A DNA stretch of 64,000 bases from an uncultured Bacilli bacterium. Lineage in GTDB: Bacteria > Bacillota_I > Bacilli_A > RF39 > UBA660. The position numbers and the translations under genes are program-made. The stretch covers positions 180,229-244,228 of the forward strand of contig CAKOLL010000001.1 of assembly GCA_934096295.1 (NCBI GenBank). The letters run 5' to 3'. This document shows, piece by piece, positions 1 to 64,000 of this stretch. The notes beneath the pieces are model-generated. The model saw nothing but the letters and a program-made list of their open reading frames with translations, did not search any database and was not told where the DNA came from. How positions within the stretch are numbered: position 1 is the first letter of the stretch; every line of letters starts with the position of its first letter.

Positions 1-570
1 TTCATTTCTATATTCTACTACATCAAATGTTTTTAATGATTCATCATATAATTTCTTTTGTTCATTATAAAATTCTTCTGCTTCTTTTGCAGCATTTTTA
101 GCATGATTTAATGCAATAGATAATTTAACTGTTTCGCTTGTTCTAGTTACATCATCTATTGAAGAGTTCATTTCTAATTCTTTAACTCTTTTATTTACAC
201 TCTTTAAATTTTCTTTTCTGTCATTTAAAATTTCTAAAGCTTTTGAACAATTTTTTGATAGAGTAAATTTTTCTCTCATGTTTGTAACTAAATTTTGAAA
301 ATCATTTGCACTGATACTGCTTCTAAAATAAGGATCGTTATTAGTTAATTCCTCAATACTATTTAGTTTTTTTGTAATTTTGTTTACAAAATCACTAACA
401 TTTATCCCTTCACTTACACTAGCAGATAAAGCATTTAATCTATTAATTATGTCTTCTAATTTTGTATTATCTATGGCATGAATAAAACTATCTGTATTTT
501 TAATTACAAAACCGTTTTCTACAATTAAGTTTGTAGCTTGTTCAACATTTTTTAATTCTTCTTCTGTCAT
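1..570 (-). CDS. Hypothetical coiled-coil protein. The N-terminus is in the window and the C-terminus runs past the window start.
   Basis: Minus-strand ORF from the ATG at 568-570 (MTEEELKNVEQATNLIVENGF...), open to coordinate 1. Charged, helical composition and RBS-like GAGAAGGGAAG upstream. No recognisable family. Confidence 0.45.
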   Translation of the reverse strand, partial: MTEEELKNVEQATNLIVENGFVIKNTDSFIHAIDNTKLEDIINRLNALSASVSEGINVSDFVNKITKKLNSIEELTNNDPYFRSSISANDFQNLVTNMREKFTLSKNCSKALEILNDRKENLKSVNKRVKELEMNSSIDDVTRTSETVKLSIALNHAKNAAKEAEEFYNEQKKLYDESLKTFDVVEYRNE

Positions 571-628
571 AACATATCTTCCCTTCTCTATATTATCTAT
601 AATATCACGTATAATTCTAAAATGCAAG

Positions 629-657
629 AAAAAAACGCAATGAAAAACTACATTGCA
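629..657 (-). terminator. Rho-independent terminator downstream of rpmF
   Basis: Hairpin GCAATG-N9-CATTGC (636-656), followed on the minus strand by a T7 run. Confidence 0.6.
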
Positions 658-666
658 TTATTTTTC

Positions 667-855
667 TTATTCTTCTTCGTTTGCAACATTGATTACAGTT
701 TTTCCATTGTAATTTCCACATTTAGTACATGCTCTATGTGGTCTTAGTGTTGCACCACATTTTTCACATTTAGTTAATGCTCCAACTTCTTTCTTTAAAT
801 GAGTTCTACGCATTCTTTTTTTTGTTTTGCTTGTTCTTCTAAAAGGAACTGCCAT
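667..855 (-). CDS. rpmF: 50S ribosomal protein L32
   Basis: 62 aa, MAVPFRRTSKTKKRMRRTH... with CxxC...CxxC zinc ribbon. Canonical L32 N-terminus (MAVPKRRTSK). Confidence 0.92.
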   Translation of the reverse strand: MAVPFRRTSKTKKRMRRTHLKKEVGALTKCEKCGATLRPHRACTKCGNYNGKTVINVANEEE

Positions 856-857
856 CT

Positions 858-1361
858 TTATTCACCACCTTTAAATAATTCGTTTAATTTTTCGAATCTT
901 GGATCTACCCCATCATCTTTTTTTTCACTATTTAACTCCCATCCTTTGCCACTTAAATGTGTCCCGGATGAATTTGTAACCCGAATGGGAACTTCCAATA
1001 CAATATTTTCCCATAAAAATTCAATTATATCAAGTACATTTTGACTTTTTTCAAAACATTTTGCAATATTTTCGTCATTTTCTTCCAAAATATCATCAAT
1101 TTGAATAGAAAATGGGTATTCTATTAGCTCATTTGTAATGGCATCATTTAATTTCATTTTGCCAGATACATCCAAATTAATAGCTATTTCATCAGCTGCA
1201 TTATATTTGATTATACCATTTACTTTTACTTTGCTTAAATCTTTTATACCTGTATCTTTATAAAAATCTTCAGGTATTGTAAATTCTTCATTAATATTTA
1301 CGGGCAATAAATTTAAATTAATTTTCATTTGCCCTCCATAGATATAGATAATTGTTTTCAA
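858..1361 (-). CDS. yceD: YceD/DUF177 family protein (large-subunit rRNA accumulation protein)
   Basis: 167 aa acidic protein immediately upstream of rpmF. This is the conserved yceD-rpmF pairing. Confidence 0.75.
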   Translation of the reverse strand: MKTIIYIYGGQMKINLNLLPVNINEEFTIPEDFYKDTGIKDLSKVKVNGIIKYNAADEIAINLDVSGKMKLNDAITNELIEYPFSIQIDDILEENDENIAKCFEKSQNVLDIIEFLWENIVLEVPIRVTNSSGTHLSGKGWELNSEKKDDGVDPRFEKLNELFKGGE

Positions 1362-2325
1362 ACTCTTTAACTATTTCTTTTTTATCTTTATTTATTATGA
1401 CGCTTTTTATCTCATCATCTTTAGAAAGTATCATGTAATATAAACTATCTTGTAAATATTTACTACTTTTAATTTCATATCCAGCTAGCGGTATTGTTTT
1501 TTCTAAAACTTTATTCATAACGAATGTATATTCTTTTATCTCATCATCTTGTTTTATTAAAAAACCATTATCTGCAACATCTATAAAAGTATATTCTCCT
1601 TCAAGATAATTTTCGATATTCATATTTTTATTTGACTGGAATTTATAAGCAATTAGTTTATCATCTTTACTTATAAATATATAATCTGTTGTAACTCCGA
1701 TAAGGGTTATAGTTTCTTTTTTATCTTTGTTAACCACTACTCTATCGTTTAAAGATTCTAAATCAAATTGATGAACTCCATCACTTAATACATAATATAC
1801 TTTATTATTATTAATAAAAACTTCATCATTTATAGCTTTATTAGTAATATTTTTTTCTTCACTTTCATTTATTTTTCTATAATTTATAACTTTATCTTCT
1901 TTAGTAACTATATGATTTTCACTTAAATATACACTATATTTATTATTATAATTGCTATCAAGTTCATAGAAATAAAATTCATCTTTTTCTTTATCAAAAC
2001 GTAGTTCATTCATTGCATCAGAATATAACACTAATTTATTATCTTTAGTAATAATATCTTTTATATCATAAAATGTTCTAACATTTAAATATTTTTCTTC
2101 TTTTTCTTTAATTCCATATAGTTTATAGATATTATCTTTATCTTTTAACACTCCGATATAACTGTAGTCACTTGGATATTCATCATTATTTCTTTCTTCA
2201 ATAGTAGTATTATTATTTCTAGATCTTATATAACTAGATAACTTGTAAATAGCAAATACTGTAATAATAATTATAACAACTGATATTAATGCTATTATTA
2301 ATCTTTTCTTTTTTTCTGGTAACAT
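1318..2325 (-). CDS. Hypothetical membrane-anchored protein
   Basis: 335 aa with a single N-terminal TM helix (LIIALISVVIIIITVFAIY). No recognisable family. Confidence 0.5.
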   Translation of the reverse strand: MLPEKKKRLIIALISVVIIIITVFAIYKLSSYIRSRNNNTTIEERNNDEYPSDYSYIGVLKDKDNIYKLYGIKEKEEKYLNVRTFYDIKDIITKDNKLVLYSDAMNELRFDKEKDEFYFYELDSNYNNKYSVYLSENHIVTKEDKVINYRKINESEEKNITNKAINDEVFINNNKVYYVLSDGVHQFDLESLNDRVVVNKDKKETITLIGVTTDYIFISKDDKLIAYKFQSNKNMNIENYLEGEYTFIDVADNGFLIKQDDEIKEYTFVMNKVLEKTIPLAGYEIKSSKYLQDSLYYMILSKDDEIKSVIINKDKKEIVKEFENNYLYLWRANEN

Positions 2326-4079
2326 TATAACACTCTCCTAAACATTTTTTCTAATTCATAATTGGTAAATTTCATAATTGAGGGTCTTCCATGACAACAG
2401 TTATATGGGTTGTCACATTTTACTAAATCATCTAATAATTTTTCTATTTCTAACATGCTTAAATGCTCATTTGCTTTAACACTCATTTTGCAACTTACCA
2501 TTTTGGCTAAACTATCTAAAAATTTATCTTTATTGAAATTCTTACTTGAATCTATAACTAAATCTATTATATATTTTAAATTATCTCCTTCATAATTACT
2601 TTTTAACCATGTTGGATGTCCTTTTATTATTATTGTGTTTATACCGAATTCTTCTACTACAAAGCCTAAACTTTCTAAGACGTCTTTTCTATCCATAAAG
2701 GCTATGTAATCGCTCGTAGATAATTCAAATTTCATGGGAACAAGCATATCAATTACATTTACGCTTTCTTCTTGAAACATCTTAGTAATCATTTCATAAT
2801 TAACTCTTTCATGGGCAGCATGTTGATCTAAAATGAACATTCCATCTTCATTTTCAGCAATTATATAAGTACCATGAACTTGTCCAACTGGATAAAGCTT
2901 TAGACTTTTAAATTCTTCATTTTTTATTGGTTCTACATTAGTGCTTCCTATATCAAGGGTGGTTTGAATGATTGATGGATTAGTTGGTTCTACTTTTATT
3001 TCTTCTTTTGGTTCATTAAGTGTTAAGTCAATGAAATTATCTTTTATATTATTCTTTTCTTCATCCATTATGGCATCGGGAATAAGTAAATTATTATAAA
3101 GAACTTTTTTAATATTTTGATATATTAAATCTGTTAAAATATCCATCTTACTCATTTTAATATCTTGTTTAGTGGGATGAATATTTACATCTACAAGGGT
3201 TGGATCAGTTTCAATATTTATTACTATAATTGGATAGAATCCTTCATGCTTGTAGGTATTATATGCGTCGTTAATTGCTCGGTTTATTTCAATATTTTTA
3301 ACGATTCTACCATTAACAAAGGTATTAAAATGATTTCTATTTTTCTTTAAAATACTTGGTTTTGATACATATCCTGAAACTACAAAGTCATCTGATGAAC
3401 ATTTAAGTTCCAACATATTACTTGAAACATTTAAGCCATATATTTCATGGATTGTTTTAAGTAAATTATTGCTTCCACTTGATTTTACAATGACTTTATC
3501 ATTATTTATTAAAGTAAACGATATATTTGGTTTTGATAAAGCTAATTTTTCAATAAAGCTAGTACAATTATTTAATTCTGTGATTTCACTTTTTAAATAC
3601 TTTAATCTTGCTGGTGTATTATAAAAAAGATTTGTGACATGTATTTCTGTACCTATCCTAGCTGGAGCATCTTCTACACTTAGAGTTTGGCCTCCTTTTA
3701 TATGAACACGGGTTCCAATATCACTATTACAAGTTATTAGTTCAACCTCTGAAACACTGGCAATACTTGCTAGAGCTTCACCACGAAACCCTAAAGTTTC
3801 AATAAAGTATAAGTCATCATCTTTATATATTTTACTTGTGGCATGTCTATAAAATGCTAGTGTTGCATCTTCCCTATCCATACCTGTTCCATTATCTATT
3901 ACAGATATTTCCTTTAATCCACCATCTCGTAAGATAATTTTTATATTAGTGGCTTTGGCATCTATAGAGTTTTCAACGAGTTCTTTTAACACAGATGCAC
4001 ACTTTTCTACGACCTCACCTGCTGCAATTTTATTTGCTAAGTTTTCACTCATTACCCTTATTTTAGTCATTGCTATCAC
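2325..4079 (-). CDS. mutL: DNA mismatch repair protein MutL
   Basis: 584 aa. N-terminal GHKL ATPase signature (ENLANKIAAGEVVEKCASVLKELVENSIDA, DNGTGM, GFRGEALASI) plus C-terminal dimerisation domain. Confidence 0.92.
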   Translation of the reverse strand: MIAMTKIRVMSENLANKIAAGEVVEKCASVLKELVENSIDAKATNIKIILRDGGLKEISVIDNGTGMDREDATLAFYRHATSKIYKDDDLYFIETLGFRGEALASIASVSEVELITCNSDIGTRVHIKGGQTLSVEDAPARIGTEIHVTNLFYNTPARLKYLKSEITELNNCTSFIEKLALSKPNISFTLINNDKVIVKSSGSNNLLKTIHEIYGLNVSSNMLELKCSSDDFVVSGYVSKPSILKKNRNHFNTFVNGRIVKNIEINRAINDAYNTYKHEGFYPIIVINIETDPTLVDVNIHPTKQDIKMSKMDILTDLIYQNIKKVLYNNLLIPDAIMDEEKNNIKDNFIDLTLNEPKEEIKVEPTNPSIIQTTLDIGSTNVEPIKNEEFKSLKLYPVGQVHGTYIIAENEDGMFILDQHAAHERVNYEMITKMFQEESVNVIDMLVPMKFELSTSDYIAFMDRKDVLESLGFVVEEFGINTIIIKGHPTWLKSNYEGDNLKYIIDLVIDSSKNFNKDKFLDSLAKMVSCKMSVKANEHLSMLEIEKLLDDLVKCDNPYNCCHGRPSIMKFTNYELEKMFRRVL

Positions 4080-4989
4080 CTACTATTGATGGTCTTATTT
4101 CATAGTCATTAGTACTTAAAGCAATCATACAAGTCTTTTTAAAATTAATAAAACCTAAACCCTTTATTAAAACATCACTATTTTTAGAAACAATTATGTT
4201 ACAATTAACATCTTCGGTTTCTTTTCTTCTTTGTATTTTAATATCATTTCCTGCATATATTGTGAAATTAGTATCTTCAAGAATATTTAACTTAATATCA
4301 TTTATTAATAGATAATGTTTACTTGGAAATTGATAAGTTATAGGCCTAATACTGCTTTTAGGAATATTTTCTCTATTGATATTACTCATAAATCCTGGAG
4401 CATCATAAATAGTTATCCCCATTACATTAAGCTTAATAAAATCTTGCGTTGTATTAGATTTTTTACTTACAGTTATATCGCTACCCACTAAAGCATTTAT
4501 TAAACTACTTTTACCAGCATTTGTAAAGCCAGATAAACATATATTTTTTTCGTCTAAACAAAGATTAGTAATTGTTTTAATATTGAGTCTTGTTTTACTG
4601 CTTGTTAAAATAATATCTTCTTTGATATCATAAACATCTTTTATATTATTAATTAGTTTATGATATTTAATATTTTTAGGAATTATGTCAGCCTTTGTAA
4701 TAATTAATGTCTTTTTATTATGTATTTTTTTATAAGTATTTATAACCTCACTATCAAGATTAATAAAATCTACTAAAAATAAAACATGAGATTTTAGTTT
4801 GTTAATGCTATCTATTAAATTAGAGTTATCTATTGAAACACCTTCATTTGTTAAAACATTGTAATTTTTTAATTTAAAGCATCTTTCACAAAGTTTATTT
4901 TTAATATCAGGTGTATAACCTACCATCTTACTATCTTTATCTTGAAGAGTTATGCCGCATCCTACACATTTAGTCATAGTATTCACCAC
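4063..4989 (-). CDS. yqeH: Ribosome biogenesis GTPase YqeH (circularly permuted GTPase)
   Basis: N-terminal Zn ribbon CVGCGITLQ...CERCF, G-motifs (TKAD, GFTNAGKSSLINAL). Conserved yqeG-yqeH pairing. Confidence 0.85.
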   Translation of the reverse strand: MVNTMTKCVGCGITLQDKDSKMVGYTPDIKNKLCERCFKLKNYNVLTNEGVSIDNSNLIDSINKLKSHVLFLVDFINLDSEVINTYKKIHNKKTLIITKADIIPKNIKYHKLINNIKDVYDIKEDIILTSSKTRLNIKTITNLCLDEKNICLSGFTNAGKSSLINALVGSDITVSKKSNTTQDFIKLNVMGITIYDAPGFMSNINRENIPKSSIRPITYQFPSKHYLLINDIKLNILEDTNFTIYAGNDIKIQRRKETEDVNCNIIVSKNSDVLIKGLGFINFKKTCMIALSTNDYEIRPSIVGDSND

Positions 4990-5491
4990 TTTTCAAAATA
5001 TTCTTTTTAGCTAGTTTTTTAAAAACAAAACTTTCGAAAAAACGATTTATTTTAGTTGGAAATATTTCTGTTTTGGCAACTCTATTTACAAGGATACTAG
5101 TAAATCCCATGCGATTAGCACCGAGAATATCCGTAAATAATTGGTCTCCGATGCATGCTATTTCATCAATTTTAAATTTATATAATGTTAATATTTTTTT
5201 ATATTTCTTTTTAAATGGTTTTCTACTACTAAAAGCTACATCAACATTTAATTTTTCTTTAAATGGTCTAAGTCTATTTTTACCACTATTTGATACAATT
5301 ATTATTTTAAAATCTTCTTCTAGCCTTGCAAAAAGTTCTTTTACTTTTTGATCTGGTACATCAACTTTATATGGGGCAATTGTGTTATCTAAATCAAAAA
5401 GAAGACACTTTATACCATTTTTCTTTAGTTTTTTATAATTTATTGTGTAAATGCTTTGAGCATAAATATCTGGTATTAATAAATCAAGCAT
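4970..5491 (-). CDS. yqeG: YqeG family HAD-IIIA phosphatase
   Basis: 173 aa with DLDNT HAD motif I and GDQLFTDILGANRMG motif. Located directly upstream of yqeH. Confidence 0.8.
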   Translation of the reverse strand: MLDLLIPDIYAQSIYTINYKKLKKNGIKCLLFDLDNTIAPYKVDVPDQKVKELFARLEEDFKIIIVSNSGKNRLRPFKEKLNVDVAFSSRKPFKKKYKKILTLYKFKIDEIACIGDQLFTDILGANRMGFTSILVNRVAKTEIFPTKINRFFESFVFKKLAKKNILKSGEYYD

Positions 5492-5721
5492 ATTATCATT
5501 CCTTTTCTTTTAAAATTATATCATAATTTATTTGAAATTTTAACTAAAAATTAAAAGAAAAAGCAACAAGTATCAAAATGACTTTGGTAAGCGTGTACTT
5601 GTTGCCGTAATAATAATAACATATAAATTTAACTTATGCAAGCATTTGTTGCCAAAAACTAAATTTTTTTTAAATAATAAAGTTATTTTTTACTATTTTA
5701 TAAGTATTATCAATAAATTTA

Positions 5722-5750
5722 TTTACACGTTTTTATCAACATGTTATAAT
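5722..5750 (+). promoter_or_regulatory. Sigma-A-type promoter (TTTACA-17-TATAAT) driving a short plus-strand transcript
   Basis: TTTACA at 5722-5727 and TATAAT at 5745-5750. No plus-strand CDS follows. Confidence 0.5.
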
Positions 5751-5754
5751 TATT

Positions 5755-5885
5755 ATGACGGGAGTTGGTAGTCCCAGCTTAGCTTCGGCGCCCCAATGGG
5801 TTAAACACAAAATTGAAGGTTGCTTTGCCTAATACATATTAGGATTCTACCATTTGAACTTATCATTAGATAAGTTCTTTTTATT
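5755..5885 (+). ncRNA. Candidate small RNA of about 130 nt, family unknown, carrying a tRNA D-arm-like motif
   Basis: Bounded by the promoter above and an intrinsic terminator (GAACTTATC-ATTA-GATAAGTTC plus a T-run, 5856-5885). The GC-rich core GGGAGUUGGUAGUCCC...GCUUCGGC...CCCAAUGGG forms several short hairpins. Confidence 0.35.
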
Positions 5886-6003
5886 TTATGCAAATTCATT
5901 TGTTTACATACTAATAATAACATATACTCTTTATCTTGTCATTATTTAATTCTATTTAAGTTTCTGTAAGAGATATTGACTTTGGACCACAATACAAATA
6001 ATA

Positions 6004-6025
6004 AATCCCCGTAAGTACGGGGATT
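6004..6025 (-). terminator. Terminator downstream of tRNA-Arg
   Basis: AATCCCCGTA/TACGGGGATT hairpin followed by a T-rich tract on the minus strand. Confidence 0.55.
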
Positions 6026-6036
6026 AAAACACTTTA

Positions 6037-6113
6037 TGGTGTCCTCGATGAGAATTGAACTCATGACCCTATGCGTCGGAGGCATATGCTCTATCCAACT
6101 GAGCTACAAGGAC
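6037..6113 (-). tRNA. tRNA-Arg (anticodon CCG)
   Basis: Minus-strand sequence GTCCTTGTAGCTCAGTTGGATAGAGCATATGCCTCCGACGCATAGGGTCATGAGTTCAATTCTCATCGAGGACACCA folds as a cloverleaf. Acceptor is 7 bp, anticodon loop is CTCCGAC, T-loop is TTCAATT and CCA is encoded. Confidence 0.85.
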
Positions 6114-6130
6114 CCATAAACATTTTAGCA

Positions 6131-9100
6131 TTATTTTTTAGAAATAGCAATTAATACTCTTTCGTTGTCAATAAAGAACTCTTCATTAGCAGATTCATTA
6201 AATTCTATACTTGTTGCTAATGTTTCTTTTTTAATATAATCACTAAATTCTTCAATAGCAGTCTTAATTTTATCATTAGCATTGTAAGTAACATTTATTC
6301 TATCTGTTAGTTCATAATTATTATTTTTTCTCATTGTTTGAACTTTAGATATAATTTCACGAGCAATACCTTCATTGATTAAGTCATCTGTTAATGTAGC
6401 ATTTAAAATAACAAAGTTATTATTTTCCATTCCCACATCAAAGCCTTCTTTAGCATTTATTCTTATATCCACCATGTCACTATAGATGTCATATTCAGTA
6501 CCTGCTACTGACATTTTTATTGATTCATTATTTTGAAGCTTTTTAATATCACTTAGTGGTAATTCTAGTAATTTATCTTGGAATTCTTTTAAGCTGCTTC
6601 CAAATACTTTACCAACATTTCTAAAGTTTGGTTTAACAGTAAAGTTCATATATTCAGATGTATCTTTTACATATGTAACTTTCTTAACATTTAATTCTTC
6701 TTTAATAAGTTCAGTAAGTTCTCCGATAACCATACTATTTTTGCCATCGATTAAGATTTCACTTAGAGGTTGACGAACTCTTAGTTTTTGTTCTTCACGA
6801 ATATTTCTTCCAATACTTATTAGTTCACGAACTAAATCCATTTTTTCTTCTAATAATTCTTCAATTTTTGTTTCATCATATTTTGGAAAATCAGCTAGAT
6901 GAACAGATTCTTTTCCAGTTAGATTAGTATACATTTCTTCAGATAGGAATGGCACTATTGGAGCCATCATTTCTGATAAACCTACTAACACTTCATATGT
7001 AGTTATATATACTGATTTTTTAGAATCATCTAGTGTACTTCCCCAGAATCTGTTTCTATTTCTTCTGATATACCAATTTGATAAATCATCTGATACAAAG
7101 TCTGTTAGGGCTCTAACTACTTTATTTAAATCATATTCATCGTATGATTCTGTTACATATTTTAATAATTTATTATATTTACTTATTAACCATCTATCAA
7201 TATCTTCTCTTTTTTCTAGTGGAATATTGCAATTCTTTATATCAATATCATCAATATTAGCATACATTGAGAAGAAATTATATGTATTTTTAAGAGGATT
7301 AAAGAATTTAGAATGAACTTCTTTTAAACCATTAATATCAAATTTAAGAGGAACCCAAACTGGTGAAACATATGGTAAATAGAATCTAACTGTGTCAGCA
7401 CCATATTCTTTCATTGTTGTAAATGGTTCAACAATATTACCCATTGTTTTACTCATTTTCTTACCATGAGCATCCAATAATAGATCATTTACTAAAACAT
7501 TTTTAAATGGACTTACACCTTTTACAAATGTAGAAATAACTAATAATGTATAGAACCATCCACGAGTTTGGTCGATTCCTTCACAAATGTAATCTGCTGG
7601 GAATTGGGTTTCAAATAAATCATTGTTTTCAAATGGATAATGGTATTGTGCAAATGGCATGGCACCTGAATCAAACCAACAGTCAATTACATCTTTACAT
7701 CTAGTCATAGATTTGCCACATTCTGGACATTTTAAGTGGACATCATCAATAAATGGTCTATGTAATTCAATAGACTCATCAATATCTTCGATTGCTTTTT
7801 CAACTAACTCTTTACGAGAACCAATCATTTCAGTGTGTCCACATGAACAAATCCAATATGGAAGTGGTGTTCCCCAGTATCTTGAACGAGAAATTGCCCA
7901 ATCGTTTAAATTTTCAAGCCAATTACCAAAACGTTTTTCACCAACATATGATGGATACCAATTAACTGTTTTATTATTAGCAACAATCTTATCTTTAATT
8001 TTAGTTATTTCTAAGTAATAACTTGGTTTAGAATAATAAATTAATGGAGTATGACATCTCCAACAATGAGGATAGTTATGAACTATTCTTTGTTTTCTAA
8101 ATAATTTATCATTTTCTTTTAAATAACTTATTACTAATTCATCAGCAGCAAAGACATTTGTGCCTTTCCATGGTCCTTCTGTATATTTTCCGTCTTCACC
8201 AACTGGATTTAAGTATGGTAAATTATATTTTCTACCAACGCTCGCATCATCTGCTCCGAATGCTGGTGCTAAATGTACTACCCCAGTACCGTCTTCAGCA
8301 GTAACATAAGAATCACAACATACAAAGAAACCTTTTTTATTTACAGTTAACTCTGGTATTAATTGTTCATATTCTGTATATTCTAGAGTACTTCCTTTAA
8401 ATGTATCAAGGATTTCGACATCATCACCTAGAACTTTACTAACTAGGGATGTTGCTAATATAAACTTATTACCTTTACTTAAAACAAGTGAATAATCATA
8501 ATCTGGATTTACACATAATGCAACATTTGCAAGTAATGTCCATGGTGTAGTTGTCCAAACTAAGAAGTAAACATCTTCATCTTTTTTCTTCATTGGTACA
8601 ATTACTGTATCAACACTAGTTTCTTCATAACCTTGTGCTACCTCATGAGATGCAAGTCCCGTTCCACATCTTGGACAATACGGAAGAATTTTAACTCCTT
8701 CATAAAATAATCCTTCTTCAAAGAATTTTTTTAAAATCCACCATTCTGTTTCAATATAATTGTTATCATATGTAACATATGGATGTTTAATGTCTATGAA
8801 TTGTCCCATTTTTTCAGTAAGGTCTGTAAATGTACTTTCATTTTTCCATACACTTTCACGACATTTTTGATTGAATTCTTCGATACCATATTTTTCGATA
8901 TCTTTTTTACCTGAGAAACCTAATTCTTTTTCTACTTGTAATTCAACAGGTAATCCATGTGTATCCCAACCTACTTTACGTAATACTTTGTATCCTTGCA
9001 TTGTTTTATACTTACAAATTGTATCTTTTAAAAACTTTGCAACCATATGATGTAAGCCTGGATGTCCATTTGCTGTAGCTGGGCCATCATAGAATACGAA

Positions 9101-9241
9101 ATATGGATCATTTTCTCTATTTTCGATACATTTATTTAATATATCTTCTTTTTTCCATTTTTCAAGTATTCTACTTTCAGTTACGTCTACAGCATCTTTA
9201 CTTAAATTTTTAAATCTTTCCATTATTTTCCTTCCCTTCAA
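6131..9241 (-). CDS. ileS: Isoleucine--tRNA ligase, type 2 (eukaryote-like / MupA-like)
   Basis: 1036 aa. FVFYDGPATANG...GWDTHGLPVE aligns to the IleRS HIGH region. CP1 editing-domain motif GTGVVHLAPAFGADD is type-2 IleRS-like. KMSKTMGN is the KMSKS motif. Multiple Zn-knuckle Cys pairs. Confidence 0.85.
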   Translation of the reverse strand: MKGRKIMERFKNLSKDAVDVTESRILEKWKKEDILNKCIENRENDPYFVFYDGPATANGHPGLHHMVAKFLKDTICKYKTMQGYKVLRKVGWDTHGLPVELQVEKELGFSGKKDIEKYGIEEFNQKCRESVWKNESTFTDLTEKMGQFIDIKHPYVTYDNNYIETEWWILKKFFEEGLFYEGVKILPYCPRCGTGLASHEVAQGYEETSVDTVIVPMKKKDEDVYFLVWTTTPWTLLANVALCVNPDYDYSLVLSKGNKFILATSLVSKVLGDDVEILDTFKGSTLEYTEYEQLIPELTVNKKGFFVCCDSYVTAEDGTGVVHLAPAFGADDASVGRKYNLPYLNPVGEDGKYTEGPWKGTNVFAADELVISYLKENDKLFRKQRIVHNYPHCWRCHTPLIYYSKPSYYLEITKIKDKIVANNKTVNWYPSYVGEKRFGNWLENLNDWAISRSRYWGTPLPYWICSCGHTEMIGSRKELVEKAIEDIDESIELHRPFIDDVHLKCPECGKSMTRCKDVIDCWFDSGAMPFAQYHYPFENNDLFETQFPADYICEGIDQTRGWFYTLLVISTFVKGVSPFKNVLVNDLLLDAHGKKMSKTMGNIVEPFTTMKEYGADTVRFYLPYVSPVWVPLKFDINGLKEVHSKFFNPLKNTYNFFSMYANIDDIDIKNCNIPLEKREDIDRWLISKYNKLLKYVTESYDEYDLNKVVRALTDFVSDDLSNWYIRRNRNRFWGSTLDDSKKSVYITTYEVLVGLSEMMAPIVPFLSEEMYTNLTGKESVHLADFPKYDETKIEELLEEKMDLVRELISIGRNIREEQKLRVRQPLSEILIDGKNSMVIGELTELIKEELNVKKVTYVKDTSEYMNFTVKPNFRNVGKVFGSSLKEFQDKLLELPLSDIKKLQNNESIKMSVAGTEYDIYSDMVDIRINAKEGFDVGMENNNFVILNATLTDDLINEGIAREIISKVQTMRKNNNYELTDRINVTYNANDKIKTAIEEFSDYIKKETLATSIEFNESANEEFFIDNERVLIAISKK

Positions 9242-9462
9242 TTAAAAAAGGATGGCACCAAAAGGAGTCAACGAATTGACGGTACCATCCTTATTATTTA
9301 CTTAATTATCTTAACGCGATTAACGTAGTAATTTACTGGATTTCAATTACTCGACTCCTGGGTGATATATAAAAATCTGCAAATATTTTTCTCGCACCAT
9401 TGTGAAAAACTCTCTTTAAAATTCAATTTTTATACTTGTCCCATTCACGGTCTTTTCAAGTG
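9242..9462 (-). promoter_or_regulatory. T-box leader (tRNA-sensing riboswitch) of ileS
   Basis: On the minus strand, AGGATGGTACCGTC matches the T-box consensus AGGGUGGNACCGCG. A terminator hairpin GGATGGTACC...GGTGCCATCC plus T6 lies just before the ileS RBS. AGAGAG and CGTTA boxes are present upstream. Confidence 0.65.
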
Positions 9463-9467
9463 ACTTA

Positions 9468-9497
9468 ATTATAATACACTATATTTACTTAAGTCAA
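9468..9497 (-). promoter_or_regulatory. Sigma-A promoter of the ileS leader (TTGACT-17/18-TATAAT)
   Basis: Minus-strand TTGACT is the reverse complement of 9492-9497. TATAAT is the reverse complement of 9468-9473. Confidence 0.55.
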
Positions 9498-9515
9498 GCC
9501 TTATTTTAACAATTT

Positions 9516-9998
9516 TTATTTTTCTCTTGCTAACTTTATATTAGTTGTTTTTCTAAAGTTTTCTGTTTCTCTTTCTAATAGACTTTCAGGTATAATAGAT
9601 AAACCTAATTCATTACTTATTTTTTCACAGAAATAAGAATTGATTATAATATCTTCAGAAAGTTCTTTATATTTCTTGCTTTTATCTTCATCTTCTAAAA
9701 CTGGTAAACCTTTTGAAAACACATTGTGATGTTCTATTAGACAGTTTTTATTTAAAGTAATTCCACTTGGAAGAAGCATAATACTATCTTCATGAATAAT
9801 AATTCTAAATATTCTACCCGTTATGACATCAATGCTATTTCCAGATGTATTTTGAGACTTTAATTTTTCAATATATAATTCTTCCGGAGATGTTATCTTG
9901 GTTTTAACAAATACTATTTGACCATATTCATCAATGACTTTTCTCCAACAAACAACTCCTTGTACATTTAATACATAACCTTGCCATTTATTTAACAT
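9516..9998 (-). CDS. Hypothetical protein
   Basis: 160 aa ORF with no recognisable motifs. Sits between the MBOAT/SGNH pair and ileS. Confidence 0.45.
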   Translation of the reverse strand: MLNKWQGYVLNVQGVVCWRKVIDEYGQIVFVKTKITSPEELYIEKLKSQNTSGNSIDVITGRIFRIIIHEDSIMLLPSGITLNKNCLIEHHNVFSKGLPVLEDEDKSKKYKELSEDIIINSYFCEKISNELGLSIIPESLLERETENFRKTTNIKLAREK

Positions 9999-10013
9999 TT
10001 TTAACCCTCCTTG

Positions 10014-10940
10014 TTATTTTGCAATTTCTTCTTCGTACCTTTCTAAAGCTCTATCCCAAAGTTTGTAATTTTTGTCTTTGCGATGATCCGTTAAAAGGTT
10101 TGTATCTCGCAGTATATTTCCTACAAATTCTGATGCTTTTAAAGCTCCGTAGTAATTTAAATGTCCCCCTTTATCTTTGGTATCAGTTACCCAATCAATA
10201 TTTAAATCATAATTATTCAAATTAATATAGGTAAAATTATATTCTTCACTTAATTTTTTTATTGCTTGATCTTTTTGATAATTCCATGTATCTTGAGATG
10301 GAAAACCAATTACAATTAATTTTGTATTATAGGAATTTGCTAAATCTACAAACATTTTTAAATATTCTTTATTTGCATCTATTAGTTTGTATTCTTTATT
10401 ATTTTTTTCCATGTATTTTTTTGGTTTACTTGGAATTTGTGTCTTATTTAATTTATATCCTTTTTGAATACTCATTATGCCATAATCTGAAAACAAAATA
10501 TTTTTCCAGTTATTGTGATAGTTTAAAAGTGGCATAATATTTTTAAGCATCCTTTCATATTTTATGTACCAACGTCTTTTTCTTGTATCACGGAAAAACA
10601 TGTTAGCACCCACTAAAACAACTTTAGGACGTTGACTTTCTAAAGCAACTTTATAATAATCATATGCATCTGGAAGAATAAAGGCTGCTTCAGCACAATC
10701 AAATACTGTGTAGCCAAATTTTTTATAAATTTCCATTGGTATTACTGATGAATATACTAAAGAGTCCCCTACTACGATGGCATCAATCGAATTCTTTTTT
10801 TCTCCTAAAATTTCATATTGTGCAGTTTTAATTAAACCGAAATCTTTAATATTTTCTTTGGGAAGCAAAGCGTATGAAAATCCGTAATAAAGAAAAATAA
10901 ATATCGCTATAAATAATATACTTTTTAATAAATTTTTCAT
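10014..10940 (-). CDS. SGNH/GDSL-like hydrolase or acyltransferase partner of MBOAT (DltD/PatB-like), membrane-anchored
   Basis: 308 aa with N-terminal TM. GDS motif AIVVGDSLVYSS near the N-terminus. Immediately downstream of the MBOAT gene. Confidence 0.6.
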   Translation of the reverse strand: MKNLLKSILFIAIFIFLYYGFSYALLPKENIKDFGLIKTAQYEILGEKKNSIDAIVVGDSLVYSSVIPMEIYKKFGYTVFDCAEAAFILPDAYDYYKVALESQRPKVVLVGANMFFRDTRKRRWYIKYERMLKNIMPLLNYHNNWKNILFSDYGIMSIQKGYKLNKTQIPSKPKKYMEKNNKEYKLIDANKEYLKMFVDLANSYNTKLIVIGFPSQDTWNYQKDQAIKKLSEEYNFTYINLNNYDLNIDWVTDTKDKGGHLNYYGALKASEFVGNILRDTNLLTDHRKDKNYKLWDRALERYEEEIAK

Positions 10941-10949
10941 ATGTCCTCC

Positions 10950-12527
10950 CTAAAAATCTGCATACATTGGATCAACTGGTTCATATCCTGGTCCAAATGC
11001 TCCGAAAATAAGAATTGAAAATATTAAAACATAAAATATTATCCATCTTATGACAATGGGCTTTTTAGAAATATTTTCTCTTATATTAATATCTTTTTCA
11101 CGTTTTATACCTATTATAAATACTGCAAGTAATGATATAACTAGGATGAAACAATCTGGTATATCTAAACCTAGAGATGATAATTCAAACGAACTTACTT
11201 TAAAACTTGTAAATATTTTTTTAATCATAATGAAAGCATCTTTAACTGTATTTGAATTGAAAATTAATTCCCCAATAATTACTAAAAATGTGGTTTTTAG
11301 TATTTGCATTACATGAAGAATTTTGGATTTTGAAATATTTAATTTTATATATAATTTGTTAAAATAAGGTCTTGTAATATTACCTATCGAAATCATGATA
11401 AAATGATATAGTCCAAATAATATATAAGTCCAACCAGCACCATGCCATAAGCCATTAAGTAACCAAACCACTAAAAGAGCAATTGTGCCACTTAATAAAG
11501 GCCCATAATGATTTCCAAGAGATTTTCTTAATTTTAAAGTTAAATTTTTCATTGGTTTTGATAAAGAAATTGGATAATATATATAATCTTTAAACCAGGC
11601 CCCTAGACTAATATGCCATCTTGTCCAAAATTCTGAAATGTTTTTACTGAAAAACGGTTGTTTAAAGTTTTCTGGAACACGTACTTTAAAAATATCCCCG
11701 ATACCTAAGACAACATCCATAGCCCCTGAAAAATCCATATATAACATTATGGTATAACATATGGCACCTAAAAATATGATTGGTCCTGAGAAATTTTCAT
11801 ATCCGTTAAAGACTGTTTTTACTAAGATATTAAGACGATCAGCAATAATTATTTTTTTAAATAGGCCCCAAAGGATTCTTTGTAAACCATAACACAAACT
11901 ATCATATGTTATTTTTTCACCTTTAAATAAATCTTCTGCTGTATCACTATATCTTGTGATTGGTCCTTCCATAATGCTTGGAAAAAAAGACATAAACAAG
12001 GCTACTCTAAAATAATTTTTATCTGCATCTTGTTTATTATTATAAACATCAAATAAATATGATAAAGCTTGTAAAGTGTAGAATGATATACCTATCGGTG
12101 CTATTAGTTTTATAATACTAAATTCATAACTCATATTAAATAAGTTTAATATGTAGTTTAGGTTTAAGGTAAAGAATTTTAAATATTTAAAAATAAATAA
12201 GAAAGAAATATTAAATAATAAGCATAGTATTAAAATTATTCTTTTTTTCTTTTGAAATTTATGTTTTATTATCTTTTTATCTTCTTCTTTAATCTCTTTT
12301 AAAGTTTCTTTTTTCTCTTTTTCTATTCTAGACATTATAATCGTAGATATATAAATAGATGTTATAGTTAATAATAAAAACACAATTAACCATTTACTCA
12401 TTAAAGAAAAAAATAGCCAACTAAAGATTAACAAATAAAAAGGGCGAATCTTTTTGGGAAATAAATTATAAAAAATAATAACTATTAAAAACAATAAATT
12501 GTAATATCTATTTAATAAATCATGCAT
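10950..12527 (-). CDS. MBOAT family membrane-bound O-acyltransferase (DltB/AlgI/PatA-like)
   Basis: 525 aa polytopic protein. Conserved MBOAT His motif WTRWHISLGAWFKDYIYYPIS. N-terminal extra TM and lysine-rich segment. Confidence 0.85.
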   Translation of the reverse strand: MHDLLNRYYNLLFLIVIIFYNLFPKKIRPFYLLIFSWLFFSLMSKWLIVFLLLTITSIYISTIIMSRIEKEKKETLKEIKEEDKKIIKHKFQKKKRIILILCLLFNISFLFIFKYLKFFTLNLNYILNLFNMSYEFSIIKLIAPIGISFYTLQALSYLFDVYNNKQDADKNYFRVALFMSFFPSIMEGPITRYSDTAEDLFKGEKITYDSLCYGLQRILWGLFKKIIIADRLNILVKTVFNGYENFSGPIIFLGAICYTIMLYMDFSGAMDVVLGIGDIFKVRVPENFKQPFFSKNISEFWTRWHISLGAWFKDYIYYPISLSKPMKNLTLKLRKSLGNHYGPLLSGTIALLVVWLLNGLWHGAGWTYILFGLYHFIMISIGNITRPYFNKLYIKLNISKSKILHVMQILKTTFLVIIGELIFNSNTVKDAFIMIKKIFTSFKVSSFELSSLGLDIPDCFILVISLLAVFIIGIKREKDINIRENISKKPIVIRWIIFYVLIFSILIFGAFGPGYEPVDPMYADF

Positions 12528-12596
12528 AATACGTACTCCTTTACATGTTTTTTTTAGTAAATTTATTATATCATGAAATAGTTTATAATACTAGAA

Positions 12597-12622
12597 AAAA
12601 GATAATGCCTTGGCATTATCCT
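12597..12622 (-). terminator. Terminator after the serpin gene
   Basis: GATAATGCC-AAG-GCATTATC hairpin followed by T6 on the minus strand. Confidence 0.55.
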
Positions 12623-12624
12623 CA

Positions 12625-14181
12625 TTAATTACTTTCTGTATATTCTGTAGGTTCGTATACAGTACCAGCAAACCAAACGTCTTTTGTGTTTTTATCACGA
12701 ATTAAGAACATAAATGGTTTATCAAATGTTATATCTATTTCTTTAACTGGTACTTTGTAAATATAGTCAAATCCACAAGATGTATCTCCGGCTCCTCCCC
12801 CTTCGGTAGCAGCAGCAGCTTTTATTCCTTCATTCGAAAATTCAATATTTGCTTTATGTTTTATTTCACTTATGTATGCGCTTTTGTCACTTGTTAAATT
12901 TAGTAAAGAGGCATGAGCTGGTTCAAAAACATTTTTTATACCTAAATCTTTTAAATTATTTTTTAAGTCTAGGGCATATTCAAACTTATAAAGAGGTATT
13001 AAACCACGAATACTTGTAATTACACCTTTTTCAAAATTATTTAGTTCAATAGCTTTTAATTTAGAGATATAATCATTTAATTTATCTTTATCTGTGTTTT
13101 TTATAAAACTATCTAAAGATTCAGTTCTAGGCATAAATGCTATATATTCTAATGATAGTTCATTATAATCTTTTAATTCTTTTTGAAAAACTTTAATATT
13201 ATCATCAATATAGAATGTGTAGTCTGTTGATGTTGCAACATCTTTATAGTTCTTATATATTTCTTTTATATAATTATCTAAGAATGTTTTAGTATCTTCA
13301 TACGTACTTTGGTCACAATAGTCATGACTAACCCATTCTTCATATTTTTCACCGACGAAATCTCTGATATTTTGTTCTCCGAGTTCACCAACAATATCAT
13401 AATTGTTAATTGCTGAACCTATTTCTACGGCATTTACTTCTTTATCATTAAATTTCAACTTACTGTAAACATCATCCATTATTGGCCCAATATACATAGC
13501 ATATTCTTCATGGGCATAACTTACTCCGAAATCCATTCCAGTATATGAGTGCTTTTCATCAAAGAATTCTTTGCCATTTATAGGTTGAATTGGATTTTTC
13601 CATTCCATATCAATAGCTAGAGCATTAATTAGTAAGAAATTTAGGTCTGAGACATCTTCGAGTAAATTTGGAATCAAACCAAAAGTCTTATTTTTAACCC
13701 ATTTATTAACGTTATCTGGAGTTTTAAAGGCATCATATATAATTTCGGCATTACAATTATCTTTTAATAATTTAATGTAGGAATCTTTAACACTCTTTTT
13801 ATATGAATCTTTAATAAACATGGAATTAGCAAGAGATGCATTCATAGTATTTGTATATTTTTTAGCTTGGAAATTACCTAAAACATTTTCTATTTCCGTG
13901 TGGGCATTATCTGTTGTGGCATCACTAAGCATACTTAAAGCATATTTTATGGAAAGCGGACTATAAACGATATTTTTATTTTTTCCACCAGTTTTCATAA
14001 AGTATAAATCAAATGCACTTAAAGCATTATCATTTATTTTATATGCTGAGTTATTATTAACAACTGATGTATCAAATTTATCATTTTTATTTTTAGTTAG
14101 TAATAAATATATAACTAAAGCAATTAATAAACTTAGCACAATACTTGATATAATTATTATTTTCTTTTTATTCTTTTTCAT
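12625..14181 (-). CDS. Serpin family serine protease inhibitor with N-terminal membrane anchor or signal
   Basis: 518 aa. N-terminal TM (IIIISSIVLSLLIALVIYLLL). Serpin N-terminal signature IVYSPLSIKYALSMLSDATTDN and breach region FLLINALAIDMEWKNP. Reactive-centre loop and hinge EGIKAAAATEGGGAG, then C-terminal FDKPFMFLIRDKNTKDVWFAGTVYEP. Confidence 0.8.
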   Translation of the reverse strand: MKKNKKKIIIISSIVLSLLIALVIYLLLTKNKNDKFDTSVVNNNSAYKINDNALSAFDLYFMKTGGKNKNIVYSPLSIKYALSMLSDATTDNAHTEIENVLGNFQAKKYTNTMNASLANSMFIKDSYKKSVKDSYIKLLKDNCNAEIIYDAFKTPDNVNKWVKNKTFGLIPNLLEDVSDLNFLLINALAIDMEWKNPIQPINGKEFFDEKHSYTGMDFGVSYAHEEYAMYIGPIMDDVYSKLKFNDKEVNAVEIGSAINNYDIVGELGEQNIRDFVGEKYEEWVSHDYCDQSTYEDTKTFLDNYIKEIYKNYKDVATSTDYTFYIDDNIKVFQKELKDYNELSLEYIAFMPRTESLDSFIKNTDKDKLNDYISKLKAIELNNFEKGVITSIRGLIPLYKFEYALDLKNNLKDLGIKNVFEPAHASLLNLTSDKSAYISEIKHKANIEFSNEGIKAAAATEGGGAGDTSCGFDYIYKVPVKEIDITFDKPFMFLIRDKNTKDVWFAGTVYEPTEYTESN

Positions 14182-14190
14182 TTATTCTCC

Positions 14191-15009
14191 TTATTTTTGG
14201 CATTTTGGACAGAAATATGTACTTCTTCCACCGATTTTTATATTTTCAATTAACGTATGACATTTTTTACAAGGCTCCCCTTCTTTTTTATGAACCATTA
14301 AGTGACTTTGAAATCTACCTGTTACCCCGAGGGATGATGTATAACTTTTAATAGTGGTTCCTCCATTTTTGATAGCTTCATTTATTATTTTTATGGATGA
14401 TGCTACAATATTTTTACATTCATCTAATGTGATATCGCAACCTAGTCTTGTAGGATTTATACCGGATGCAAATAATACTTCGTTTGCATAAATGTTACCT
14501 AAGCCACTTATGATGGTTTGGTCTAACAATAGTGTTTTTATAGGTATTTTTTTATTGTGAATATGTTCATATAAATAAAGTTCGTTTAGATCTTTGCTAT
14601 TAGCTTCGATACCTTGTTTTTTTATTGCTTCAACTTTATCAAGTTCACTTTTTTTAACAAGATTCATTCTTCCAAATTTTCTAGTATCATGGTATCTTAA
14701 ATCACTTGAATCTTCAAAAGTTATTATTATGTGTTCATGTTTTACGATTTTTTCACTACTTTTTTTAACAAAATACTTTCCTTCCATTCTTAGATGACTA
14801 AGTAAATAATAGTCACCAAGATCAAACATTAACCACTTACCTATTCTATCTATATCTATAAATTTTCTTCCAACAAGTATTTTTTTAAAATCATTTATAT
14901 CACTTTCAATTATCTTTGGATATATAATTTTTACATCCACAATTTTTTTATTTAAAATCATATGTTTTAATGTATTTCTTACTGTTTCTACTTCTGCTAT
15001 TTCTGGCAT
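14191..15009 (-). CDS. mutM: Formamidopyrimidine-DNA glycosylase
   Basis: MPEIAEVETVRNTL has the catalytic Pro2 and Glu3. C-terminal zinc finger CKKCHTLIENIKIGGRSTYFCPKCQK. Confidence 0.92.
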   Translation of the reverse strand: MPEIAEVETVRNTLKHMILNKKIVDVKIIYPKIIESDINDFKKILVGRKFIDIDRIGKWLMFDLGDYYLLSHLRMEGKYFVKKSSEKIVKHEHIIITFEDSSDLRYHDTRKFGRMNLVKKSELDKVEAIKKQGIEANSKDLNELYLYEHIHNKKIPIKTLLLDQTIISGLGNIYANEVLFASGINPTRLGCDITLDECKNIVASSIKIINEAIKNGGTTIKSYTSSLGVTGRFQSHLMVHKKEGEPCKKCHTLIENIKIGGRSTYFCPKCQK

Positions 15010-15019
15010 ACTTTTTACC

Positions 15020-15712
15020 TCACTTTACTAACCAAGAGAATAATTCGTTATCTTCAAGAATTTCCGGATGAAATTGAACTCCTAGAATAAAATCATCATA
15101 TTCAATTTCTTCGATAATCTCATTACATGCAGCATTTATTTTAATACTTTTTGAAGTTCTAGATACAATACTAGAATGAAGACTCACAACATCCAAAGTA
15201 TCACATTTATAAATTTTATATAACAAACTATCTTTTTTAATATTAATTTTATGTTTAGCATTATTAACTGTATTTATATCTTTAGTAACGTGCCTACGAT
15301 GAAAAGTATCATCATCTAGTCTTTTTAAATATGGATTACAAACTTTATAGTGTTCATATATTTTTGCATAATCTTGTTCATTTAGATTTTTACTATCTTC
15401 AAGAATGTTAAAATATGTATTAATTGATTGCATTCCTAGACATATGCCTAGAACTTTTTTATGATTCTTAATAGCATCATCTAATAAGTAATAAAATTCA
15501 TGACGGATTTTTGTTCCTCCGGGCCATAGATAAGCATCACAAATATCAGCATATTCTTTGATGTCTTTATCAAGCAAACCAATGGGTATTCCTCCACATG
15601 ACTTTATTTTATTAATATACATTGTAACAAAACTTGCTCTATCTTGATAAGGATCATTATCTATATCATGCAAATTAAATGTAGGAATAATTCCAATTAC
15701 TTTTTTCTTCAT
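15020..15712 (-). CDS. Class I glutamine amidotransferase-like / peptidase C26 (gamma-glutamyl hydrolase family)
   Basis: 230 aa with GICLGMQ nucleophile-elbow motif and C-terminal GVQFHPE. Confidence 0.75.
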   Translation of the reverse strand: MKKKVIGIIPTFNLHDIDNDPYQDRASFVTMYINKIKSCGGIPIGLLDKDIKEYADICDAYLWPGGTKIRHEFYYLLDDAIKNHKKVLGICLGMQSINTYFNILEDSKNLNEQDYAKIYEHYKVCNPYLKRLDDDTFHRRHVTKDINTVNNAKHKINIKKDSLLYKIYKCDTLDVVSLHSSIVSRTSKSIKINAACNEIIEEIEYDDFILGVQFHPEILEDNELFSWLVK

Positions 15713-18267
15713 TATTTTGCCTCATACCAGTTTATGCCTGTATCTATTTCAACTTTTAGGGGAGCCTCTAGTTTGTATACGCCTTCCATTTCTTCTTTGA
15801 CAATTTGTTTTATTTTTTCTAGTTCACTATTTTTACAATCTACGATTATTTCATCATGAACTTGAAGAAGAATTTTACTAGTAATACCTTCTTTAATGAA
15901 TCTGTTATAAACATTTATCATGGCAAGTTTCATAATATCAGCGCTGGTTCCTTGAATTGGTGTATTCATGGCCATACGTTCTCCCATTTGACGAATTAAA
16001 TAGTTGGGATTATTTATTTCTTCAATTATTCTTGTTCTACCAAATAAAGTTGTAACACTTCCTGTTTCTTTAGCTTCAGCGATTTTTTTATCAGTATAAG
16101 CTTTAACCTCTGGATAAAGAATATGAAATTTATTAATAAACTCATCTGCATCTTTTTTTGAAATATGAAGATTTTCTCCAAGACCAAAGCCACTTATACC
16201 ATAAATGATACCAAAAATTACTGCTTTAGCACAGCGACGCATTGTTTTTGTTACAGCTTCTTCAGGTACTCCGAATACTTCACTTGCTACATGAGTATGA
16301 ATATCTTCATCATTTTTAAAAGCTTCGATTAGGCTTGGACAATTAGATAATGATGCCATAACTCGTAATTCAACTTGACTATAATCTGCACTTAAAAGAA
16401 CGTCATTACTTGGTAAAAAGGCTTTTCTTATTTTTCTTCCTAATTCTTCACGAACAGGTATATTTTGTAAATTGGGTTCTGTTGATGATAATCTTCCTGT
16501 TCTTGTTAGGGTTTGCTTATATATTGTATGAATTTTACCATCACTTAAAATATAGTTTCCTAATCCTTCGATATATGTACTTTTTAACTTAGCAAGGTTA
16601 CGATACTCAAGAATTTTTTCAATGATTGGGTGTTTATCTATCAATTTTTCTAAAACTTTAACATCTGTTTTATATCCAGTTTTATTTTTCTTCCCCTTCG
16701 CTATCTCTAATTTTTCAAATAATATTTCTCCGAGTTGTTTTGGGCTGCCAATATTAAATGTTTGACCTGCCAAATTATAAATCTCATTTGTTAATAATTC
16801 TAATTTTACTTCAAGTTCTAAAGACATTTCTTTTAAAACATCATTATTACATACAATACCAGTTATTTCCATATCTGCTAGAACGTATAATAACGGCATC
16901 TCGATTTTTTCATATAGATTATAAGCATTTGAATCTTTTAGTTTTTTTGTATAATCATTTTTTGAATTAAATATAAATCTACATCTTTTAACAACCTCGG
17001 ATGCTATATTTGCAAATTTTTCTTTTTTCATATTATCATAGTATTTATAATCTTCATTATTTTGGTTTGCTAAATATGCTAAATCATCTTTGATATTTAA
17101 GTTTAGTAAATAAGCCATAATCATAATATCGTCTTGGCAATTAATCTTTATTTTGGTATTACATATTATTTTTTTAGCATCGTAACAAATTATCTTTTTA
17201 TCTTTAATTTTATTTAATATATTTAAAACCTTTTCTTTTTCTATATGATAATTTTTATTGGCATCACAAATAGACATGGCAACAATATTTGCAGTGTGAT
17301 AGTTTTCATTATCAAGTATTAATTCAATAGCAAGTTCATTTCCTAGGGAAGATGGATCAATATCTTTAATAGTTTCAAATTCTAGTGTTTCTTCTTTTTT
17401 TACTGTTGTCATGTTTTTTAGAAATGAGAAAAATTCTAAATCTTTAAAAAGATTTATTAAATCATCAGTTATTATATTTTCATATTTTAAATCTTCAAGA
17501 ACAATATTTAAGGGAACATCTCTATAAATAGTTGCTATTTTTTTACTTATAAAAGCCATTTCTTTGTCTGCCACTAACTTTTCTTTTGTTTTTCCTGTGA
17601 CAGAATCAATATTATCGTATAAATTTTCTAGAGATTTATATTCTTGTAAAAGTTTTAAAGCAGTTTTTTCCCCGATTCCTTTAACTCCGGGAATATTGTC
17701 TGATGAATCTCCCATTAAAGCTTTTAGGTCAATCATTCTTATTGGTTCGATGCCATAATCATTAACAAATGTTTCATGATTATATCTAATAAATCCAGTT
17801 TGTTTTAATAATTTAACTTCTGTTTCATCACTAATTAATTGAAGTAAATCCTTATCACTAGATACAATTAGGGATGCAAAATCTTTATCACTTTCAGTCA
17901 TTTTTACTATTGTACCTACGATATCATCAGCTTCATATGGAGCAAGTTCAAAATGTTTAATTCCCATTTTATCTAAAATATCACGTGCTATAGGCATTTG
18001 CATTTTTAATTCTTCTGGAGTATCTATTCTTCCTTCTTTATAAAAATCATACTCTTCTTTACGAAAGTTTTTTCCTATATCAAAAGCCACAGCCATATAT
18101 GATGGTTTTTCTTCAGCAATTATTTTATTAATCATTGAAACAAAGCCAAATAAGGCGTTTGTGGGAACGCCTTTTGAATTTTTCATCATATTTCCTGTAT
18201 ATGCTGTAGCATAATAACTTCTAAACATTAAATTATTACCATCTACTAATATTAATTTTTTAACCAT
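15712..18267 (-). CDS. polA: DNA polymerase I
   Basis: 851 aa. N-terminal 5'-3' exonuclease (LILVDGNNLMFRSYYA). Pol A family motifs (KRCRFIFN..., QVHDEIIVDC motif C). Confidence 0.92.
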   Translation of the reverse strand: MVKKLILVDGNNLMFRSYYATAYTGNMMKNSKGVPTNALFGFVSMINKIIAEEKPSYMAVAFDIGKNFRKEEYDFYKEGRIDTPEELKMQMPIARDILDKMGIKHFELAPYEADDIVGTIVKMTESDKDFASLIVSSDKDLLQLISDETEVKLLKQTGFIRYNHETFVNDYGIEPIRMIDLKALMGDSSDNIPGVKGIGEKTALKLLQEYKSLENLYDNIDSVTGKTKEKLVADKEMAFISKKIATIYRDVPLNIVLEDLKYENIITDDLINLFKDLEFFSFLKNMTTVKKEETLEFETIKDIDPSSLGNELAIELILDNENYHTANIVAMSICDANKNYHIEKEKVLNILNKIKDKKIICYDAKKIICNTKIKINCQDDIMIMAYLLNLNIKDDLAYLANQNNEDYKYYDNMKKEKFANIASEVVKRCRFIFNSKNDYTKKLKDSNAYNLYEKIEMPLLYVLADMEITGIVCNNDVLKEMSLELEVKLELLTNEIYNLAGQTFNIGSPKQLGEILFEKLEIAKGKKNKTGYKTDVKVLEKLIDKHPIIEKILEYRNLAKLKSTYIEGLGNYILSDGKIHTIYKQTLTRTGRLSSTEPNLQNIPVREELGRKIRKAFLPSNDVLLSADYSQVELRVMASLSNCPSLIEAFKNDEDIHTHVASEVFGVPEEAVTKTMRRCAKAVIFGIIYGISGFGLGENLHISKKDADEFINKFHILYPEVKAYTDKKIAEAKETGSVTTLFGRTRIIEEINNPNYLIRQMGERMAMNTPIQGTSADIMKLAMINVYNRFIKEGITSKILLQVHDEIIVDCKNSELEKIKQIVKEEMEGVYKLEAPLKVEIDTGINWYEAK

Positions 18268-18335
18268 TATAATTCACCCTTACATATAGTTTATCAAAAT
18301 TATTAAGAAAAGTCATTATAATGTGTTAAAATACT

Positions 18336-19517
18336 TTATTTATTTTGGGGTATTCTTTTTAAAGTTATATCTTTTTCGCTACTTAATTGTTCTTCTATTT
18401 TCTCACTGTAAATTTTTAATATTTCAATTTCATCAGAGAAAAATAAATTTAGACCATGGATAATATTGATAAGATCTGTTGCATTCTTTTTTCCTAAACC
18501 AGTGATTAATGGTAGATCTTTTCTTTTAAATTTTATAATATCACCGATAGTTGTTAAATAGTGATGATTTTCACTTAAGGGGTTTACTAATCTTTTTTTA
18601 AATCCTAAACTGTATAGTTTTATAGTTAATAAAGCATCAAGTGGTAATTGTAATTCTAATAGTTTTTGAGTTTTGATATCAATTGAATCAAAATTTGCTA
18701 AGTATGTATCCACCTTTTTGTATAGTGGAACAAAAATCCCTAAGCTTTCTAAATCATACAATAACTCTTTAGAAATTGTTTCATTTGTTGATGTAATAAA
18801 TTTTAAAACATCTCCGGTTGTTTCCAATCTTGTATGGTATTTATATAAATTTCTATAAGGTTCTAACTCGTTATTATGAATTAAAAAACTTGCTCTTAAA
18901 TTTTGTTTATTTGGATATGAAATTGTTAATTTTAAACGTTCTTCTTCAGTTAAATCATCAATAAATTTTAAATTCATATCTGCAATAGGTTTTGAAACTT
19001 CTTTTATTAAAGTTTCAGAAATTTCTAAAGATAATAAATCACTTTTGGCATATGACAATAATTCACTTAAATAACCTATTCCAACCTTTGCAAAAGTCAT
19101 TAAAGTTCTATTGGTTAGTCCTAGCTCACCTAAAGGCATATTTTCTAGACTTTGTTGTTTTTCAGATAGTTCTATAGTACTTGGATTTTTATATTCGCTA
19201 ATACTCTTTGTTTTTATATACATTGAAATAGTTTCTTTTCCTCGAGTTATTATTTGTCTTACTCTTTCTGGAGTTTTAGATATTTTTCTGCTAATTGATC
19301 TTAATGACTCACAATTACCTGTAAGTATTCCAAAATGCAATCTTAAAACATAGGTACCGGTTTCATTTAAAGGTGCTACACAATTCATATTTAAATCAAA
19401 TAGTTTTGTTGTAATATCTTTAATTATTTCTGCTCTTCTTTGAAAGCTTGCTAAATATTCATAATCTTTACCAAAAGTATCTATGGCAATATATTCATAT
19501 AGTTCATTAAAATTCAT
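18336..19517 (-). CDS. Hypothetical protein carrying a sigma-70 region-4-like HTH module
   Basis: 393 aa. Residues around 55-100 (LRLHFGILTGNCESLRSISRKISKTPERVRQIITRG) resemble sigma-70 region 4.1/4.2. HhH-like segments follow (LGELGLTNRTLMTFAKVGIGYLSELL; ITGLGKKNATDLINIIHGL). Confidence 0.5.
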   Translation of the reverse strand: MNFNELYEYIAIDTFGKDYEYLASFQRRAEIIKDITTKLFDLNMNCVAPLNETGTYVLRLHFGILTGNCESLRSISRKISKTPERVRQIITRGKETISMYIKTKSISEYKNPSTIELSEKQQSLENMPLGELGLTNRTLMTFAKVGIGYLSELLSYAKSDLLSLEISETLIKEVSKPIADMNLKFIDDLTEEERLKLTISYPNKQNLRASFLIHNNELEPYRNLYKYHTRLETTGDVLKFITSTNETISKELLYDLESLGIFVPLYKKVDTYLANFDSIDIKTQKLLELQLPLDALLTIKLYSLGFKKRLVNPLSENHHYLTTIGDIIKFKRKDLPLITGLGKKNATDLINIIHGLNLFFSDEIEILKIYSEKIEEQLSSEKDITLKRIPQNK

Positions 19518-19583
19518 ATTTTATCCCCCTTAGTTATAGCTATATTCTATCACAAATACATAATTTTGTCAAAAACTGTAAAG

Positions 19584-21989
19584 TTATTTAAGACGTTTAA
19601 GAATACTTTCATCTAAAATAATTGTTTTTCCGAATGTTGTTTGATATGTATCTAGGCATTTTTTTATAAAAGTTATACCTCTTTGGATACGTGTTGATGC
19701 AGCACTTAAATTTATATTCAAGCTTAATGCAATATCTTCGGTAGAATATTTTGTCCCATCAACCAGCCCAAAATATAACATGAATGGTTTGCGTATTTCA
19801 TCAGGCATAACATTAACCAAATCATAATAAACTTGGCTTACTTCTTCTTTTGTTTTAGTATTATTACTCTTAGTAATGTCTTTATTAATATCTTGCATCC
19901 TTTTTTCATCCAATCTTTTTTGCAAACCTTTTATTAATAACATTAAGTTCTTACTTTCATGTACATTTAATTGATTTAGATAAGGTTGATCTAAATTTTC
20001 TCCGAAAGCTTTTTTTAGCAATAAGTTTTCTTGTATCTCTGGGATTGATTCAATCTCACATTCTAAAATTTCATTTAATTTTTTTCGTAAGAACGGAGTC
20101 GGTTCATTAACTTTTCGACGAAGTGATGTGATATTATTATAAAAGTATGTTTTATCTTTTTCATCCATATTTGTTAAATCAGCATCTAAGTCAAAGTTTG
20201 AGCCATAATATTTAATAAGCATTTGATAAAATTTTGTATCCTTGTTTAAAGAATTTATAATAATACTTAATTCTTCGATAGTTACATTTAATAACTCCCA
20301 CAAGGCTTTTCTTTTACTTTTTTTCTTTGCCTCAGCTTTTTCAAGCGGAGTATTATTTTGACTTGGCCAAAAATTCACTCTTTTCATTCGATATTTCCAT
20401 CTAGTTAATTTATCATGAAATAATGTTTTTTCATATTTTGAAAGTAAATTATAGTTACATTTATCTGTTCCTTCTTTTCCAAAAGCTTTTACCATTATTT
20501 GATAAATTATAGTACTTTTATCTTGAGTTTCCCAGAGAAATTTAATTCTTTTACACATTTCTTCATATTCTAAAGTTTCTTTATTATAATCATTTAAAAA
20601 TTCTATTAGTGTTTTACAATATTTTTGGTCTTCTTGTTCTTTAATACACTTATAATATTTTGCTAACATCTTATCAATAACAAGTTTAATGTCTTTTTGA
20701 TTAAATTTACTTGGAACTACTTTCAAAGTCAAATTATTTCCAAAATTTTTGTATAGTATATTTTGAGCAGATGATTCTTGCTGTAAAACTAAGGCATATA
20801 TATCTTCTTCTTTTAAAGGTAAATACTCTAACAAAGATATTTTTATTACTTTTGAACAAGCACGCATTTTTTCCAAAGCTTTTTTCTCTTTTTGACGAAT
20901 TGTTTCTCTGGTTACATTATATATTTTGCTAACTTCTTCTAGAGTTTTATTTTCAATAAATCTTAATGTTATTATTTTTCTTTCTTCATCATTTAAACAT
21001 GATAGTAATTGATTTAATGTTAATATATTTATTGAGTCATCTTCAAATTCTCCGGATTTTAGAAATTGATACATACTAGAATTTTCATGTTCTTCGGGAT
21101 TTAAAGGAGCATCTAGAGATATATTTTCTGAAAAAGTCATTAACAACTTAGATAAGGCATCAGTTTCCATATGTAAAAAAGATGCAATTTCTTCTAGAGA
21201 TGGTTCTTTATCTAACTTATAAGATAAAATTTTTAATGCTTCAAGGTATTTATTATAAATTATATGTTGATTAATTGGGATTCTTATTGTTCTTCCTTTA
21301 TTTAAAATAGCTCTATTTATATATTGTCTTACCCAATATGTGGCATATGTACTAAATAAAAATCCTAAAGATGCGTTATATTTTTCCATTGCTTTAATCA
21401 TACCTATGGTTCCTTCATTTATTAAATCTAATTTTTCTAAGCCACAATTTAAATGTTTATTTGCAATAGATACAATTAATCTTAAATTCCCTTCGATAAC
21501 TTGATTTTGATAAAAAATATACTTTTTTTGATAATACTCTTTTTCTTCTTTTGAGATAGCTTTTTCATATAGTTCTTTATATTCTTGAAACTTAATTACA
21601 TATGCTATAGATGTTTCTCTTTTCATCGTGGGAATGTCACTTAGTTCTTTGAAAAACAAATTATCAGCACTTAAGTTTGCTGTTTCTTCAAATGTGTAAT
21701 TTAAATTGTCTTCTAAAAGTATATTTTTAATACTGGCATAAACATAGATGATTCCTCCGTTTATATCTCCGAATCTTTTATAGATTTCATCTTCCGTATA
21801 TTTATTTTTTCCTCGTAAGAGTTGGGCAAAATAGTTATCAATTATTGAACTTTTTTCTAACGCTTTAAGCATAAATGTAAAAATATCTTCAACCTTATTT
21901 TCAGTTAAGATGGAATTTATATAACTTAATTTTATATTACTTGTTTCTATTTTAGATTCAATATCTTTTATAATATTATCAAAATCCAT
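19584..21989 (-). CDS. Giant sigma-70 family protein: a sigma-A-like core with about 430 aa of C-terminal repeat modules and a second terminal HTH
   Basis: 801 aa. Region 1.2-like segment (DNLFFKELSDIPTMKRETSIAYVIKF). Region 2 (EGNLRLIVSIANKH...DLINEGTIGMIKAMEKY...FSTYATYWVRQYINRAI...RTIRIP). Region 3. Region 4 (ITLRFIENKTLEEVSKIYNVTRETIRQKEKKALEKMR). Then repeated KNFGNNL, KAFGKEG, KYYGSNFD, KAFGENLD modules. Terminal LYFGLVDGTKYSTEDIALSLNINLSAASTRIQRG is region-4-like. Confidence 0.75.
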   Translation of the reverse strand: MDFDNIIKDIESKIETSNIKLSYINSILTENKVEDIFTFMLKALEKSSIIDNYFAQLLRGKNKYTEDEIYKRFGDINGGIIYVYASIKNILLEDNLNYTFEETANLSADNLFFKELSDIPTMKRETSIAYVIKFQEYKELYEKAISKEEKEYYQKKYIFYQNQVIEGNLRLIVSIANKHLNCGLEKLDLINEGTIGMIKAMEKYNASLGFLFSTYATYWVRQYINRAILNKGRTIRIPINQHIIYNKYLEALKILSYKLDKEPSLEEIASFLHMETDALSKLLMTFSENISLDAPLNPEEHENSSMYQFLKSGEFEDDSINILTLNQLLSCLNDEERKIITLRFIENKTLEEVSKIYNVTRETIRQKEKKALEKMRACSKVIKISLLEYLPLKEEDIYALVLQQESSAQNILYKNFGNNLTLKVVPSKFNQKDIKLVIDKMLAKYYKCIKEQEDQKYCKTLIEFLNDYNKETLEYEEMCKRIKFLWETQDKSTIIYQIMVKAFGKEGTDKCNYNLLSKYEKTLFHDKLTRWKYRMKRVNFWPSQNNTPLEKAEAKKKSKRKALWELLNVTIEELSIIINSLNKDTKFYQMLIKYYGSNFDLDADLTNMDEKDKTYFYNNITSLRRKVNEPTPFLRKKLNEILECEIESIPEIQENLLLKKAFGENLDQPYLNQLNVHESKNLMLLIKGLQKRLDEKRMQDINKDITKSNNTKTKEEVSQVYYDLVNVMPDEIRKPFMLYFGLVDGTKYSTEDIALSLNINLSAASTRIQRGITFIKKCLDTYQTTFGKTIILDESILKRLK

Positions 21990-22068
21990 ATGTATCCCCC
22001 CGGTTGCGATTTATTATAACATAAAACCTAAGAGTTTTGTATATAATTTTTATAAAGAAGGAGTTATT

Positions 22069-22764
22069 ATGTTTTTAAATTTTTTAAATATTATCAAAGA
22101 AATGTTATTTTTCACGGGATCTTACTCAAATAATGTTTTTCCAGAGCCTTTATCAAGCGAGGAAGAAGAAAAATGTATCAAAGAAATGTTGGAAGGATTT
22201 ACGGATGCTAGGAACAAATTAATTGAACATAATTTAAGATTAGTTGCTCACATTGTAAAGAGGTTTGATGTTAAAGATGTCGATACGGATGATTTAATAA
22301 GTATTGGTACAATTGGGTTAATTAAAGGGATAGACACTTATAAAAATAATAAGAAAACGAAGATTACTACTTATGCTGCAAGATGTATTCAAAATGAAAT
22401 TTTAATGCATTTTAGGAGTCAAAAAAAGATTGGTCCTACAGTTTCTTTAAATGATGCTATTGGTCATGATAAAGAAGGAAATGAAATTAATTTAATAGAT
22501 GTTATTAAAGATAAAGATGTTGATTTATTTGAAGAATTAGACTTAAAGAATAACATAACGTTGTTAGAAAAATATTTAAAACTACTTAATAAAAGAGAAA
22601 AAGAAATTATTATTAAAAGATATGGTCTTAATAATACTAAAGATATGACTCAAAAAGAAATTGCGGATGATCTTAAGATTTCAAGAAGTTATGTTTCAAG
22701 AATAGAAAAAAGAGCACTTACTAAAATGCTCACTGAATTTATTAAAAATAAAAATATAGATTAA
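22069..22764 (+). CDS. sigK: Sporulation sigma factor pro-sigma-K (sigma-27), uninterrupted
   Basis: 231 aa. Pro-sequence ...YSNNVFPEPLSSEEEE. KLIEHNLRLVAHIVKRF, ISIGTIGLIKGIDTY, TTYAARCIQNEILMHFR and ISRSYVSRIEKRAL match Bacillus SigK nearly residue for residue. Confidence 0.85.
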   Translation: MFLNFLNIIKEMLFFTGSYSNNVFPEPLSSEEEEKCIKEMLEGFTDARNKLIEHNLRLVAHIVKRFDVKDVDTDDLISIGTIGLIKGIDTYKNNKKTKITTYAARCIQNEILMHFRSQKKIGPTVSLNDAIGHDKEGNEINLIDVIKDKDVDLFEELDLKNNITLLEKYLKLLNKREKEIIIKRYGLNNTKDMTQKEIADDLKISRSYVSRIEKRALTKMLTEFIKNKNID

Positions 22765-23375
22765 TTATCTTTAATAACTAAATTACACAATGGTATTATA
22801 AAACTACCTATAGAATTACCTAGGACCATTATTCCAGTGTATCCTAGAGTTTTAAGTGACCAGATGTCCGCAACAGAAAAATAATACATATTAGCAATAC
22901 AGTGTTCAAATCCACAAAGTATGAATACTGCAACACCTAAATAAACAACTAAATACTTGCCAAAATCTGTTTGTTTTTTAAAACCATTTACAGCATAGTA
23001 CATTAATAATCCACAAAAAATAGATAATATAAATATACTTAAAATATTATCATTTAATTTAGCATTTGCTAATATTAAAGATTTTTCATAAATTTTATCA
23101 TAAATTCTTGTATATCTTAAAATAAAACCAACACTACAAGCACCAATAAAGTTACCTATTAATGTAATTATCAATTCTTTTATATATTTTAAATTTAAAT
23201 TAGTTATTAAATAACCTATTTTTCCAGTATAAAGATTTAAATTATAAATAAGTACTCCGAATAAACCAATAGAAAATAATGATGCACCAATAACTTTATT
23301 TTCTATTGATAAAAATACTGTACCACCTATAGCAATCATTATTCCAGCTAAAAAACTTTTAAATAATACTTTCAT
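22761..23375 (-). CDS. Small polytopic membrane protein (possibly formate/nitrite-transporter-like)
   Basis: 204 aa with about 6 TM helices. FLAGIMIAIGGTVFL resembles the FNT-family N-terminal motif. Assignment is weak. Confidence 0.45.
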   Translation of the reverse strand: MKVLFKSFLAGIMIAIGGTVFLSIENKVIGASLFSIGLFGVLIYNLNLYTGKIGYLITNLNLKYIKELIITLIGNFIGACSVGFILRYTRIYDKIYEKSLILANAKLNDNILSIFILSIFCGLLMYYAVNGFKKQTDFGKYLVVYLGVAVFILCGFEHCIANMYYFSVADIWSLKTLGYTGIMVLGNSIGSFIIPLCNLVIKDN

Positions 23376-23376
23376 T

Positions 23377-23712
23377 TTATCTACCTCTTCTTATTAAATT
23401 TGTGTAACAAATAAATACTGGAACTTCTTCCCCTTTTTCATTATTTCCAAATACTTGTTTAATCATACCAACATCATATCCTGCATATCTTAAAGAAAGT
23501 TGTAATAAACTCATGTAATCTAAAAGTTTTATTTCTCTTAATCTTTTAAAGCTTTTACCCTGATAATCAAGAGTATCAGTTATAGTGTATCCGTTCATAT
23601 TAGAATTTAATTTCGCATCAACTATGTTTGAAATTGCCCTTAAATATTTTGCAATTATTTCATTTGCTTCATTTTCACGTAGTTTAATTGCATTAACCAT
23701 TTGACCCTCCAT
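23377..23712 (-). CDS. Hypothetical protein
   Basis: 111 aa ORF downstream of khpA in the rpsP operon position. No recognisable motifs. Confidence 0.45.
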   Translation of the reverse strand: MEGQMVNAIKLRENEANEIIAKYLRAISNIVDAKLNSNMNGYTITDTLDYQGKSFKRLREIKLLDYMSLLQLSLRYAGYDVGMIKQVFGNNEKGEEVPVFICYTNLIRRGR

Positions 23713-23745
23713 TTTGTAGAAAAAAACTAAGTATTTCTACTTAAT

Positions 23746-23988
23746 TTAAAATGCCTCAATATTTAATTTAATTTTATGCATTTTATGAATGTAAGCATAG
23801 GCATAAACCAAAGTTCTTAAGGCATGTGCATTTTTACCGCCCTTACCTATTACATATTTCATTTGATCTTCTGGAACCATTACTTCGATTATTTTAGTTT
23901 CATCTTCCATAAATTCTTCAACTTTAATCATTTCAGGATCTTCCACAAGACTTTTAACTAAAAATTCAGTATATTCTACGATATTCAT
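23746..23988 (-). CDS. khpA: KH-domain RNA-binding protein (UPF0109 / KhpA, YlqC-like)
   Basis: 80 aa with VIGKGGKNAHALRTLV KH GXXG motif. Immediately downstream of rpsP, as in Bacilli. Confidence 0.8.
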   Translation of the reverse strand: MNIVEYTEFLVKSLVEDPEMIKVEEFMEDETKIIEVMVPEDQMKYVIGKGGKNAHALRTLVYAYAYIHKMHKIKLNIEAF

Positions 23989-23990
23989 AA

Positions 23991-24263
23991 TTATTTACCT
24001 TTTTTTGCATCATTAAATGCTTTTAATATTCCTTCATTTTTGAAGATTGCTTTTACTGTATCTGTTGGTTGTGCTCCATTTGCTAACCATTTTAATGCTA
24101 CTTCTTTATTAATAGAAATTTCAGCTGGATTTGCAATTGGATTGTAAGTACCTACTGTTTCAATAAATCTTCCATCTCTTGGAAATCTTGCATCAGCAGC
24201 AACAATACGATAGAATGGTCTTTGTTTTGAACCCATTCTTTTAAGTCTTAATTTAACAGCCAT
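23991..24263 (-). CDS. rpsP: 30S ribosomal protein S16
   Basis: [42 protein letters not shown] is the canonical S16 sequence. Confidence 0.92.
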
Positions 24264-24293
24264 TTTTCTTTCCTCCTTTAAATAACTAAAACT

Positions 24294-24322
24294 ATATTAC
24301 CATATAAAAATATATGTGTCAA
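24294..24322 (-). promoter_or_regulatory. rpsP promoter (TTGACA-17-TAATAT), its -35 embedded in an upstream hairpin
   Basis: Minus-strand TTGACA is the reverse complement of 24317-24322. TAATAT is the reverse complement of 24294-24299. RBS GGAGG lies about 30 nt downstream. Confidence 0.55.
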
Positions 24323-24344
24323 CTCTTTTTTGTTGACACATATA

Positions 24345-24560
24345 ATGTTTTGATTGCGCACTAGATGGAGGATTTTAACTCCCACCAGCCACGCTAACCA
24401 ATGCTTATCTTGCTACCAAAGCTATGAGTAAATCTTTAGTTCCTACCACTCCAGTAAAGTTTTGCACGGCTTGCCTAGCACGCGGACGCGCTGAGGCCAG
24501 CGTTGTAGTTGTACACGTAACCATAGGTAGACACATTAATTACAATGTACGAAAAGTAAA
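24345..24560 (-). ncRNA. GC-rich structured island (about 50% GC against a background of about 27%). Candidate ncRNA of unknown family.
   Basis: Sharp compositional spike with several stable hairpins (CGCUG-AGGC-CAGCG; CGCG-GA-CGCG; GGAG-N8-CUCC). Followed on the minus strand by hairpin ATATGTGTCAAC-N8-GTTGACACATAT plus a T-run (24312-24343). No convincing ORF. Strand is uncertain. Confidence 0.3.
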
Positions 24561-24672
24561 ATCTATGTGAACAAACTATCAAAAATTTCAAATTTACTAT
24601 TGAATTTTAATAGTTAGTCGCCTAATTACAATATCACGTGCAGATATTTTACCTTATATTAATATAAAAACC

Positions 24673-24712
24673 AAAAAAAGCGTCACAGCACATACGCAAT
24701 TTGACGCTTTTT
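24673..24712 (-). terminator. Bidirectional-type terminator after clpB
   Basis: AAAAAAGCGTCA...TGACGCTTTTT hairpin flanked by A and T runs. Confidence 0.6.
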
Positions 24713-24715
24713 AAT

Positions 24716-26833
24716 TTATTTATTAGTTATGATAAATTTATTATCTTTTATATCTACTATTAGAGTTGTACCAACTTTCATATTTTCATCAATTAATTTA
24801 TGAGCTATTAAGTTTTCAATATTTTTAGTAATATATCTTTTTATTGGACGAGCTCCATATCTTGGGTCGTATGCTTCTTCAATAATTTTTTCTCTAACAG
24901 TATTTGTTATTTCTACACGAATGTAATTTTGTTGTAATCTATCATTTAATTCTTTAATAACTTTATCAACTATTTCCCCAATTACATTTTGTTTTAGAGA
25001 ATTAAAGACAATTATTTCATCAATTCTGTTAATTAATTCTGGTCTAAATGTATTTTTAAGTTCATTCATAACAAGTTCATTAGCATTAGTTTCATTATCT
25101 AAAATATATTCACTACCTAGATTACTTGTCATGATTATAATTGTATTTTTAAAATCAACTAAACGTCCTTGACTATCTGTAAGTCTTCCATCATCTAGTA
25201 TTTGAAGCAAAATATTAAAGACATCTTTGTGAGCTTTTTCTATTTCATCAAATAAGACAATACTATATGGATTTCTTCTTACAGCTTCGGTAAGTTCTCC
25301 GCCTTCGTCATATCCAACGTATCCTGGAGGAGCTCCGATTAAACGTGAAACATTAAAGCTTTCCATATATTCAGAACAGTCAATTCTTATCATGTGTCTT
25401 TCATCATCGAATAATTCATAAGCTAATGATTTAGCAACCTCAGTTTTACCTACCCCGGTTGGGCCCAAGAATATGAATGAACCAATTGGTTTATTTGGAT
25501 CTTTAATTCCACTTCTTGCTCTGATAATTGCTTCACTAACAAGTTTTAATGCATTATCTTGACCTATAACACGAGCTTTTAATCTATCAAATAGATGTAA
25601 TAATTTATCTTTTTCACTACTTACTAGTTTTGATACTGGAATATGTGTCCATCTAGAAATAATGCCAGCGATAGATTCTTCATCTACAACATCTGATAAA
25701 ATATTACTCTTGTTTTCTTCTTGAAGTTTCTTTAATTCTTGTTCCAAAGCTGGAATTTTACCATGACGAAGCATTGCACTTTTTTCAAGGTCATAGTTGT
25801 TTTCAGCTTGTGCTAAAGCAAATTTAGCTTGTTCAAGTTCTTCCTTTTTCTTATTTATTTCGGTTTTTGCTTCTTTTTCGCTTTCCCACTTGCTTCTTAA
25901 ATCAGCTTCTTTTTCTTTCATCGTAACAAGACTTTCATCGATTTCATCAATTCTTTTCTTACTTATTTCATCTTTTTCTTTCTTTAATGCTTGTCTTTCT
26001 ATTTCTAGACTCATTATTTTTCTAGTAAGTTCATCAAGTTCAACAGGCATTGATTCAAGTTGCATTTTGATTGTTGCACAAGCTTCATCCACTAAATCTA
26101 TTGCTTTATCTGGTAAAAATCTATCTGTTATATATCTATCAGATAAAGTTGCTGCAGAAACTAAGGCACTATCTTTTATTGTAACTCCATGAAATATTTC
26201 AAATCTTTCTTTTAGTCCACGAAGAATAGTTATTGTATCTGTAACATTTGGTTCACTTACTAAAACTTTTTGAAATCTTCTTTCTAGAGCTCCATCTTTT
26301 TCAATATACTTACGATATTCATTTAGGGTTGTTGCTCCGATTACATGAATTTCTCCACGTGCTAGCATAGGTTTTAACATATTTGAGACATCCATGGCAC
26401 CATCTGTACCAGAACCTACGATCATGTGTATTTCATCAATAAACATTATGATGTTACCATCTGAATCTTTAATTTCTTTTAAGACTGCTTTTAATCTTTC
26501 TTCAAATTCACCACGATATTTAGCACCCGCTACTAAGGCACCTAAGTCAAGTTCCCAAATTGTCTTATTTTTTAAAGAGCTTGGGATGTCTCCTTTTATA
26601 ATTCTTTGAGCAAGGCCTTCCACTATGGCAGTTTTACCTACCCCAGGTTCCCCGATTAAAACGGGATTATTTTTACTTTTACGAGATAATATTCTAACAA
26701 CATTTCTGATTTCTTCATCTCTACCTATAACTGGGTCAACTTTGTTATCTAAAACATTTTTAGTTATATCTCGCCCATATTTATTTAAAACATCTTTTAA
26801 TTCATCATTGTTTTCAAAGTTCATATTAATCAC
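24716..26833 (-). CDS. clpB: ClpB-type AAA+ disaggregase lacking the N-terminal domain
   Basis: 705 aa starting directly at NBD1 ([39 protein letters not shown]). Coiled-coil middle domain, then NBD2 (GPTGVGKTE, sensor/arginine motifs). About 150 aa shorter than canonical ClpB. Confidence 0.85.
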
Positions 26834-26856
26834 CCTTTCTTAACTTGAACAAATAT

Positions 26857-26885
26857 ATTATAAACCTAAAATTAGCACTTGTCAA
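26857..26885 (-). promoter_or_regulatory. clpB sigma-A promoter (TTGACA-17-TATAAT) overlapping CIRCE
   Basis: Minus-strand TTGACA is the reverse complement of 26880-26885 and lies inside the CIRCE spacer and right arm. TATAAT is the reverse complement of 26857-26862. Confidence 0.6.
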
Positions 26886-26898
26886 GTATAAGTGCTAA
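26872..26898. promoter_or_regulatory. CIRCE element (HrcA operator)
   Basis: TTAGCACTT-GTCAAGTAT-AAGTGCTAA fits the consensus TTAGCACTC-N9-GAGTGCTAA with one mismatch per arm. Located 35 bp upstream of clpB. Confidence 0.75.
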
Positions 26899-26902
26899 TT
26901 AA

Positions 26903-28711
26903 TTATATTTTATATAAAAATATTCTTAAACTATTTAAAATAGATAGTAATGTCACTCCGACATCAGCAAAAACAGCAAGCCAAATCGGAGTTATGCCAA
27001 ATATTGCAAGTATTAACATTATAACTTTAAAGGAAATTGCAAATGTAATATTAGTAATTACTGTTTTTCTAGTTATCTTACTTATTTTCAAGACTTTACT
27101 TATGCATTCTAAATTGTCTTCCATTAAAACTATATCACTGGCTTCAATTGTGGCATCACTACCTAGACCCCCCATTGCAATACCAACATTGGCAAGTCTT
27201 ATTACTGGAACATCGTTGATACCATCACCTACAAAAGCAACATTATTATTCTTCTTATATTCTTCTAGTATTTTTACTTTATCTTCTGGTAGTAAATTTC
27301 CAAAACTTTGATCAATTTTAAGATTTTTAGATATTTCACTCACTACACTTGCATCATCACCAGATAACATGACTATATTTTTTATACCATTTTCTTTTAG
27401 TTCTTGTAGTGATTTTTTAGCATTATCTTTAATTTTGTCACTAATTACAATATAACCTAAATACTCTTTATTTTTAGCAACATGAATTATTGTACCTAAT
27501 TCATTTGTTTCTTCTGGCGTTATTTTATTATCCTCTAATAATAATTTAGAGCCCACTAGAATTTTATCTTTTTTTATTTTACATTCTATTCCTTTGCCAC
27601 TTATTTCTTTATAATTTGTTACTTTAGCAAGGGTTTTATTATAGGAACTTTTTATTGATTTAGCTATCGGGTGATTAGAATGGGTTTCTGATGATGCTGC
27701 TAGATATAATAATTCATCTTTAGAACAATTTATATTTTTTATCTTAACAACTTCAAATACCCCTTCTGTAATCGTACCTGTTTTATCAAATATTATTGTA
27801 TCAATCTTATTTAAGTTATCCATTACATCACTACCCTTTACAAGTATTTTTTCTTTACTGGATTTACCAATTGATGTAAAGTAACTAAGGGGTACCGAAA
27901 TAACTAAAGCACATGGGCATGATATTACAAGCATTTCCAAAGCTCTATATACCCAAGTGGTGAAACTTTTTCCTAAAGCTACAGGTATTACTACGACAAG
28001 AATGGCAAGAATAACCACAATCGGAGTATAAATTTTTGAAAACTTTGTAATAAACTTTTCTGTTTTTGTTTTCTTTTCTTCACTATTTTCAATGATTTCA
28101 ATTATTTTACTTGCTGTACTTGTTTCAAATGTTTTAGTAGCTTTTATTTCTAAAACACTATCTAAATTAATTGTTCCACTTAAGACAGTATCATTTAAAT
28201 TAACTTTTCGTGGTACTGATTCTCCGGTTAAACTTTTTGTATCAATATGACTTGTGCCATTAATTATAATCCCATCTAAAGGTATTTTTTCTCCAGGTGC
28301 AACAATAAAAATGTCACCAACTTTAGATTCTTTTACATCTATATAACCTTTATCTTTTATATTTACTTTATCGCTTCTTAAATCCATTAATTCAACGATA
28401 GCTTTTTTAGAATTATCTACCGCTAAATCTGATAAATATTCTCCGATAGAAAATAATAACATTACTAAAACTGCTTCGGGATACTCTTTAATGTAGAATG
28501 CTCCGAGTGTTGCAATAATCATTAAGAAATTTTCATCAAATATTTTACCATTTTTAATGTTTTTAAGAGCATTAAAATATACTTCTTTAGACACAAAAAC
28601 ATAACTAATCACTAAAAGATAAATGTTTTCATTAAAAATCATTCCTAATACAAGAAAAACAATACTAATTATTATTCTTATTAAATCTTCATTAAATTTT
28701 ATCTTTTTCAT
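26903..28711 (-). CDS. cadA: P1B-type heavy-metal (Cd/Zn-type) translocating ATPase without N-terminal HMA domain
   Basis: 602 aa. CPC transmembrane metal site (VISCPCALVISVP), DKTGTIT phosphorylation motif and VAFVGDGINDVPV hinge. Confidence 0.85.
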   Translation of the reverse strand: MKKIKFNEDLIRIIISIVFLVLGMIFNENIYLLVISYVFVSKEVYFNALKNIKNGKIFDENFLMIIATLGAFYIKEYPEAVLVMLLFSIGEYLSDLAVDNSKKAIVELMDLRSDKVNIKDKGYIDVKESKVGDIFIVAPGEKIPLDGIIINGTSHIDTKSLTGESVPRKVNLNDTVLSGTINLDSVLEIKATKTFETSTASKIIEIIENSEEKKTKTEKFITKFSKIYTPIVVILAILVVVIPVALGKSFTTWVYRALEMLVISCPCALVISVPLSYFTSIGKSSKEKILVKGSDVMDNLNKIDTIIFDKTGTITEGVFEVVKIKNINCSKDELLYLAASSETHSNHPIAKSIKSSYNKTLAKVTNYKEISGKGIECKIKKDKILVGSKLLLEDNKITPEETNELGTIIHVAKNKEYLGYIVISDKIKDNAKKSLQELKENGIKNIVMLSGDDASVVSEISKNLKIDQSFGNLLPEDKVKILEEYKKNNNVAFVGDGINDVPVIRLANVGIAMGGLGSDATIEASDIVLMEDNLECISKVLKISKITRKTVITNITFAISFKVIMLILAIFGITPIWLAVFADVGVTLLSILNSLRIFLYKI

Positions 28712-29004
28712 AACTTTATTCCTTCTTTAATATGTTCAAGCCCATATTCAATTATCACTTTAATATGATTATCTGCAATACTATAATAAATTATTTGTCC
28801 TTCTTTTCTTGTTTTAACTAAGTTTGTACTTCTTAAATAACTTAGTTGATGTGACACTGCTGAATTACTCACATTTATTTTATTTGCTATAACACCAACG
28901 GATGTTTCTTCATTTAATAATACTTCAAGTATTCTAAGTCTTGTGGTATCACTAAATACTTTAAAAAATTCACTTAGTTCATTTATTATTTCTACTTTTT
29001 CCAT
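28708..29004 (-). CDS. cadC: ArsR/SmtB family metalloregulator (CadC-like)
   Basis: 98 aa with winged-HTH TTRLRILEVLLNEETSVGVIANKINVSNSAVSHQLSYLR. Translationally coupled to the ATPase. Confidence 0.8.
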   Translation of the reverse strand: MEKVEIINELSEFFKVFSDTTRLRILEVLLNEETSVGVIANKINVSNSAVSHQLSYLRSTNLVKTRKEGQIIYYSIADNHIKVIIEYGLEHIKEGIKL

Positions 29005-29014
29005 TTTATCTCCT

Positions 29015-29040
29015 TATTTGAATATCTGTTCATATATTCA
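29015..29040. promoter_or_regulatory. Candidate CadC/ArsR operator (imperfect inverted repeat)
   Basis: TGAATAT-ctgttcat-ATATTCA immediately upstream of the cadC RBS. Confidence 0.4.
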
Positions 29041-29109
29041 TTATACTATTATTAAATTATGAATGCAATTAAAAAAAATCTCATGTCAATGAAATCTTTA
29101 CTTTTTTAA

Positions 29110-29370
29110 TTAACCTGGATATGATAAGTGATTTTTATCAAACCACAATAAATTGAGATTATCACTTTCTCTCCACCCAATTATCCTAAATTTTTGATTA
29201 GCTCTAAATGATACTAAAGTTGCATCTTTAGGAAATATATCTGGAATCGAAACATTAAAGTATCTAGGAGTTTCATAGTTCAATCCTTGATCTATTTTAA
29301 TATCCTTCCATGACATTATTTCTATTTTTTTACAAAAGTTTATAAATGCCTTTAATTCTTTTGGCCCCAA
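29110..29370 (-). CDS. Small hypothetical ORF (86 aa, TTG start, no RBS). Possible toxin partner of the Panacea protein, or a gene remnant.
   Basis: ORF opens with TTG right after an in-frame TGA. C-terminal ...RIIGWRESDNLNLLWFDKNH is loosely RelE/HigB-like. The call is weak. Confidence 0.25.
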   Translation of the reverse strand: MGPKELKAFINFCKKIEIMSWKDIKIDQGLNYETPRYFNVSIPDIFPKDATLVSFRANQKFRIIGWRESDNLNLLWFDKNHLSYPG

Positions 29371-29477
29371 TTTTTCAAGGGGAAATTTATCATGACAATA
29401 TGCAAATTTGATTTTGCATATTTCATCATCTCTAGTTTTAGATAAATTTAAATTTTTAGTTTTTGAATTTACTTTTT

Positions 29478-29942
29478 TTAATTTTCATAATCAATTTTTG
29501 TCTTAAAGAATAATCTCATACTTTCTTTGGAAATAATATTATTGCATGGTTCTCCGTCTTTATGATTACCTCTGGCATCTATCCACGGTTTTTCCATATG
29601 CGTCAAATATTCTAAATATTTTCCGTCATAAATGCCATATGTATTCCAAACGTCATACAAAAAATTGACTAGTTTTTTATCTAAAACTGGTACTTTTCCT
29701 TTAGGCCTATCTATTGCTTGAAAGCCATATTCCTTATATTCAAAATAAATACCTACGTTTGCTGGTCCATGTGCCCATGCTTCAAAATCTTCACTAAAAA
29801 GTTCTTTATCATACATCGCTAAATGATACCCTTGTGCATAATATAATATCTTTTGCAATTTTAATGGTGTAATTGTACTTCCTGCATCTCTATCTACAAT
29901 TTGCAAGAAAAAGTTTGCTATGTCAAATATAGTTAACTTCAT
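29478..29942 (-). CDS. Panacea domain (DUF4065) antitoxin-like, SocA-like phage-associated protein
   Basis: 154 aa. MKLTIFDIANFFL...ITPLKLQKILYYAQGYHLAMYDKELFSEDFEAWAHGP matches the Panacea/DUF4065 signature. Confidence 0.75.
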   Translation of the reverse strand: MKLTIFDIANFFLQIVDRDAGSTITPLKLQKILYYAQGYHLAMYDKELFSEDFEAWAHGPANVGIYFEYKEYGFQAIDRPKGKVPVLDKKLVNFLYDVWNTYGIYDGKYLEYLTHMEKPWIDARGNHKDGEPCNNIISKESMRLFFKTKIDYEN

Positions 29943-30065
29943 AATTCCTCCTTATATTTGAGAGAGTATTTTAATTAAATTCCACCCATTATGTAAATCA
30001 CTAAAGACATTTTATCTCTCAGTATTAATTCTACTACATATTTTATGATTGTCAAGCATTGTTGC

Positions 30066-30102
30066 TAAAAAAGCAAATGAAATTTCAGACATGAAATTTC
30101 AT
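30066..30102 (-). terminator. Terminator overlapping the stop codon of the DUF4097 gene
   Basis: ATGAAATTTC-agacat-GAAATTTCAT hairpin with a downstream T6 on the minus strand. Confidence 0.55.
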
Positions 30103-30881
30103 TTATTTGTATTAATATTTATGCTTCCTACGCCACCGTCTATATCAATTATATTTTGTCCTTCCCCTAATTCGATGTCATTTTTGTAGCTAATACCATT
30201 AATGGAGATACTGCCTAGACCTTTGGATGCTTCAAATTTATAATCATCATTTTGCAAATCTAATGTTACCTCTCCGACCCCTTGATCTATTTTATTTTTA
30301 CCTAAAAGCATTCCATTAAAATAGAATTTACCAGTTCCTAAATCTAGAGATAAATCTTGTAATTTGGAATTTGTAATATTTAGTTCTCCGGCTCCTCCAT
30401 TAACTTTTGTTTTATTGGATAGCAAATTTGTAATATCAACTTTACCAGCACCTTGATCTAAAGAAAATTTATCAGTTGTTATATCAGAAATTTCAAGTTT
30501 GCCAGCACCAATATTAATATTTAAATCATCTAATGTATCTGGTATAGTAATTATGGTATGAGAACTTTTTTTATTTCCGAATATTGTTATCTTTTTTTCT
30601 TTTATTAATAAAGTATTTCCATCTTCTTTTATTTTAAATTCTTTACTAACATTATCAGCATTAATACTTAATATATCTCCTTTTTTAATTATCATATTAG
30701 TTGAACCAACATCTATATTTATATTTTTTATATTACTTGAGTAGGTTTTGCTAACATTAACATCATTATTAAAATTAATTGTTGATGTCGCTAAAAATAC
30801 GATTCCATTAATAATACTTAGTATTATTAAAACTGCAAGACAGATAGCAAATCCTTTTATTACTTTTTGCGTGGTATTCAT
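30099..30881 (-). CDS. DUF4097 'toastrack' beta-repeat protein (YvlB-like putative adhesin / stress-response partner)
   Basis: 260 aa with N-terminal TM. Repeated G-A-G-K/E-[LV]-[DN]-I beta-strand units (GAGKLEISD, GAGKVDITN, GAGELNITN, GVGEVTLD, GVGSININ). Confidence 0.6.
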   Translation of the reverse strand: MNTTQKVIKGFAICLAVLIILSIINGIVFLATSTINFNNDVNVSKTYSSNIKNINIDVGSTNMIIKKGDILSINADNVSKEFKIKEDGNTLLIKEKKITIFGNKKSSHTIITIPDTLDDLNINIGAGKLEISDITTDKFSLDQGAGKVDITNLLSNKTKVNGGAGELNITNSKLQDLSLDLGTGKFYFNGMLLGKNKIDQGVGEVTLDLQNDDYKFEASKGLGSISINGISYKNDIELGEGQNIIDIDGGVGSININTNK

Positions 30882-31555
30882 TTAATTTCAATTCCTCCGA
30901 ATACGGCATATCCTTCGATATAAATTGTCTTTTTAGCATCTTCATTATTTTTTCTTTCGTTAGAAATTCCACCGAATATTGGAGTACCTTTTACTTTAAC
31001 TATGCAATCTTTTGGAACTAATATTTCTATACCACCAAATATCGCCCATGCTCCGATGACTGTTTCTTTTTCTAATTTTGCTTCTCTTAAGTCTAGTTTT
31101 ACAGCCCCAAAAATAGCATTTAAATTTGCTTTTTCAAATTTTTCTCCAGATTTAGTTACATTTTGTTCTCCGAATGCTGCAAAAATATTTTCAGTGTCTT
31201 CACTATCTAAACATTTTGTTTTTTCTTTAACATTAAAATCTACCTTATTACCAAATATTAAAGATAACCCAATTAATACGACGATTGCTGGTAATAAAAT
31301 TTCCCAAAGAATTTCAAATTCAAATAACCCTTGAGCTGCTAAAAGGAGTAAAACCCCAATAATTAAAAATATTAAAGAAGATACTTTATTGCTACCTTTT
31401 TCAAAAAATGATATAGCACTTGGCACAATAATAAATAGTGTCCACCATCCATCAAAAAAAATATTTATGTCTGCTACTCCAGTTCTATTAAGTCCCCAGA
31501 TAACACCAACAAATATTAATACTATGCCCCATAATACTCTGCTTAAATTTTTCAT
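30878..31555 (-). CDS. LiaF-like membrane protein (DUF2154, cell-wall-stress toastrack domain)
   Basis: 225 aa. Multi-TM N-terminus plus C-terminal repeated FGG/FGA strands (AAFGEQN, AIFGAVKLD, AIFGGIEILV, TPIFGGIS, AVFGGIEIK). Overlaps the DUF4097 gene by 4 nt. Confidence 0.6.
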   Translation of the reverse strand: MKNLSRVLWGIVLIFVGVIWGLNRTGVADINIFFDGWWTLFIIVPSAISFFEKGSNKVSSLIFLIIGVLLLLAAQGLFEFEILWEILLPAIVVLIGLSLIFGNKVDFNVKEKTKCLDSEDTENIFAAFGEQNVTKSGEKFEKANLNAIFGAVKLDLREAKLEKETVIGAWAIFGGIEILVPKDCIVKVKGTPIFGGISNERKNNEDAKKTIYIEGYAVFGGIEIK

Positions 31556-31607
31556 ATAATCAATCCTTTCTTTTCTTAAGTATAATACAATTTTTTTATA
31601 ATATCAA

Positions 31608-33791
31608 TTAAATATTTATAGGATTAAAATCTATTTCTATTCTAACTTCTTTATTCATAATAAATAAATTATCTAATTCTTTTAAAACTGTTTTTAAATT
31701 ATCACACTTTTTATATTTTATTATAATTTGCATTCGATATTCATTATTAAATTTAAATACTTGAGCTGTTGTTGGACCTAAAACGATAGCTTCTTCTAGG
31801 CTTTTATCTAAAAATGTTTTTACTTTCTTACTAGCTTCAATTGTTTTATTATAATCTTTACCTATTACTTTTAAACTAACCAAATAGTAATAAGGTGGAT
31901 ATTTCAATTTTTTTCTAAAATTCATTTCATATAAATAAAATTTATCATAACTATTTTCTTTAATGCAATTTATTACATAATTATCAGGATTAAATGTTTG
32001 AATGATTACTTCTCCGGGATATGTACTTCTTCCACTTCGCCCAGCAACTTGATGAAGTAAGGCAAATGTATTTTCACTAGCTTTAAAATTAGGAATATTT
32101 AAAGTGGTATCAGCATTTATTACTCCGACTAAAGTAACTTTTGGAAAGTCTAGTCCTTTACTAATCATTTGAGTTCCAAGTAATATATTATATTTTTCAT
32201 TTTTAAAATCATCGATTATTTTTTCATGTGCACCTTTTCTTCTCGTAGTATCTTGATCCATTCTAACTATTTTAGCTTCTGGTAATAATTCTTTTAACTT
32301 TTCTTCTAATTTTTCAGTTCCGAGGCCATAATAATTCAAAGATTTTTCTTTACACTCTGGACATAATTCTTCACATCTTTGTTGAAAACCACAATAATGA
32401 CATATCAAATTATTTGTTGATTTATGATAAGTTAAGGTTATGTCACAACTTGGACATTTATATGTAAATCCACAATTACTACATGTTATAAAAGTTGAAA
32501 AGCCTCGACGATTTAAAAGTAAAATAACTTGTTCATTTTTAGCAATTTTCTCTTTTATTTTACTAATTAAAAGATCACTAAATATCATGTTTCTTTTTTT
32601 CATTTCTGGTTCCATATCCACCACAGTTATTGTTGGAAGAATAGCTGTTCCTACTCTATTTTTTAAAGTTAGTAATGTAAAGACTCCTTTATCAGCTCTC
32701 GCTTTACTTTCTAAAGATGGTGTTGCACTAGCTAAAACAACGGGAATATTATTATACTTTCCCCGATGCATTGCGATATCTTTAGCATTATATCTAGGAT
32801 TATTATCTTGCTTGTAACTACTGGAATCTTCTTCATCAATTATAATTATACCTAGATTTTTAACCGGAGCAAAAATTGCACTACGAGTACCTACCACAAC
32901 ATGAACCTCACCGCGATAAATTTTTAAATATTCATCATACTTTTCTCCTTCAGATAATGAACTATGTAAAATTGCTACATCACTACCAAAAGTCTCATAA
33001 AATCTCTTAGCAATTTGATGCGTTAAGCTTATTTCGGGAACCAATACTATGCCAGTTTTTCCTTCTTTTATGATACTTTCTATTAATTTTATATATACCT
33101 CAGTTTTTCCTGATCCAGTTATTCCATATAATAAGAATGGTTCAAAGTGATTAAATGATGATTTTACTTTTTCATATACTATCTCTTGATCACTAGTTAA
33201 CGTTTTATTTATATTACTTGTATTTTTATTAATACGATATTTTTGAACCTTTTTTATATCTATTAATTCAAGCTCTATTAAAGTTTTAATGATACTTGAA
33301 CTATAATTTTTCTTTAGTAATTCATTATTATCTAAAACTTGTTTTAAAACTTTTACTTGGGCTTTTCTTTTATTTTCATAGATATTAATATAATCTATTA
33401 CTTTTTTTCTATCTTTTATAATTATATATTCATCATATAAATCATAATTTGATGTATTCTTTTTTACTTTTAGACTTGATGGAAGCATTGTTTGATATGC
33501 AGTTATCATCGTACATAAAGTAGATTCTGATAAATATTTTCCAAGTTCCATTAATTCTTTATTTAAAACTAACTTTTCATCTACGATACTTGAAATATAC
33601 TTAAGTTCGTAAGATGTATCATCACATATATCTATTATTTCCATAATAAAACCTACCACTTGTTGAAATCCAAAAGGTACTAAAACTTTCATTCCGACTT
33701 GAATTTTATCTTGTAAATATTCCGGTATCATATATATAAATTCTTTATCTAATTTTTTTATACTATATTCAATTATTACTTTTGCGTACAT
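31608..33791 (-). CDS. priA: Primosomal protein N' (replication restart helicase PriA)
   Basis: 727 aa. Walker A GITGSGKTEVY, DExx, Cys-rich zinc-binding insert (CSNCGFTYKCPSCD...CHYCGF...CPECK), C-terminal domain. Confidence 0.9.
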   Translation of the reverse strand: MYAKVIIEYSIKKLDKEFIYMIPEYLQDKIQVGMKVLVPFGFQQVVGFIMEIIDICDDTSYELKYISSIVDEKLVLNKELMELGKYLSESTLCTMITAYQTMLPSSLKVKKNTSNYDLYDEYIIIKDRKKVIDYINIYENKRKAQVKVLKQVLDNNELLKKNYSSSIIKTLIELELIDIKKVQKYRINKNTSNINKTLTSDQEIVYEKVKSSFNHFEPFLLYGITGSGKTEVYIKLIESIIKEGKTGIVLVPEISLTHQIAKRFYETFGSDVAILHSSLSEGEKYDEYLKIYRGEVHVVVGTRSAIFAPVKNLGIIIIDEEDSSSYKQDNNPRYNAKDIAMHRGKYNNIPVVLASATPSLESKARADKGVFTLLTLKNRVGTAILPTITVVDMEPEMKKRNMIFSDLLISKIKEKIAKNEQVILLLNRRGFSTFITCSNCGFTYKCPSCDITLTYHKSTNNLICHYCGFQQRCEELCPECKEKSLNYYGLGTEKLEEKLKELLPEAKIVRMDQDTTRRKGAHEKIIDDFKNEKYNILLGTQMISKGLDFPKVTLVGVINADTTLNIPNFKASENTFALLHQVAGRSGRSTYPGEVIIQTFNPDNYVINCIKENSYDKFYLYEMNFRKKLKYPPYYYLVSLKVIGKDYNKTIEASKKVKTFLDKSLEEAIVLGPTTAQVFKFNNEYRMQIIIKYKKCDNLKTVLKELDNLFIMNKEVRIEIDFNPINI

Positions 33792-33821
33792 CTAAGCCTC
33801 CGTATAAAATTCATTTTAACA

Positions 33822-33850
33822 CGAGCAACATAAAAACTCAATAAATTTTA
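33822..33850 (-). terminator. Terminator after rpe
   Basis: ACTCAATAAA-att-TTATTGAGT hairpin plus a T-run on the minus strand. Confidence 0.5.
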
Positions 33851-33856
33851 TTGAGT

Positions 33857-34486
33857 CTATTGTTTTTTTAAACTATTTATTCTACTTTCAAAATCTTTAC
33901 TCATGCATATATATGAGCCTGATATTACGCCATCAGCATTTATAACATCTTTAATAGTTTCATTATTTATACCACCATCAATATATATTTCAAAACCATT
34001 TTCTTTTTTGTATTTTATTAATTCTTGCAATCTGTCTTTAGTGCTATCTAAAAATTTTTGACCACCTTTACCTGGTACTACACTCATTAAAAGAACTCTA
34101 TCTATATAAGGAAAATAATGACTAAATGATTATATTTCTTCATTTGGATTAATAACTAATCCTCTTTTAATTCCATAATTATTAAGTTCATTTAATAGCC
34201 CAAATGCACTTGGTTCAGTGGATGGATGAATGTAGATACAACTAGGTTTTAGTTTTAATAAATCATTTAAATAACCACTTGGTTTACTCACCATCATATG
34301 AATTTCTAAAGGTTTAATATTTTCTTTAAAAAGTATTGGTAAATGATTAATATCAAAATTTTTTGTTCCAGCATATATACCATCCATTAAATCTACATGT
34401 ATAGCATCTGCGCTGGTTTCATTTATTAAATCAATAGTTTTCTTTTGATCATATAAACTATTTATATAACTTACGGTTATTTTCAT
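33857..34486 (-). pseudogene. rpe: Ribulose-phosphate 3-epimerase interrupted by a single in-frame TAA
   Basis: ORF 34130..34486 is Rpe residues 1-118 (AIHVDLMDG..., GLVINPNEEI). ORF 33857..34087 is the Rpe C-terminus (LLMSVVPGKGGQ...YIDGGINNETI...). Both lie in the same frame, separated only by TAA at 34130-34132 (...NPNEEI*SFSHYFPYIDRVLLMSVVPG). Alignment places the stop at a variable position, with no residues missing. Confidence 0.7.
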
Positions 34487-35312
34487 GGCACTCCTTTATA
34501 AATCTAGTATAATTAATATACCTTGAAGGAAGAATTATTCCTTTAGACATTGCTTCGATTACTTTGCAACCTCTTTCTTTTATGTGCATGCAATCTTTAA
34601 AATCACACTCATATTTTTGAAATTCTAAAAACGTTTCTTTTAACTTATCTTTATCAATATTATTTAAGTCTAGCGCTGAAAATCCTGGAGTGTCCACAAA
34701 AAATATTTTACCTATTTTGTATATTTCTGTATGTCTTGTTGTATGAACTCCACGATTTAAAGCCTCACTAATTGGCTTTGTTTCAAGATTTAATCTTTTA
34801 TCTAATTTATTTAATAAACTTGATTTACCTGCCCCAGTTTGACCTGTTAAAACTACAAGTTTATTTTTTAAGATACTTTTTATTTTTCCTAAATGTTTAT
34901 TATCCACAACTTTAATTCCTATACTTTTATAATATTTTATTAGTGGTTTTAAGTTTTTAAACTCATCTTTTGATAACAGATCTAGTTTTGTTAAACAAAT
35001 AACGGGTTCAATGTTATTAGCAAGAATTACACTTAGTTCTTTATCAAGTAGGCTTAATGATAAATCTGGCTTTTTAACACTTGTTACAATTAAAGCCATA
35101 TCAACATTAGCTACAACTGGTCTTTCAAGTTCATTTACTCTAGGTAATATTTCTTCGATTGTTAAAGTAGATTCATCAATTCTTACTATATCACCCACCA
35201 AAGGGGAAAGTCCTAAATTTCTAAACTTTCCCCTAGCACTACAAATATAATCAACCCCATTTACTGTAACTTTATATTGATTACTTATTTGTTTTGTGAT
35301 TCTACCTTCCAT
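34458..35312 (-). CDS. rsgA: Ribosome small-subunit-dependent GTPase A (circularly permuted GTPase, YloQ/CpgA)
   Basis: 284 aa. G4-G1 order (TKLD...GQTGAGKSSLLNKL). C-terminal Zn cluster CDFKDCMHIKERGC. Confidence 0.85.
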   Translation of the reverse strand: MEGRITKQISNQYKVTVNGVDYICSARGKFRNLGLSPLVGDIVRIDESTLTIEEILPRVNELERPVVANVDMALIVTSVKKPDLSLSLLDKELSVILANNIEPVICLTKLDLLSKDEFKNLKPLIKYYKSIGIKVVDNKHLGKIKSILKNKLVVLTGQTGAGKSSLLNKLDKRLNLETKPISEALNRGVHTTRHTEIYKIGKIFFVDTPGFSALDLNNIDKDKLKETFLEFQKYECDFKDCMHIKERGCKVIEAMSKGIILPSRYINYTRFIKECHENNRKLYK

Positions 35313-37057
35313 TAGTTTAATTCTCCATTATCATCTGGTTCTTCTTCAGTTGGAGCCACAGCTATATTAATTGTTAATTTTGCTCCGCTTACCACTGTTG
35401 TTCCTGCTGCTCTACTTTGATAAAATATTGATCCAGCTGGATGTTCTGTAGTTGCTACTTCTTTCTTAGTTAAAATTACACCATATTCACTACAGAAATT
35501 TTCTACTTCTTCAACACTGTAATTTTCATTTACAAAATCTGGATATTTATTGTCTAGTTTGGGAACATAAAGTGTAATTGAATCTCCTTCACTTATTTTT
35601 GTTCCAGCTTCAATAGATTGATCTATTATAATATTTTCTTTATAAGTTTCTCCATCTGTTAAATCTACTTCTTTTTTATCAATTATTACTTGAACTTTTA
35701 ACGCTTCAAGTTTTCCCTTTATTTCTGATGCATTTTTACCTTTATAATCTTCGATAGTTATTTTTACATCTCCGAGTGAACGATAAATTATTACCTCAGT
35801 TCCAGCTTTTCTAATACTTCCAATTGCTGGTGATGTTCTAGAAACTTTTCCTTCATCTATAAGTTCATTGGCTTCTTCTCTTTGTTCATCGGATACTATA
35901 AACCCAGCATCTTGTAGTGCTTTTATGGCATCAGTTATTGAATAACCTGATACATCTGGAATAGCGGTTTGTTTTGATGATGTAATTTTAGGAATTAAAA
36001 CAAATATAGTTGTAATTATTACTACAAGTCCAACAAAAACGCTTGCTAAGGTTATTAGTAACTTATTATCTGATGTTGTTTCAGTATTTTTTGTTTTCTT
36101 TGCCACTTCTTTATCACCACTCTTTTCATTTTTATTTACTTTTGTCTTTTGTTCTTTAACTGTTTTTATTAGTTTTGTATCATCATAATCATTTTCAGGA
36201 TACTTAAATGTAATCTTTAATTCATTTGCTCTGGATTCATCAAGACATGTTTTTAAATCTTCATGCATTTCTCTGGCATCACTATATCTATTTTTAGGAT
36301 TTTTTGCTGTAGCCCTTAGTATTATGTTTTCAACACTTTGGGGAATATCTGGTAGCTCATCTCTAATACTTGGCATTGGTTCTTTTAAATGTTTTAAAGC
36401 TATTTCTACGGCATTGTCTCCGCGGAATGGGAGTTTACCTGTTAGAAGCTCATACATTAAAATACCAATTGAATATATATCACTTTGAAGAGTTGCACCT
36501 TTGCCACTAGCTTGTTCTGGTGGTAAATAATGAACACTTCCCATGACGGAATTTGTTTGAGTAAGCTGAGTTGCATTCATAGCAACAGCTATACCAAAGT
36601 CTGTAATTTTTATAAGTCCATTTTCTAAAATTAGAATATTTTGAGGCTTGATATCACGGTGGATTATATAAGAATCGTGGGCAACACTTAAACCGTTTGT
36701 TATTTGAAGAGCTATATCAATTACCTCTGGTACAGTTAATTTACCACGTTTTTTAAGTAAAGCCTTTAAATGTTTGCCTTCAACATATTCCATCACTATA
36801 TAATATTCACCATTATCTTCACCAACATCATAAACCTCAACAATATTGGGATTGGAGAGACTACTGGCAGATAAGGCTTCTCTTTGGAAACGACGGACAA
36901 ATTTTTCATCATTTGCTAGGTCGCCACGCAAAACTTTTACTGCAACATTTCTATCTAAAATGGTATCATATGCTAAATAAACATTAGCCATACCACCTTC
37001 ACCAATAGATTTTATTATTTGGTATCTATCACTAATTTTTTGCCCCTTCATTATCAT
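35312..37057 (-). CDS. prkC: Ser/Thr protein kinase with extracellular PASTA-type repeats
   Basis: 581 aa. Hanks kinase motifs (IGEGGMANVY, VAVK, HRDIKPQNIL, DFG, PE), TM segment, C-terminal repeated sensor domains. Confidence 0.85.
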   Translation of the reverse strand: MIMKGQKISDRYQIIKSIGEGGMANVYLAYDTILDRNVAVKVLRGDLANDEKFVRRFQREALSASSLSNPNIVEVYDVGEDNGEYYIVMEYVEGKHLKALLKKRGKLTVPEVIDIALQITNGLSVAHDSYIIHRDIKPQNILILENGLIKITDFGIAVAMNATQLTQTNSVMGSVHYLPPEQASGKGATLQSDIYSIGILMYELLTGKLPFRGDNAVEIALKHLKEPMPSIRDELPDIPQSVENIILRATAKNPKNRYSDAREMHEDLKTCLDESRANELKITFKYPENDYDDTKLIKTVKEQKTKVNKNEKSGDKEVAKKTKNTETTSDNKLLITLASVFVGLVVIITTIFVLIPKITSSKQTAIPDVSGYSITDAIKALQDAGFIVSDEQREEANELIDEGKVSRTSPAIGSIRKAGTEVIIYRSLGDVKITIEDYKGKNASEIKGKLEALKVQVIIDKKEVDLTDGETYKENIIIDQSIEAGTKISEGDSITLYVPKLDNKYPDFVNENYSVEEVENFCSEYGVILTKKEVATTEHPAGSIFYQSRAAGTTVVSGAKLTINIAVAPTEEEPDDNGELN

Positions 37058-37809
37058 GCTATTTCACCACTTTCTCTAACTAAATACGCAACAGATATAT
37101 TGTCATTTCCCCCTCTAGCGTTACATTTTTTAATTAATTTTACGACTTTTTCTTCAACTGTTAAGTCATTTTCTAATAATACTTTTTCAATTTGTTCATC
37201 ACTAAGCATTCCCGTTAGGCCATCACTGCATAGAAATACCGCATTAGATTCATTATCAACATCAAAAATATCTGGTTCACATTTTTCAGCTGCCCCCAAA
37301 GCTTTCATTAACACATTTTTCTTTGGATGATTTGCAGCTTGTTCCGGGGTTAAGTCTCCGGCATCAACGAGTAAATTTACTAAAGTATGTGGTTTAGTTA
37401 CTTTGTGTAATTTATTATTCTTAATAACATAACCTGATGAGTCTCCGATATTAGCAAATATCAAAAAGTCTTTAGTAACTATAGCTGCTACTACAGTTGT
37501 TCCTAATCCTTTAGAATTTTCATTTTCTTCACCATAATTTAAAATTTCTTTATTTATTTCATTAATGTTATCGGATAACCAATTTACAGCATCTATCTTT
37601 GTACCAATTGATGCGCTTTCGGTAAATCTTTTTCCTAAATGAGCTACCGTTAAGGCACTGGCAACTTCACCTTTTCGGTGTCCTCCCATACCATCAGCTA
37701 CAACACATAAATATTCACCGCTTATGTTTTTTAAAATTGTCACACTATCTTCATTATGTTCTCTTACTCTTCCAGTATCTGTTAAATAAAATGACTTCAC
37801 TTTAATCAC
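37054..37809 (-). CDS. prpC: PP2C-family Ser/Thr phosphatase
   Basis: 251 aa with VADGMGGHRKGEVAS and DGLTGM motifs. Overlaps prkC as in Bacilli. Confidence 0.85.
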   Translation of the reverse strand: MIKVKSFYLTDTGRVREHNEDSVTILKNISGEYLCVVADGMGGHRKGEVASALTVAHLGKRFTESASIGTKIDAVNWLSDNINEINKEILNYGEENENSKGLGTTVVAAIVTKDFLIFANIGDSSGYVIKNNKLHKVTKPHTLVNLLVDAGDLTPEQAANHPKKNVLMKALGAAEKCEPDIFDVDNESNAVFLCSDGLTGMLSDEQIEKVLLENDLTVEEKVVKLIKKCNARGGNDNISVAYLVRESGEIA

Positions 37810-38818
37810 TCTCGCTTCTTAATTGTCCACAGGCTGCTTTAATATTGCCTCCGAATTCTCTTCTTACTGTTACATTTATTCCATTTTCTTTTAATGTGTT
37901 ATAAAATTTATCAATTCTTTTTTTATCACTTTTACTAAAATCTATGTTATTTGTTTCATTATATGGTATTAAATTAACATATACATTCATACCACGTAAT
38001 AATTTAACTAAAGCTAATGCTGAATCTATGTCATCATTAACCATATTAAGCATAACATATTCTATGGTTACTCGTCTATTAGTTTTTGCAATATATTCTT
38101 TAATTGCTTGTATAACAGTGTCAATATCATAGGCTTTATTAATAGGCATAATCTTATTTCTTATCTCATTTGTTGGAGCATGCAAGGATAATGCCAAGTT
38201 TACTTGTAAATCAAGATTACTAAATTCTTTAATCTTTGGAACTAATCCACAAGTTGAAACTGTAATATGTCTAGCCCCGATAGCAAGACCTTTGGCATCA
38301 TTAATAATTTTTATGAAATCTATTATATTATCATAGTTATCAAATGGTTCACCAATTCCCATCATAACTACTGAATCAATTCTTTTACCAATATATTTTT
38401 CTATTAATAGAATTTGTTCTACGATTTCATAAGTTTCTAAGTTTCTGACCTTTTTAAGTCTTCCAGATTCACAAAACCGACAGCCCATGTTACATCCGAC
38501 TTGACTAGATACACAAACCGAAAGCCCATAATCATGTTCCATCAGCACTGCCTCAATTTTTTCTCCATCCAGGAGTCTAAATAAAAATTTCTTTACTAAA
38601 GGGCCTTCTTCTACAATTTCTATTTTGATAAAATCTGTACTAAAATCTTTCATTAATTTTTCTTGAATTTCTTTTTTTATATTTGAAAACTTAGTTATAT
38701 CCCAAATTTTATGAATATATAACCATTCAAAAACTTGAGTAGCTTTAAACTTTTTTTCACCGATACTCTCAAAATAACTTTCTAATTTTTTTCTTGTAAC
38801 TCCAAAAATATTATTCAT
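37802..38818 (-). CDS. rlmN: 23S rRNA (adenine2503-C2)-methyltransferase, radical SAM
   Basis: 338 aa. CVSSQVGCNMGCRFCESG radical-SAM cluster and C-terminal catalytic Cys. Confidence 0.9.
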   Translation of the reverse strand: MNNIFGVTRKKLESYFESIGEKKFKATQVFEWLYIHKIWDITKFSNIKKEIQEKLMKDFSTDFIKIEIVEEGPLVKKFLFRLLDGEKIEAVLMEHDYGLSVCVSSQVGCNMGCRFCESGRLKKVRNLETYEIVEQILLIEKYIGKRIDSVVMMGIGEPFDNYDNIIDFIKIINDAKGLAIGARHITVSTCGLVPKIKEFSNLDLQVNLALSLHAPTNEIRNKIMPINKAYDIDTVIQAIKEYIAKTNRRVTIEYVMLNMVNDDIDSALALVKLLRGMNVYVNLIPYNETNNIDFSKSDKKRIDKFYNTLKENGINVTVRREFGGNIKAACGQLRSESD

Positions 38819-38822
38819 ATTA

Positions 38823-39545
38823 TCACGCTTTCTTTTTTGTTAATGACTTTAATAATTTTAAATTACCATAATCCTTATACTTTTCATAGTAATTGTGGTC
38901 AAACATTAAATCTTTAAATGATACATTTTTAATTTCTTGATACAATCTTTCTTCTTCTTTTTTTCTTTTAGTAATAATCTTTTTATCTAATTTATTTTTA
39001 TCACTAAAATATTCTATTATATAACTTATGATTGTTATGATTTCTATTATAAATAAGGGAAGCAATAAAATAAAAATTTTTTTATTACTGATATCTTTTA
39101 AATTTAAATAATGAATAAATCTATTATCTGTTAAAAGATAAATAAATGATATAACTAATCCTGCAACCCACATTTTTATTTTACCAAATATGTTAGATTT
39201 TATATTCATACCTATATTATATTTTACGCTTTGGATTAAAGCTATAGTAAGCTCAAATATTATTAATATTATTGCATATGGGGATATACTCATTAAAAGA
39301 AGCAAATTTATTACTAAAAATGCTTTGTCACTTAAGGCATCAAAAAGACTTCCAAAAAATGTTGATGCGTTTAGATTTCTAGCTAAAAAGCCATCAATAA
39401 AATCGGTGAAGAAACATAATGCCGATAATATGAATGTTGTAAGGCCCCCATATTTTTTATAAACTGGAATTAAAGCAAAAATCCCCACTACTCTAAGTAG
39501 GGTTATAAAATTAGTTATAATAAAATTTAACCATTTTTTATCCAT
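38823..39545 (-). CDS. CDP-alcohol phosphatidyltransferase family protein (PgsA-like) with C-terminal extension
   Basis: 240 aa with DFIDGFLARNLNASTFFGSLFDALSDK, fitting the D-x2-DG-x2-AR...G-x3-D-x3-D motif. Confidence 0.7.
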   Translation of the reverse strand: MDKKWLNFIITNFITLLRVVGIFALIPVYKKYGGLTTFILSALCFFTDFIDGFLARNLNASTFFGSLFDALSDKAFLVINLLLLMSISPYAIILIIFELTIALIQSVKYNIGMNIKSNIFGKIKMWVAGLVISFIYLLTDNRFIHYLNLKDISNKKIFILLLPLFIIEIITIISYIIEYFSDKNKLDKKIITKRKKEEERLYQEIKNVSFKDLMFDHNYYEKYKDYGNLKLLKSLTKKKA

Positions 39546-39565
39546 TCTTTAATCCTCACTAAAAT

Positions 39566-40195
39566 TTATTTATTAGTTATATTATCACACTTTCCAACAT
39601 TTGTAAATTGTAATTCGTATGTCTTATTTTCATTAGTAATTGTAATATTTGTTATATTTTCTAAGTCAGTTTTAACTACCACTTTATATCCTTCTTTATT
39701 ATAATTTATTTCTCTTGTACTTTCGTTTTTAGTAATATTATATAAATATTCTTTTAAGTTAGTAAATAATATTTTTATATCTAAAAATGCTGTATCTGCT
39801 TCATCATAAAGATCAGACATTTCTTCTTTTTGATCTAATAATACTTTATATATTATTCCAGCCTCTTTAGAATATTTTATAATTCCTTCATTATTTTCTT
39901 TATAACCTATATCACCGGTAGCTGATAATATTCCAGAATATATTATAATATTTTCTCCATTAATAACTCTAAAATTATATGAGTAACAACCATTTAAAAG
40001 GTCACTTTGCATTTCTTCATAGTTTTTAAATGTTAATGTTTCTTCTTTATTAGTATTATTATTTTTATTTTCATTAGGATTATTATCTCCGTTTATAGCA
40101 AATACCACGATTAAAACAATAATGAATACCATCCATGCTGCAAATTTAATAGTAGCTTTTCCTTGTGTAGTTGACCAAAAACTATTATTTTCCAC
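39566..40195 (-). CDS. Hypothetical membrane-anchored protein
   Basis: 209 aa with N-terminal TM and an Asn/Lys-rich linker. No family recognised. Occupies the position usually held by rsmB. Confidence 0.45.
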   Translation of the reverse strand: MENNSFWSTTQGKATIKFAAWMVFIIVLIVVFAINGDNNPNENKNNNTNKEETLTFKNYEEMQSDLLNGCYSYNFRVINGENIIIYSGILSATGDIGYKENNEGIIKYSKEAGIIYKVLLDQKEEMSDLYDEADTAFLDIKILFTNLKEYLYNITKNESTREINYNKEGYKVVVKTDLENITNITITNENKTYELQFTNVGKCDNITNK

Positions 40196-41132
40196 TATTT
40201 ACCTCCATATTTAAATAATTATCTTTATCTATTCCATTTAAGAAACTATTTATTTCCATTACTTTTTTACCACTTGGTTTTATTTTCTTTAAATATATTA
40301 TACCATTTTTACATGTTATACCTAATTTTTTCTTATCTATTTCTTTTATAATACCAACATTTTTGATTTCTTTTTCGATAAATTCTGCTTCTAAAACTTT
40401 TATCTCTTGATTATTAATTATTATATTTGCTAGTGGCCATGGATTTAAGCCTTTGATTTTTCCAATTATTTTTTTGCCTTCTTCATTAAAATTTAATCTT
40501 TCATCTTCTCTTTTTATCATCGGCGCCATTGTATAATTGTCCCCTTGCTTAATTCTAGCATTGGTCTTATCAAATATTGTTGGTAAAACATCAAACAATA
40601 AATCTCGTCCCACAACTGAAAGCTTATCATGAAGAGTTCCAACATTATCACTAACTAAAATGGGTATTTCTTTTATTTTAATGATATCTCCAGTATCCAT
40701 TCCTTCATCCATATACATGATTGTTACACCAGTTACATCATCATTATTAAATAAACACCATTGTATCGGAGCAGATCCACGATATTTTGGTAATATTGAT
40801 GCATGAACATTAATACATCCATACTTTGGCATGTCTAAGATTTCTTTAGGAATTATTTGTCCATAGGCACAAGTAACAATTAAGTCAATATCTAAGTTTT
40901 TTAGTTCTTCAAAATCTTTTCTGATTCTTATTGGTTGAAATACAGGAATGTTTTCTTCGATAGCTAGCTTTTTTACTGGACTAAAACTAACTGTTTTATC
41001 TTTACCTACGATTTTATCAGGTTGAGTTACCACCATTATAACATTTGTATTTTCAATTAACATTTTTAAGACAGGTACTGAAAAGTCAGGGGTCCCCATA
41101 AAAACTATATTTTTGTTTTTCATATTCATCAT
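40185..41132 (-). CDS. fmt: Methionyl-tRNA formyltransferase
   Basis: 315 aa. IVFMGTPDFSVPVL N-terminus and the formyltransferase core motifs (HASILPKYRGSAPIQW). Confidence 0.9.
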   Translation of the reverse strand: MMNMKNKNIVFMGTPDFSVPVLKMLIENTNVIMVVTQPDKIVGKDKTVSFSPVKKLAIEENIPVFQPIRIRKDFEELKNLDIDLIVTCAYGQIIPKEILDMPKYGCINVHASILPKYRGSAPIQWCLFNNDDVTGVTIMYMDEGMDTGDIIKIKEIPILVSDNVGTLHDKLSVVGRDLLFDVLPTIFDKTNARIKQGDNYTMAPMIKREDERLNFNEEGKKIIGKIKGLNPWPLANIIINNQEIKVLEAEFIEKEIKNVGIIKEIDKKKLGITCKNGIIYLKKIKPSGKKVMEINSFLNGIDKDNYLNMEVNSGK

Positions 41133-41174
41133 CTCTCTTACATTATATAATAAATTAGAAAAGAAGACAAGTTT

Positions 41175-43229
41175 TTACTTATCTTCTTCGCAATTTACAC
41201 AAATGTTTTCTCCATTTTTATCAACGATTAATTCTCCACATTTCGGGCAAATTTCACCAGTTGGTTTGTACCATAACGCATATTTACATTTCGGATAATT
41301 ATTACATCCATAGAAAATTTTACCCTTTTTTGTTTTTCTTTCTACAATCATGCCTTTGTCGCATTTAGGACATTTACAAACTTCTACGACCTCTTTTTTC
41401 TCTTTTTTAATATACTTACAAGTTGGATAATTGCTGCATGCAACGAATTCACCAAATTTACCCTTGCGGATTACTAATGGGCTTCCACATTCAGGACAAT
41501 TTTCGCCAGTTTCTTCAGGGCCTTTCTTTTCCATTTCATGAAAAGCTTTTTCCACTAATGGTTCAAATTCATCATAAAATTCATGTAACACTTTTTTATA
41601 ATCCATTTTATCTTCCGCAATTTCATCTAAATCATGTTCCATGTTAGCAGTATATTCAACATTTACTATACCACTAAAGAACTCTTGTAATTTATCAGTT
41701 GTTTCAATACCAATTTCTGTTGGCTCAAACTTTTTATCTTTTAATACTACATATCCACGCTCTTTAATCGTTCCAACGATGGTTGCATAAGTTGATGGAC
41801 GACCTATTCCTAGACTTTCCATTTCTTTAATTAAACTACTTTCCGTATATCTTGGAGCTGGCTTAGTAAAATGTTGAGTTTTTGTAATATCATCTGCTGT
41901 TATACAACCTGATTTATAATTTTTTAAATCGGGAAGTATTACATCTTCACTATCTTCATATTCACTATAGACTTTTAAATAACCATCAAATGTTAAAACA
42001 CTACCTGTTGCTTTAAATGTATAGCCATTGTTTTCTAAAATAACTGTTGTTGCAAGTGTTTTAGCATCCGCCATTAAAGATGCAAGAGCTCTAGCATATA
42101 TTAATTTATATAATTTATATTCATCATTTGATAAATATGGTTTTACACTTTCTGGTGTTCTATTAATACTTGTTGGTCTAATACCTTCATGAGCATCTTG
42201 AATATTTTCGTTTTTCTTTCCTTTTTTTACATATCCAATATAATTTTCTCCGAACTTTCCTTTGATGTATCCAAAAGTTTCTTTAACAAATGAATCACTT
42301 ACTCGGATACTATCAGTACGCATGTAAGTAATTAACCCAACTGTTTCATTACTTAAGGTTTTACCTTCATATAAGTCTTGAGCTAATTTCATGGTTTTTG
42401 ATGGAGCAAAGCCTAATTTATTTGATGCTGCTTGTTGCAAAGTACTTGTTTTAAATACTTCACGTGCACTCTTGTTTTTTTCTTTTTCTGTGACACTTTC
42501 AATTTTAAATGATTTAGAAAGCTTAGATAATATTCCATCTGCTTCAACTTCATTTGGTATTTCTACTTCTTTACCGTGGTACTTATCCAAGGTTGCTTTA
42601 AATTCTTTAAAGTCTGCTTCGATTGTCCAATACTCACGAGGCACAAAGGCTTGAATTTCTCTTTCACGATCTACGATTAGTTTTAAGGCAACACTTTGAA
42701 CACGTCCCGCTGACTTGCCTCCGGTTTTTCTTTGCATTAATTTACTTAGTCTAAAACCTATAATTCTATCTAAGAATCTTCTTGTTTCTCCAGATCTAAC
42801 CAAATTCATATCTATTTTACCTGGATTATTAATAGCATTTATAACTACATCTTTTGTTATTTCATTAAATACTACCCTTTTATATTTTTCATCAGGTATT
42901 TTTATTTCATCATAAATATGCCAAGAAATTGTTTCCCCTTCACGGTCTGGGTCGGTTGCAAGATAAATTGTATTTGCATCCTTTACATCTTTTTTTAAGG
43001 CCGTGACCTCTTTATTTTTTCCTTTAATTATTTGGTAATTGGGCTCGAAATCATGTTCAACATCTATTCCTAAACCAAATTTACCTGTTGTAGCTAAATC
43101 TCTGATATGTCCTTTACTAGAAACTACTTTATAGTCGCTACCTAGATATTTTTCAATGGTTTTACATTTTGCTGGAGATTCCACTATAACTAAATTTTTC
43201 ATCCTATTCCTCCTTTTGCTCATTTGCAT
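41175..43229 (-). CDS. topA: DNA topoisomerase I
   Basis: 684 aa. TOPRIM (LVIVESPAKCKTIEKYLG), active-site region, three C-terminal Zn ribbons (CPECGSPLV...CSNYPTCKY etc.). Confidence 0.9.
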   Translation of the reverse strand: MQMSKRRNRMKNLVIVESPAKCKTIEKYLGSDYKVVSSKGHIRDLATTGKFGLGIDVEHDFEPNYQIIKGKNKEVTALKKDVKDANTIYLATDPDREGETISWHIYDEIKIPDEKYKRVVFNEITKDVVINAINNPGKIDMNLVRSGETRRFLDRIIGFRLSKLMQRKTGGKSAGRVQSVALKLIVDREREIQAFVPREYWTIEADFKEFKATLDKYHGKEVEIPNEVEADGILSKLSKSFKIESVTEKEKNKSAREVFKTSTLQQAASNKLGFAPSKTMKLAQDLYEGKTLSNETVGLITYMRTDSIRVSDSFVKETFGYIKGKFGENYIGYVKKGKKNENIQDAHEGIRPTSINRTPESVKPYLSNDEYKLYKLIYARALASLMADAKTLATTVILENNGYTFKATGSVLTFDGYLKVYSEYEDSEDVILPDLKNYKSGCITADDITKTQHFTKPAPRYTESSLIKEMESLGIGRPSTYATIVGTIKERGYVVLKDKKFEPTEIGIETTDKLQEFFSGIVNVEYTANMEHDLDEIAEDKMDYKKVLHEFYDEFEPLVEKAFHEMEKKGPEETGENCPECGSPLVIRKGKFGEFVACSNYPTCKYIKKEKKEVVEVCKCPKCDKGMIVERKTKKGKIFYGCNNYPKCKYALWYKPTGEICPKCGELIVDKNGENICVNCEEDK

Positions 43230-45240
43230 TCTTGTAAGAGTTTATTTTATTTTCTAAATAAGTGAAATAATTATTTCTTATTATTGTTTCACTCATTTGC
43301 ATTCTGCTAGTAACAGTATTATTTATTCTAATTAATTCTTCAGTATCATATTCTTTATCCGTATAATATTTTACTGTGCCACTACCGGCATTATAATAAA
43401 CTTCATTATTTTTCCAAGAACCATCTGCAAATGTTACAACATTTAAATATTCATCACTAAAGACATCAGTTCCCATGTAGTACCTAGGATCATAATCTAA
43501 ATTAAATAGATTAGCAATCGTTGGTGTTAAATTTATATAAGAACTGTATTTTTCTACGATCTCACTTTTGATTTTCGTATTATATATAACCATCGGGGTT
43601 CTTTCAACTTCATAATCATTTAAATCATATGTTAGAACCTCAGATATATCTCTATTTTTTAAACCATATGGATAATGATCTCCATATAAAACTATAACTG
43701 TATCATCTAATGTACCAGATGTCTTTAGTCTATCAAGTAAAATACCTAAACTATTGTCAAAAGTTTTTAGCTTAGACATGTATCTTCGAAGTTCCATGGA
43801 ATAGTCAGTATCTTCGGTAATACTTAAATACTTATCTCCTTCCACACTTGATTGATTGTATGGTTGATGCGGAGATACCGTGGTAAGCCATAACATGTAT
43901 GGAATACTTGTATCACTTAAAGTAATATCCATCGCAGCATTCATGAAATCTTCATCGCTTGCCCAGTTTTTATATTCATTATAATAAGGAATATTTAAAT
44001 CATTAACATTGTAATAGGCATCACTACCTAAATTTTTATGAATAACACGTCTTACATAATATTGTTCAGTATAATCATGCATACTACTTGTTTTATATCC
44101 AGCATTCTTAAATAAATTAAATATTGATGTAAAATATTGATTATTACTATAAACATTTGCTGTACAATTATTTTGAATTGTATATAGACTTGTCATACCA
44201 CTAAATTCATTATTTCCTGTTGCACAACTATTTCTAGGACTATAATTATTTTTAAAACTAATTCCTTCACTATATAATTTATAAAAGTTTGGATATAAAT
44301 CTTTATTAATAATTATTTCTCCGACACTTTCCATCATTATTACTATAACATTTTTCCCTTCAAACATACCAGTGTGGTCATTATAACTTGTTATAGTTCT
44401 ATTTTTTATGTACTCATTAATATTATTTTTAGTCACATTATTTTCATTCTTAATAATATCATCTAATATAGTATCATCAATTTCTCTTCTTTTATCTTCA
44501 TCTGTTGTAGTATTATTACTTTCACTTATAGCGAATGTATCTTTTGTTGGTGCTTCGACCATCGTTGATTTAATATCAAGAAATCCAAAACCTAATACTC
44601 CGAATTGATTTATGGTTATACTTGGTACACTAGGATAAGCAAACAAATCTTTATTACTTACAGTTTGAAGCTTATTTTGCATGAAGGCTACATCTAATGT
44701 TTCATAATATAGAAATCCACTAAAAACTAATAATAATATACTTGTAATTGTTCTAATACCTGGTTCAAAAACAATATTAGTTTTTAAAGGAAACTTTTTA
44801 TCTATTTTCTTTTCAGTGAACTTATCTAAGAAAATATAATAAAGAATTAATATTATAAATGGGATAAATGCTAAATAATAAGTTAGCCTAAAGGATGAGA
44901 AAAAGTCAATAATATAATCTTTTACTGCTCCAAGTTGACTTTTGGTATTAACTGATGCATAAACCCCAATAAAATTATTAAAGCCAATTTGAAAATACGT
45001 ATAAACACTTATCGCAAATGCAAAAATAATTATTAATGCTTTACTTACTTTTTTGTTAAACCAAGAGAGGATATAGCTTAATAAAATACTTACAAAATTT
45101 ATACCTATAAATATCCTTAGTAAGGCAATATTTTTTAAACTTATTCCACTTATTAATCGAAAAGATATTTCAAGTAACATAAAAAATATTAATAAAACTA
45201 TATAATTTTTAATTAGATTATTCTTTAACAAGTTCTTCAT
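43204..45240 (-). CDS. ltaS: LTA synthase family protein (polytopic N-terminus plus extracellular sulfatase-like domain)
   Basis: 678 aa. Five N-terminal TMs. NVIVIMMESVGE, the catalytic-Thr region and WLTTVSPHQPY are LtaS/sulfatase-like. Confidence 0.7.
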   Translation of the reverse strand: MKNLLKNNLIKNYIVLLIFFMLLEISFRLISGISLKNIALLRIFIGINFVSILLSYILSWFNKKVSKALIIIFAFAISVYTYFQIGFNNFIGVYASVNTKSQLGAVKDYIIDFFSSFRLTYYLAFIPFIILILYYIFLDKFTEKKIDKKFPLKTNIVFEPGIRTITSILLLVFSGFLYYETLDVAFMQNKLQTVSNKDLFAYPSVPSITINQFGVLGFGFLDIKSTMVEAPTKDTFAISESNNTTTDEDKRREIDDTILDDIIKNENNVTKNNINEYIKNRTITSYNDHTGMFEGKNVIVIMMESVGEIIINKDLYPNFYKLYSEGISFKNNYSPRNSCATGNNEFSGMTSLYTIQNNCTANVYSNNQYFTSIFNLFKNAGYKTSSMHDYTEQYYVRRVIHKNLGSDAYYNVNDLNIPYYNEYKNWASDEDFMNAAMDITLSDTSIPYMLWLTTVSPHQPYNQSSVEGDKYLSITEDTDYSMELRRYMSKLKTFDNSLGILLDRLKTSGTLDDTVIVLYGDHYPYGLKNRDISEVLTYDLNDYEVERTPMVIYNTKIKSEIVEKYSSYINLTPTIANLFNLDYDPRYYMGTDVFSDEYLNVVTFADGSWKNNEVYYNAGSGTVKYYTDKEYDTEELIRINNTVTSRMQMSETIIRNNYFTYLENKINSYKNANEQKEE

Positions 45241-45853
45241 TTTTTTCCTCCATCAACGTTTTTACTGGTTTATATGTCATCCTATAATTATCTAAAATAC
45301 CATATTTTTTAATATTTTCAAGATGTTTTTTTGTTGGGTAACCTTTATGATCTTTAAAGCCATATTCTGGATGTTCTTTATCGAGTTCATACATCATTTC
45401 ATCACGAGTTACTTTAGCTAAAACACTCGCAGCGGCGATACTAAGGGATAGTGCATCACCATGGATTATAGCCTCGGAATTTTCAAGGGGAAGCGGCATA
45501 GCATCTGTTAATATAAATTCTGGCTTAACATTTAAATTATCTATAGCCATTAACATGGCTTTTCTACTTGCCTCGTAAATATTTATTTCATCAATAGTTT
45601 TGGCATCTACTATCCCTATTCCATAACTTATTGCATCTTTTTTTATTATCTCAAAAAATTTATCTCTTTTTTTTTCACTTAATTGTTTGGAATCATTCAA
45701 GCCTTCAAGTTTATAATTTTTAGGCAAAATTACTGCAGCTGCTACAACAGGCCCACATAATGGTCCACGCCCTGCTTCATCTGTGCCAGCTATTAAATTA
45801 ATTCCTTTTTCATATAATTCTTTTTCATATTTTAATAAATCTACTTCTTCCAT
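45218..45853 (-). CDS. rnhB: Ribonuclease HII
   Basis: 211 aa with LIAGTDEAGRGPLCGPVVAAAVIL, the DEAGRG active site. Confidence 0.9.
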   Translation of the reverse strand: MEEVDLLKYEKELYEKGINLIAGTDEAGRGPLCGPVVAAAVILPKNYKLEGLNDSKQLSEKKRDKFFEIIKKDAISYGIGIVDAKTIDEINIYEASRKAMLMAIDNLNVKPEFILTDAMPLPLENSEAIIHGDALSLSIAAASVLAKVTRDEMMYELDKEHPEYGFKDHKGYPTKKHLENIKKYGILDNYRMTYKPVKTLMEEKNEELVKE

Positions 45854-46761
45854 CTATCAAATGTTACTCCTTTTAGTGCACCACTCACTAAATCATTATA
45901 CACCTTATTTGATATTTTTTCATAGTCTATTTCACCATCTTTTTCAAAATAATTAAATTTTTGCGCTAAAGATGTAAATATTTCGTTTGGATCATCACTA
46001 ATTTCGATATTATATTTTTCTTCTAATTGTTCTTTATAGTAATTTTTAAAGAAGGTAATTATGTAGCCACCTATATCGGTCATATTTAAAATTTCCATCT
46101 TTATTGTGGCAGTTGATGCTAAGCTTAAAGCTTCCGTATTGTCTTCAATTTTAGGCCAAAGTATTCCCGGAGTATCTAACAATAAGAAGCCCGAGTTTGT
46201 TTTAAGCCAATTTACTTGCTTAGTTATCCCTGGTTTATTTCCCGTATTGGCTACTTTTTTGCCAGCCAATTTATTTATAAGGGTACTTTTTCCAACATTA
46301 GGTATTCCAACTACTCCAATTTTAATTTCTTTACTTTTAAGGCCTTTATCATTTCTTTTTTCTTGTATAGGTTTTACAACCTCATTTGTTAACTTTATTA
46401 ATTTTTTATAGTCGTCATTATTTGTTAAATCTAATAATATTACTTTATAACCTTTTTCTTCATAATACTTAGCCCATTTATTTGTTTCTTCTAGATCACA
46501 TAAATCTTTTTTAGTCATAACTAAAATTCGAGGTTTAGCCTCAAGGATGTCGTCCATGCCTTTTAATTTTGAAGATGATGGCATTCTTGCATCTACACAT
46601 TCGTAGATTACATCTATTAGTTTAATTCTTTCTTTAATTTCTCTTTTTGCTTTTACCATATGTCCCGGATACCAATTTATACCCGTAGACGGTATGACTT
46701 TTTCTTCACTATTATTTTCTCTTTTTTCTTTTCTTTCTTTTCTTTTTTGATACATGTTCAT
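45841..46761 (-). CDS. rbgA: Ribosome biogenesis GTPase A (YlqF)
   Basis: 306 aa. INWYPGHMVKAKREI, circularly permuted G-motifs (TKKD...GIPNVGKSTLINKL), lysine-rich N-terminal tail. Confidence 0.85.
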   Translation of the reverse strand: MNMYQKRKERKEKRENNSEEKVIPSTGINWYPGHMVKAKREIKERIKLIDVIYECVDARMPSSSKLKGMDDILEAKPRILVMTKKDLCDLEETNKWAKYYEEKGYKVILLDLTNNDDYKKLIKLTNEVVKPIQEKRNDKGLKSKEIKIGVVGIPNVGKSTLINKLAGKKVANTGNKPGITKQVNWLKTNSGFLLLDTPGILWPKIEDNTEALSLASTATIKMEILNMTDIGGYIITFFKNYYKEQLEEKYNIEISDDPNEIFTSLAQKFNYFEKDGEIDYEKISNKVYNDLVSGALKGVTFDRWKK

Positions 46762-46773
46762 TTTTTCACTTCC

Positions 46774-47817
46774 TTATTCATTATCGCTATTATTTTCATT
46801 TAAATATTTATTATAAAATTCATCCATTGAAGAAATGTATTTTTGATCTTGTATAACTCTAAATTTTTCATATTCTTTTTCAGCTTTTTCTACTACTTCT
46901 TTATGTGATATACTGCCACTATTATTTAATACTTCTTTTCTTCTAAACTTTAATAAATCATCAGTTGCATCTATCCATTCTTTCATTGTCATAACATGTC
47001 TTTGTTTTGCTTCATCTTCGGCAAATACTAAAAACATATTTGTTAAATCTTTTAAATTGTTCATTTCTTCTTCGTTTAAATAATTTTTTGCAATAATCAC
47101 ATCATATTTATATATTAAACCATCAGGAGAATTTTTCCAAGTTGTTAATCCCATATGCTCTTCTTTTGAATTAGCCCTTTTAAAAATAAGTTCCGCAGCA
47201 GTATGTCCACTTATAGCATAGTGCAGCTTATTTTGAACTATTTTAAAGAAAGTATAAGCGTCTTCTGATTTTGGATTGTAATCTGCTGCTGTTGCAATAA
47301 ATAAATCAGTGATTTTTTGATATGCCATTCTTTCACTTACTCTGATTGTTTTGATACGTTCTAATAATTCATCAAAATATTTTGCATCATATTTATTTCC
47401 ATTTATAAAACGTTCATCATTTAATGCAAAACCCTTTGTCATATATTCTTTTAATATTTTTGTTGCCCATATTCTAAATTCTGTTGCTTTTTTAGAATTA
47501 ATTCTATAACCCACAGCAATTATAGCATCAAGACTATAAACTTCAGTATTATAGTTTTTTCCGTCAGGTGCAGTTATTTCCATTTTGGAAACAACTGAAT
47601 TTTTATCTAATTCGTTTTCTTCAAATATATTTTTTAAATGTTTTGATATTGCTGGTACACCAACCTCGAAAACTTTTGACATACCTTTTTGTGATAACCA
47701 TAAAGTTTCATCTTTATAAATAGCATCTACTATAATATTACCTTCACTATTTTTATATATAATTAATTTATTATCTTCCATCAATACTCTCCTTTCCTTT
47801 AGTTTTTCATAAGTCAT
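46774..47817 (-). CDS. RhuM family virulence/defence-island protein
   Basis: 347 aa. IIYKNSEGNIIVDAIYKDETLWLSQKGMSKVFEV...YNTEVYSLDAIIAVGYRINSKKATEFRIWATKILKEYMTKGFALNDERF matches the RhuM N-terminal signature. Confidence 0.75.
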   Translation of the reverse strand: MTYEKLKERRVLMEDNKLIIYKNSEGNIIVDAIYKDETLWLSQKGMSKVFEVGVPAISKHLKNIFEENELDKNSVVSKMEITAPDGKNYNTEVYSLDAIIAVGYRINSKKATEFRIWATKILKEYMTKGFALNDERFINGNKYDAKYFDELLERIKTIRVSERMAYQKITDLFIATAADYNPKSEDAYTFFKIVQNKLHYAISGHTAAELIFKRANSKEEHMGLTTWKNSPDGLIYKYDVIIAKNYLNEEEMNNLKDLTNMFLVFAEDEAKQRHVMTMKEWIDATDDLLKFRRKEVLNNSGSISHKEVVEKAEKEYEKFRVIQDQKYISSMDEFYNKYLNENNSDNE

Positions 47818-47912
47818 ACACTTATCAATTTAAATTAAAATTTTATTAAAAAAATGTCCCAAAATGTACAAAGCATTTAGTAAAAATTTCTTTTATTTTC
47901 AAGTATTCAAGT

Positions 47913-48021
47913 GTGTTTTTTCATGACTCCCCACTTACCACGAAACGGAAACCTTTGAAAAACTTTCTTGGCTACCATTATTTTCTTTTCTTGTCTCATT
48001 TTTCTTTTTTGATACATATCC
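47913..48021 (-). pseudogene. Diverged duplicate of the rbgA 5' end (first ~36 codons, a gene remnant)
   Basis: Minus-strand ATGGATATGTATCAAAAAAGAAAA... (MDMYQKRKMRQEKK...GKWGVMKKHT*) parallels the rbgA start ATGAACATGTATCAAAAAAGAAAAG (MNMYQKRKERKEK...INWYPGHMVKAK). 22 of 24 nt are identical at the start, then roughly 65% identity over about 110 bp. Confidence 0.4.
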
Positions 48022-48028
48022 ATTTAAA

Positions 48029-48625
48029 TCACTTTCTTTTTTCAAAATCTAAATCAGTTACACTATATCCAAGTTCTTTTAATTTATTATATATTATACT
48101 AGGAGAAATACCTAATAAAGTATTATAATCACCTTCAATTTTATCTATAAACAGAGATGCTTTACCTAATGGTACAAATCCACAACATTTAAAAATTTTT
48201 TCTTCATTATTTACATACCATTCTATTTCTTCTTCTTTTATTTCATTAAAATACACATCTGCTTTAGAACTTGAACATATAATTTTTTCTTTATATAAAT
48301 CAATTAATGTTATTCCCGTATATGCTGTACATTTATTATTTGACAATTCTTTTAAATTTAAATATGCTTCTTCTTTACTTTTTGGTTTCTCATATATTTT
48401 ATTATTACAATATATAATGGTATCTGCAGAAATAATTATCGCTTTGCTATCAATTTGTTTCTTAACAGATTTAGCTTTATTTAACGAAAGCTCTTCAACA
48501 TATTTATTAGGACTAGTTTTATTACTTTCTTCAGGTTCATTGCTAGTAATAACATCATATTTTAGTCCTATCATATTAAAAATATCTTGTCTTTGTTTTG
48601 AAGACGAAGCTAATATTATTCTCAT
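48029..48625 (-). CDS. maf: Maf-like nucleoside triphosphate pyrophosphatase / septum formation protein
   Basis: 198 aa with the MRIILASSSKQRQDIF N-terminus typical of Maf. Confidence 0.85.
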   Translation of the reverse strand: MRIILASSSKQRQDIFNMIGLKYDVITSNEPEESNKTSPNKYVEELSLNKAKSVKKQIDSKAIIISADTIIYCNNKIYEKPKSKEEAYLNLKELSNNKCTAYTGITLIDLYKEKIICSSSKADVYFNEIKEEEIEWYVNNEEKIFKCCGFVPLGKASLFIDKIEGDYNTLLGISPSIIYNKLKELGYSVTDLDFEKRK

Positions 48626-48730
48626 TTTATACCACCTTTACTTTATTCCTTCAAGTTTCTTATTTTCTTTATTTTCTAATTGTTTCTTTTCTCTTTCTAA
48701 TTCTTTTAAGCTCTTTTTAGATGTTGGCAT

Positions 48731-49026
48731 TTATTCAGGCATCATTCCACCAATATCTGCAATTGCCTTTCTAACTTTTTTTCCTTCACCAGTTCTTATT
48801 GGCTTGTTGATTTCAACACCCCAATCTTCTTCGATTGAAACTCTATTATTTGCAGCTAAAACTGCTTTAGCTATTACTTTTTTGAAAATTTCTCCAATCT
48901 TTGTATTCTAAAACTTTAAAAAGTTCTCTAGCGAACCAATACTCGTTTTTATATTCATCAAAATGTTTTATATTCTCAAAAATATTATTTGTGTATTCTG
49001 TTTCAATTATATCCATTATTACCTCC
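48731..49026 (-). pseudogene. DinD / Bro-N-like small gene with a +1 frameshift in an A6 tract
   Basis: Frame A gives MDIIETEYTNNIFENIKHFDEYKNEYWFARELFKVLEYKDWRNFQKSNS*. Frame B continues ...KKVIAKAVLAANNRVSIEEDWGVEINKPIRTGEGKKVRKAIADIGGMMPE*. The frames join at the T6/A6 homopolymer (48878-48883). Strong RBS GGAGG before the ATG. No ORF-track entry exists because of the frameshift. Confidence 0.4.
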
Positions 49027-49056
49027 ATTTCTGTCACTCGTATTTCTTGTAATTTT

Positions 49057-49545
49057 TTATTTAATTAATCCACCATTACATTTTAATTCATATATTTTTT
49101 TATTATTTTTGTATATAGTTTCAATTCCACTAAAACAGTTAATATCCCCGATTACTTCAAATGAATATTTATATTCACCATTTATCAATTCTTTTGGGCC
49201 TCTTACGGGAATTATATCTTTATCTTTTCCGACATTCATTAATGCCGGACGTAATGCTTTATCCATTGCTTCTTCTCCTAGAGTTTCATCTAGAGTTACA
49301 CCATAATAATTCATAGCCCAATAAGTTTTTCCATCTACATAAACTACCTCTTCTCCGATAAAATTAGTACCCCCAAAATATGTATCATGATATAGCATTT
49401 TATCTTTTTTATATTCATAATCCTTAGAATTTTGCCTTGTATTTGATACTTTTTCTACATTTTCATTTGCATATGTTTGTTTTTTTGCTTCAATTAAGAA
49501 TTCTTCTAAATTAATCATTTTTTTACCTTCTTTCTTTTTTACCAT
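49057..49545 (-). CDS. Hypothetical protein
   Basis: 162 aa soluble protein. Family not recognised. Confidence 0.45.
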   Translation of the reverse strand: MVKKKEGKKMINLEEFLIEAKKQTYANENVEKVSNTRQNSKDYEYKKDKMLYHDTYFGGTNFIGEEVVYVDGKTYWAMNYYGVTLDETLGEEAMDKALRPALMNVGKDKDIIPVRGPKELINGEYKYSFEVIGDINCFSGIETIYKNNKKIYELKCNGGLIK

Positions 49546-49846
49546 TCTTTATGATAATATTTACAATTAAAATTTTCTTCTTTTTACAAAAATTTATTAT
49601 ACCATTTATTTATATTATCTCATAGTTTTTTTATTTAATTTTATCTTTTCTTTACATTATTATTTATTATCTATTAATTATTTAACTAATTTTTTGGTAT
49701 TAATTTAATTTCTTGTTAGACAATAATTTTTCAATGTAATTATCATAACATGTGTTCGGCTACTAATCAAGACGTAATTTGTATTTTTTACAAATTTTTT
49801 TTAGAAACAACAACATGAAATTAAAACTAAAAAAATTCCCAAATAT

Positions 49847-52800
49847 TTATTGAGAATTTTTTACTCTATGCAATGTGGAATCATAATGTATAGATTCTTT
49901 TGAATTAGTAAATGTTTTATTATAAGCGTTAATAACAGTTTTTATAAAAGTCATACCAGTATCAACTTTTAAAGATACTTCTTCTTCACTTATTCTTAAG
50001 AATTTTGCTATTTGTTTAATAGAATATTTTTCATTAAATATTCCTAGAAATAAATATAATATCAGTTTATAATCTTCTGGCATAAAATCTATTATGACTT
50101 TATAATATTTTTTTAAGTTTTCTGCATCGTTATTAAGGTTCGTTGTTTCTTCTTTTGAGGTTCTGCTTTTTATTTTTTCTTTTAAATTATTTATTTTAAT
50201 TCGAAGAATATTTTTTTCATTTTTGGTAAGATAAGAAGTATCATAAGTTTTAGTAAAATCACTACCAAAAACTTTAACAAATAATGAATATATTTTAGTA
50301 TTTTTACGTTCACTATTAAATATATTTAAAACTTCTTCATAAGTTATACCCAAAATAATATTAAGTGTCTTGCCATCATTTCTGCTTTTTCTGTTTCTTG
50401 TTATATTTTGTCTACTTTTATTGTTTATTCTATTTTTTATTTTTTCTAAGGTTTTAGCTAATACCGCTAAAGAAACATTATTTATAAACTTTAAATCGAG
50501 ATTTTCTCCGAAAGCCTTAGTAAGCACTTCCAAATTTGTAGGGGTTGCTACCAATTTTATATCGCTTAGGCTTTCATTAATTAATTCTTCTAGAGTTTTA
50601 CCTTTATAAATATTATCCTCTTGAGCTATTTTACTTAATATATCAAGCCTTCTTAATAAAAGGGCATAATCGTTTTCAGAGAATTTACTTTTATCAAGGA
50701 ACTCATTTAAATCATTACCAAAAGCTTTATAAAGATCTTCATTTTTATCTAAGGCATTCATAAATCTTTCTGTGTCTTCATATGATAGTCCCAATATTTC
50801 ATTTAATTTTTTAGAATTGAATATATCAGTTTCTTGTTGTTTTTTATCCATAAGTTTACTTATTTTGCTTACTACTTTGCTTTTTTTATCTATTCTTTTT
50901 TTTATTTTTTCTAAGGTTTTAGCTAATATTGCTAAAGAAACATTATTTATAAACTTTAAATCGAGGTTTTCTCCGAAAGCCTTGGTAAGTACTTCCAAAT
51001 TTGTAGGGGTTGCTACCATTTTTATATCGCTTAGGCTTTCATTAATTATCTCTTCTAGAGTTTTACCTTTATAAATATTATCTTCTTTGGCTATTTTACT
51101 TAACATACCAAGTCTTCTTAATAAAACGGCATAATCTTTTTCAGAGAATTTACTTTTATCAAGGAACTCATTTAATTCATTGCCAAAAGCTTTATAAAGC
51201 TCTTCATTTTTATCTAAAGCATTTACAAATCTTATTGTGTCTTCATAGGATAATCTCAACATTTCATTTAATTTTTTAGGACTGAATGTATCTGCTCCTT
51301 GTTCTTTTTTACTCATAAGTTTACTTATCTTGCTTACTACTTTGCTTTTTTCATAATAACTTAAATTATCTAAATTACAAATTCCTTTTCCATCTGGGCC
51401 AAAAGCTTTTATAAATATATTTGATATTGTGTTGTCTTTTCTTGTTAATTCTTTCCATAGTAAATCTATATTATCTAAAGCAAATATTTCATTTAAAGTT
51501 TTGCCACTATACTCTTTACCATAACTTTTGTAATCATTATTAATTATGTTTTTTACTGCTTGTTTTAGATATGTTGCCTCTTTAGAATTCAAATTATCTT
51601 TATAAACTTCATCTAAATTTGGACCAAATGCTTTGTAAAATAAAGTTCTAATATAAGTTGAAACTTTTGCACAATAATCAAAATCATTAACCTTTTCTTT
51701 TCCAATTAAATCTATTAAGGTTTTACCATTTAAAATGATTCTTTCATTTTTTTCACTTTGAATGCTTTTTGTGTTATTTTTCAAGAAATTTTGCATTTTT
51801 CCTAAAGCTTTTTCTTCAATTTGTCTTACTCGTTCTCTAGTCATTTTGTACATTTTGCCAATTTCTTCAAGAGTATAATCTTCTCCATATCTTTTGGTAA
51901 TTATGTCTTTTTCTCGTTCAGTTAAACATTCTAAAAATGTTAATACCGCTGTTTTATTTACAATGGCTTCTTCTAAATTAATTTTATCTGGTACAAAATT
52001 ATAACGATTTGTTTCTGTATCATCTTTTACCTCGGCATCTAAAGATGTTAAAAAGCCAATATTATTTACTAGTTCTTCAATATTAGCACAATCTTCATTC
52101 ATTTCATCTGCTATTTCTTTAATTGATACTTCTCTTCCTAAAGTATTAGTTAATTTTTCCTCAACTTTCATAACTTTTCGGTATTTTTCTTGAACACGGA
52201 CGGGAATTCTTATATTTCTTTCTTTGTTATGAATGCTACGCGTAATCAAAGATTTAATCCAGTAATATGCATAACTTGAAAATGAGGAACCATAACTAAA
52301 ATCATAATAATCAATTGCTTTAGACATACCAAAGAATCCTTCATTAACTAAATCAAGTAATGTCATATCCGTAGATGCTATTTTTTTTGCAATATATACA
52401 ATTAAACGAATATTTCCCTCGATAATTAAATTACGGTATTTATCGCAAATATCTACTTTACCAAGTGATTTAGCTTCTTGATAAATTTTAATATATTTTA
52501 AAGTATCTTCTTTTGATAATATGGGTAAATCCGACATGTCTTTAAAAAACAAATCAACTGAATCTAAAGAATTTATATTTATTTCTTTATAATCAATTAT
52601 TTCTTCTTTAATTAAATTTTTTATTATTCCGTAACTCGTAAGGATATTTCCATTTAGTTCTCCGTACCTTCTAATAAGTTCTTCCTCTGTATATTTTTTA
52701 TTAGAAAAAAAGCTAGATAAATAACTATCTATAGTAGGATTTTCACATAATAATGCCATGAATTTAATACCATTTTCTATATTTTTATCTATTAAAATAT

Positions 52801-52906
52801 TGCTAAAATCTTGTAGGGATATAGTTTTATTATTTATTTTTTCCACTAAAACTTTTATAATTTCTTGCATAACAAACCTCCTGATGAATTTATTATAACA
52901 CGGCAA
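49847..52906 (-). CDS. Giant sigma-70 family protein, paralogue of the 801-aa one. A sigma-A-like core is followed by about 640 aa of C-terminal repeat modules and a terminal HTH.
   Basis: 1019 aa. N-terminal segment is paralogous to the 801-aa protein (IDSYLSSFFSNKKYTEEELIRRYGELNG... against IDNYFAQLLRGKNKYTEDEIYKRFGDING...). Region 2 is EGNIRLIVYIAKK...DLVNEGFFGMSKAIDYY...FSSYAYYWIKSLITRSI...RNIRIPV. Region 4 is TLEEIGKMYKMTRERVRQIEEKALGKM. Many [KY]AFG-x-[ND]L modules follow. Terminal KYSIKQIAKFLRISEEEVSLKVDTGMTF is HTH-like. Confidence 0.75.
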   Translation of the reverse strand: MPCYNKFIRRFVMQEIIKVLVEKINNKTISLQDFSNILIDKNIENGIKFMALLCENPTIDSYLSSFFSNKKYTEEELIRRYGELNGNILTSYGIIKNLIKEEIIDYKEININSLDSVDLFFKDMSDLPILSKEDTLKYIKIYQEAKSLGKVDICDKYRNLIIEGNIRLIVYIAKKIASTDMTLLDLVNEGFFGMSKAIDYYDFSYGSSFSSYAYYWIKSLITRSIHNKERNIRIPVRVQEKYRKVMKVEEKLTNTLGREVSIKEIADEMNEDCANIEELVNNIGFLTSLDAEVKDDTETNRYNFVPDKINLEEAIVNKTAVLTFLECLTEREKDIITKRYGEDYTLEEIGKMYKMTRERVRQIEEKALGKMQNFLKNNTKSIQSEKNERIILNGKTLIDLIGKEKVNDFDYCAKVSTYIRTLFYKAFGPNLDEVYKDNLNSKEATYLKQAVKNIINNDYKSYGKEYSGKTLNEIFALDNIDLLWKELTRKDNTISNIFIKAFGPDGKGICNLDNLSYYEKSKVVSKISKLMSKKEQGADTFSPKKLNEMLRLSYEDTIRFVNALDKNEELYKAFGNELNEFLDKSKFSEKDYAVLLRRLGMLSKIAKEDNIYKGKTLEEIINESLSDIKMVATPTNLEVLTKAFGENLDLKFINNVSLAILAKTLEKIKKRIDKKSKVVSKISKLMDKKQQETDIFNSKKLNEILGLSYEDTERFMNALDKNEDLYKAFGNDLNEFLDKSKFSENDYALLLRRLDILSKIAQEDNIYKGKTLEELINESLSDIKLVATPTNLEVLTKAFGENLDLKFINNVSLAVLAKTLEKIKNRINNKSRQNITRNRKSRNDGKTLNIILGITYEEVLNIFNSERKNTKIYSLFVKVFGSDFTKTYDTSYLTKNEKNILRIKINNLKEKIKSRTSKEETTNLNNDAENLKKYYKVIIDFMPEDYKLILYLFLGIFNEKYSIKQIAKFLRISEEEVSLKVDTGMTFIKTVINAYNKTFTNSKESIHYDSTLHRVKNSQ
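50390..51350. repeat. Near-perfect tandem duplication (2 copies of about 465 bp) inside the 1019-aa sigma gene
   Basis: Two protein repeats of about 155 aa (SKVVSKISKLM[SD]KK...YKAFGN[ED]LNEFLDKSKFSE...TKAFGENLDLKFINNVSLA[IV]LAKTLEKIK) with about 90% identity. Matching DNA strings, e.g. TTTTTCTAAGGTTTTAGCTAATA at about 50441 and about 50906. Antisense ORFs 50370-50609 and 50772-51074 are near-identical. Confidence 0.75.
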
Positions 52907-52924
52907 TATGTTTATTAAAAGTTT

Positions 52925-52947
52925 TTTTCAGATAAAAAGTTCTAGAA
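52925..52947 (-). promoter_or_regulatory. Candidate extended -10 promoter (TGTTATAAT) for the 1019-aa sigma gene, preceded by the GT2 terminator
   Basis: Minus strand reads ...TTGCCGTGTTATAATAAATTCATCAGGAGGTTTGTT-ATG. Upstream hairpin GTTCT...AGAAC plus T-run. Confidence 0.4.
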
Positions 52948-52954
52948 ACTAATT

Positions 52955-53890
52955 TCAAGAACCTTGGTTTAATCCGTAATTTTTTAAATTATCTATCTTT
53001 TTTATTATCTCAACATTTTGTAAAAAGTATTTTTTTACATATTTATTTTCTGGCCATAATGGAAAATTATCATTAATGTATTTTGTACATTTTTTTATAT
53101 CTTCACTATTAAAATTGGATGTTCTCATTAATCTGTTTGTAGTTCCAAATAGTACATGACTTATCGCTGCAAATTCAATTTTTTCTTTAAATTCATCAAA
53201 AATTTCTCTTTTTTTAGCAAAATCAATTATAGAATCCATCGCTATTAATGTATCAAGTTGATTTTGAGTATTAGATTGTAGGGATGAATCACTATGAACT
53301 ACATAAGTATATAAAGCTTCATCAACATATGAAACTGAATTATTTATCAATATGACTTTAAAAATAAATTCTAAGTCTTCTGCAATTTTTAAGTTTGAAA
53401 AAGAAATATTGTTATCTACAATTACTGATTTATTAAATAGTCTAATATCGACGGATGGACTTTGTAACAAATCTAATTCTTCTTTTGTTCTTTGTGTATT
53501 ATTTCTAATCCCATTTACTTCTTTAAATCCTTTTAACATGCATGAAAAACTATTATCTTCATTAATATTACTATGTAAGACTTCAAGACAATTTTTTTCT
53601 ATGTAATCATCACTATCTAGAAAGTATAGGTATTTACCTTGGGATTTAGATATACCTAAATTTCTAGTATAACCGACTCCTTCATTTTTAGTATTTTTGT
53701 AATATTTAATTCTTTTATCTAACTCTTTATATTTTAAAATAATACTTTCAACATTATCTATAGAATAATCATTTATAATTATTATTTCTATGTTATTATA
53801 AGTTTGCTCTATAACCGACTTTATGCATCTTTCAAAATAATTTTCATTATTATATACAGGTATTATTACACTAATTAAATCTTTTTCCAT
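52955..53890 (-). CDS. Family 2 glycosyltransferase
   Basis: 311 aa. ISVIIPVYNNENYFERCIKSVIEQTY...IIINDYSID is the GT-A N-terminal signature. DSDD motif. Confidence 0.8.
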   Translation of the reverse strand: MEKDLISVIIPVYNNENYFERCIKSVIEQTYNNIEIIIINDYSIDNVESIILKYKELDKRIKYYKNTKNEGVGYTRNLGISKSQGKYLYFLDSDDYIEKNCLEVLHSNINEDNSFSCMLKGFKEVNGIRNNTQRTKEELDLLQSPSVDIRLFNKSVIVDNNISFSNLKIAEDLEFIFKVILINNSVSYVDEALYTYVVHSDSSLQSNTQNQLDTLIAMDSIIDFAKKREIFDEFKEKIEFAAISHVLFGTTNRLMRTSNFNSEDIKKCTKYINDNFPLWPENKYVKKYFLQNVEIIKKIDNLKNYGLNQGS

Positions 53891-53904
53891 ATACCCTCCT
53901 TAAA

Positions 53905-54330
53905 CTAATTAAAAATTTTTAAGAATTCTTCTAGATCATTTTGATTATTAAATATTTCTTCAAAAATATTGTATAAAGAGTCTGTTGCATCAAATTCTCC
54001 GATAGCATAACATTTTTTGTTCATTCCATATGCTACACCAGCTTCTATGTGGCCTGACTTTCCAGCAGGTAGAACAAGTAAGAAATTTTCAGAATTTTTT
54101 TCTGCTTCCATATCGCTTTTAAAAACATTTAAAACTGTTTTACTTTTTAAGCCTAAACTTTCAAACTCTTGTTGTTTATCTAAAGCGTTCATATTTGTTC
54201 CATATGAGCTATAAGAATCTTCCTTTAAGAAACAATAATATGTAATTTTATACTTATCAAACAAATCACAAATCTTTAATATATTATCTTTATTTCTAGC
54301 TCTACCCGCAATAAAAAATTTATATTTCAT
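53905..54330 (-). CDS. Nucleoside 2-deoxyribosyltransferase-like small protein
   Basis: 141 aa. KFFIAGRAR (the Rossmann-like start of NDT proteins) and the C-terminal LLVLPAGKSGHIEAGVAYGMNK, which resembles the catalytic E-x-G-x-A-x-G-K region. Confidence 0.45.
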   Translation of the reverse strand: MKYKFFIAGRARNKDNILKICDLFDKYKITYYCFLKEDSYSSYGTNMNALDKQQEFESLGLKSKTVLNVFKSDMEAEKNSENFLLVLPAGKSGHIEAGVAYGMNKKCYAIGEFDATDSLYNIFEEIFNNQNDLEEFLKIFN

Positions 54331-55156
54331 CTATATTGATACCTCTTTCTTTGAAACTATTATTAATCTTTTCCATATCTCGATATTTACCCGTAGTTAT
54401 TTCTGTTTTGTAATCATCAAACTCAATGTTATCTATATTACTTTTTATTTCTTTATCATTATCATATGGTATACTTACAAGTTCAAAAGAAATTGGATTT
54501 TTTTCATTCATGGAGTTTAGGTTACCATTTATAATTAAATAATTTGCTAATGTCGTAAAGTTATTATTACCATCTTTTTCATCATTTCTAATAACATCAA
54601 TAGCATTTCCTACTGAACCGGTATTTATAATTGTTCTATTATATATTCTTTGTAAGTATGCTGTATGAATATGACCATAAACTACTACATCTGCTTTATT
54701 TTGAGATTCAGTATTTTGACTAGGTAAAAATAAAGAATATGATTTTTCAATTTTATCTATATTACCTACGAAACCATTTATTTTTTCTGGAGTAGCATGA
54801 AAAAATCTTACTAGTCTTCCACTTATATACATTTCATGAGAAAATGGTAGATTCGATAAATAATTTCTGTCTTCATCTGTAATTTTACCTTTATTCCAAA
54901 TAATTCTTTTTTGTTCTGTTTCATTAAATTTATTAATGTCTACATCTAATGAAAAAAACTCATCACAGTTTCCTCGTAAAACCATTTGACAATTTTCTTT
55001 AATTAATTCTAAACATTCTTTTTGATTAGAACCTTTGGCAATTATATCTCCGAGACAAATTATTTTTTCTATGTTTCTTTTTTTGATATCTTCTAAAACA
55101 CTTTTTAAGGCTTCTAGATTACCATGGATATCTGATATTACTGCAATACTTGACAT
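54320..55156 (-). CDS. Calcineurin-like metallophosphoesterase
   Basis: 278 aa. IAVISDIHGN...LGDIIAKG (GDxHG/GDxxDRG motifs), GHIH. Confidence 0.75.
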   Translation of the reverse strand: MSSIAVISDIHGNLEALKSVLEDIKKRNIEKIICLGDIIAKGSNQKECLELIKENCQMVLRGNCDEFFSLDVDINKFNETEQKRIIWNKGKITDEDRNYLSNLPFSHEMYISGRLVRFFHATPEKINGFVGNIDKIEKSYSLFLPSQNTESQNKADVVVYGHIHTAYLQRIYNRTIINTGSVGNAIDVIRNDEKDGNNNFTTLANYLIINGNLNSMNEKNPISFELVSIPYDNDKEIKSNIDNIEFDDYKTEITTGKYRDMEKINNSFKERGINIDEI

Positions 55157-55208
55157 ATTATTACCTCACTTATATTAAGTATAACATGTTATTACGATTA
55201 ATAAAAGA

Positions 55209-57044
55209 TTATTTTTTTCTTATTAAACTAGCTTCTTTAGGACAACCATCGTAAAAACTATCTCTTTGAGAATCCTTAACACAATATTCTAAATTATGAT
55301 AATTCCTTTCTAATAAAGTTTTAATTTGTTCACGTTCTAATAATGGAGCGTATAATTTCCTTAATGAAGTATTTTCTTCTAGAAAACTTTTCATGACTAT
55401 TTTTAATCTAGGAAAACAGGCTATAGAGATTTTGTTATTTTTTAGCAAAAATCCATATTTAGCTAACTCTAGACTTGGCAATATTATTTCTGGTAATTCT
55501 TCGTTTTTCAACAAGAAATAATCTCCGACTTCTGCTAAAGATGGAGCATATAAAATTCTACATTTTTCATTATCAGAAAGAAAACTATGTCCTACTTTTT
55601 CTAATTTAGGTAAATAAACCTCTTGTGCTTGGCATACTTTTAGAGAAAAATGTCCTACTGTTTTTAAGGATGGAAAAAACAATTTATTTATTGACTCATT
55701 TAATTCTAAAAACTCAGAACCAACTATTTCTAGTTTAGGCATATTTACCCTTTTTAGAATAACGTTATTAGTCATAAAACAATCGCCAATTTCAACTATA
55801 TTTGGTAAATCAATTTCTTTTAGTCCAAAGTTTTTATATAAAAAATATGAACCTATACTTTGACAATTATTAATTGATAAAATTTCAAGAAATGTTGCAT
55901 TTTTTAAAACGTAATCTCCGATAACTTTTGTAGATGGTGATCTAAATTCAATTATTTCTAAATCTTTTGTTGATAAAAATCCTTTGGGGAGTTCATTTAC
56001 ATTTTCTAAAAACATTTTTTTGATTCTATTAAAATGGTTTACAATTAATTTTGCATATTTGCCATCAGCATTAAAGATTTCAACAATTTTATTTTCTTTA
56101 TCTTTTGTAATTGTAATTTTTTCAATATGATTAAAAACTCTAGGAAATGTTTCTATATAAACCTCATAATCGTTAATATATTCAATATATGATGCATAAG
56201 TATCTATGTATTTTGATTCTAATTCTATTATGAAATTATCAATTACTAAATATTTATTTTTATCAAAATGTTCTACCTTAAAATTTTTAATTATAATATT
56301 ATCTGGGCAATAATAAGTATTATTTCTTTCAAAATTGTATTTATAGTATTTCCCATCATTAGCTAACACATAATTTTCAAGTTCAAATTTAGAAGATTGA
56401 TGATTTTGTTTTAATCCATACGTTTTTTCAAAACTTTCAGTTAAACCTTCAACTATTCTATCTAAATCATTTCCAAAGGTTGCATCGGGATTGTCTACAC
56501 TATGATTATATCGGTTCTTTATTGATAATATATGTGATTTATCTTTAGTAAACTGAATACTTATTACAGATGTACCATAAGCATCTTCACGTTTTGGATT
56601 TTTATAGTCTTCTCTTTTTATTTCAGCAACATTATCTTTAACTGCAAAAAACACTCTGCACTCGGATAATCTTTCTTGCCTAAATGTACATAGTTTTTCA
56701 CCTTTAGCATAATACTTTTTAAAAGCCTGTACTTCTTCTTCTGTATGACACTCTACTAAAGTATACCCAACTGATTTCATCAACTCCTCTGGAGTTTTAT
56801 TACATTTATTTTGTTTTATATCCAAATTTTTTGAAACATATATAAATTCAATAAATTGTGACTGTTTATGATTTTTCTTTATATCATTTAATAAATTATG
56901 ATTTTCGTGAAATTTACTTAACAATCTACTTGATAAAAATCCGGGTGTTTCTAAAAGCGATGCAAAATTAGCTCTACAAAAGTGCATCATATCTTCCCCA
57001 AATTTCTTTTTTATTATTTTTAAATCATCCATCTTTACCCCCAA
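55209..57044 (-). CDS. Cytoplasmic protein with an unknown N-terminal 330-aa domain and C-terminal BspA-type leucine-rich repeats (LRR_5)
   Basis: 611 aa. No signal peptide. C-terminal half has about 8 reiterated units of about 23 aa ending in [IV]G-x-x-F[LS], e.g. IVEIGDCFMTNN, LEIVGSEFLELN, LKTVGHFSLKVC, LEKVGHSFLSDN, LAEVGDYFLLKN. Confidence 0.6.
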   Translation of the reverse strand: MGVKMDDLKIIKKKFGEDMMHFCRANFASLLETPGFLSSRLLSKFHENHNLLNDIKKNHKQSQFIEFIYVSKNLDIKQNKCNKTPEELMKSVGYTLVECHTEEEVQAFKKYYAKGEKLCTFRQERLSECRVFFAVKDNVAEIKREDYKNPKREDAYGTSVISIQFTKDKSHILSIKNRYNHSVDNPDATFGNDLDRIVEGLTESFEKTYGLKQNHQSSKFELENYVLANDGKYYKYNFERNNTYYCPDNIIIKNFKVEHFDKNKYLVIDNFIIELESKYIDTYASYIEYINDYEVYIETFPRVFNHIEKITITKDKENKIVEIFNADGKYAKLIVNHFNRIKKMFLENVNELPKGFLSTKDLEIIEFRSPSTKVIGDYVLKNATFLEILSINNCQSIGSYFLYKNFGLKEIDLPNIVEIGDCFMTNNVILKRVNMPKLEIVGSEFLELNESINKLFFPSLKTVGHFSLKVCQAQEVYLPKLEKVGHSFLSDNEKCRILYAPSLAEVGDYFLLKNEELPEIILPSLELAKYGFLLKNNKISIACFPRLKIVMKSFLEENTSLRKLYAPLLEREQIKTLLERNYHNLEYCVKDSQRDSFYDGCPKEASLIRKK

Positions 57045-57091
57045 AAAGCAAATTTATTATATCTTAAATTTATTAGTAAGTAAATGAAATA

Positions 57092-57616
57092 TTATTTCAA
57101 ATCATAAATTTTCATTTCACAATTTTTTAATCCTCGATTTAAAAACTTACCATTTTTTATGCCTTCAAAATAGGCACTAAACGCTTTAGAAACACCACTA
57201 TGAGCTACTATTAAAACATTTTTATAGTTTTTTTCTTTTAAATTATTCAAAAATGTGAATATTCGAGAAAAAAATTCTTTTATATTTTCACTCGTTCCAT
57301 ATTGGATAGTAGTATAATAATTCCAATATTCTTCCCTATCTGTACTTTCTAAAGGCTGTTCATTTAAACTGCCACAATCTCTTTCTTTTAATAATTTATC
57401 AACTACAATATCTTTATTATTTGTTATAATTTTTGCAGTGTGTTTTGCTCTTTGATATGGAGATGAGAAAATTACATCAAATTCTATATCTTTTATACTT
57501 TCTTTAAGTGCTTCAGCTTCTTTTATACCATTTAGAGTTAAATCTTCATCAACTGAACTATATTTTTTCATTACATTATGAGGTACTTCACCATGTCTTA
57601 CTAAATAAACTTTCAT
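57092..57616 (-). CDS. Histidine phosphatase family protein (phosphoglycerate-mutase-like)
   Basis: 174 aa. VYLVRHGEV, the RHG catalytic motif, and a later H in AHSGV. Confidence 0.8.
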   Translation of the reverse strand: MKVYLVRHGEVPHNVMKKYSSVDEDLTLNGIKEAEALKESIKDIEFDVIFSSPYQRAKHTAKIITNNKDIVVDKLLKERDCGSLNEQPLESTDREEYWNYYTTIQYGTSENIKEFFSRIFTFLNNLKEKNYKNVLIVAHSGVSKAFSAYFEGIKNGKFLNRGLKNCEMKIYDLK

Positions 57617-57618
57617 TT

Positions 57619-58137
57619 TTAATTCTCCATCTTTAAATAATAATTATTTTCTAATAAATAGTCTTCTAAGGTTTTACCTTTGTCTAATTCAATTTTAAAA
57701 TGTTTATTATTTTTAAATTGTTCATATCTTTTGTCATAACTATTATATATCTTTTCTATATAATCCATGTTATTGCCTCTTTTAATAAATCGGTTTTTAT
57801 ATTCTTTTAACGCTTCTTTACTTGGAAAACACAAATAATAGTCAATACCATATTTTTCATAAATTGGTAAAATTTCATCAGGATGTATCCAAACTAAAAC
57901 AATATCATAATTTTTAATAGCAGATTTTATTGCCTTAATGTAATTTTCAGGAAACTCTTTATTTTTTATCCTATTTTTAGTACCTTTTAATTTTTCTAAA
58001 TCAGTTTTATCAACATTACTATAATCCCATTTATAAATACTACTTTCTATATCAATAACATTTTTATATTTTCTGGCTAATGTAGTTTTTCCCACTCCAG
58101 CAAAGCCAGCGATTACTAAACCTTTTTTATTTTCCAT
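57619..58137 (-). CDS. P-loop NTPase (small kinase-like ATP-binding protein)
   Basis: 172 aa with Walker A GLVIAGFAGVGKTTLARKY. Size and layout resemble nucleoside/nucleotide kinases. Confidence 0.55.
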   Translation of the reverse strand: MENKKGLVIAGFAGVGKTTLARKYKNVIDIESSIYKWDYSNVDKTDLEKLKGTKNRIKNKEFPENYIKAIKSAIKNYDIVLVWIHPDEILPIYEKYGIDYYLCFPSKEALKEYKNRFIKRGNNMDYIEKIYNSYDKRYEQFKNNKHFKIELDKGKTLEDYLLENNYYLKMEN

Positions 58138-58186
58138 GATACCTCCACTTAAAATAAGTATATCACAAATCGAATTCTAATTCATT

Positions 58187-59911
58187 TTAAATTTTATTAA
58201 AAAATAATTGTCTGTAGTATTCATTATTTTTTAACAAATTTTCATGAGTATTTACATCTTCGATTATTCCATTTCTTAACAAAATAATTGAGTCAGCAAA
58301 TGTAACTGTATAAACCTTATGGGTTACAATAATTATTGTCATTTTTTCTGATAGTTTTTTTATTATTTTCATTATTTCATTTTGGGCATTATTATCTAAA
58401 GAACTAGTTGATTCATCTAATATCAATACATTTGTTTTTTTACATAAAGCTCTCGCAATACTTAATCTTTGTTTTTGTCCTCCGGATAATTTACATCCGC
58501 CTTCACCGACTACAGTGTTAATACCATCTGGTAAACTTAATATATATTGTTTTAAGTATACCTCATTACATAATTCTATTATTTCATTATCCATTATGTT
58601 TGGATTAATTAATTTGAAATTTTCTTTAATAGACAAATTAAACAAATATGGGAATTGATTTATTATAGTTATATTATCCCGTATAAATTTTTCACTTAAT
58701 CGTTCTATTTCTATACCTTTAAATTTGATTATCCCACTATCTTTATAGTATAAATGACTAATTAAATTTATAAGCGTAGTTTTTCCACTACCACTTTCTC
58801 CTACTACAGCAATAGTTTTTTTACTACCAATTTTAAAAGATATATTTTTTAATGCTTTTTTTTTGGCATTATATGAAAAATTAACATTTTCGAATTGAAT
58901 ACTGCCATCATAATTTATTATAGTATCTTTACCCCAAACATCTTTTATATTCTCATTTTCTTCTAAAAATATAAGAAGCCTATCGGCATTTATTTTATAT
59001 CCTGCTAATTCATATCTTAAATCTCCTAATTCTTTTGCAAAAGAATATGTATGTTCTTTATATAAATAGCAAGTATAAAATATTGTTGGAAAAATATATC
59101 CATTTTTTAGTTGGAAACACCCTATTAATATAAAAATGAAATCAATTAAAGCTATTAAAAAATCTGTTAATTTATATAATGCTATACCGACATAATATTC
59201 TTGGTTATCAGTTTTTATATACTGTTTTTGGTATTTTTCGATTAACTTTAATATAGATTTATCACAATTTAATGTTTTAATATCTTTTACAGCTTTAATA
59301 ATTTCCATTATTTTCGAGTTTACTATTTCTCTTTTACTTTTAACAATTGGCTTTAACTTTGCCAAAAAGTATATTCTAATAGAATAAATTATAGAAATTA
59401 TAAATATAGATGTTAAAACAAATACCCCTAAATAAATGTTTAAGAAAAAAATAAAAATAATATAAGCGATTCTTCTGATAATATTAACTGCTAACTCACT
59501 TATTTCTTTAAAAGATTCGGAGATACTATTAATGTCAGAAATTATTCTAGTCATAATTTCACCACTAGCGATATTTTCATAATAAGCAAATTTCATATTT
59601 AAAATGCTATTTACCACTTTTTGCTCTATATCAAATCTTACTTTATTTTCTATATTTTTATATAAAAATGTATTAATGTAAGATAAGAAACAACTAAAAC
59701 TAAGAATACTAAAATTTATTAAACTTGATTGAATAACTTTGTCTATTTCAACATTTATAATACTTGTAATTAGTCTAGCCGTTAAAATAGCACTATAAAA
59801 TGAAATTGATGCTTTTAATAATAATATTGTTATAAATAATATATATAAGAAAAGATATTTTTTGTAAAATTCTAATATTATTTTTGTACTAACTCGTTTT
59901 ATTTTAGCCAT
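58187..59911 (-). CDS. ABC transporter, fused permease plus ATP-binding exporter
   Basis: 574 aa. Six N-terminal TMs, then GESGSGKTTL (Walker A), LSGGQKQRLSIARAL (signature), ILDESTSSLD (Walker B). Confidence 0.85.
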   Translation of the reverse strand: MAKIKRVSTKIILEFYKKYLFLYILFITILLLKASISFYSAILTARLITSIINVEIDKVIQSSLINFSILSFSCFLSYINTFLYKNIENKVRFDIEQKVVNSILNMKFAYYENIASGEIMTRIISDINSISESFKEISELAVNIIRRIAYIIFIFFLNIYLGVFVLTSIFIISIIYSIRIYFLAKLKPIVKSKREIVNSKIMEIIKAVKDIKTLNCDKSILKLIEKYQKQYIKTDNQEYYVGIALYKLTDFLIALIDFIFILIGCFQLKNGYIFPTIFYTCYLYKEHTYSFAKELGDLRYELAGYKINADRLLIFLEENENIKDVWGKDTIINYDGSIQFENVNFSYNAKKKALKNISFKIGSKKTIAVVGESGSGKTTLINLISHLYYKDSGIIKFKGIEIERLSEKFIRDNITIINQFPYLFNLSIKENFKLINPNIMDNEIIELCNEVYLKQYILSLPDGINTVVGEGGCKLSGGQKQRLSIARALCKKTNVLILDESTSSLDNNAQNEIMKIIKKLSEKMTIIIVTHKVYTVTFADSIILLRNGIIEDVNTHENLLKNNEYYRQLFFNKI

Positions 59912-60829
59912 TCAATACTCCTTAGTAATATTCTTTATTACCTTTGAAATTAGTATCTTATTATTTTTTTTATAGTTATCATTTATAAAATTTATTTTGT
60001 TATATAACCTTTTTATTTCTTTATTTTCTAAATATTCTATAAATATATTTATCATATTAAACATGTAATTATAGTTCATGCTAAAAAAAATATTGGTAGG
60101 AATATCAAATAAAAATAAACCATCTAAATATCCTTTTGCAAAACTAAAGTTTTTTTTATCAAGTTCATGATCACTTCGAGCATATGACCACATTAAACTT
60201 CTTGATACTTCAATGTAATTTGTATCCTCTATATCAATAGCATAAATTAAACCATTTGATATTAAAAAATTACTCGGCTTAATATCTGTATGTCCATATA
60301 CCATTAAACTATTTTTTATAAAATGAAAATTTTTTTGTAAATAACAAATAGTAAAAGTTATAAACTCTTGGGCAGTTTTTTCTAACTTTATATCTTTTAT
60401 CAATTTTTCTAGTTTTTTTATCTTTTCTAAAATCTCATTTTTATATGTAGTTATTGCATTTCTATCAACTTTTTTATCTATGTATTTATTTCTTAAATGA
60501 CTATATTTTTCACCTATTTTAAATCCTTGTTCATAAATAAATTTAGAATCGTACTTATTAATATTTTCTTTTAAATTGTTAGCTTCTATATATTCTTCGA
60601 TGATATAATAAAATTCATCAAAATTACCAATTTCTATAATATGAGGATGAGGAATATTACCTTCATTTAATATATTTTCTAAATCACTATTAATTTTTTG
60701 TTTTGTGATTTTCAAAAAATATTTTTTATTGTTTTTAATAAACAAATATTTTTCATCTCCAGAATAACCTTTTGTTACTATACTTATACTATGAACTTTA
60801 TTTAAAAATTTTATTTTATTATATTGCAT
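59912..60829 (-). CDS. Phosphotransferase enzyme family protein (APH / choline-kinase-like kinase fold)
   Basis: 305 aa with catalytic-loop-like GHTDIKPSNFLI and a following IDIED. Start abuts the ABC exporter stop. Confidence 0.55.
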   Translation of the reverse strand: MQYNKIKFLNKVHSISIVTKGYSGDEKYLFIKNNKKYFLKITKQKINSDLENILNEGNIPHPHIIEIGNFDEFYYIIEEYIEANNLKENINKYDSKFIYEQGFKIGEKYSHLRNKYIDKKVDRNAITTYKNEILEKIKKLEKLIKDIKLEKTAQEFITFTICYLQKNFHFIKNSLMVYGHTDIKPSNFLISNGLIYAIDIEDTNYIEVSRSLMWSYARSDHELDKKNFSFAKGYLDGLFLFDIPTNIFFSMNYNYMFNMINIFIEYLENKEIKRLYNKINFINDNYKKNNKILISKVIKNITKEY

Positions 60830-60915
60830 AACTTTGACTCCTCGAAGTAATTATAACATGCTTTAATTAAGGGATTGATATAAAATTAAGAATATTGTTA
60901 TTGGAAAAACTTATA

Positions 60916-61794
60916 TCAAATATTATTAAGATTTTTTACAATTTCATTTATCATATCTTTGGCTAAAAAATTTGTTTCAAGATAAAATGCCATGATTGTC
61001 CTTTTAATCGGTTTATAATTTTTCAACTCTATTTTTTTCAAATTATATTTTTTTAATAATTGTTCAGGGTATAGCCCTATTCCAACTCCATTTTTAATAA
61101 GATCTAAAACAGAGTCATCATGATGACACACAATTATTTTATTAAAATATGTTTTGAATGGAAAACTGTCATTTTTACCATCTCGTTCCTTAATTATAAC
61201 TGGGACATTTTTTAGATTGTTTAATTCTACGTAACTTTGAAAGTTAAAATACTCTGGATTATATAAAAAAGAATATGTATTTTCCACTATTACAGAAGAA
61301 GAAATTTCTTTTATGCAAAAATCAGAATCAACTTTCAAAAAAATTATATCAGCATCTTTATTTTGTAATTTTTTAACAATATCTTTTTCAGGAATATTTG
61401 GGATAAAATCAAAATTAATGTTATCACATTTTTTCACGAAATTATTCATAATAGGAAAAATATAATTTTTTTTAATAAAATGAGAGGCTGATATCTTAAA
61501 ATATTTTAGAATATTTTGATTTTTAATACGTACAGTGTTTGTTATAGCTTCTTTGAAATAAAAATTACCAACTTTAGCATATTCATAAAGAATCTTTCCT
61601 TCGTTAGTTAAAATGATACCTCTGGTATTTCTAAAAAATAATTTTACATTCAAACTATCTTCAAGATTTTTCATTGACTGACTTAAAGCAGATTGTGAAA
61701 TTTCTAAATGCTGTGATGCTCTTAAAATGCTCCCGTGTTCTGCTACACTACAAAAATATTTAATCGAATCATAGTTGATATCATTAATATTCAT
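60916..61794 (-). CDS. LysR family transcriptional regulator
   Basis: 292 aa with N-terminal HTH IKYFCSVAEHGSILRASQHLEISQSALSQSMKNLEDSLNVKLF. Confidence 0.8.
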   Translation of the reverse strand: MNINDINYDSIKYFCSVAEHGSILRASQHLEISQSALSQSMKNLEDSLNVKLFFRNTRGIILTNEGKILYEYAKVGNFYFKEAITNTVRIKNQNILKYFKISASHFIKKNYIFPIMNNFVKKCDNINFDFIPNIPEKDIVKKLQNKDADIIFLKVDSDFCIKEISSSVIVENTYSFLYNPEYFNFQSYVELNNLKNVPVIIKERDGKNDSFPFKTYFNKIIVCHHDDSVLDLIKNGVGIGLYPEQLLKKYNLKKIELKNYKPIKRTIMAFYLETNFLAKDMINEIVKNLNNI

Positions 61795-61862
61795 TTATTA
61801 CACCTCTTTATTAAAAAGCGATTTTATTATATACTAAAAAAAGGCAAAAGTAAACAATCGCC

Positions 61863-63041
61863 TTAAATATAATCCTTAAAAACTTTTTTATTTATTTTGT
61901 TTGCTATTACAAAAGTTATTAATAATAAAACAATTAATGATACTGCCAAATACTTAAATGATGTAATACCACGTATAACACATTTTCTACATATTAACCA
62001 TGTAAATACTTGAAAAATACCTCTTTCAATAAAATATACTTTATTTACTAAAATCCATTTTGATCTATCACCACAAGAATATGCACTCATGATTGATCCC
62101 CAGATAGGGTCTCCGAGTGTTGAGGTAACCGCAGACAAAAGGTACGCCACTAAAAGACCTTGCCAAGATAATGTTATTGATGCGATTAAAAGTGCTATGA
62201 TATCTACCAAAGCAACAATTGTCTCAGATAACAACAATTTCTTTTTACGTTTTAATTTTTCTAATAATTTTCCTGATATTACAAATAAAAGAATTGATTC
62301 AAGGATTGTATAACTTGCTTCAATATAACCTACTTTCTTTGTAATTAAAGGAGTTATTTCTGTTAAGGCTCCAAGTCCGATACACCATAATCCTGCGAGT
62401 ATGGCAAATAAAGATGTCGCTAAAATAATATTATTTTTTTCTTTTTTGGGTATTTCTTTATTCTTATCAATTGCTTCCATTATATCTTCATTTGGAATTT
62501 CTTTTAAACTAAAACAGAAAACAGTTTCTATTATTATCAAAATAAAAAAACTAAAAAAGTATATGCGAGGACTTAAATCATAAACAAATTGACTTATAAT
62601 TAAACCTAGTGTTCCCCCGATTACTGATGATCTTTCTTCTTCTATAAAACAAAATGGCTCATATTCTTTGTTTTGAGTATTTAGTTTTGTTAAGGAAGAA
62701 TTTTTAATACCTTTTATTAATCCTAAAAGAATCGTAAATAAATATATTGTATAAATATTTCTACAGCTAGCTATTATTAAGCCTAAACATATAAACATTA
62801 CGGTATAAAAAATATGATATACTTTATAATTAACTTTTATAGCATATTCAGTAACTTTGGTAAAACTCCTTGATGTTAATGTAGCAAATTCTAAAACTAT
62901 TGGCACTGATACAGCTACCCATGGGGTTACATTTTTAGCAAGAAGAAAAAGTACAATAACTCTGATAAAATAGTAATAATTAAATGATGAGGTTAGGGTA
63001 CTATACCTAATCATCTTAATATAATCCTTTTTAGTAGACAT
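61863..63041 (-). CDS. Polytopic membrane transporter (MFS-like)
   Basis: 392 aa with about 10-12 predicted TM helices and no soluble domain. The family call comes from topology only. Confidence 0.45.
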   Translation of the reverse strand: MSTKKDYIKMIRYSTLTSSFNYYYFIRVIVLFLLAKNVTPWVAVSVPIVLEFATLTSRSFTKVTEYAIKVNYKVYHIFYTVMFICLGLIIASCRNIYTIYLFTILLGLIKGIKNSSLTKLNTQNKEYEPFCFIEEERSSVIGGTLGLIISQFVYDLSPRIYFFSFFILIIIETVFCFSLKEIPNEDIMEAIDKNKEIPKKEKNNIILATSLFAILAGLWCIGLGALTEITPLITKKVGYIEASYTILESILLFVISGKLLEKLKRKKKLLLSETIVALVDIIALLIASITLSWQGLLVAYLLSAVTSTLGDPIWGSIMSAYSCGDRSKWILVNKVYFIERGIFQVFTWLICRKCVIRGITSFKYLAVSLIVLLLITFVIANKINKKVFKDYI

Positions 63042-63530
63042 TTATAACTCCTTTTTAAATATTACACTTGTACATTTACATGGTTTATTTTGACAGACAT
63101 TACAATAATCATCTGGATGTTTAAATCCCCAGTAATCTTTTATTCTCAAAATTTCTTCAAAATTATATTTTTTCATTAATGGTGCAATATTCATTCTTTC
63201 ATTTGATAATACTCCTTCACAAACAAGGTTTGCAAGATTTAACTTTCTTGCATAGTTAATAAAATAATTTAATAACATTGATCCAATAGATTTATTTCTA
63301 AATTCTTTTTTTATAACTATTGAATCGATATAAAAAGCATCCCCGATTATTTTTCCTGAACCAAAGCCAACTACTAAATCATTTTGTTTTGCCACTTTTA
63401 TATGTGAATTTTTGGTAATTTTTTTCCTTATATCAATTGCACAATCCCTACCCCATTCATCAATTCTAATTTCATTTATCGCATCAGCATATTTTTCTTC
63501 ATAGTCAACTAAATTTATAACGTATTTCAT
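63042..63530 (-). CDS. GNAT family N-acetyltransferase with Cys-rich C-terminus
   Basis: 162 aa. GNAT motif A region (IVIKKEFRNKSIGSMLLNYFINYAR). C-terminal CNVCQNKPCKC. Confidence 0.7.
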   Translation of the reverse strand: MKYVINLVDYEEKYADAINEIRIDEWGRDCAIDIRKKITKNSHIKVAKQNDLVVGFGSGKIIGDAFYIDSIVIKKEFRNKSIGSMLLNYFINYARKLNLANLVCEGVLSNERMNIAPLMKKYNFEEILRIKDYWGFKHPDDYCNVCQNKPCKCTSVIFKKEL

Positions 63531-63533
63531 TTT

Positions 63534-63869
63534 TTACCTCTTTATTAATTCAATTAATTTATCATATAATTCTTCTTTTAATAATTTACTAGCTAAATCG
63601 TAAGTATCTTTAACATTCATTTCATGTCCAACTTTTTCTTCATCTAAAGCCTTTTCTTTTATTATATCCCAGTTGATATGAGAGTATTTATTTTTAGTTT
63701 CATCACTTACTTTTGATAAACATTCACCGATTTTTATAACTCTATTTATAATTTTATTAAATTCGGATGTATTATCAAAGAAAAAAGTTTTATCTTTATC
63801 TTTGGTTATTAAATCTAACTCGTTAATATACTTAATTATATTTTTTATTATTAATTCGTCTTTATTCAT
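63534..63869 (-). CDS. Small helical protein, possibly a HepT/DUF86-like nucleotidyltransferase-substrate-binding protein
   Basis: 111 aa, all-helical composition. INWDIIKEKALDEEKVGHEM is only loosely like the R-x(4-6)-H-x-Y motif. Weak. Confidence 0.3.
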   Translation of the reverse strand: MNKDELIIKNIIKYINELDLITKDKDKTFFFDNTSEFNKIINRVIKIGECLSKVSDETKNKYSHINWDIIKEKALDEEKVGHEMNVKDTYDLASKLLKEELYDKLIELIKR

Positions 63870-63991
63870 TTTTTTACTCTCCTTAGTTCAAATTATATCA
63901 AAATTATTTTATATAAACAATGATTTTAAAATAGCATTAAAAATTAGTAACATTTTATTTATTTGTATGATAAAATAAACTTACTAGGGAG

Positions 63992-64000
63992 ATGGTTGTT
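63992..64000 (+). CDS. Possible start of a plus-strand gene running out of the window
   Basis: AGGGAG RBS (63986-63991) followed by ATG at 63992. Only 3 codons are visible. Confidence 0.2.

Follow-up and report, generated by a model that had tools for sequence, protein, structure and literature searches.

The question raised by this locus is whether the single in-frame TAA that interrupts an otherwise intact gene for ribulose-phosphate 3-epimerase (rpe) is a true mutation, a sequencing artefact or a codon that the cell still decodes. The gene lies in a stretch of 64,000 nucleotides, hereafter the window (GC content of 26.3%), from an uncultured human-gut Bacilli, 'Tenericutes'-like and with 26% GC. 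A preliminary description of this DNA had listed three readings, in the order of a very recent nonsense mutation, a sequencing error and stop-codon readthrough. Our data are best explained by the first of them: the interruption is very probably a genuine, very recent and segregating nonsense polymorphism (S119*) in rpe, an ordinary loss-of-function variant that calls for no new coding mechanism.

Translation of the minus strand gives 209 codons and a native TAG, interrupted once at codon 119 (Table 1): 118 residues are followed by the TAA, then by 90 sense codons and the TAG, in agreement with the single stop within an intact frame described before. The two open reading frames listed at this place, 34130-34486 (118 aa) and 33857-34087 (76 aa, opened by an internal ATG), are indeed same-frame parts of one Rpe, and the 14 codons between them are open as well: SFSHYFPYIDRVLL. 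Each half alone matches PF00834, with 63.1 bits (3e-17) for the N-terminal part and 58.3 bits (9e-16) for the C-terminal one. The joined protein reaches 133.5 bits for a cut-off of 21.1 (E = 8e-39), its residues 14-193 lying without a break on positions 14-197 of the 198 of the profile, so that the claim that no residue of Rpe is missing stands.

Table 1. Features of the interrupted rpe gene and its surroundings (positions in the window).
Feature	Position	Strand	Basis
Complete rpe frame	33857..34486	-	Translation; PF00834 in a single stretch, E = 8e-39; 93% identity to the intact 209-aa homologue P0001
In-frame TAA, codon 119	34130..34132	-	Variable base 34131 = rpe nt 356: A here, C in intact alleles
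N-terminal fragment, 118 aa, beta1-beta5 with H30, D32 and H63	34133..34486	-	PF00834, 3e-17; alignment with 2FLI; AlphaFold2 secondary structure of a homologue
C-terminal remainder, predicted untranslated: 90 sense codons and TAG; alpha5, beta6-beta8, D170, phosphate-binding loops	33857..34129	-	PF00834; 2FLI; AlphaFold2
Internal ATG (Met134), start of the 76-aa ORF, without upstream Shine-Dalgarno	34085..34087	-	Comparison with real starts
rsgA, upstream gene; its last 29 nt overlap the rpe start	34458..35312	-	Pfam RsgA_N and RsgA_GTPase in identical loci
Terminator-like hairpin right after the rpe stop: 11-bp stem, 3-nt loop, then U-run	33834..33858	-	RNA fold

The finer assignment is less direct. 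The joined Rpe scores 137.2 bits against the NCBIfam equivalog TIGR01163 (cut-off 212.6) and 143.5 against its best NCBIfam match, NF004076 (cut-off 165), and thus stays below all the NCBIfam equivalog cut-offs; the whole Rpe clade of this lineage is divergent. The exact Rpe function is therefore assigned from family membership together with gene context. The order of the genes was found to be PP2C phosphatase, prkC, rsgA and rpe, as expected for the conserved prkC-rsgA-rpe operon that had been reported, with priA downstream of rpe. The hairpin that follows rpe has a dG of -12.9 kcal/mol (z = -3.4) and was missed by a consensus terminator scan because its stem is AT-rich; its location directly 3' of the rpe stop indicates that the operon ends with rpe. 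The statement that this is the only rpe holds for the 64-kb window, where tblastn revealed no second rpe-like sequence.

To establish which state of codon 119 is ancestral, the orthologous codon was compared in the relatives, a check that the preliminary description had proposed. The change from TCA (Ser) to TAA corresponds to one C-to-A transversion at nt 356 of rpe. In eight contigs, obtained from as many samples and from several studies, the 630 nt of the gene are identical except for a C at nt 356, which gives TCA. One of them is a 115-kb contig of 20x coverage from a Hadza gut metagenome (L009), whose sole mismatch to the window in 20,630 nt is nt 356 itself. In the metagenome collection, 11 of 11 contigs have a C at this position, and the two closest species-representative genomes (L020, L021; uncultured Tenericutes bacterium UMGS686 and an uncultured Bacilli bacterium MAG from the Hadza) have TCA. 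The protein search returned hundreds of intact homologues of 209-217 aa, with an identity of up to 93%, in which residue 119 is Ser in the closest clade, Pro in the next one and Glu, Lys, Asp or Leu farther out. The earlier remark that the stop sits at a Ser of E. coli Rpe is in agreement with our alignment to an E. coli sequence. When the joined protein was submitted to an exact-sequence look-up, the version with Ser119 was found (P0121), and those with Leu, Lys, Gln, Glu, Tyr or Pro at residue 119 were absent.

A sense codon is thus present in every relative. Since it is shared by the outgroup lineages and by the DNA-identical twins, TCA is ancestral and TAA derived; the frame is disrupted relative to its intact orthologues and the disruption is the derived state, as expected of a nascent pseudogene or loss-of-function polymorphism. 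The dN/dS against intact relatives is approximately 0.1-0.15 in both halves of the gene, and we therefore conclude that rpe was under purifying selection until the nonsense change. The C-terminal remainder is still equal in sequence to that of the intact alleles, and the absence of any other decay in rpe indicates that the mutation is too young for further decay to have followed. The eight TCA contigs, and the single-base difference over 20.6 kb in one of them, support the first-listed reading of a very recent nonsense mutation. On the sense strand, the same C-to-A change also makes a perfect TATAAT at nt 353-358 (window about 34126-34131, minus), where the intact allele reads TATCAT; given the lack of a good -35 element upstream and the terminator after rpe, its resemblance to a promoter is probably a coincidence.

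A difference of one base in 20.6 kb is also what a faulty consensus would leave, the organism having TCA in reality and the A being an artefact of base calling or assembly. One read set could underlie all the TAA assemblies, and the assemblies of the cohort are troubled at this place: some contigs end, others have N-gaps and one shows a collapse of 34 nt, all at no more than about 25 nt from the stop. Nevertheless, the consensus reads TAA in three distinct contigs obtained with different assemblers and with different start positions, even if their source samples may be the same or related: the source contig of the window, which reaches some 17 kb past the point where the second starts; a 441-kb metaSPAdes scaffold (ERZ28613902, sample SAMEA4765647) with 100% identity to the window over 20.2 kb; and a 57-kb MEGAHIT contig (ERZ27286966). 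Nt 356 stands outside any homopolymer. Furthermore, a Logan contig from run ERR7738584 (L002), 100% identical to the window, ends on the T just before nt 356, and its last 31-mer holds bases specific to the haplotype of the window (haplotype A). A de Bruijn graph that forks into an A and a C path at nt 356 would produce such an end, so that both nt 356 alleles of haplotype A probably coexisted in this run, and a branching exactly at nt 356 implies that k-mers bearing the A recur in a further run. Together with the explanation of the nearby breaks given below, these data make an error unlikely, and the second of the listed readings is accordingly disfavoured.

The breaks themselves deserve attention, because seven contig ends, gaps or collapses fall within about 45 nt of the stop site and contigs that are SNP-free over 13 kb upstream differ from the window only near it. 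Within about 25 nt of the stop we found an N-gap (L018), the 34-nt collapse (L019), a contig start (L035), an N-gap with the 6-nt overlap ATATCA (L042) and a contig end (L048). A second haplotype (haplotype B, 5 contigs) has C at nt 339, G at nt 343 (N115D) and C at nt 356; it is equal to haplotype A for kilobases on both sides of the site, and its downstream SNPs are common to haplotype B, L018 and L019. Because the outgroups carry the state of haplotype B, haplotype A must have gained T339 and A343 first and A356 later. Since the two haplotypes are identical for kilobases around, nt 339, 343 and 356 are their sole differences over several kb and the one place where a mixture of A and B opens bubbles in the assembly graph; their co-occurrence accounts for the nearby breaks. 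The clustering at first made a hotspot of mutation or recombination seem likely; this was rejected, the mixing with haplotype B explaining most of the breaks. The insertion of a mobile element, an idea issued from the ATATCA overlap at the N-gap of L042, was dismissed as well: the contigs end at various points between nt 333 and nt 377, with no foreign sequence there.

Two further variants were seen at this site. The collapse (L019:409-1004) is a deletion of 34 nt, rpe nt 333-366 (window 34121-34154), which spans the stop site between flanking TTAGT direct repeats. It was considered as a second, independent lesion of the gene; being seen in a single contig of 6x coverage, it is probably an assembly collapse, a real frameshift allele being the remaining possibility. 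In another contig (L043:13642-14271, 243 kb, 24x), rpe of haplotype A with an intact Ser119 has a T>G change at nt 353 (window 34134), which gives I118R. This radical change affects the codon that adjoins the nonsense site, where every aligned homologue has Ile, Leu or Val; 2 contigs carry the allele (P0139).

The third reading, in which programmed readthrough, code reassignment or a suppressor tRNA lets TAA-119 be decoded and full-length Rpe still be made, has in its favour the perfectly intact frame downstream of the stop, and the search for a suppressor tRNA covered 64 kb of the genome. An intact downstream frame is nevertheless expected for any very young mutation, and the stop is missing from every relative, the DNA-identical twins included, so that no conserved recoding signal is observed. 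TAA is moreover the main terminator in the window, where the 51 genes end in TAA (36), TGA (9) or TAG (6), and the internal stop stands in the common TAAT context, a tetranucleotide that ends 14 window genes. A six-frame scan for consecutive long stop-to-stop segments revealed no other interrupted gene in the window, as had been claimed; the other same-frame pairs are unrelated neighbouring genes or antisense shadows, as is the case of a plus-strand pair at 47850-48911, which looked like an interrupted gene and is the antisense shadow opposite a Maf gene. With TAA as the main stop and no other interrupted gene, a genome-wide recoding of TAA, previously judged unlikely, is rejected on the evidence of the window (36 of 51 genes ending in TAA). 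No suppressor tRNA is encoded in the 64-kb window, the sole tRNA being Arg-CCG, and no Rfam element was matched at E <= 1 in positions 33500-35000. Readthrough thus finds no support in conservation, nor in an element or suppressor tRNA of the window, and we regard it as very improbable.

To evaluate the consequence of the stop for the enzyme, the joined Rpe was aligned with the S. pyogenes Rpe structure (2FLI, E = 2e-26). H30, D32, H63 and D170 fall on its metal/catalytic residues, and all four are invariant in the clade. For P0001, the homologue with 93% identity, AlphaFold2 predicts (pLDDT 90.7) eight strand-helix units arranged as a (beta/alpha)8 barrel, with strands at residues 2-6, 28-34, 60-65, 83-86, 107-112, 130-134, 166-170 and 186-189 and helix alpha5 at 118-127. 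Residue 119 is located in this model at the start of helix alpha5, ahead of beta6-beta8. The 118-aa product would thus keep beta1-beta5 and be deprived of alpha5, of beta6-beta8 with the fourth metal/catalytic residue D170, and of the Gly-rich phosphate-binding loops (G141-G142, G171-G172 and G190-S191). From the loss of D170, of these loops and of beta6-beta8 it is predicted that the truncated Rpe should be inactive and the cells without Rpe activity. The stop is expected to exert little polarity on other genes, since no gene of the operon lies beyond rpe and its terminator hairpin.

The calling of both fragments as ORFs, and the match of both to PF00834, could also evoke a split enzyme, in which an active barrel is rebuilt from the 118-aa product and a 76-aa piece made by reinitiation. 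This is hardly credible: the internal ATG (34087) has no Shine-Dalgarno sequence, in contrast to rpe (AAGGAG) and priA (GGAGG), a restart at Met134 drops residues 119-133, i.e. helix alpha5 and nearly all of strand beta6, and the split is conserved in no relative.

Taken together, these data are in agreement with a simple sequence of events, which would involve nothing beyond a nonsense polymorphism. One C-to-A transversion has turned Ser119 (TCA) into TAA on haplotype A, and the TAA allele very probably segregates now with the intact allele, in the same strain background, in gut metagenomes from a single cohort (records bearing the labels Hadza or MERR22-1). In cells that carry it, translation would stop after residue 118, leaving the barrel with beta1-beta5 and abolishing the Rpe activity. 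The base change, its derived state, its recurrence in several assemblies and the intact twin allele are observations, and the loss of activity, the lack of polarity and the coexistence of the two alleles in one sample are deductions.

Whether this allele is only passing through the population is a separate matter. It could instead be locally adaptive or held at intermediate frequency, TCA and TAA being toggled by mutation and reversion and maintained within and between the hosts of one population. Stop-codon gain and reversion (the adaptive-reversion model) have been proposed for gut bacteria, reportedly without having yet been directly observed in gut microbiomes, and within-host adaptive mutations are reported to be enriched in premature stops (PMC11379459). 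The presence of both alleles on an otherwise identical (clonal) background, their likely coexistence in one sample and the radical I118R change (nt 353 T>G) in the adjacent codon, within the same cohort and background, would fit such a dynamic. A neutral or mildly deleterious transient variant is nevertheless the simpler account of the same data, and there is one clear loss-of-function allele only, the L019 deletion looking like an assembly collapse; we give an adaptive loss a small chance. If true, the rpe locus would show stop-codon gain and reversion at work in nature.

Outside this genome, the nonsense polymorphism as we propose it has little importance. In annotation, the locus is best described as an rpe pseudogene or a premature-stop allele and not as two genes, and a metabolic reconstruction of the MAG should allow the non-oxidative pentose-phosphate step from Ru5P to Xu5P to vary between strains. 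As the A and C alleles separate otherwise identical genomes, they are a possible marker for strain tracking in the cohort. Should reads show a stable coexistence or a repeated gain and loss, the locus would acquire some modest value as a case of how loss-of-function alleles behave in a gut commensal that has not been cultured.

Several other features were recorded in the window and in the related contigs. The 5' part of a RhuM-family gene (46774-47817, minus) contains a hypervariable patch at about 47338-47776, with at least 3 alleles among contigs otherwise identical over 13 kb and dozens of substitutions and small indels in approximately 440 nt; several assemblies have a start or a break a short way downstream, near 46890. 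Adenine-specific mutagenesis by a DGR seems an unlikely origin, all substitution types being present. Another cluster, of about 80-120 SNPs in 2.2 kb (window about 26575-28777), is common to L010, L018, L019 and L052 in an otherwise near-identical background and lies in the region of a P-type ATPase gene (26903-28711) and an ArsR-like HTH gene (28708-29004); it has the look of a tract acquired by recombination from a diverged lineage. An antitoxin-like gene with a SocA/Panacea domain (29478-29942, minus) is preceded by a gap of about 470 nt without a long ORF (29005-29477), which could hide a small toxin partner or an RNA. A 518-aa protein (12625-14181, minus) matches Pfam Serpin (PF00079), a bacterial serpin in the small AT-rich genome of a gut Bacilli. 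Two very large proteins of 801 aa (19584-21989) and about 1019 aa (49847-52906, minus) have identical or orthologous copies with Pfam matches to Sigma-70 regions 2, 3 and 4, and are unusually long for sigma factors. Finally, priA is called in two pieces in two contigs (56 and 647 aa in L054:3019-5216; 63 and 273 aa in L007:3696-4717), possibly reflecting further disruptions or assembly problems.

Compared with known systems, the gene belongs with the Rpe family, represented for example by the S. pyogenes Rpe (PDB 2FLI), by its PF00834 match, its four conserved residues and the (beta/alpha)8 barrel predicted for its closest intact homologue, and the prkC-rsgA-rpe arrangement is the typical Firmicutes one. 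It departs from the usual Rpe in having the motif MDGIYAGTKNF in place of MDGHFVPNLTF and, in this strain, in being truncated at codon 119. With programmed readthrough or stop reassignment, the only common feature is an in-frame stop inside an otherwise intact frame, whereas here relatives lack the stop, most genes of the window end in TAA, and neither a stimulatory element nor a suppressor tRNA was found in the window. The case fits among the de novo premature stops of gut commensals. Within their hosts, such bacteria, Bacteroides fragilis for example, frequently acquire premature stops by new mutation, and the stop-adjacent codons are typically TCA and TTA (PMC11379459). The rpe allele shares with them the one-base hit on a stop-adjacent TCA, in a gene under long-term purifying selection, and the persistence of the intact allele in near-identical genomes; it differs in that the organism is uncultured and the evidence comes from assemblies.

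Follow-up and report, generated by a model that had tools for sequence, protein, structure and literature searches.

The start of rbgA, the gene for an essential GTPase, is present twice on the minus strand of the stretch of DNA analysed here (64 kb from an uncultured Bacilli bacterium, referred to as the window), at 48023 and 46761, on either side of a rhuM gene. This arrangement raises the question of how rhuM came to lie between the two starts and from where each of the starts was derived.

Organisation of the rbgA locus

The minus-strand gene order is DUF5680, a dinD-like pseudogene, maf, a short ORF, rhuM, rbgA (46761-45841), rnhB, a sulfatase-family gene and topA (Table 1). The short ORF (48023-47907, minus strand) has 38 codons; its DNA begins ATGGATATGTATCAAAAAAGAAAA, and its product reads MDMYQKRKMRQEKK...KKHT before the stop codon. 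The ATG of rbgA, at 46761 on the minus strand, lies 12 nt 3' of rhuM; the DNA begins ATGAACATGTATCAAAAAAGAAAAG and the protein MNMYQKRKERKEK...INWYPGHM. The rhuM ORF extends from 47817 to 46774, and its probable start at 47781, with GGAGAG as the RBS, gives a product of 335 aa, as in the homologues. This protein matches positions 1-250 of the 252 in the Pfam PF13310 profile with 324.4 bits (gathering cutoff 33.7), and is a full-length member of the family. No recombinase gene was found anywhere in the 64-kb window.

Related loci are designated by L numbers. A one-genome-per-species scan for RbgA gave 32 loci from uncultured gut 'Tenericutes'/Bacilli MAGs and more distant Clostridia, the closest being UMGS686 and CAG:460. 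The downstream rbgA-rnhB-sulfatase-topA synteny is kept among these relatives, and a rhuM gene (37-95% identity) is located immediately 5' of rbgA in at least nine loci.

Table 1. Features from the predicted native promoter to the rbgA body, in minus-strand order
Feature	Position	Strand	Remarks
Predicted native promoter of the rbgA operon	49596..49623	-	ATGAGA-16 nt-TGgTATAAT, extended -10; upstream edge of the variable region
DUF5680 gene	49057..49545	-	Pfam DUF5680, E=3.4e-28; missing here in L003 and L031
dinD/Bro-N-like pseudogene, frameshifted	48638..49037	-	Bro-N match on the N-terminal fragment; apparent remnant of an older cargo gene
maf	48029..48625	-	Pfam Maf, E=1.4e-42; within the variable region
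Putative attL left half: displaced RBS and former rbgA leader	47936..48040	-	core TGGTA at 47940-47936
Cassette left end, type 'LE-B', AGTGGGGAGTCATGAAAAAACACACTTG...	47782..47935	-	non-coding; homology to L056/L059 from 47940
rhuM, putative cargo, 335 aa	46774..47781	-	PF13310, E=5.7e-97; PADLOC phage-defence candidate PDC-S05, E=2e-129
Putative attR left half: element-supplied RBS GGAAGTG and replacement leader MNMYQKRKERKEKRENNSEEKVIPSTGINW	46670..46773	-	core TGGTA at 46674-46670
Host-derived rbgA body, from the Tyr codon of WYPGHM	45841..46669	-	Pfam MMR_HSR1 GTPase

Origin of the repeated rbgA start

Only two matches to the 18-mer ATGTATCAAAAAAGAAAA are present in the 64-kb window, one in each rbgA start. 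When the RBS is included, the two starts align locally with a score of 65, as compared with 22 +/- 11 for random pairs from the window, and a score of 65 or more was reached by 7 of 2000 random pairs, with draws overlapping the two loci included. The duplication reported in the earlier note is therefore real. Its upstream copy was given there as a segment of 110 bp; this segment does contain an rbgA-like start, but the meaningful copy is the 88 nt from 48023 to 47936, with TGGTA at its end, and the final ~25 nt of the short ORF already belong to the left end of the inserted element.

The upstream copy is 68% identical (66/97) to the leader that the window now uses and 91% identical (81/89) to MDMYQKRKMRQEKKNNDNQESFSKVSISW, an intact leader that is in use in L131 and borne on a cassette in L056. 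It was inactivated by a single 1-nt deletion in an A-run. Given its closer match to an allele used elsewhere than to the adjacent leader, the upstream copy is the previous rbgA leader, displaced from its gene and carrying one frameshift, and not mainly a decayed duplicate. Hence, the copy beside maf is indeed the earlier start, as had been suggested, but it is a different allele with a single lesion and not a decaying version of the present one.

The same data bear on a local tandem duplication of the rbgA start, which would have occurred independently of the rhuM insertion and diverged later. The two copies do lie in direct orientation, 1.26 kb apart. However, the upstream copy resembles an allele of other genomes at 91% and its own neighbour at only 68%; moreover, L007 and L008 have a single leader, and extra copies are always followed by foreign DNA from the same nucleotide. 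This reading is refuted by the identity of the leader alleles together with the junction comparisons, and its probability is close to nil.

Junctions and extent of the inserted unit

The boundaries of the unit were fixed by comparison with 130 related loci. Both junctions in the window fall at TGGTA, within the Trp-Tyr codons of the conserved WYPGHM motif, and more than 30 junctions in other loci fall at TGGTA in the same codons. In L031, from a sister genome to which L001 (RbgA 97% identical to that of the window) also belongs, an intact displaced leader ends with ...AACTGGTA joined to AGTGGAAAGTCATG, and the left end beyond this point is that of the window; the leader stops at ...ATTAACTGGTA, and the next bases, AGTGGAAAGTCATGAAAAAACACACTTG, are those that follow the upstream copy in the window. 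Homology of rbgA to L003, L007 and L008, which have other leaders and of which L007 and L008 represent the empty site, begins at 46681-46671. Cassette homology to L056 and L059 begins at 47940, and homology to L060 and L103 covers 48038-46670 and stops at 46670.

As these independent breakpoints agree on both ends, the inserted unit can be assigned to 47935-46670 (1,266 bp). Within it, the non-coding left end precedes rhuM, which is followed by an RBS and a replacement rbgA leader of 92 nt from the ATG at 46761; RhuM is the only protein that it encodes. [quoted passage not shown]

The left end of the window unit (AGTGGGGAGTCATGAAAAAACAC...) meets six different displaced leaders at TGGTA, namely those of the window, L031, L056, L059, L060/L103 and a variant in L131, and these are independent insertions. 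No Rfam family, tRNA or stable fold was detected in the left end, its predicted folding being no better than that of shuffled sequences (z=0.53), and the left-end motif had no match among the viral contigs scanned.

The native promoter and older insertions

Of the promoter-like sites in the region, that at 49623-49596 is the best (10/12, with TG). It is conserved in L003, L031, L006, L007 and L008, and lies immediately 5' of rbgA in L007 and L008, which are uninterrupted. In the window, the same promoter precedes DUF5680. Since the promoter directly precedes rbgA in L007 and L008, DUF5680, the dinD-like pseudogene and maf are also assigned to the inserted region, and the whole block from 49545 to 46670 appears to sit between the native promoter and the rbgA body.

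An ancestral maf-rbgA junction, as assumed in the earlier note, is at odds with this position of the promoter at 49623-49596 and with the finding that maf was upstream of rbgA in 0 of 32 related genomes; maf therefore does not appear to be an ancestral neighbour of rbgA. It fits exactly between the stop codon of the dinD-like gene and the RBS of the displaced leader. At the DNA level, the dinD-like pseudogene is homologous to intact genes of L023, L015 and L018, each directly before an rbgA leader, and in L018 and L015 the end of the gene abuts the leader directly, without maf. The intact homologue in L023 matches the PADLOC candidate family PDC-S13. DUF5680, which L003 and L031 lack at this place, is an insertion that separates the dinD-like gene from the native promoter.

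The stretch from the native promoter to rbgA contains no predicted terminator. Promoter-like matches are not commoner in this region than in shuffled sequences, and the cassette itself showed no confident promoter. rbgA is probably co-transcribed with rhuM.

Stacked leaders and cassettes in related genomes

Two to four leader copies were found 5' of rbgA in L003, L006, L023, L026, L056, L059 and L094; false positives of the automatic leader detection, located in host genes upstream of the arrays, were removed by hand. The displaced copies all end at AACTG, AACTGG or AACTGGTA, with unrelated DNA next, and delimit cassettes of 0.75-7.6 kb. The array in L056 consists of cassettes at 3544-5336, 5337-7133 and 7134-10324, of which only the last includes a recombinase gene, and similarly stacked arrays are present in L094, L023 and L003.

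The leaders supplied by these elements range from ~10 to 32 codons, and in many the RBS and the first ~40 nt are nearly identical. Depending on the genome, the leader of the window follows rhuM, another rhuM pseudogene or a dinD-like gene. In L003, where the RbgA body is 96% identical to that of the window, rbgA uses the short leader MNNENKTNINW, which is typical of rabbit-gut MAGs with a 57% identical RbgA, and the leader of the window is displaced 1.6 kb upstream of rbgA (100% over 68 bp); it is displaced also in L031. The locus L026 is from the Clostridiales (RbgA body 38%) and has three leaders 93-97% identical to types of other lineages. As judged by these comparisons, the leaders do not track host phylogeny, and the rbgA start appears to be a recurrent insertion hotspot in uncultured gut Bacilli and Clostridia.

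A duplicated start in relatives without RhuM had been named in the earlier note as a sign that the duplication was independent of the rhuM insertion. Such a case exists, as L003 has three leader copies and no RhuM, but each copy is linked to another cassette (NUDIX, methyltransferase). Hence, duplication of the leader tracks cassette insertion generally and not RhuM.

The near-identity of the RBS and first ~40 nt of the leaders, together with the conserved rbgA body, would also provide homology arms for import of the whole region from a related strain, with crossovers in the leader start or RBS and in the rbgA body and with no site-specific event in this lineage. The reshuffling of leader and cargo combinations among genomes is consistent with such exchange, and homologous recombination could also reshuffle cassettes. 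However, it moves only arrays that have already formed, and cannot make a complete leader that ends exactly at TGGTA against unrelated DNA. Furthermore, L031 and the window share a left end but have different displaced leaders, which would require an extra exchange within 88 nt. Homologous import is therefore considered quite improbable as the source of the window unit.

A serine recombinase at the same site

In L006, a gene for a large serine recombinase (Resolvase, Recombinase and Zn_ribbon_recom domains) lies immediately 5' of rhuM and the leader. The reading frame is interrupted by TGA at a conserved Trp codon. Genetic code 4 was considered for this codon and dropped in favour of a TGG-to-TGA nonsense mutation, as intact homologues have Trp at this position. 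A search of metagenome contigs with the repaired L006 recombinase returned 80 loci, in which recombinases at least 73% identical are encoded just 5' of an rbgA leader wherever the contig is long enough. Recombinases of this domain architecture are encoded by autonomous elements at the same site in L056 (7995-9188), L059, L051 and others, and the recombinase matches the PHROG integrase family.

The autonomous unit defined by these loci is ~3.2 kb and comprises a left end (AAGAACGACTTATAT...), a gene for a UDG-superfamily protein, the gene for the 397-aa recombinase, a gene for RhuM or other cargo and a leader ending in TGGTA. Between the recombinase and the leader, the product encoded is a 96% identical RhuM, a 188-aa serine hydrolase or a GNAT acetyltransferase. 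At 22 left junctions, the unit adjoins at least eight different displaced leaders, in all cases with TGGTA followed by AAG(A/T)ACGAC. The unit shows 97-99% nucleotide identity between contigs that share only 67-73% identity in the rbgA body, and the identity drops at the junction. The recombinase-bearing element has spread horizontally, and this difference in identity indicates that the spread was recent and probably proceeded by site-specific insertion.

The shared core of attP and attB is 5-8 bp, (A)ACTG(GTA). Dyad symmetry is significant in the L026 cassette (18/24, centred between AACT and GGTA), but not in the canonical attP, in attB or in the reconstructed attP of the window.

These findings also bear on whether the window unit could be what is left of an ICE or IME with a tyrosine integrase, like Tn5252/Tn5253 of streptococci. 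Elements of that type use the same gene at a homologous position, and a copy that they carry restores the CDS (PMC8571831, PMC4701971); the overlap region of a tyrosine recombinase would be compatible with the 8-bp identity AACTGGTA as well. However, among the 25 families listed for 71 array ORFs, a serine recombinase is the only recombinase type, with domains in 10-11 ORFs, and no tyrosine integrase was found. The 3.2-kb element that is spreading encodes a serine recombinase only, conjugation genes are absent, and the elements measure 0.75-7.6 kb. A remnant of such an ICE is thus very improbable.

Cassettes of the window type and their cargo

The left end of the window unit (AGTGGGGAGTCATG...) is unlike that of the autonomous element. 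It is followed by rhuM alone in the window and L060/L103, by rhuM and a GNAT gene in L056, L080 and L131, by rhuM and a gene for a DUF2441 protein in L059, and by other cargo in L088. None of the cassettes with this left end that were examined includes a recombinase gene.

The presence of RhuM alone, with no integrase, was taken in the earlier note to suggest a relic of a larger island. The lack of a recombinase was confirmed for the window, but the relic is doubtful: as the recombinase-less left end with rhuM recurs with six displaced leaders, a small non-autonomous cassette fits better. Reduction in place would require that a complete recombinase-bearing island inserted at rbgA and that the recombinase and other genes were later deleted, with rhuM left behind. 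Recombinase decay is known in the arrays (the TGA in L006, a fragment only in L026, and split genes in L089, L094, L096 and L099), and a RhuM gene is carried by autonomous elements. In those elements, however, rhuM is located at the right end beside the leader with the recombinase gene upstream, whereas rhuM of the window begins ~150 nt after the left end, and this arrangement and spacing recur with the six leaders without any remnant of a recombinase. In addition, RhuM of the window type and RhuM of the autonomous element share only ~50% identity. Deletion from a larger island in place is thus unlikely.

The closest relatives of the window RhuM, P0007 (91%) and P0004 (90%), are also encoded immediately 5' of rbgA. 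An exact-protein look-up of the window RhuM gave no match and a PDB sequence search gave only noise; homologues 86-94% identical comprise thousands of proteins in gut metagenomes. Two 87% identical homologues with a wide distribution, P0106 and P0109, are encoded at a stable Clostridia locus with the order prfA, an unknown gene, rhuM and a ZIP transporter gene, from which the leader and left-end sequences are absent. As these homologues occupy an unrelated locus, RhuM itself is not tied to rbgA. A role for RhuM as an accessory factor in recombination was also considered, and was ruled out as the slot beside the leader can hold the serine hydrolase or the GNAT acetyltransferase instead; given this interchange, RhuM is regarded as cargo and not as integration machinery.

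RhuM-like proteins have been predicted to be toxin or defence components tied to restriction-modification and PrrC loci (PMC3710099), and RhuM of the window is a candidate for a role in defence. Other cargo in the arrays includes, in L051, a CBASS cyclase accompanied by a 2TM effector and, in L006, an ATPase for which OLD/Gajabija-like matches were obtained. One match to Relaxase was seen among the array ORFs.

Proposed mechanism of insertion

The unit in the window is a genuine integrated mobile cassette. It was probably inserted site-specifically at a recurrent hotspot as a cassette without a recombinase, and would have been moved in trans or by co-excision. attP would comprise the end of the cassette's own leader, TGGTA and the cassette's left end, and attB would comprise the previous leader, TGGTA and the rbgA body, which begins TCCAGGTCATATGG. 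Strand exchange would occur within (A)A(C/T)TGGTA, over the Trp-Tyr codons of WYPGHM. The former leader, left beside maf and frameshifted afterwards, would represent attL. At attR, the element leader would be in frame with the host rbgA body, leaving the essential GTPase intact with an element-encoded RBS and first 30 codons. Each newcomer would displace older cassettes upstream, giving rise to arrays in which all cassettes, from the native promoter to rbgA, have the same orientation.

The enzyme is most probably the ~397-aa large serine recombinase of the ~3.2-kb autonomous relatives, which would catalyse the insertion and may also act on the left-end type of the window; cassettes of the window type, which lack a recombinase, would be moved by it in trans or by co-excision. 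As serine integrases usually recognise specific sites and the left ends of the two cassette types differ, a different, unseen recombinase may serve the window type. For the window, the circle junction is expected to read ...ATAAATTGGTA joined to AGTGGGGAGTCATG (also ...GGGTATAAATTGGTA joined to AGTGGGGAGTCATGAAAAAAC) and the restored attB ...TTTCGTGGTA joined to TCCGGGACATATGG (also ...GGTTTCCGTTTCGTGGTA joined to TCCGGGACATATGG); neither an excised circle nor a restored empty site was observed.

A broader proposal is put forward tentatively, as a possibility that is somewhat less likely to be right than wrong. In these gut Firmicutes, the rbgA start may serve as a platform similar to that of an integron and operated by a small serine recombinase, at which single-gene defence cassettes without a recombinase, among them the RhuM unit of the window, are captured, stacked and re-mobilised in trans. 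If so, every cassette would supply an essential GTPase with an RBS and an N-terminal leader that can be exchanged for those of other cassettes, the cell would not survive an imprecise loss of the newest one, and transcription of the cargo would be coupled to that of rbgA. Alleles in which the target Trp codon is changed to Tyr, as in L008 and L136, would then mark hosts that have escaped further integration.

Significance and comparison with known systems

The array system is of greater interest than the single rhuM insertion. Tn5253 was already known to integrate at the first conserved codons of rbgA in streptococci. In abundant uncultured Bacilli and Clostridia of the human gut, these codons are likewise a target, but of much smaller elements that are apparently driven by a serine recombinase and form arrays rich in candidate phage-defence genes (RhuM, DinD-like, CBASS and OLD-like ATPase). 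At this site, mobile DNA would routinely supply the N-terminus, the RBS and probably the transcription of a ribosome-assembly GTPase, which matters for annotation of the rbgA start. The site may serve as a simple landmark for new defence cargo in metagenomes, and the exact att sequences with the compact 397-aa recombinase represent a candidate tool for site-specific integration. No description of an rbgA-linked serine-recombinase array was found in the literature, coverage of which is incomplete.

The N-terminus of RbgA in the hosts of Tn5253 is presumably M(A)TIQWFPGHM, which would place the Tn5253 site two bases past the Trp codon, homologous to the position after TGG TA here. The likeness to Tn5253 extends to the rbgA target, to the position within it (by inference from the attB lengths and an added Ala codon), and to the host 5' end in attL and the element copy in attR; in both systems, the rbgA N-terminus may be altered by insertion. 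In the pneumococcal rbgA CDS, the insertion point of Tn5253 follows nt 20; in E. faecalis it follows nt 17, and one Ala codon is added. In Tn5253, attL equals attB, and the CDS is restored by attR, a copy of 84 bp that comes from the element (PMC8571831). The ICEs of the Tn5253/Tn5252 family are conjugative, 60 kb in size and equipped with a tyrosine integrase (PMC4701971). In contrast, the units described here are 0.75-7.6 kb, show a 397-aa serine recombinase as the only recombinase seen, form arrays of up to four and are found in uncultured gut Bacilli and Clostridia, and the window cassette lacks both the tyrosine integrase and the conjugation module of the ICE family. Elements of the large-serine-recombinase class carry the recombinase within the element; this is so for the autonomous relatives at the same site but not for the window cassette.

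The arrays resemble integrons in that co-oriented, mostly single-gene, recombinase-less cassettes are found at one site downstream of a fixed promoter. However, an IntI tyrosine recombinase and a folded attC-like left end are absent here, and insertion is promoter-distal, inside a coding sequence.

With regard to the serine recombinase, the tandem stacking and the defence cassettes mobilised in trans, the nearest analogue is the SCC group. In SCC and SCCmec, large serine recombinases likewise act at the end of a conserved housekeeping gene, and tandem cassettes occur, some of which lack a recombinase. Recombinase-less SCC-like cassettes are rich in anti-phage defence genes and are mobilised in trans by Ccr (PMC11470126); mobilisation in trans is a feature of SCC, whereas for the rbgA cassettes it is a proposal. 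The SCC target is the 3' end of rlmH (orfX) in staphylococci, and the target here is the 5' end of rbgA, with much smaller elements. Hence, unlike SCC, each rbgA cassette must bring the RBS, start codon and N-terminal codons of an essential gene.

Succession of cassettes and target codon alleles

An older 3'-end fragment of rhuM, followed by a truncated leader (the ribosome-binding site and first rbgA codons that an element supplies), lies upstream of the window-type cassette in L131. These remains are evidence that RhuM cassettes have succeeded and replaced one another at this one site. Proteins 87% identical to the RhuM of the window are also encoded away from rbgA, at a fixed locus in one common species of gut Clostridia (L033-L050), where the gene order is prfA, an unknown 339-aa gene, rhuM, ZIP transporter, LMW phosphatase and PcrA. 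Leader and left-end sequences are absent from this locus.

In two rbgA alleles, L008 and L136, the target codon specifies Tyr where Trp is otherwise conserved. Because of this replacement the AACTGGTA core is lost in both, and they may therefore be immune to further integration.

Coordinates of features at the rbgA loci and related loci
Feature	Locus	Position	Strand or sequence
rhuM 3'-end fragment, truncated leader	L131	4740-4860	
rhuM away from rbgA	L033-L050	6001-7020	
rbgA allele, QYYPGHM	L008	~9983-10030	ACAATATTATCC
rbgA allele, NYYPGHM	L136	~6044-6090	AAATTATTATCC
TGA in recombinase gene	L006	8461-8472	KKW-NSEMVNSILRNENYTG
Clean-up enzymes	window	48029-48625	
Clean-up enzymes	L054	275-871, 2389-2985, 3681-4088	
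Clean-up enzymes	L003	8631-9185	
DUF86-like gene	window	63534-63869	
DUF86-like gene match	L031	6999-7328	
Compared region	window	49847-63869	(-)
Compared region	L031	6999-9800	
sigma-70-like protein	window	49847-52906	(-)

Mobility and accessory genes of the arrays

Otherwise intact, the serine recombinase gene of L006 is interrupted by TGA exactly where the KKW-NSEMVNSILRNENYTG motif has its conserved Trp, an inactivation in one step from TGG to TGA. Among 71 ORFs from the arrays of stacked cassettes (alignment A3), one matched the MobA/VirD2 relaxase family (PF03432, E=6e-29), which hints that some array elements might be mobilised by conjugation.

Clean-up enzymes, acting on nucleotide pools or on DNA bases, occur repeatedly inside or adjoining the rbgA arrays. 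Among them are Maf, a HAM1-like pyrophosphatase, NUDIX hydrolases and the UDG-superfamily protein that the autonomous element encodes.

Region upstream of the array

The DUF86-like gene of the window has a match in L031, where only ~2.7 kb separates it from the displaced leader (the former rbgA start), whereas ~15 kb of genes intervene in the window. These genes are co-oriented and accessory-looking, and include those for a glycosyltransferase, phosphoesterase, LRR-like protein, ABC exporter, APH-like kinase, LysR, MFS and GNAT. The 1019-aa sigma-70-like protein carries in its C-terminal half a pair of long internal repeats, almost identical to each other and ~190 aa each (KVVSKISKLM...NVSLA.LAKTLEKIK), an architecture that is unusual among sigma factors.

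Follow-up and report, generated by a model that had tools for sequence, protein, structure and literature searches.

A SigA-like sigma factor with a long tail of region 4-like domains in an uncultured member of the Bacilli

Results

The giant sigma factor gene

The window analysed here is a 64,000-nt stretch of contig CAKOLL010000001.1 (positions 180,229 to 244,228) from an uncultured Bacilli bacterium. In the ORF listing of the window, a reading frame runs without interruption through 49847..52906 on the minus strand. An earlier note, made from the sequence alone, had described it as a protein of 1019 aa; the uninterrupted ORF is real, but its product is likely 1007 aa long, given an ATG at 52870 that lies 6 nt downstream of AGGAGG and a database protein (P0001; 1007 aa, 100% identity after rounding, with a few residues differing) that starts at the same ATG. 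The 1019-aa version begins with a TTG and is simply the mechanical maximum of the ORF.

49847..52870, minus strand: giant sigma factor gene, 1007 codons and stop (the 1019-aa ORF minus 12 codons upstream)
52877..52882, minus strand: ribosome-binding site AGGAGG, read directly
52892..52900, minus strand: extended -10-like motif TGTTATAAT, read directly, 22 nt upstream of the ATG

The same TGYTATAAT motif precedes, at a comparable distance, the paralogue in the window (22013..22021) and homologues at five other loci (L001, L005, L007, L008 and L010, the last with the variant TGTTAAAAT). A generic promoter and terminator scan yielded 31 promoter-like sites, with 28 expected, and no terminator, and was uninformative at 25% GC. 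As read from these comparisons, the gene is intact and carries a conserved extended -10-like motif, a putative promoter element, together with a predicted strong ribosome-binding site.

A SigA-like core

Residues 1-375 are collinear with Firmicute SigA and comprise a family-specific N-terminal domain followed by sigma regions 1.2/2, 3 and 4.

52571..52870, minus strand: acidic helical N-terminal domain, family-specific, aa 1-100, where sigma region 1.1 would lie
52196..52570, minus strand: sigma regions 1.2 and 2, aa 101-225, Pfam PF04542 (Sigma70_r2), E 3.3e-11
51971..52195, minus strand: sigma region 3, aa 226-300, Pfam PF04539 (Sigma70_r3), E 4.5e-9
51752..51970, minus strand: canonical sigma region 4, aa 301-373, with TLEEIGKMYKMTRERVRQIEEKALGKM, Pfam PF04545 (Sigma70_r4), E 2.6e-23

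The giant sigma-70-family protein with regions 2 and 4 described earlier thus has Sigma70_r2, r3 and r4 all present: the PF04542 match exceeds the gathering score, region 3, as in groups 1-3, scores 36.7 bits (cut-off 25.3), and region 4 scores 81.7 bits (cut-off 24.1). The N-terminal domain (pI 4.97) is conserved throughout the family and gave no match in a Pfam scan, SigA alignments beginning only at about residue 100; nor did Sigma70_r1_1 or r1_2 match anywhere in the protein. Regions 1.2/2 align with SigA of S. aureus, C. difficile and B. subtilis, and these Firmicute SigA proteins (group 1, SigA/RpoD) are also the best solved relatives (8x6f, 5e-40; 7l7b; 7ckq). The alignment is collinear from about residue 100 to 361 (103-361 against 97-356), spanning regions 1.2-4.2, the core lengths are similar (375 aa against 368-371 aa), and the -35-reading motif TRERVRQIE in the recognition helix of region 4.2 is the same.

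The differences from SigA are nevertheless substantial. Identity is only ~35-40%, and the protein lies far under the RpoD equivalog cut-offs, with 169.7 bits against 354 for TIGR02393 (RpoD_Cterm) and 159 bits against 572 for NF006666. Region 2.4 reads YYWIKSLITR instead of TWWIRQAITR, determinants of regions 2.3/2.4 are altered, the N-terminal domain is a different one, linkage to dnaG is lacking, and SigA is without the 630-aa tail. Two other assignments were rejected. MzaA, the sigma factor of the MZA anti-phage system, matches just in the shared sigma core (NF041931 score 163 bits, cut-off 800), and an ECF factor with a C-terminal extension, which would hold regions 2 and 4 only, is at odds with the presence of region 3 and the SigA-like core. 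From its domain content, the encoded protein is best described as a SigA-derived, non-housekeeping factor of the sigma-70 family with the predicted -35-reading residues of region 4.2 kept.

Organization of the tail

The tail comprises 630 residues with seven degenerate sigma-4 copies and an eighth, better-preserved but divergent one. A single module used as jackhmmer seed recovered exactly seven 'KAFG' modules (i-E about 1e-18 to 3e-27; residues 380-444, 453-524, 529-598, 598-662, 683-753, 753-818 and 828-902), fewer than the 'ten or more' FG-modules counted before.

51533..51733, minus strand: module 1, aa 380-446, sigma-4-derived, jackhmmer i-E 8.9e-19
51299..51514, minus strand: module 2, aa 453-524, i-E 2.3e-24
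51077..51286, minus strand: module 3, aa 529-598, i-E 1.1e-22
50885..51076, minus strand: module 4, short type, aa ~599-662, i-E 2.7e-18
50612..50824, minus strand: module 5, duplicate of module 3, aa 683-753, i-E 3.2e-23
50417..50611, minus strand: module 6, duplicate of module 4, aa ~754-818, i-E 5.8e-18
50165..50389, minus strand: module 7, best-conserved type, aa 828-902, i-E 3.3e-27
49874..50155, minus strand: terminal sigma-4-like domain, aa 906-999, by hhalign against canonical sigma-4, HTH intact
50415..51351, minus strand: 465-bp tandem duplication with two modules per unit (TRF: 2.0 copies, 91% matches, no indels)

The tandem duplication accounts for the allele of 1007 aa rather than 852 aa, the length of the close relatives P0002, P0003 and P0005, which are without it. 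It is also the source of the two motifs that the earlier note had marked 'x2', and the means by which module number differs among strains. The AlphaFold2 (AF2) model of module 7 (pLDDT 87.5, pTM 0.74) has four helices (11-15, 19-27, 34-43 and 58-79) and a 14-residue extended loop in place of the first HTH helix, leaving no intact HTH. The full-length model was only moderate (pLDDT 61, pTM 0.24), with low pLDDT in module 4, and was therefore excluded from inter-domain inference.

Relationship of the modules to sigma region 4

Profile-profile alignment connects the modules with sigma-4. A profile of 681 modules aligned by hhalign with 39 canonical sigma-4 sequences over 46 columns (Prob 75%, P 2.5e-5) and a subset of divergent modules over 61 columns (Prob 91%, P 9.4e-7), against P 0.12-0.44 in controls with reversed sequences. 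This significance was reached only with the enlarged, diverse module profile; a first hhalign of 69 family modules with the family's own region 4 gave P 0.018, unconvincing alone. Further, Pfam Sigma70_r4 or r4_2 matched the module arrays of three divergent proteins (P0106, 4e-14; P0102, 1e-12; P0108, 9e-13), the best stretch covering just the first ~20-30 positions of either model. The relation to region 4 raised earlier is borne out by these two lines of evidence. Modules and terminal domain are collinear with sigma-4, with which they have in common the RYG/AFG turn and a basic C-terminal helix. The terminal domain gave the stronger alignment (Prob 94.8%, P 5.3e-8, 55 columns), in agreement with the HTH-like segment first proposed for this end of the protein.

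More direct searches returned little. Among 43 individual modules searched against Pfam, none fell into a family, weak matches such as ExoX-like_C and Rsa3 being scattered chance, and the window's own modules stayed below every Pfam threshold. A sequence profile search of the PDB with a module gave nothing below E 0.39, a Foldseek search of PDB and BFVD with the module model gave no significant match, and the iterated module HMM never recruited canonical sigma-4. Because no Pfam threshold is reached, the first HTH helix is modelled as a loop and canonical sigma-4 is not recruited, we regard the modules as a putative distinct, undescribed subfamily of sigma-4.

Paralogue, family and selection

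A second gene of this architecture lies on the same strand, 27.9 kb away, consistent with the 28 kb given before.

19584..21989, minus strand: paralogue, 801 aa, with N-terminal domain, sigma regions 2-4, four modules and a terminal sigma-4-like domain

The two ORFs (1019 and 801 aa) are 30% identical over 792 aa (E 6e-76), an alignment that includes the N-terminal ~100 aa, already recognized as a common segment, and the C-terminal HTH. Between their sigma parts, which belong to two separate clades, identity is 37%, supporting the view that the genes are true, old paralogues. The iterated module HMM converged at 681 modules in 122 proteins, and the module defines about 107 protein clusters (50% identity), apparently all from uncultured genomes or metagenomes, the few named entries being labelled 'hypothetical protein' or generic 'sigma-70 family'. 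A 393-aa neighbour of the paralogue was rejected as an array member, as it has only a half-module-like motif and no HMM match. In the literature, no description of sigma factors with region-4 arrays was found, and the architecture of a sigma core with a tail of sigma-4 copies is absent from the libraries and literature searched.

Purifying selection acts on the tail as strongly as on the sigma core, with dN/dS of 0.19-0.46 in the array, 0.27 in the core and 0.26 at the terminus; between the tandem copies, dS is 0.20 and dN/dS 0.37. These values, and the recurrence of the architecture in relatives and on many independent contigs from several sources, support the view that it is real and maintained, as had been argued from the two paralogues. 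They also bring close to refutation the idea that the tail consists of expanded repeats without a function, or that the long ORF is a pseudogene or results from an error of assembly or an artificial fusion. Module number does range from 0 to 17 across strains and lineages and module surface positions are poorly conserved, but the tandem copies differ by 9% with neither indels nor stops, and a sigma-4-type domain is kept at the C-terminus in 90 of 123 module-bearing proteins.

Genomic neighbourhood

The gene is flanked by a GT2 gene and by DUF5680/Maf, the former (52955..53890) lying immediately upstream as reported earlier. In a relative (L007, dS about 0.25), the gene order is identical on both sides: GNAT, MFS, LysR, ABC, His_Phos, metallophosphatase, a 141-aa gene and GT2 lead up to the sigma gene, and DUF5680, Maf, RhuM, GTPase, RNase HII, sulfatase, TopA and Fmt lie past it. 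The two loci differ only by a BspA-LRR gene (55209..57044) and a small Bro-N-like ORF, the latter in L007. This conserved order speaks against the suggestion that the gene marks the edge of an accessory region and regulates it. A tblastn search with the tail against phage and plasmid collections gave no match and therefore no sign of a mobile origin.

In Firmicutes, sigA is found in a dnaG-sigA operon context. No dnaG was adjacent at any family locus read; at the other loci, family members adjoin sigK (the sigK-polA locus). This bears on the question of whether the giant sigma or its paralogue could be the housekeeping factor, with the basal transcription of the whole lineage depending on an array-bearing SigA. 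The core aligns collinearly with SigA of Firmicutes over the full length, its nearest relatives are primary sigma factors, the gene's own putative promoter looks SigA-type, and one family member (P0105) even exceeds the RpoD_Cterm cut-off (367 against 354 bits), with two others at 322-325 bits. However, the two proteins in the window reach about 170 and, for the paralogue, 193 bits, the region 2.3/2.4 determinants are changed, and genomes hold two to four such genes, which together with the loci makes a housekeeping role improbable.

Discussion

Sigma factors are usually compact proteins of two to four domains, except for some ECF groups with fused C-terminal domains. We know of no other SigA-like core that ends in seven to seventeen tandem copies of the promoter-binding domain. 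Judged from alignments and the AF2 model, the tail modules appear to be sigma-4 copies stripped of the DNA-reading helix yet under purifying selection.

The best explanation as a whole, to which we assign a probability of roughly 45%, is a SigA-derived sigma factor with a protein-interaction or regulatory arm. The most likely function would be that of an alternative sigma factor, its arm tethered and multivalent. The core would act as an ordinary sigma subunit that binds core RNA polymerase and reads -35/-10-type promoters, probably with a TG-extended -10 like that of its own gene. The tail probably forms a flexible, beads-on-a-string arm that extends from sigma-4 at the upstream side of the holoenzyme. 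It would employ the surfaces through which an ordinary sigma-4 contacts the beta-flap tip helix, anti-sigma factors and activators, and might mimic or compete with the real sigma-4 or recruit partners. We infer this role solely from what the domains seem to have lost and kept, and the poor conservation of module surface positions would fit a spacer as well as a binding platform. The tail is probably not a second sequence-specific promoter reader because the first HTH helix of module 7 is modelled as a loop and the arginine positions of the terminal domain are acidic or neutral (E/E/E/S/L at positions R/E/R/R/Q of sigma-4).

On the other hand, the tail might be an upstream-DNA-binding arm whose basic long helices, terminal HTH or both contact DNA upstream of the -35 element in the manner of tethered alpha-CTDs at UP elements, so that the sigma factor would bind promoters more tightly or gain a second recognition element. 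In holoenzyme structures, the sigma-4 C-terminus faces upstream DNA, and the tail begins right there. The array is also basic (net charge +17, pI 9.25), in contrast to the acidic sigma core. Basic residues are conserved at module columns 2, 34, 54 and 65-67, among them the counterpart of the KALRKLR end of region 4.2, and basic residues cluster where the long helix ends; the terminal domain has a complete HTH. Non-specific DNA contact by the array is conceivable given its basic charge and these residues, as is DNA binding by the terminal domain across the family given the non-acidic recognition helix of the paralogue (STRIQRG). Still, the modelled module is without the first HTH helix, the terminal recognition helix here (SEEEVSLKV) is acidic where sigma-4 carries arginines and varies across the family, and the charge argument is weak because proteomes at 25% GC are lysine-rich in general. 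We therefore consider a DNA-binding arm rather unlikely, though worth keeping in view.

Known systems offer partial parallels to the giant sigma. ECF factors with C-terminal extensions, such as ECF41 and ECF42, are two-domain (sigma-2/sigma-4) proteins whose extensions of ~100-200 aa are SnoaL-like, TPR or similar. In such groups, the fused C-terminal regulatory extension modulates sigma activity in cis (PMC3426412, PMC8999054). The likeness is a sigma-70-family protein with an extra C-terminal domain; the giant sigma differs in that its core is SigA-like, regions 1.2 and 3 are present and sigma-4 copies make up its tail. Compared with sigma-70 region 4 itself (Pfam PF04545 / PF08281), the profiles of the modules and terminal domain run in parallel and the modelled loop of module 7 sets them apart. 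The C-terminal domain of the RNA polymerase alpha subunit is a functional analogy only: a small tethered helical domain that reaches upstream of the -35 element and contacts DNA or regulators via a flexible linker, much as the tail might. The modules are unrelated to it in sequence or fold, and the tail sits on sigma instead of alpha, with eight domains rather than one.

Should the tail modulate polymerase binding or recruit partners, it would represent a new way to regulate or organise transcription initiation, a natural experiment on the roles of sigma-4 besides DNA reading, and a new domain model for annotators. More speculatively, the modules could have kept the protein-binding face of sigma-4, with each docking a beta-flap tip helix or a regulator that binds sigma-4. 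Several RNA polymerases or regulators could then be gathered simultaneously on one giant sigma or one array-only protein. As at least one member, P0105, is RpoD-grade, an entire lineage of uncultured, spore-forming gut Bacilli may even run part of its basal transcription with such multivalent sigma factors, an organisation of initiation that, to our knowledge, is not known in any bacterium. The combination of a retained protein-binding face and such a basal role is a long shot.

The family itself is diverse: besides the one RpoD-grade member, it comprises proteins made of an array alone, proteins whose array precedes the sigma part at the N-terminal side, and a 362-aa relative that lacks the array. 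We infer that the module cassette is a self-contained unit, which elsewhere occurs alone, adjoins sigma genes or is joined to one or the other end of a sigma core. At locus L010, a gene for an array alone is the immediate upstream neighbour of a giant sigma gene.

A divergent SigA paralogue with a tail of repeated modules

The gene under study encodes a sigma-70-family factor bearing an undescribed repeat-domain family. The uninterrupted open reading frame at 49847..52906 on the minus strand was borne out, while the 1019 aa of the earlier note are the TTG-started form, merely its longest mechanical reading. An ATG at 52870, twelve codons inside the frame and 6 nt after AGGAGG, is where the matching database protein (P0001, 1007 aa) begins, and residue numbers follow this 1007-aa form. 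Pfam matches to Sigma70_r2 (E 3e-11), r3 (E 5e-9) and r4 (E 3e-23) confirm a giant sigma factor. The proposed paralogy with the 801-aa protein also holds (30% identity over 792 aa, E 6e-76), the shared parts including the first ~100 aa and the HTH at the C-terminus, and the two genes stand on the same strand, 27.9 kb apart.

49847..52870, minus strand: giant sigma factor gene, 1007 aa
19584..21989, minus strand: paralogous giant sigma factor gene, 801 aa

Residues ~100-361 are collinear with Firmicute SigA (97-356 of 368-371 aa), so the 375-aa core is as long as an entire SigA; among solved structures it comes closest to S. aureus 8x6f (5e-40), C. difficile 7l7b and B. subtilis 7ckq. In the position of region 1.1 sits an acidic helical domain (pI 4.97) that is specific to the family. 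The recognition helix of region 4.2 (TRERVRQIE) is the same as in SigA, which makes a TTGACA-like -35 preference likely. A housekeeping role is less likely, as region 2.3/2.4 is altered (YYWIKSLITR versus TWWIRQAITR in SigA) and both giants fall far short of the RpoD equivalog cut-off (TIGR02393, 170 and 193 bits versus 354). We conclude that the protein is a divergent SigA paralogue and no ordinary housekeeping factor. A search with the isolated core returned primary sigma factors of many phyla at just 33-41% identity, and one close array-less relative, P0168, which terminates a few residues past region 4 and whose gene follows those of a topoisomerase (GyrB/GyrA- or ParE/ParC-type). P0168 shows that the sigma core can exist without the tail.

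L011 (locus outside the window), 6001..7089: P0168, 362 aa, family N-terminal domain and sigma regions 2-4, without array

Modules derived from sigma region 4

A single-module jackhmmer seed finds exactly seven modules (i-E 1e-18 to 3e-27), rather than the ten or more counted earlier, and four in the 801-aa paralogue. They span ~65-75 aa each, with the consensus K-T-L-x-E-I-L...S-x-E-E-h...h-h-K-A-F-G-x-N/D-L-D...L-S-x-x-E-K...L-K-K, and match no Pfam family and no PDB sequence. Two motifs noted as occurring twice do recur, both as part of a single 465-bp tandem duplication (50415..51351; 2.0 copies, 91% identity, no indels). Among 1.84 billion representatives, a profile search located the module in 107 clusters, single proteins showing as many as 19 matched stretches; the iterated profile converged at 681 modules from 122 proteins without ever recruiting canonical sigma region 4 (sigma-4). 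Compared with 39 canonical sigma-4 domains, the 681-module profile gave P 2.5e-5. The most divergent modules (e.g. YTKEQVDAVIKNLSDEEKELIFTRYGEDLD) aligned across 61 columns that begin in region 4.1 and reach the end of 4.2 (Prob 91%, P 9.4e-7; reversed controls P 0.12-0.44), and Pfam Sigma70_r4 or r4_2 matched arrays of such modules (4e-14, 1e-12, 9e-13), the best stretch taking in no more than the initial ~20-30 positions of either model. These sequence profiles settle the relationship: judged by them, the modules are sigma-4 paralogues that have lost the first HTH helix, a loss directly visible in the module-7 model. The terminal HTH was upheld as a complete sigma-4-like domain in the last ~95 residues (Prob 94.8%, P 5e-8), with E/E/E/S/L where sigma-4 has DNA-contacting R/E/R/R/Q; a sigma-4-type domain closes the C-terminus in 90 of 123 module-bearing proteins.

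Junk or artefact as the origin of the array is less likely given purifying selection. Measured against the L007 orthologue, dN/dS comes to 0.27 in the sigma core, 0.19-0.46 across array segments and 0.26 in the terminal domain. The tandem copies have diverged (dS 0.20, dN/dS 0.37) and are no collapsed or duplicated assembly, in agreement with the earlier view of a maintained architecture. One duplication unit is missing from the close relatives P0002, P0003 and P0005 (852 aa), so module number is polymorphic; in other lineages the same core carries 0, 3, 5, 6 or 7 modules. Sixteen contigs, the longest of 441 kb, carry the 801-aa sequence unchanged.

Anatomy, module homology to sigma-4, purifying selection and cassette modularity are what the data show, the cassette being found alone, beside sigma genes or joined to either end of a sigma core. 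The main rival reading of the tail, an arm that touches DNA, is favoured by the net charge of the array (+17) and by basic residues clustered at the ends of long helices. Since the DNA-reading elements are lost but the sigma-4 scaffold is kept, the tail is most likely a tethered, multivalent protein-interaction or regulatory arm. The core would serve as the sigma subunit, and the arm would sit on the upstream side of the holoenzyme, where it might imitate genuine sigma-4 or compete with it at the beta flap, or bind regulators directed at sigma-4. The library models and literature searched describe no sigma factor that carries an array of domains derived from sigma-4, and phage and plasmid collections held no homologue of the tail.

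Genomic context

The host is an uncultured low-GC (~25%) bacterium that encodes SigK; MAGs of its relatives come from the human gut and bear the label 'Bacilli bacterium'. The gene under study lies between GT2 and DUF5680/Maf, apart from the paralogue locus. Its placement at the edge of an accessory region is unsupported, as the same neighbours flank it on both sides in L007. The two regions differ by a small Bro-N-like ORF (L007) and a BspA-type leucine-rich-repeat gene, the sole window gene of this neighbourhood absent from L007 and a strain- or species-variable insertion.

The paralogue locus (rpsP, KH, FNT transporter, divergent sigK, giant sigma, polA) is common to relatives and recurs wholly or partly in L005, L008, L010 and L013; in L001, L002, L006 and L009 the giant sigma gene has a sigK-like sigma-region-2 ORF as its immediate upstream neighbour. 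In the window, 79 bp separate the 801-aa gene from sigK. Around sigK, L010 and L013 hold three or four genes related to the module or to sigma factors, with array-only proteins and the RpoD-grade P0105 (367 bits, cut-off 354) among their products. The 393-aa protein encoded 66 bp downstream of the 801-aa gene has an N-terminal half-module-like motif (IDTFGKDYEYL), a sigma-4-like HTH (aa ~46-107) and an RNA polymerase alpha-CTD-like domain (PF03118 2.5e-8; TIGR02027 6.6e-9), and is by these matches a sigma-4/alpha-CTD fusion. In relatives, its position is occupied by further sigma-like genes.

55209..57044, minus strand: BspA-type leucine-rich-repeat gene, 611 aa
22069..22764, plus strand: sigK, intact (NF004471, 307 bits, cut-off 252), listed with 23746..24263 and 22761..23375
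18336..19517, minus strand: 393-aa gene
L010, 5627..15755: array-only P0017 (1135 aa, 11 modules), 1201-aa RpoD-like giant sigma, 775-aa giant sigma
L013, 2301..12329: 782-aa protein without Pfam match, P0105, 280-aa region-2-only protein, 848-aa giant sigma
L015, 5184..10064: P0034, family member of 1626 aa; its ParB-type HTH domain (PF17762, E 1e-10) lies after sigma region 4 and ahead of an array of 11 modules

An extended -10-like TGYTATAAT (TGTTAAAAT in L010) precedes the start codon of each giant sigma gene examined by ~22-25 nt, kept amid otherwise divergent intergenic DNA. The motif suggests that a SigA-type extended -10 promoter drives these genes, perhaps with autoregulation.

52892..52900 and 22013..22021, minus strand: TGYTATAAT, also in L001, L005, L007, L008 and L010

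Elsewhere in the window, genes for a SocA/Panacea antitoxin-domain protein and a RhuM-family protein (29478..29942 and 46774..47817, minus strand) lie amid housekeeping PriA, TopA, Fmt and RNase HII, and may be small insertions that are mobile or related to defence.

Follow-up and report, generated by a model that had tools for sequence, protein, structure and literature searches.

A genuine tandem duplication of 465 bp is found within a sigma-70-family gene of an uncultured human-gut Bacilli bacterium (~26% GC), with its two copies lying head-to-tail in one register and in frame (155 codons, 2.0 copies, no indels) on either side of a definable junction. The gene lies in the window, i.e. the whole 64-kb stretch of DNA analysed here. 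Judged from substitution rates, the duplication appears to be much older than the strains carrying it, divergence between the copies being about that seen between species-level lineages at this gene. We consider it probable that an old in-frame tandem duplication produced the two-unit allele that is now common, and that the rare one-unit alleles are deletions generated by crossover. The phenomenon itself is ordinary repeat-array length polymorphism, inside an unusual and uncharacterised sigma family.

The first-pass annotation had assigned 1019 aa to the gene product, counting from a TTG at 52906 which falls within the leader/promoter region. The protein has 1007 aa and starts at the ATG at 52868-52870, which has GGAGG 6 nt upstream and opens the MQEII N-terminus common to all homologues. 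An extended -10-like element further upstream is a putative promoter; in a promoter consensus scan, promoter-like sites were not in excess over shuffled sequences, and no terminator was detected. Membership of the sigma-70 family was established by Pfam matches to regions 2, 3 and 4 (E-values 3e-11, 4.5e-9 and 2.6e-23; 43.2, 36.7 and 81.7 bits against cut-offs of 24, 25.3 and 24.1, respectively) and by the NCBIfam sigma70-ECF superfamily model (103.7 bits, cut-off 42.9). The top NCBIfam matches were RpoD/SigA/RpoS models at 160-175 bits, against equivalog cut-offs of 354-572, and the protein is not an RpoD/SigA equivalog by these models (RpoD_Cterm 169.7 bits against 354; PRK09210 159 against 572). 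The best similarity of regions 2-4 is to RpoD proteins (groups 1-2), at 38-41% identity. Unlike RpoD/SigA, the protein has no Pfam match to Sigma70_r1_2 or r1_1, its gene does not adjoin dnaG, and it carries a C-terminal array.

The extension beyond the sigma core spans ~640 aa and consists of an array of seven helical modules followed by a second region-4-like domain (Table 1). The modules share the consensus Y-x-x-K-T-L-x-E-I-L ... K-A-F-G ... L-x-x-x-E ... followed by a long helix, and were each recovered by an iterated HMM built from 24 homologues with E-values of 1e-16 to 3e-26. The HMM also bore out the earlier proposal that the duplication comprises a two-module protein unit, as 465 bp correspond to two ~75-aa helical modules. 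An AlphaFold model of a single module consists of four helices (pLDDT 87, pTM 0.70). In profile searches of the PDB the module gave nothing beyond weak similarity over 17 residues to a 'CAP repeat' chain (8vd6) and to pentatricopeptide-repeat (PPR) proteins, Pfam scans of 37 modules gave scattered matches that were all sub-threshold, and a Foldseek search of the PDB returned nothing. The terminal ~80 aa matched a self-built region-4 alignment when the family alignment was compared by hhalign (probability 94%, E 1.4e-7), the best Pfam match being Sigma70_r4 at E 0.004 (17 bits, under the cut-off of 24.1). The C-terminal extension matched none of the known sigma extension domains.

Table 1. Features of the sigma gene and related elements in the 64-kb window.
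Feature	Position	Strand	Description	Basis
Sigma-70-family gene	49847..52870	-	1007 aa; coordinates include stop codon	ORF list; Pfam Sigma70_r2/r3/r4
Putative promoter	52892-52900	-	Extended -10-like TGnTATAAT	Sequence read directly; promoter role inferred
Shine-Dalgarno	52877-52881	-	GGAGG	Sequence read directly
Sigma core	51791..52423	-	Region 2, 52220-52423; region 3, 51977-52189; region 4, 51791-51934	Pfam
Module array M1-M7	50093..51733	-	Seven ~70-80-aa helical modules; residues 380-926	Iterated HMM
Repeat copy 1	50880..51344	-	Residues 509-663; end of last helix of M2, M3 and most of M4	
Duplication junction	50880..50896	-	AGAATAGATAAAAAAAG followed by CAAAG; A-rich microhomology	Junction sequences compared directly
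Repeat copy 2	50415..50879	-	Residues 664-818; linker resembling the M2 tail, M5 and most of M6	
C-terminal domain	49850..50092	-	~80 aa, second region-4-like (HTH)	hhalign; weak Pfam match
Antisense ORF	50370..50609	+	79 aa, shadow of repeat copy 2	ORF list; Pfam none
Antisense ORF	50772..51074	+	100 aa, shadow of repeat copy 1	ORF list; Pfam none
Paralogue	19584-21989		Architecture as in the 1007-aa sigma	

The repeat was delimited by Tandem Repeats Finder at 50415-51351 (period 465, 2.0 copies, 91% matches, 0% indels, score 1580), and a second repeat-finding run gave the identical register. In our own count 423/465 nt are identical between the copies, leaving 42 mismatches. In-register identity falls to a background of 0.2-0.5 to the left of ~50415 and to the right of ~50889+465; the identity within the repeat is far above chance, since the background reaches only 20-50%. 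The in-register match runs ~10 nt past two full units (51345-51354), so that the repeat as a whole covers 50415-51354. The string at the boundary between copy 1 and copy 2 is AGAATAGATAAAAAAAGCAAAGTAG, and over its final ~10 nt copy 1 looks like the upstream flank of the unit (ATGAAAAAAG), not like the unit end (ACAATAAAAG). The copies are less alike than had first been described: protein identity, put earlier at about 90%, is 85% (132/156 residues) at a DNA identity of 91%, and the DNA, which had been said to match over hundreds of bp, has exact runs in common of 38, 35, 32 and 31 bp at the longest. Most of the substitutions that separate the copies are at third codon positions (14/6/23 at positions 1/2/3 of the minus-strand frame). 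The two plus-strand ORFs that had been cited as confirming the repeat do exist and share a nearly identical tail of ~60 aa, but they are only antisense shadows of the repeat and not genes, because they have no Pfam match and lie opposite a conserved gene under purifying selection.

The age of the duplication was gauged by setting the copies against their flanks, percent identity between copies being a poor measure of age on its own. Copy 1 and copy 2 differ by a dS of 0.201 (dN 0.074, omega 0.37), whereas the flanks differ from those of the single-copy allele L002 by a dS of 0.003; the corresponding flank values for the more distant lineages L007 and L008 are 0.175 and 0.255 (omega 0.27-0.32). 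A duplication older than the present strains is thus indicated, contrary to the initial description of the event as very recent. At the 42 differing sites the outgroup state is found in copy 2 at 16 and in copy 1 at 22, and both copies hold derived states relative to the outgroups. Copy 2 is the deeper-branching copy; a neighbour-joining tree of the repeat units gave no resolved branching, with low or unreliable bootstrap values. Purifying selection on the copies equals that on the rest of the gene (omega ~0.3), which suggests that both have been retained as working parts of the protein. The proposal of ongoing concerted evolution finds weak support in short conversion-like patches in the allele L025 (positions 218-241 of copy 1; positions 237 and 295 of copy 2), but the copies are still 9% apart. 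L025, in which L008-like and window-like sequence are joined at the sigma locus, is a 2.7-kb metagenomic scaffold that may be chimeric and in which copy 2 is cut short, the contig ending in unrelated sequence.

Copy number differs between close strains, as had been predicted. Two-unit alleles were counted on ~35 contigs and close one-unit alleles on 5, all in short-read metagenome assemblies, so that the polymorphism is documented at the assembly level. Samples ERZ4560556 and ERZ28615073 are among those with two-unit contigs, and one-unit contigs came from ERZ28613990, ERZ28641294 and SRR14263171. The one-unit products (P0002-4) have 852 aa, i.e. 1007 minus 155, and their genes are 99.5-100% identical to the window gene over the 2094 nt outside the repeat. 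The two-copy junction sequence is absent from the one-unit alleles. The single unit of L003 differs from copy 1 at 16 positions and from copy 2 at 32, and at only 5-6 from a composite of copy 1 (positions 1 to 296-325) with copy 2 for the remainder; the L003/L004 unit thus reads as a clean copy 1/copy 2 chimera of the kind that unequal crossover would produce, which fits the earlier description of the repeat as recombination-prone. The L002 unit is 98.9% identical to copy 1, with flanks matching the window at 2093/2094, and its mismatches drop from 5 to 1 if a crossover is placed in 416-447. This pattern fits a pre-duplication ancestor equally well, because the only copy-2-like sites of L002 (448-460) coincide with the junction phase.

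The account that we favour is that the array between sigma region 4 and the terminal region-4-like domain grew from five to seven modules, the junction probably forming at A-rich microhomology in the equivalent long helices that end modules 2 and 4. The one-unit 852-aa alleles would then have been generated by deletion through unequal homologous crossover at identical runs of 29-38 bp, with occasional exchange of sequence between the copies, presumably too little to homogenise them. On this view the sampled alleles would have changed in the direction of loss, not of gain. An origin in situ at a dS of 0.2 requires several independent losses, since L007, L008 and L009, which are more distant, each have a single copy.

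This last point is also what an import would predict, and a recent gain of the second unit by an L002-like one-unit allele from a relative ~9% diverged, making the event young and the copy old, is a credible though unlikely alternative. Such an import could have proceeded by out-of-register recombination, with an illegitimate join at the A-rich microhomology and a homologous crossover near the unit end. It would account for the closeness of copy 1 and the flanks to L002 while copy 2 has 91.0% identity with copy 1 and 90.5-93.1% with every sampled single-copy unit; after correction for the junction phase, the diverged tract would form one unbroken stretch in a donor with a single copy, and L025 offers an example of sequences from different lineages joined at the sigma locus. 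No donor lineage of the copy-2 type was found, however, in a full-length search at >45% identity, which gave P0001-P0007 only. A scan of metagenome contigs with a copy-2-specific 19-mer gave 7 matches, all due to chance, and copy 2 alone as a protein query returned nothing, not even the P0001 protein that contains it; the word index is limited for such short queries, and this result carries no information on a donor. Import would moreover require the diverged tract to stop within ~50 bp of the unit end, as the next 568 nt show 0 differences, and the majority of alleles are two-unit. Finally, the unit of L003/L004 has derived states private to copy 2 at positions 232, 326 and 415, for which descent from a two-copy allele is the simplest explanation.

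It is improbable that either allele class is an artefact of assembly, whether through false expansion by the stitching of two strains' alleles or through collapse of true two-copy loci. Suspicion is raised by the short-read origin of all the data, by the broken end of L025, and by the fact that 3/5 one-unit contigs are Logan assemblies. Logan assemblies are built with a small k-mer, and repeat collapse is possible in them in principle. With regard to expansion, the exact 1007-aa product is listed on 29 contigs in its cluster (NCBI and ENA). The contigs on which it was read, at least 23 in number, come from Hadza, MERR22 and further gut metagenomes, and six fetched loci do not differ from the window gene at any nucleotide, which argues that the two-copy state is real. 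The two-copy DNA including the junction is identical in at least 8 assemblies, whose contig names are of the SPAdes and MEGAHIT types, and L001 and L025 have the junction as in the window with a few private SNPs. The recurrence of 42 differences and a novel junction across independent assemblies from different assemblers, where the copies share no exact run above 38 bp, speaks against the suspected assembly expansion or collapse as the source of the two-copy state. With regard to collapse, the one-unit alleles have SNPs of their own, occur in 3 samples and in an independently assembled ENA scaffold (L003) that agrees with the Logan contigs, are in frame, and equal in length all more distant orthologues. 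A very recent duplication in situ followed by divergence or concerted evolution would fit the 91% DNA identity over 465 bp without indels and the few conversion-like patches, but is highly improbable given 42 substitutions between the copies against 0-1 in 2094 flanking nt of the one-unit sister allele, derived states in each copy, and an omega of 0.37 that speaks against a burst of adaptive change.

Intragenic tandem repeats that vary in number between strains are known from the Rib/alpha-C-type arrays of streptococcal surface proteins, a similar case. Such copy-number variation has also been described for the repeat tract of E. coli tolA (PMC3477136), which resembles the sigma array in consisting of in-frame coding units of strain-variable number that change the length of a structural region; recombination or slippage between copies has been invoked to explain changes in tolA-type repeats. 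The sigma unit differs in being long (465 bp, two folded modules), in the 9% divergence of its copies and in occurring in only one or two copies, and its host is a cytoplasmic sigma factor, whereas tolA/Rib-type hosts are envelope or surface proteins. It shares with VNTR loci a copy number that varies among close strains, but not near-identical copies or many allelic numbers, its copies being 9% diverged with exact runs of ≤38 bp and two states only, and the two-copy sequence being identical in six assemblies. The sigma repeat shows no sign of hypermutable, contingency-type behaviour. C-terminal extensions are also found in SigI-type sigma factors. Among ECF groups with SnoaL_2-type C-terminal domains, ECF56 SigG1 (PMC7730460) similarly has a core followed by additional non-canonical C-terminal protein, and known extensions of this type modulate sigma activity. 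Unlike ECF factors, the 1007-aa protein has regions 2, 3 and 4, and its core is closest to the RpoD/SigA type.

In-frame module duplication is a textbook route for the growth of repeat proteins and is by itself of limited importance. The one-unit and two-unit alleles nonetheless provide a natural experiment, in which near-isogenic gut strains have five or seven modules with both forms under purifying selection, and hence a ready contrast for probing the role of the array in a rare, unannotated family. It may be speculated, with little confidence, that the array is a length-tunable, possibly DNA-contacting tether from region 4 to the region-4-like head, and that module number retunes promoter choice; were this so, strain-level regulatory variation could arise through sigma-factor repeat number, by way of promoter spacing or upstream elements. 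If one of the long paralogues were the organism's main sigma factor, it would represent a new architecture for housekeeping transcription initiation.

The window contains, in addition to the duplicated gene, a second long sigma paralogue (Table 1) and a small sigma. The flanks of the duplicated gene hold the housekeeping genes ileS, polA, priA and topA, and the order GT2 - sigma - DUF5680 - Maf is kept across lineages down to 73% identity. No match to the array came up in a tblastn search of 50,697 phage records, and the gene does not qualify as a phage or mobile-element gene. In a set of 1.84 billion representative proteins the module family was found in only 108 clusters (50% identity), the sigma core being fused to the array in at least 46/108. 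The remaining 62/108, without a core, were considered as stand-alone arrays and rejected, many starting with a module at residues 1-10 and apparently representing truncated gene calls. We found no description in the literature of a sigma core combined with a module array and a terminal region-4-like domain. A contig scan with the family alignment, for which the back-translated patterns performed poorly, detected only six distant sigma genes (26-36% identity), in Bacilli/Clostridia MAGs. Module number ranges from 3 to 7 among the orthologues P0001-P0024, and the lineage of P0008 and P0009 (45% identity to the window protein) includes an independent one-module duplication of 237 bp (232/237 nt identical, 97.9%), present in P0008 and absent from P0009.

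The only long ORF at the repeat locus is the minus-strand sigma-70-family gene, whose real start is the ATG at 52868-52870, preceded at six nucleotides by GGAGG and matching the point at which all homologues begin (MQEII...). Its product is therefore 1007 aa long; the 1019 aa of the first-pass annotation, an overstatement by 12 residues, arose because a mechanical ORF call took an upstream TTG as the start. The 12 codons added by the TTG start (52871-52906) coincide in part with the ribosome-binding site and a TGnTATAAT motif. Tandem Repeats Finder reported a single long array (50415-51351; period 465, 2.0 copies, 91% matches, no indels, score 1580), and a second repeat search recovered the identical 465-nt register. 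By direct count, 423/465 nt are identical between copy 1 and copy 2, and to the left of ~50415 and the right of ~50889/51354 the in-register identity is only at background level (0.2-0.5), so that the tandem repeat noted in the first-pass annotation is real and far above chance. The unit spans 155 codons in frame and its protein copies share 132/156 residues (85%), with nucleotide differences distributed 14/6/23 over codon positions 1/2/3 of the minus-strand frame and no exact common run >38 bp. The two plus-strand ORFs cited earlier alongside the repeat do exist but are no more than its antisense image, with no family match. Over its last ~10 nt, copy 1 is similar to the sequence that lies immediately upstream of the unit, pointing to an A-rich microhomology as the site of the original join.

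Positions of features in the window
Feature	Position	Strand	Remarks
Long sigma-70-family gene	49847-52870	-	1007 aa; contains the repeat
Repeat copy 1	50880-51344	-	465 bp
Repeat copy 2	50415-50879	-	465 bp
DUF5680 gene	49057-49545	-	directly downstream of the long sigma gene at all close loci retrieved (identity as low as 73%)
Family-2 glycosyltransferase gene	52955-53890		upstream neighbour; 311 aa
Second long sigma-70-family gene (paralogue)	19584-21989	-	801 aa; same architecture as the 1007-aa protein
RNA-polymerase alpha-CTD-like protein gene	18336-19517	-	393 aa; PF03118, E 2.5e-8; flanks the paralogue
Small sigma gene	22069-22764	+	231 aa; regions 2 and 4 only; flanks the paralogue, divergently transcribed
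tRNA	6040-6113	-	sole Rfam match in 1-64000

As anticipated, copy number differs between strains, all evidence on duplication and copy number being at the assembly level. P0002-P0004, the nearest proteins to the 1007-aa product, have 852 aa each, exactly 155 fewer, and over the 2094 nt outside the repeat the close one-unit loci L002, L003 and L004 match the window at 2093, 2089 and 2084 positions, respectively. More distant loci (L007, L008 and L009; flank identity 95-83%) are also one-unit, and the one-unit alleles lack the junction sequence of the duplication. Two-unit alleles were found on ~35 contigs and close one-unit alleles on 5. The view that the duplication is very recent is not supported: by in-frame Nei-Gojobori estimates, the copies differ from each other with dS 0.201 and dN 0.074 (omega 0.37), against flank dS values relative to the window of 0.003 for L002, 0.175 for L007 and 0.255 for L008 (omega ~0.3 for the last two). 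The copies are thus about as divergent as species-level lineages, and the distance between them is roughly 70 times the flank distance to the one-unit sister allele. Their omega, similar to that of the rest of the gene, argues that both are maintained. Among the 42 differences, the state of three outgroups is carried by copy 2 at 16 sites and by copy 1 at 22; both copies have changed after their split.

Recombination at the repeat, also proposed in the first-pass annotation, is borne out by the single unit of L003/L004, which differs from copy 1 at 16-18 positions and from copy 2 at 32, but at only 5-8 from a single-crossover chimera of copy 1 (unit positions 1 to 296-325) and copy 2 (the rest); derived states private to copy 2 at unit positions 232, 326 and 415 also occur in it. 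For the unit of L002, a crossover at 416-447 leaves 1 residual mismatch, a fit that is not decisive because its copy-2-like sites are confined to 448-460, where they coincide with the junction phase. Exchange patches are further seen in L025, a two-unit mosaic allele on the scaffold of protein P0133, which is L008-like (~9% diverged) over gene nt 1-1000 and window-like, with both repeat copies, over 1000-2400. Copy-2 states occur in its copy 1 at 218, 232 and 241, a patch shared with L003, and copy-1 states in its copy 2 at 237 and 295; the contig ends inside copy 2 in ~55 nt of unrelated sequence, and L025 may be either a real inter-lineage recombinant or a chimeric scaffold. These patterns are most simply read as the outcome of occasional gene conversion between copies together with deletion, in which one-unit alleles would arise by unequal crossover in two-unit parents. 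An old in-situ duplication with recurrent loss is the probable history, and would require losses in L007/L008-type lineages. Copy 1 is 98.9% identical to the L002 unit and copy 2 is 90.5-93.1% identical to every sampled unit. Import of the second copy by out-of-register recombination, its source being a relative ~9% diverged and unsampled, is rather unlikely; no donor turned up in the searches, two of which were uninformative. The concern that the duplication is an assembly artefact is not borne out, since the exact 1007-aa product has 29 contigs in its cluster (23 read in the index), six loci retrieved from different assemblies (Hadza, MERR22 and a k141 assembly) are identical to the window gene at all 3024 nt, and L001 has the duplication too, together with five SNPs.

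As an event, this tandem duplication plus deletion in a repeat array is ordinary. Its host is less so, being a rare, uncharacterised sigma-70 architecture that combines a variable module array with a second region-4-like domain; we rate the interest as moderate to low, and greater for the protein family than for the duplication as stated. Pfam places Sigma70 regions 2, 3 and 4 at residues 150-360, and the best NCBIfam matches of this core are RpoD/SigA/RpoS-type models, all far under equivalog cut-offs; the ~640-residue extension after region 4 has no Pfam match. Anchoring on a recurring K-A-F-G motif, with an HMM iterated over 24 homologues, showed the tail to consist of ~70-80-aa modules, of which the window protein has seven (M1-M7). 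The duplicated unit corresponds to modules 3+4, present again as 5+6 (M3/M5 82% and M4/M6 87% identical; every other pair 24-40%), and its breakpoints lie in the long helices that end modules 2 and 4, which are equivalent to each other. AlphaFold models one module confidently (pLDDT 87, pTM 0.70), as three short helices and one long helix; for the protein at full length its model is globally poor (pLDDT 65, pTM 0.26), as would be consistent with a beads-on-a-string array. From sequence comparison, the C-terminal ~80 residues resemble a second region 4 (hhalign probability 94%, E 1.4e-7; top Pfam match Sigma70_r4, sub-threshold).

Among the homologues P0001-P0024, the number of modules is 3, 4, 5, 6 or 7. 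P0008 (L033), from a lineage with 45% identity to the window protein, carries a one-module 237-bp tandem duplication (gene nt 2098-2571; 232/237 nt identical) absent from P0009 (L035), the two genes being 92.4% identical elsewhere; this duplication is independent of the window repeat and younger. Array length therefore changes recurrently, via different units. A module profile retrieved only 108 clusters at E<=1e-3 from 1.84 billion representative proteins, 46 with a sigma core upstream of the modules; in many of the remainder, which look truncated, a module already starts at residues 1-10.

The paralogue comprises an N-terminal domain, regions 2-4, four ~75-aa modules of the same kind and, at the end, a region-4-like domain. 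Its identity to the 1007-aa protein is 30%, and its nearest relative among the collected homologues is P0023 (42%). A formate/nitrite transporter, small sigma and long sigma trio also adjoins P0009 in L035; this recurrence indicates that the small/long sigma pairing is conserved across genera.

The sigma gene is a chromosomal core gene. Every contig bearing it derives from human-gut metagenomes, no phage homologue of the array was found, and the window (~26% GC, nearly all genes on the minus strand) includes the housekeeping genes ileS, polA, clpB, priA and topA. For IleS, the closest relatives with a name belong to 'Bacilli bacterium' MAGs. The order metallophosphatase, 141-aa ORF, GT2, sigma, DUF5680, ..., Maf is wholly or partly kept in lineages down to 73% protein identity. 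Over 1-64000, GC content stays at 23-30% and GC skew is steadily negative, and almost all ORFs >=120 aa lie on the minus strand; this pattern fits a single replichore in a chromosome of low-GC Firmicutes type. A functional link between DUF5680 and the long sigma is possible; in the P0008/P0009 neighbourhood no DUF5680 gene adjoins, and an 83-aa ORF on the opposite strand comes next instead. In L003-L006, which carry the P0002/P0003 one-unit allele, the adjoining glycosyltransferase is called as 64 aa + 194 aa, suggesting that this gene is disrupted in these strains.
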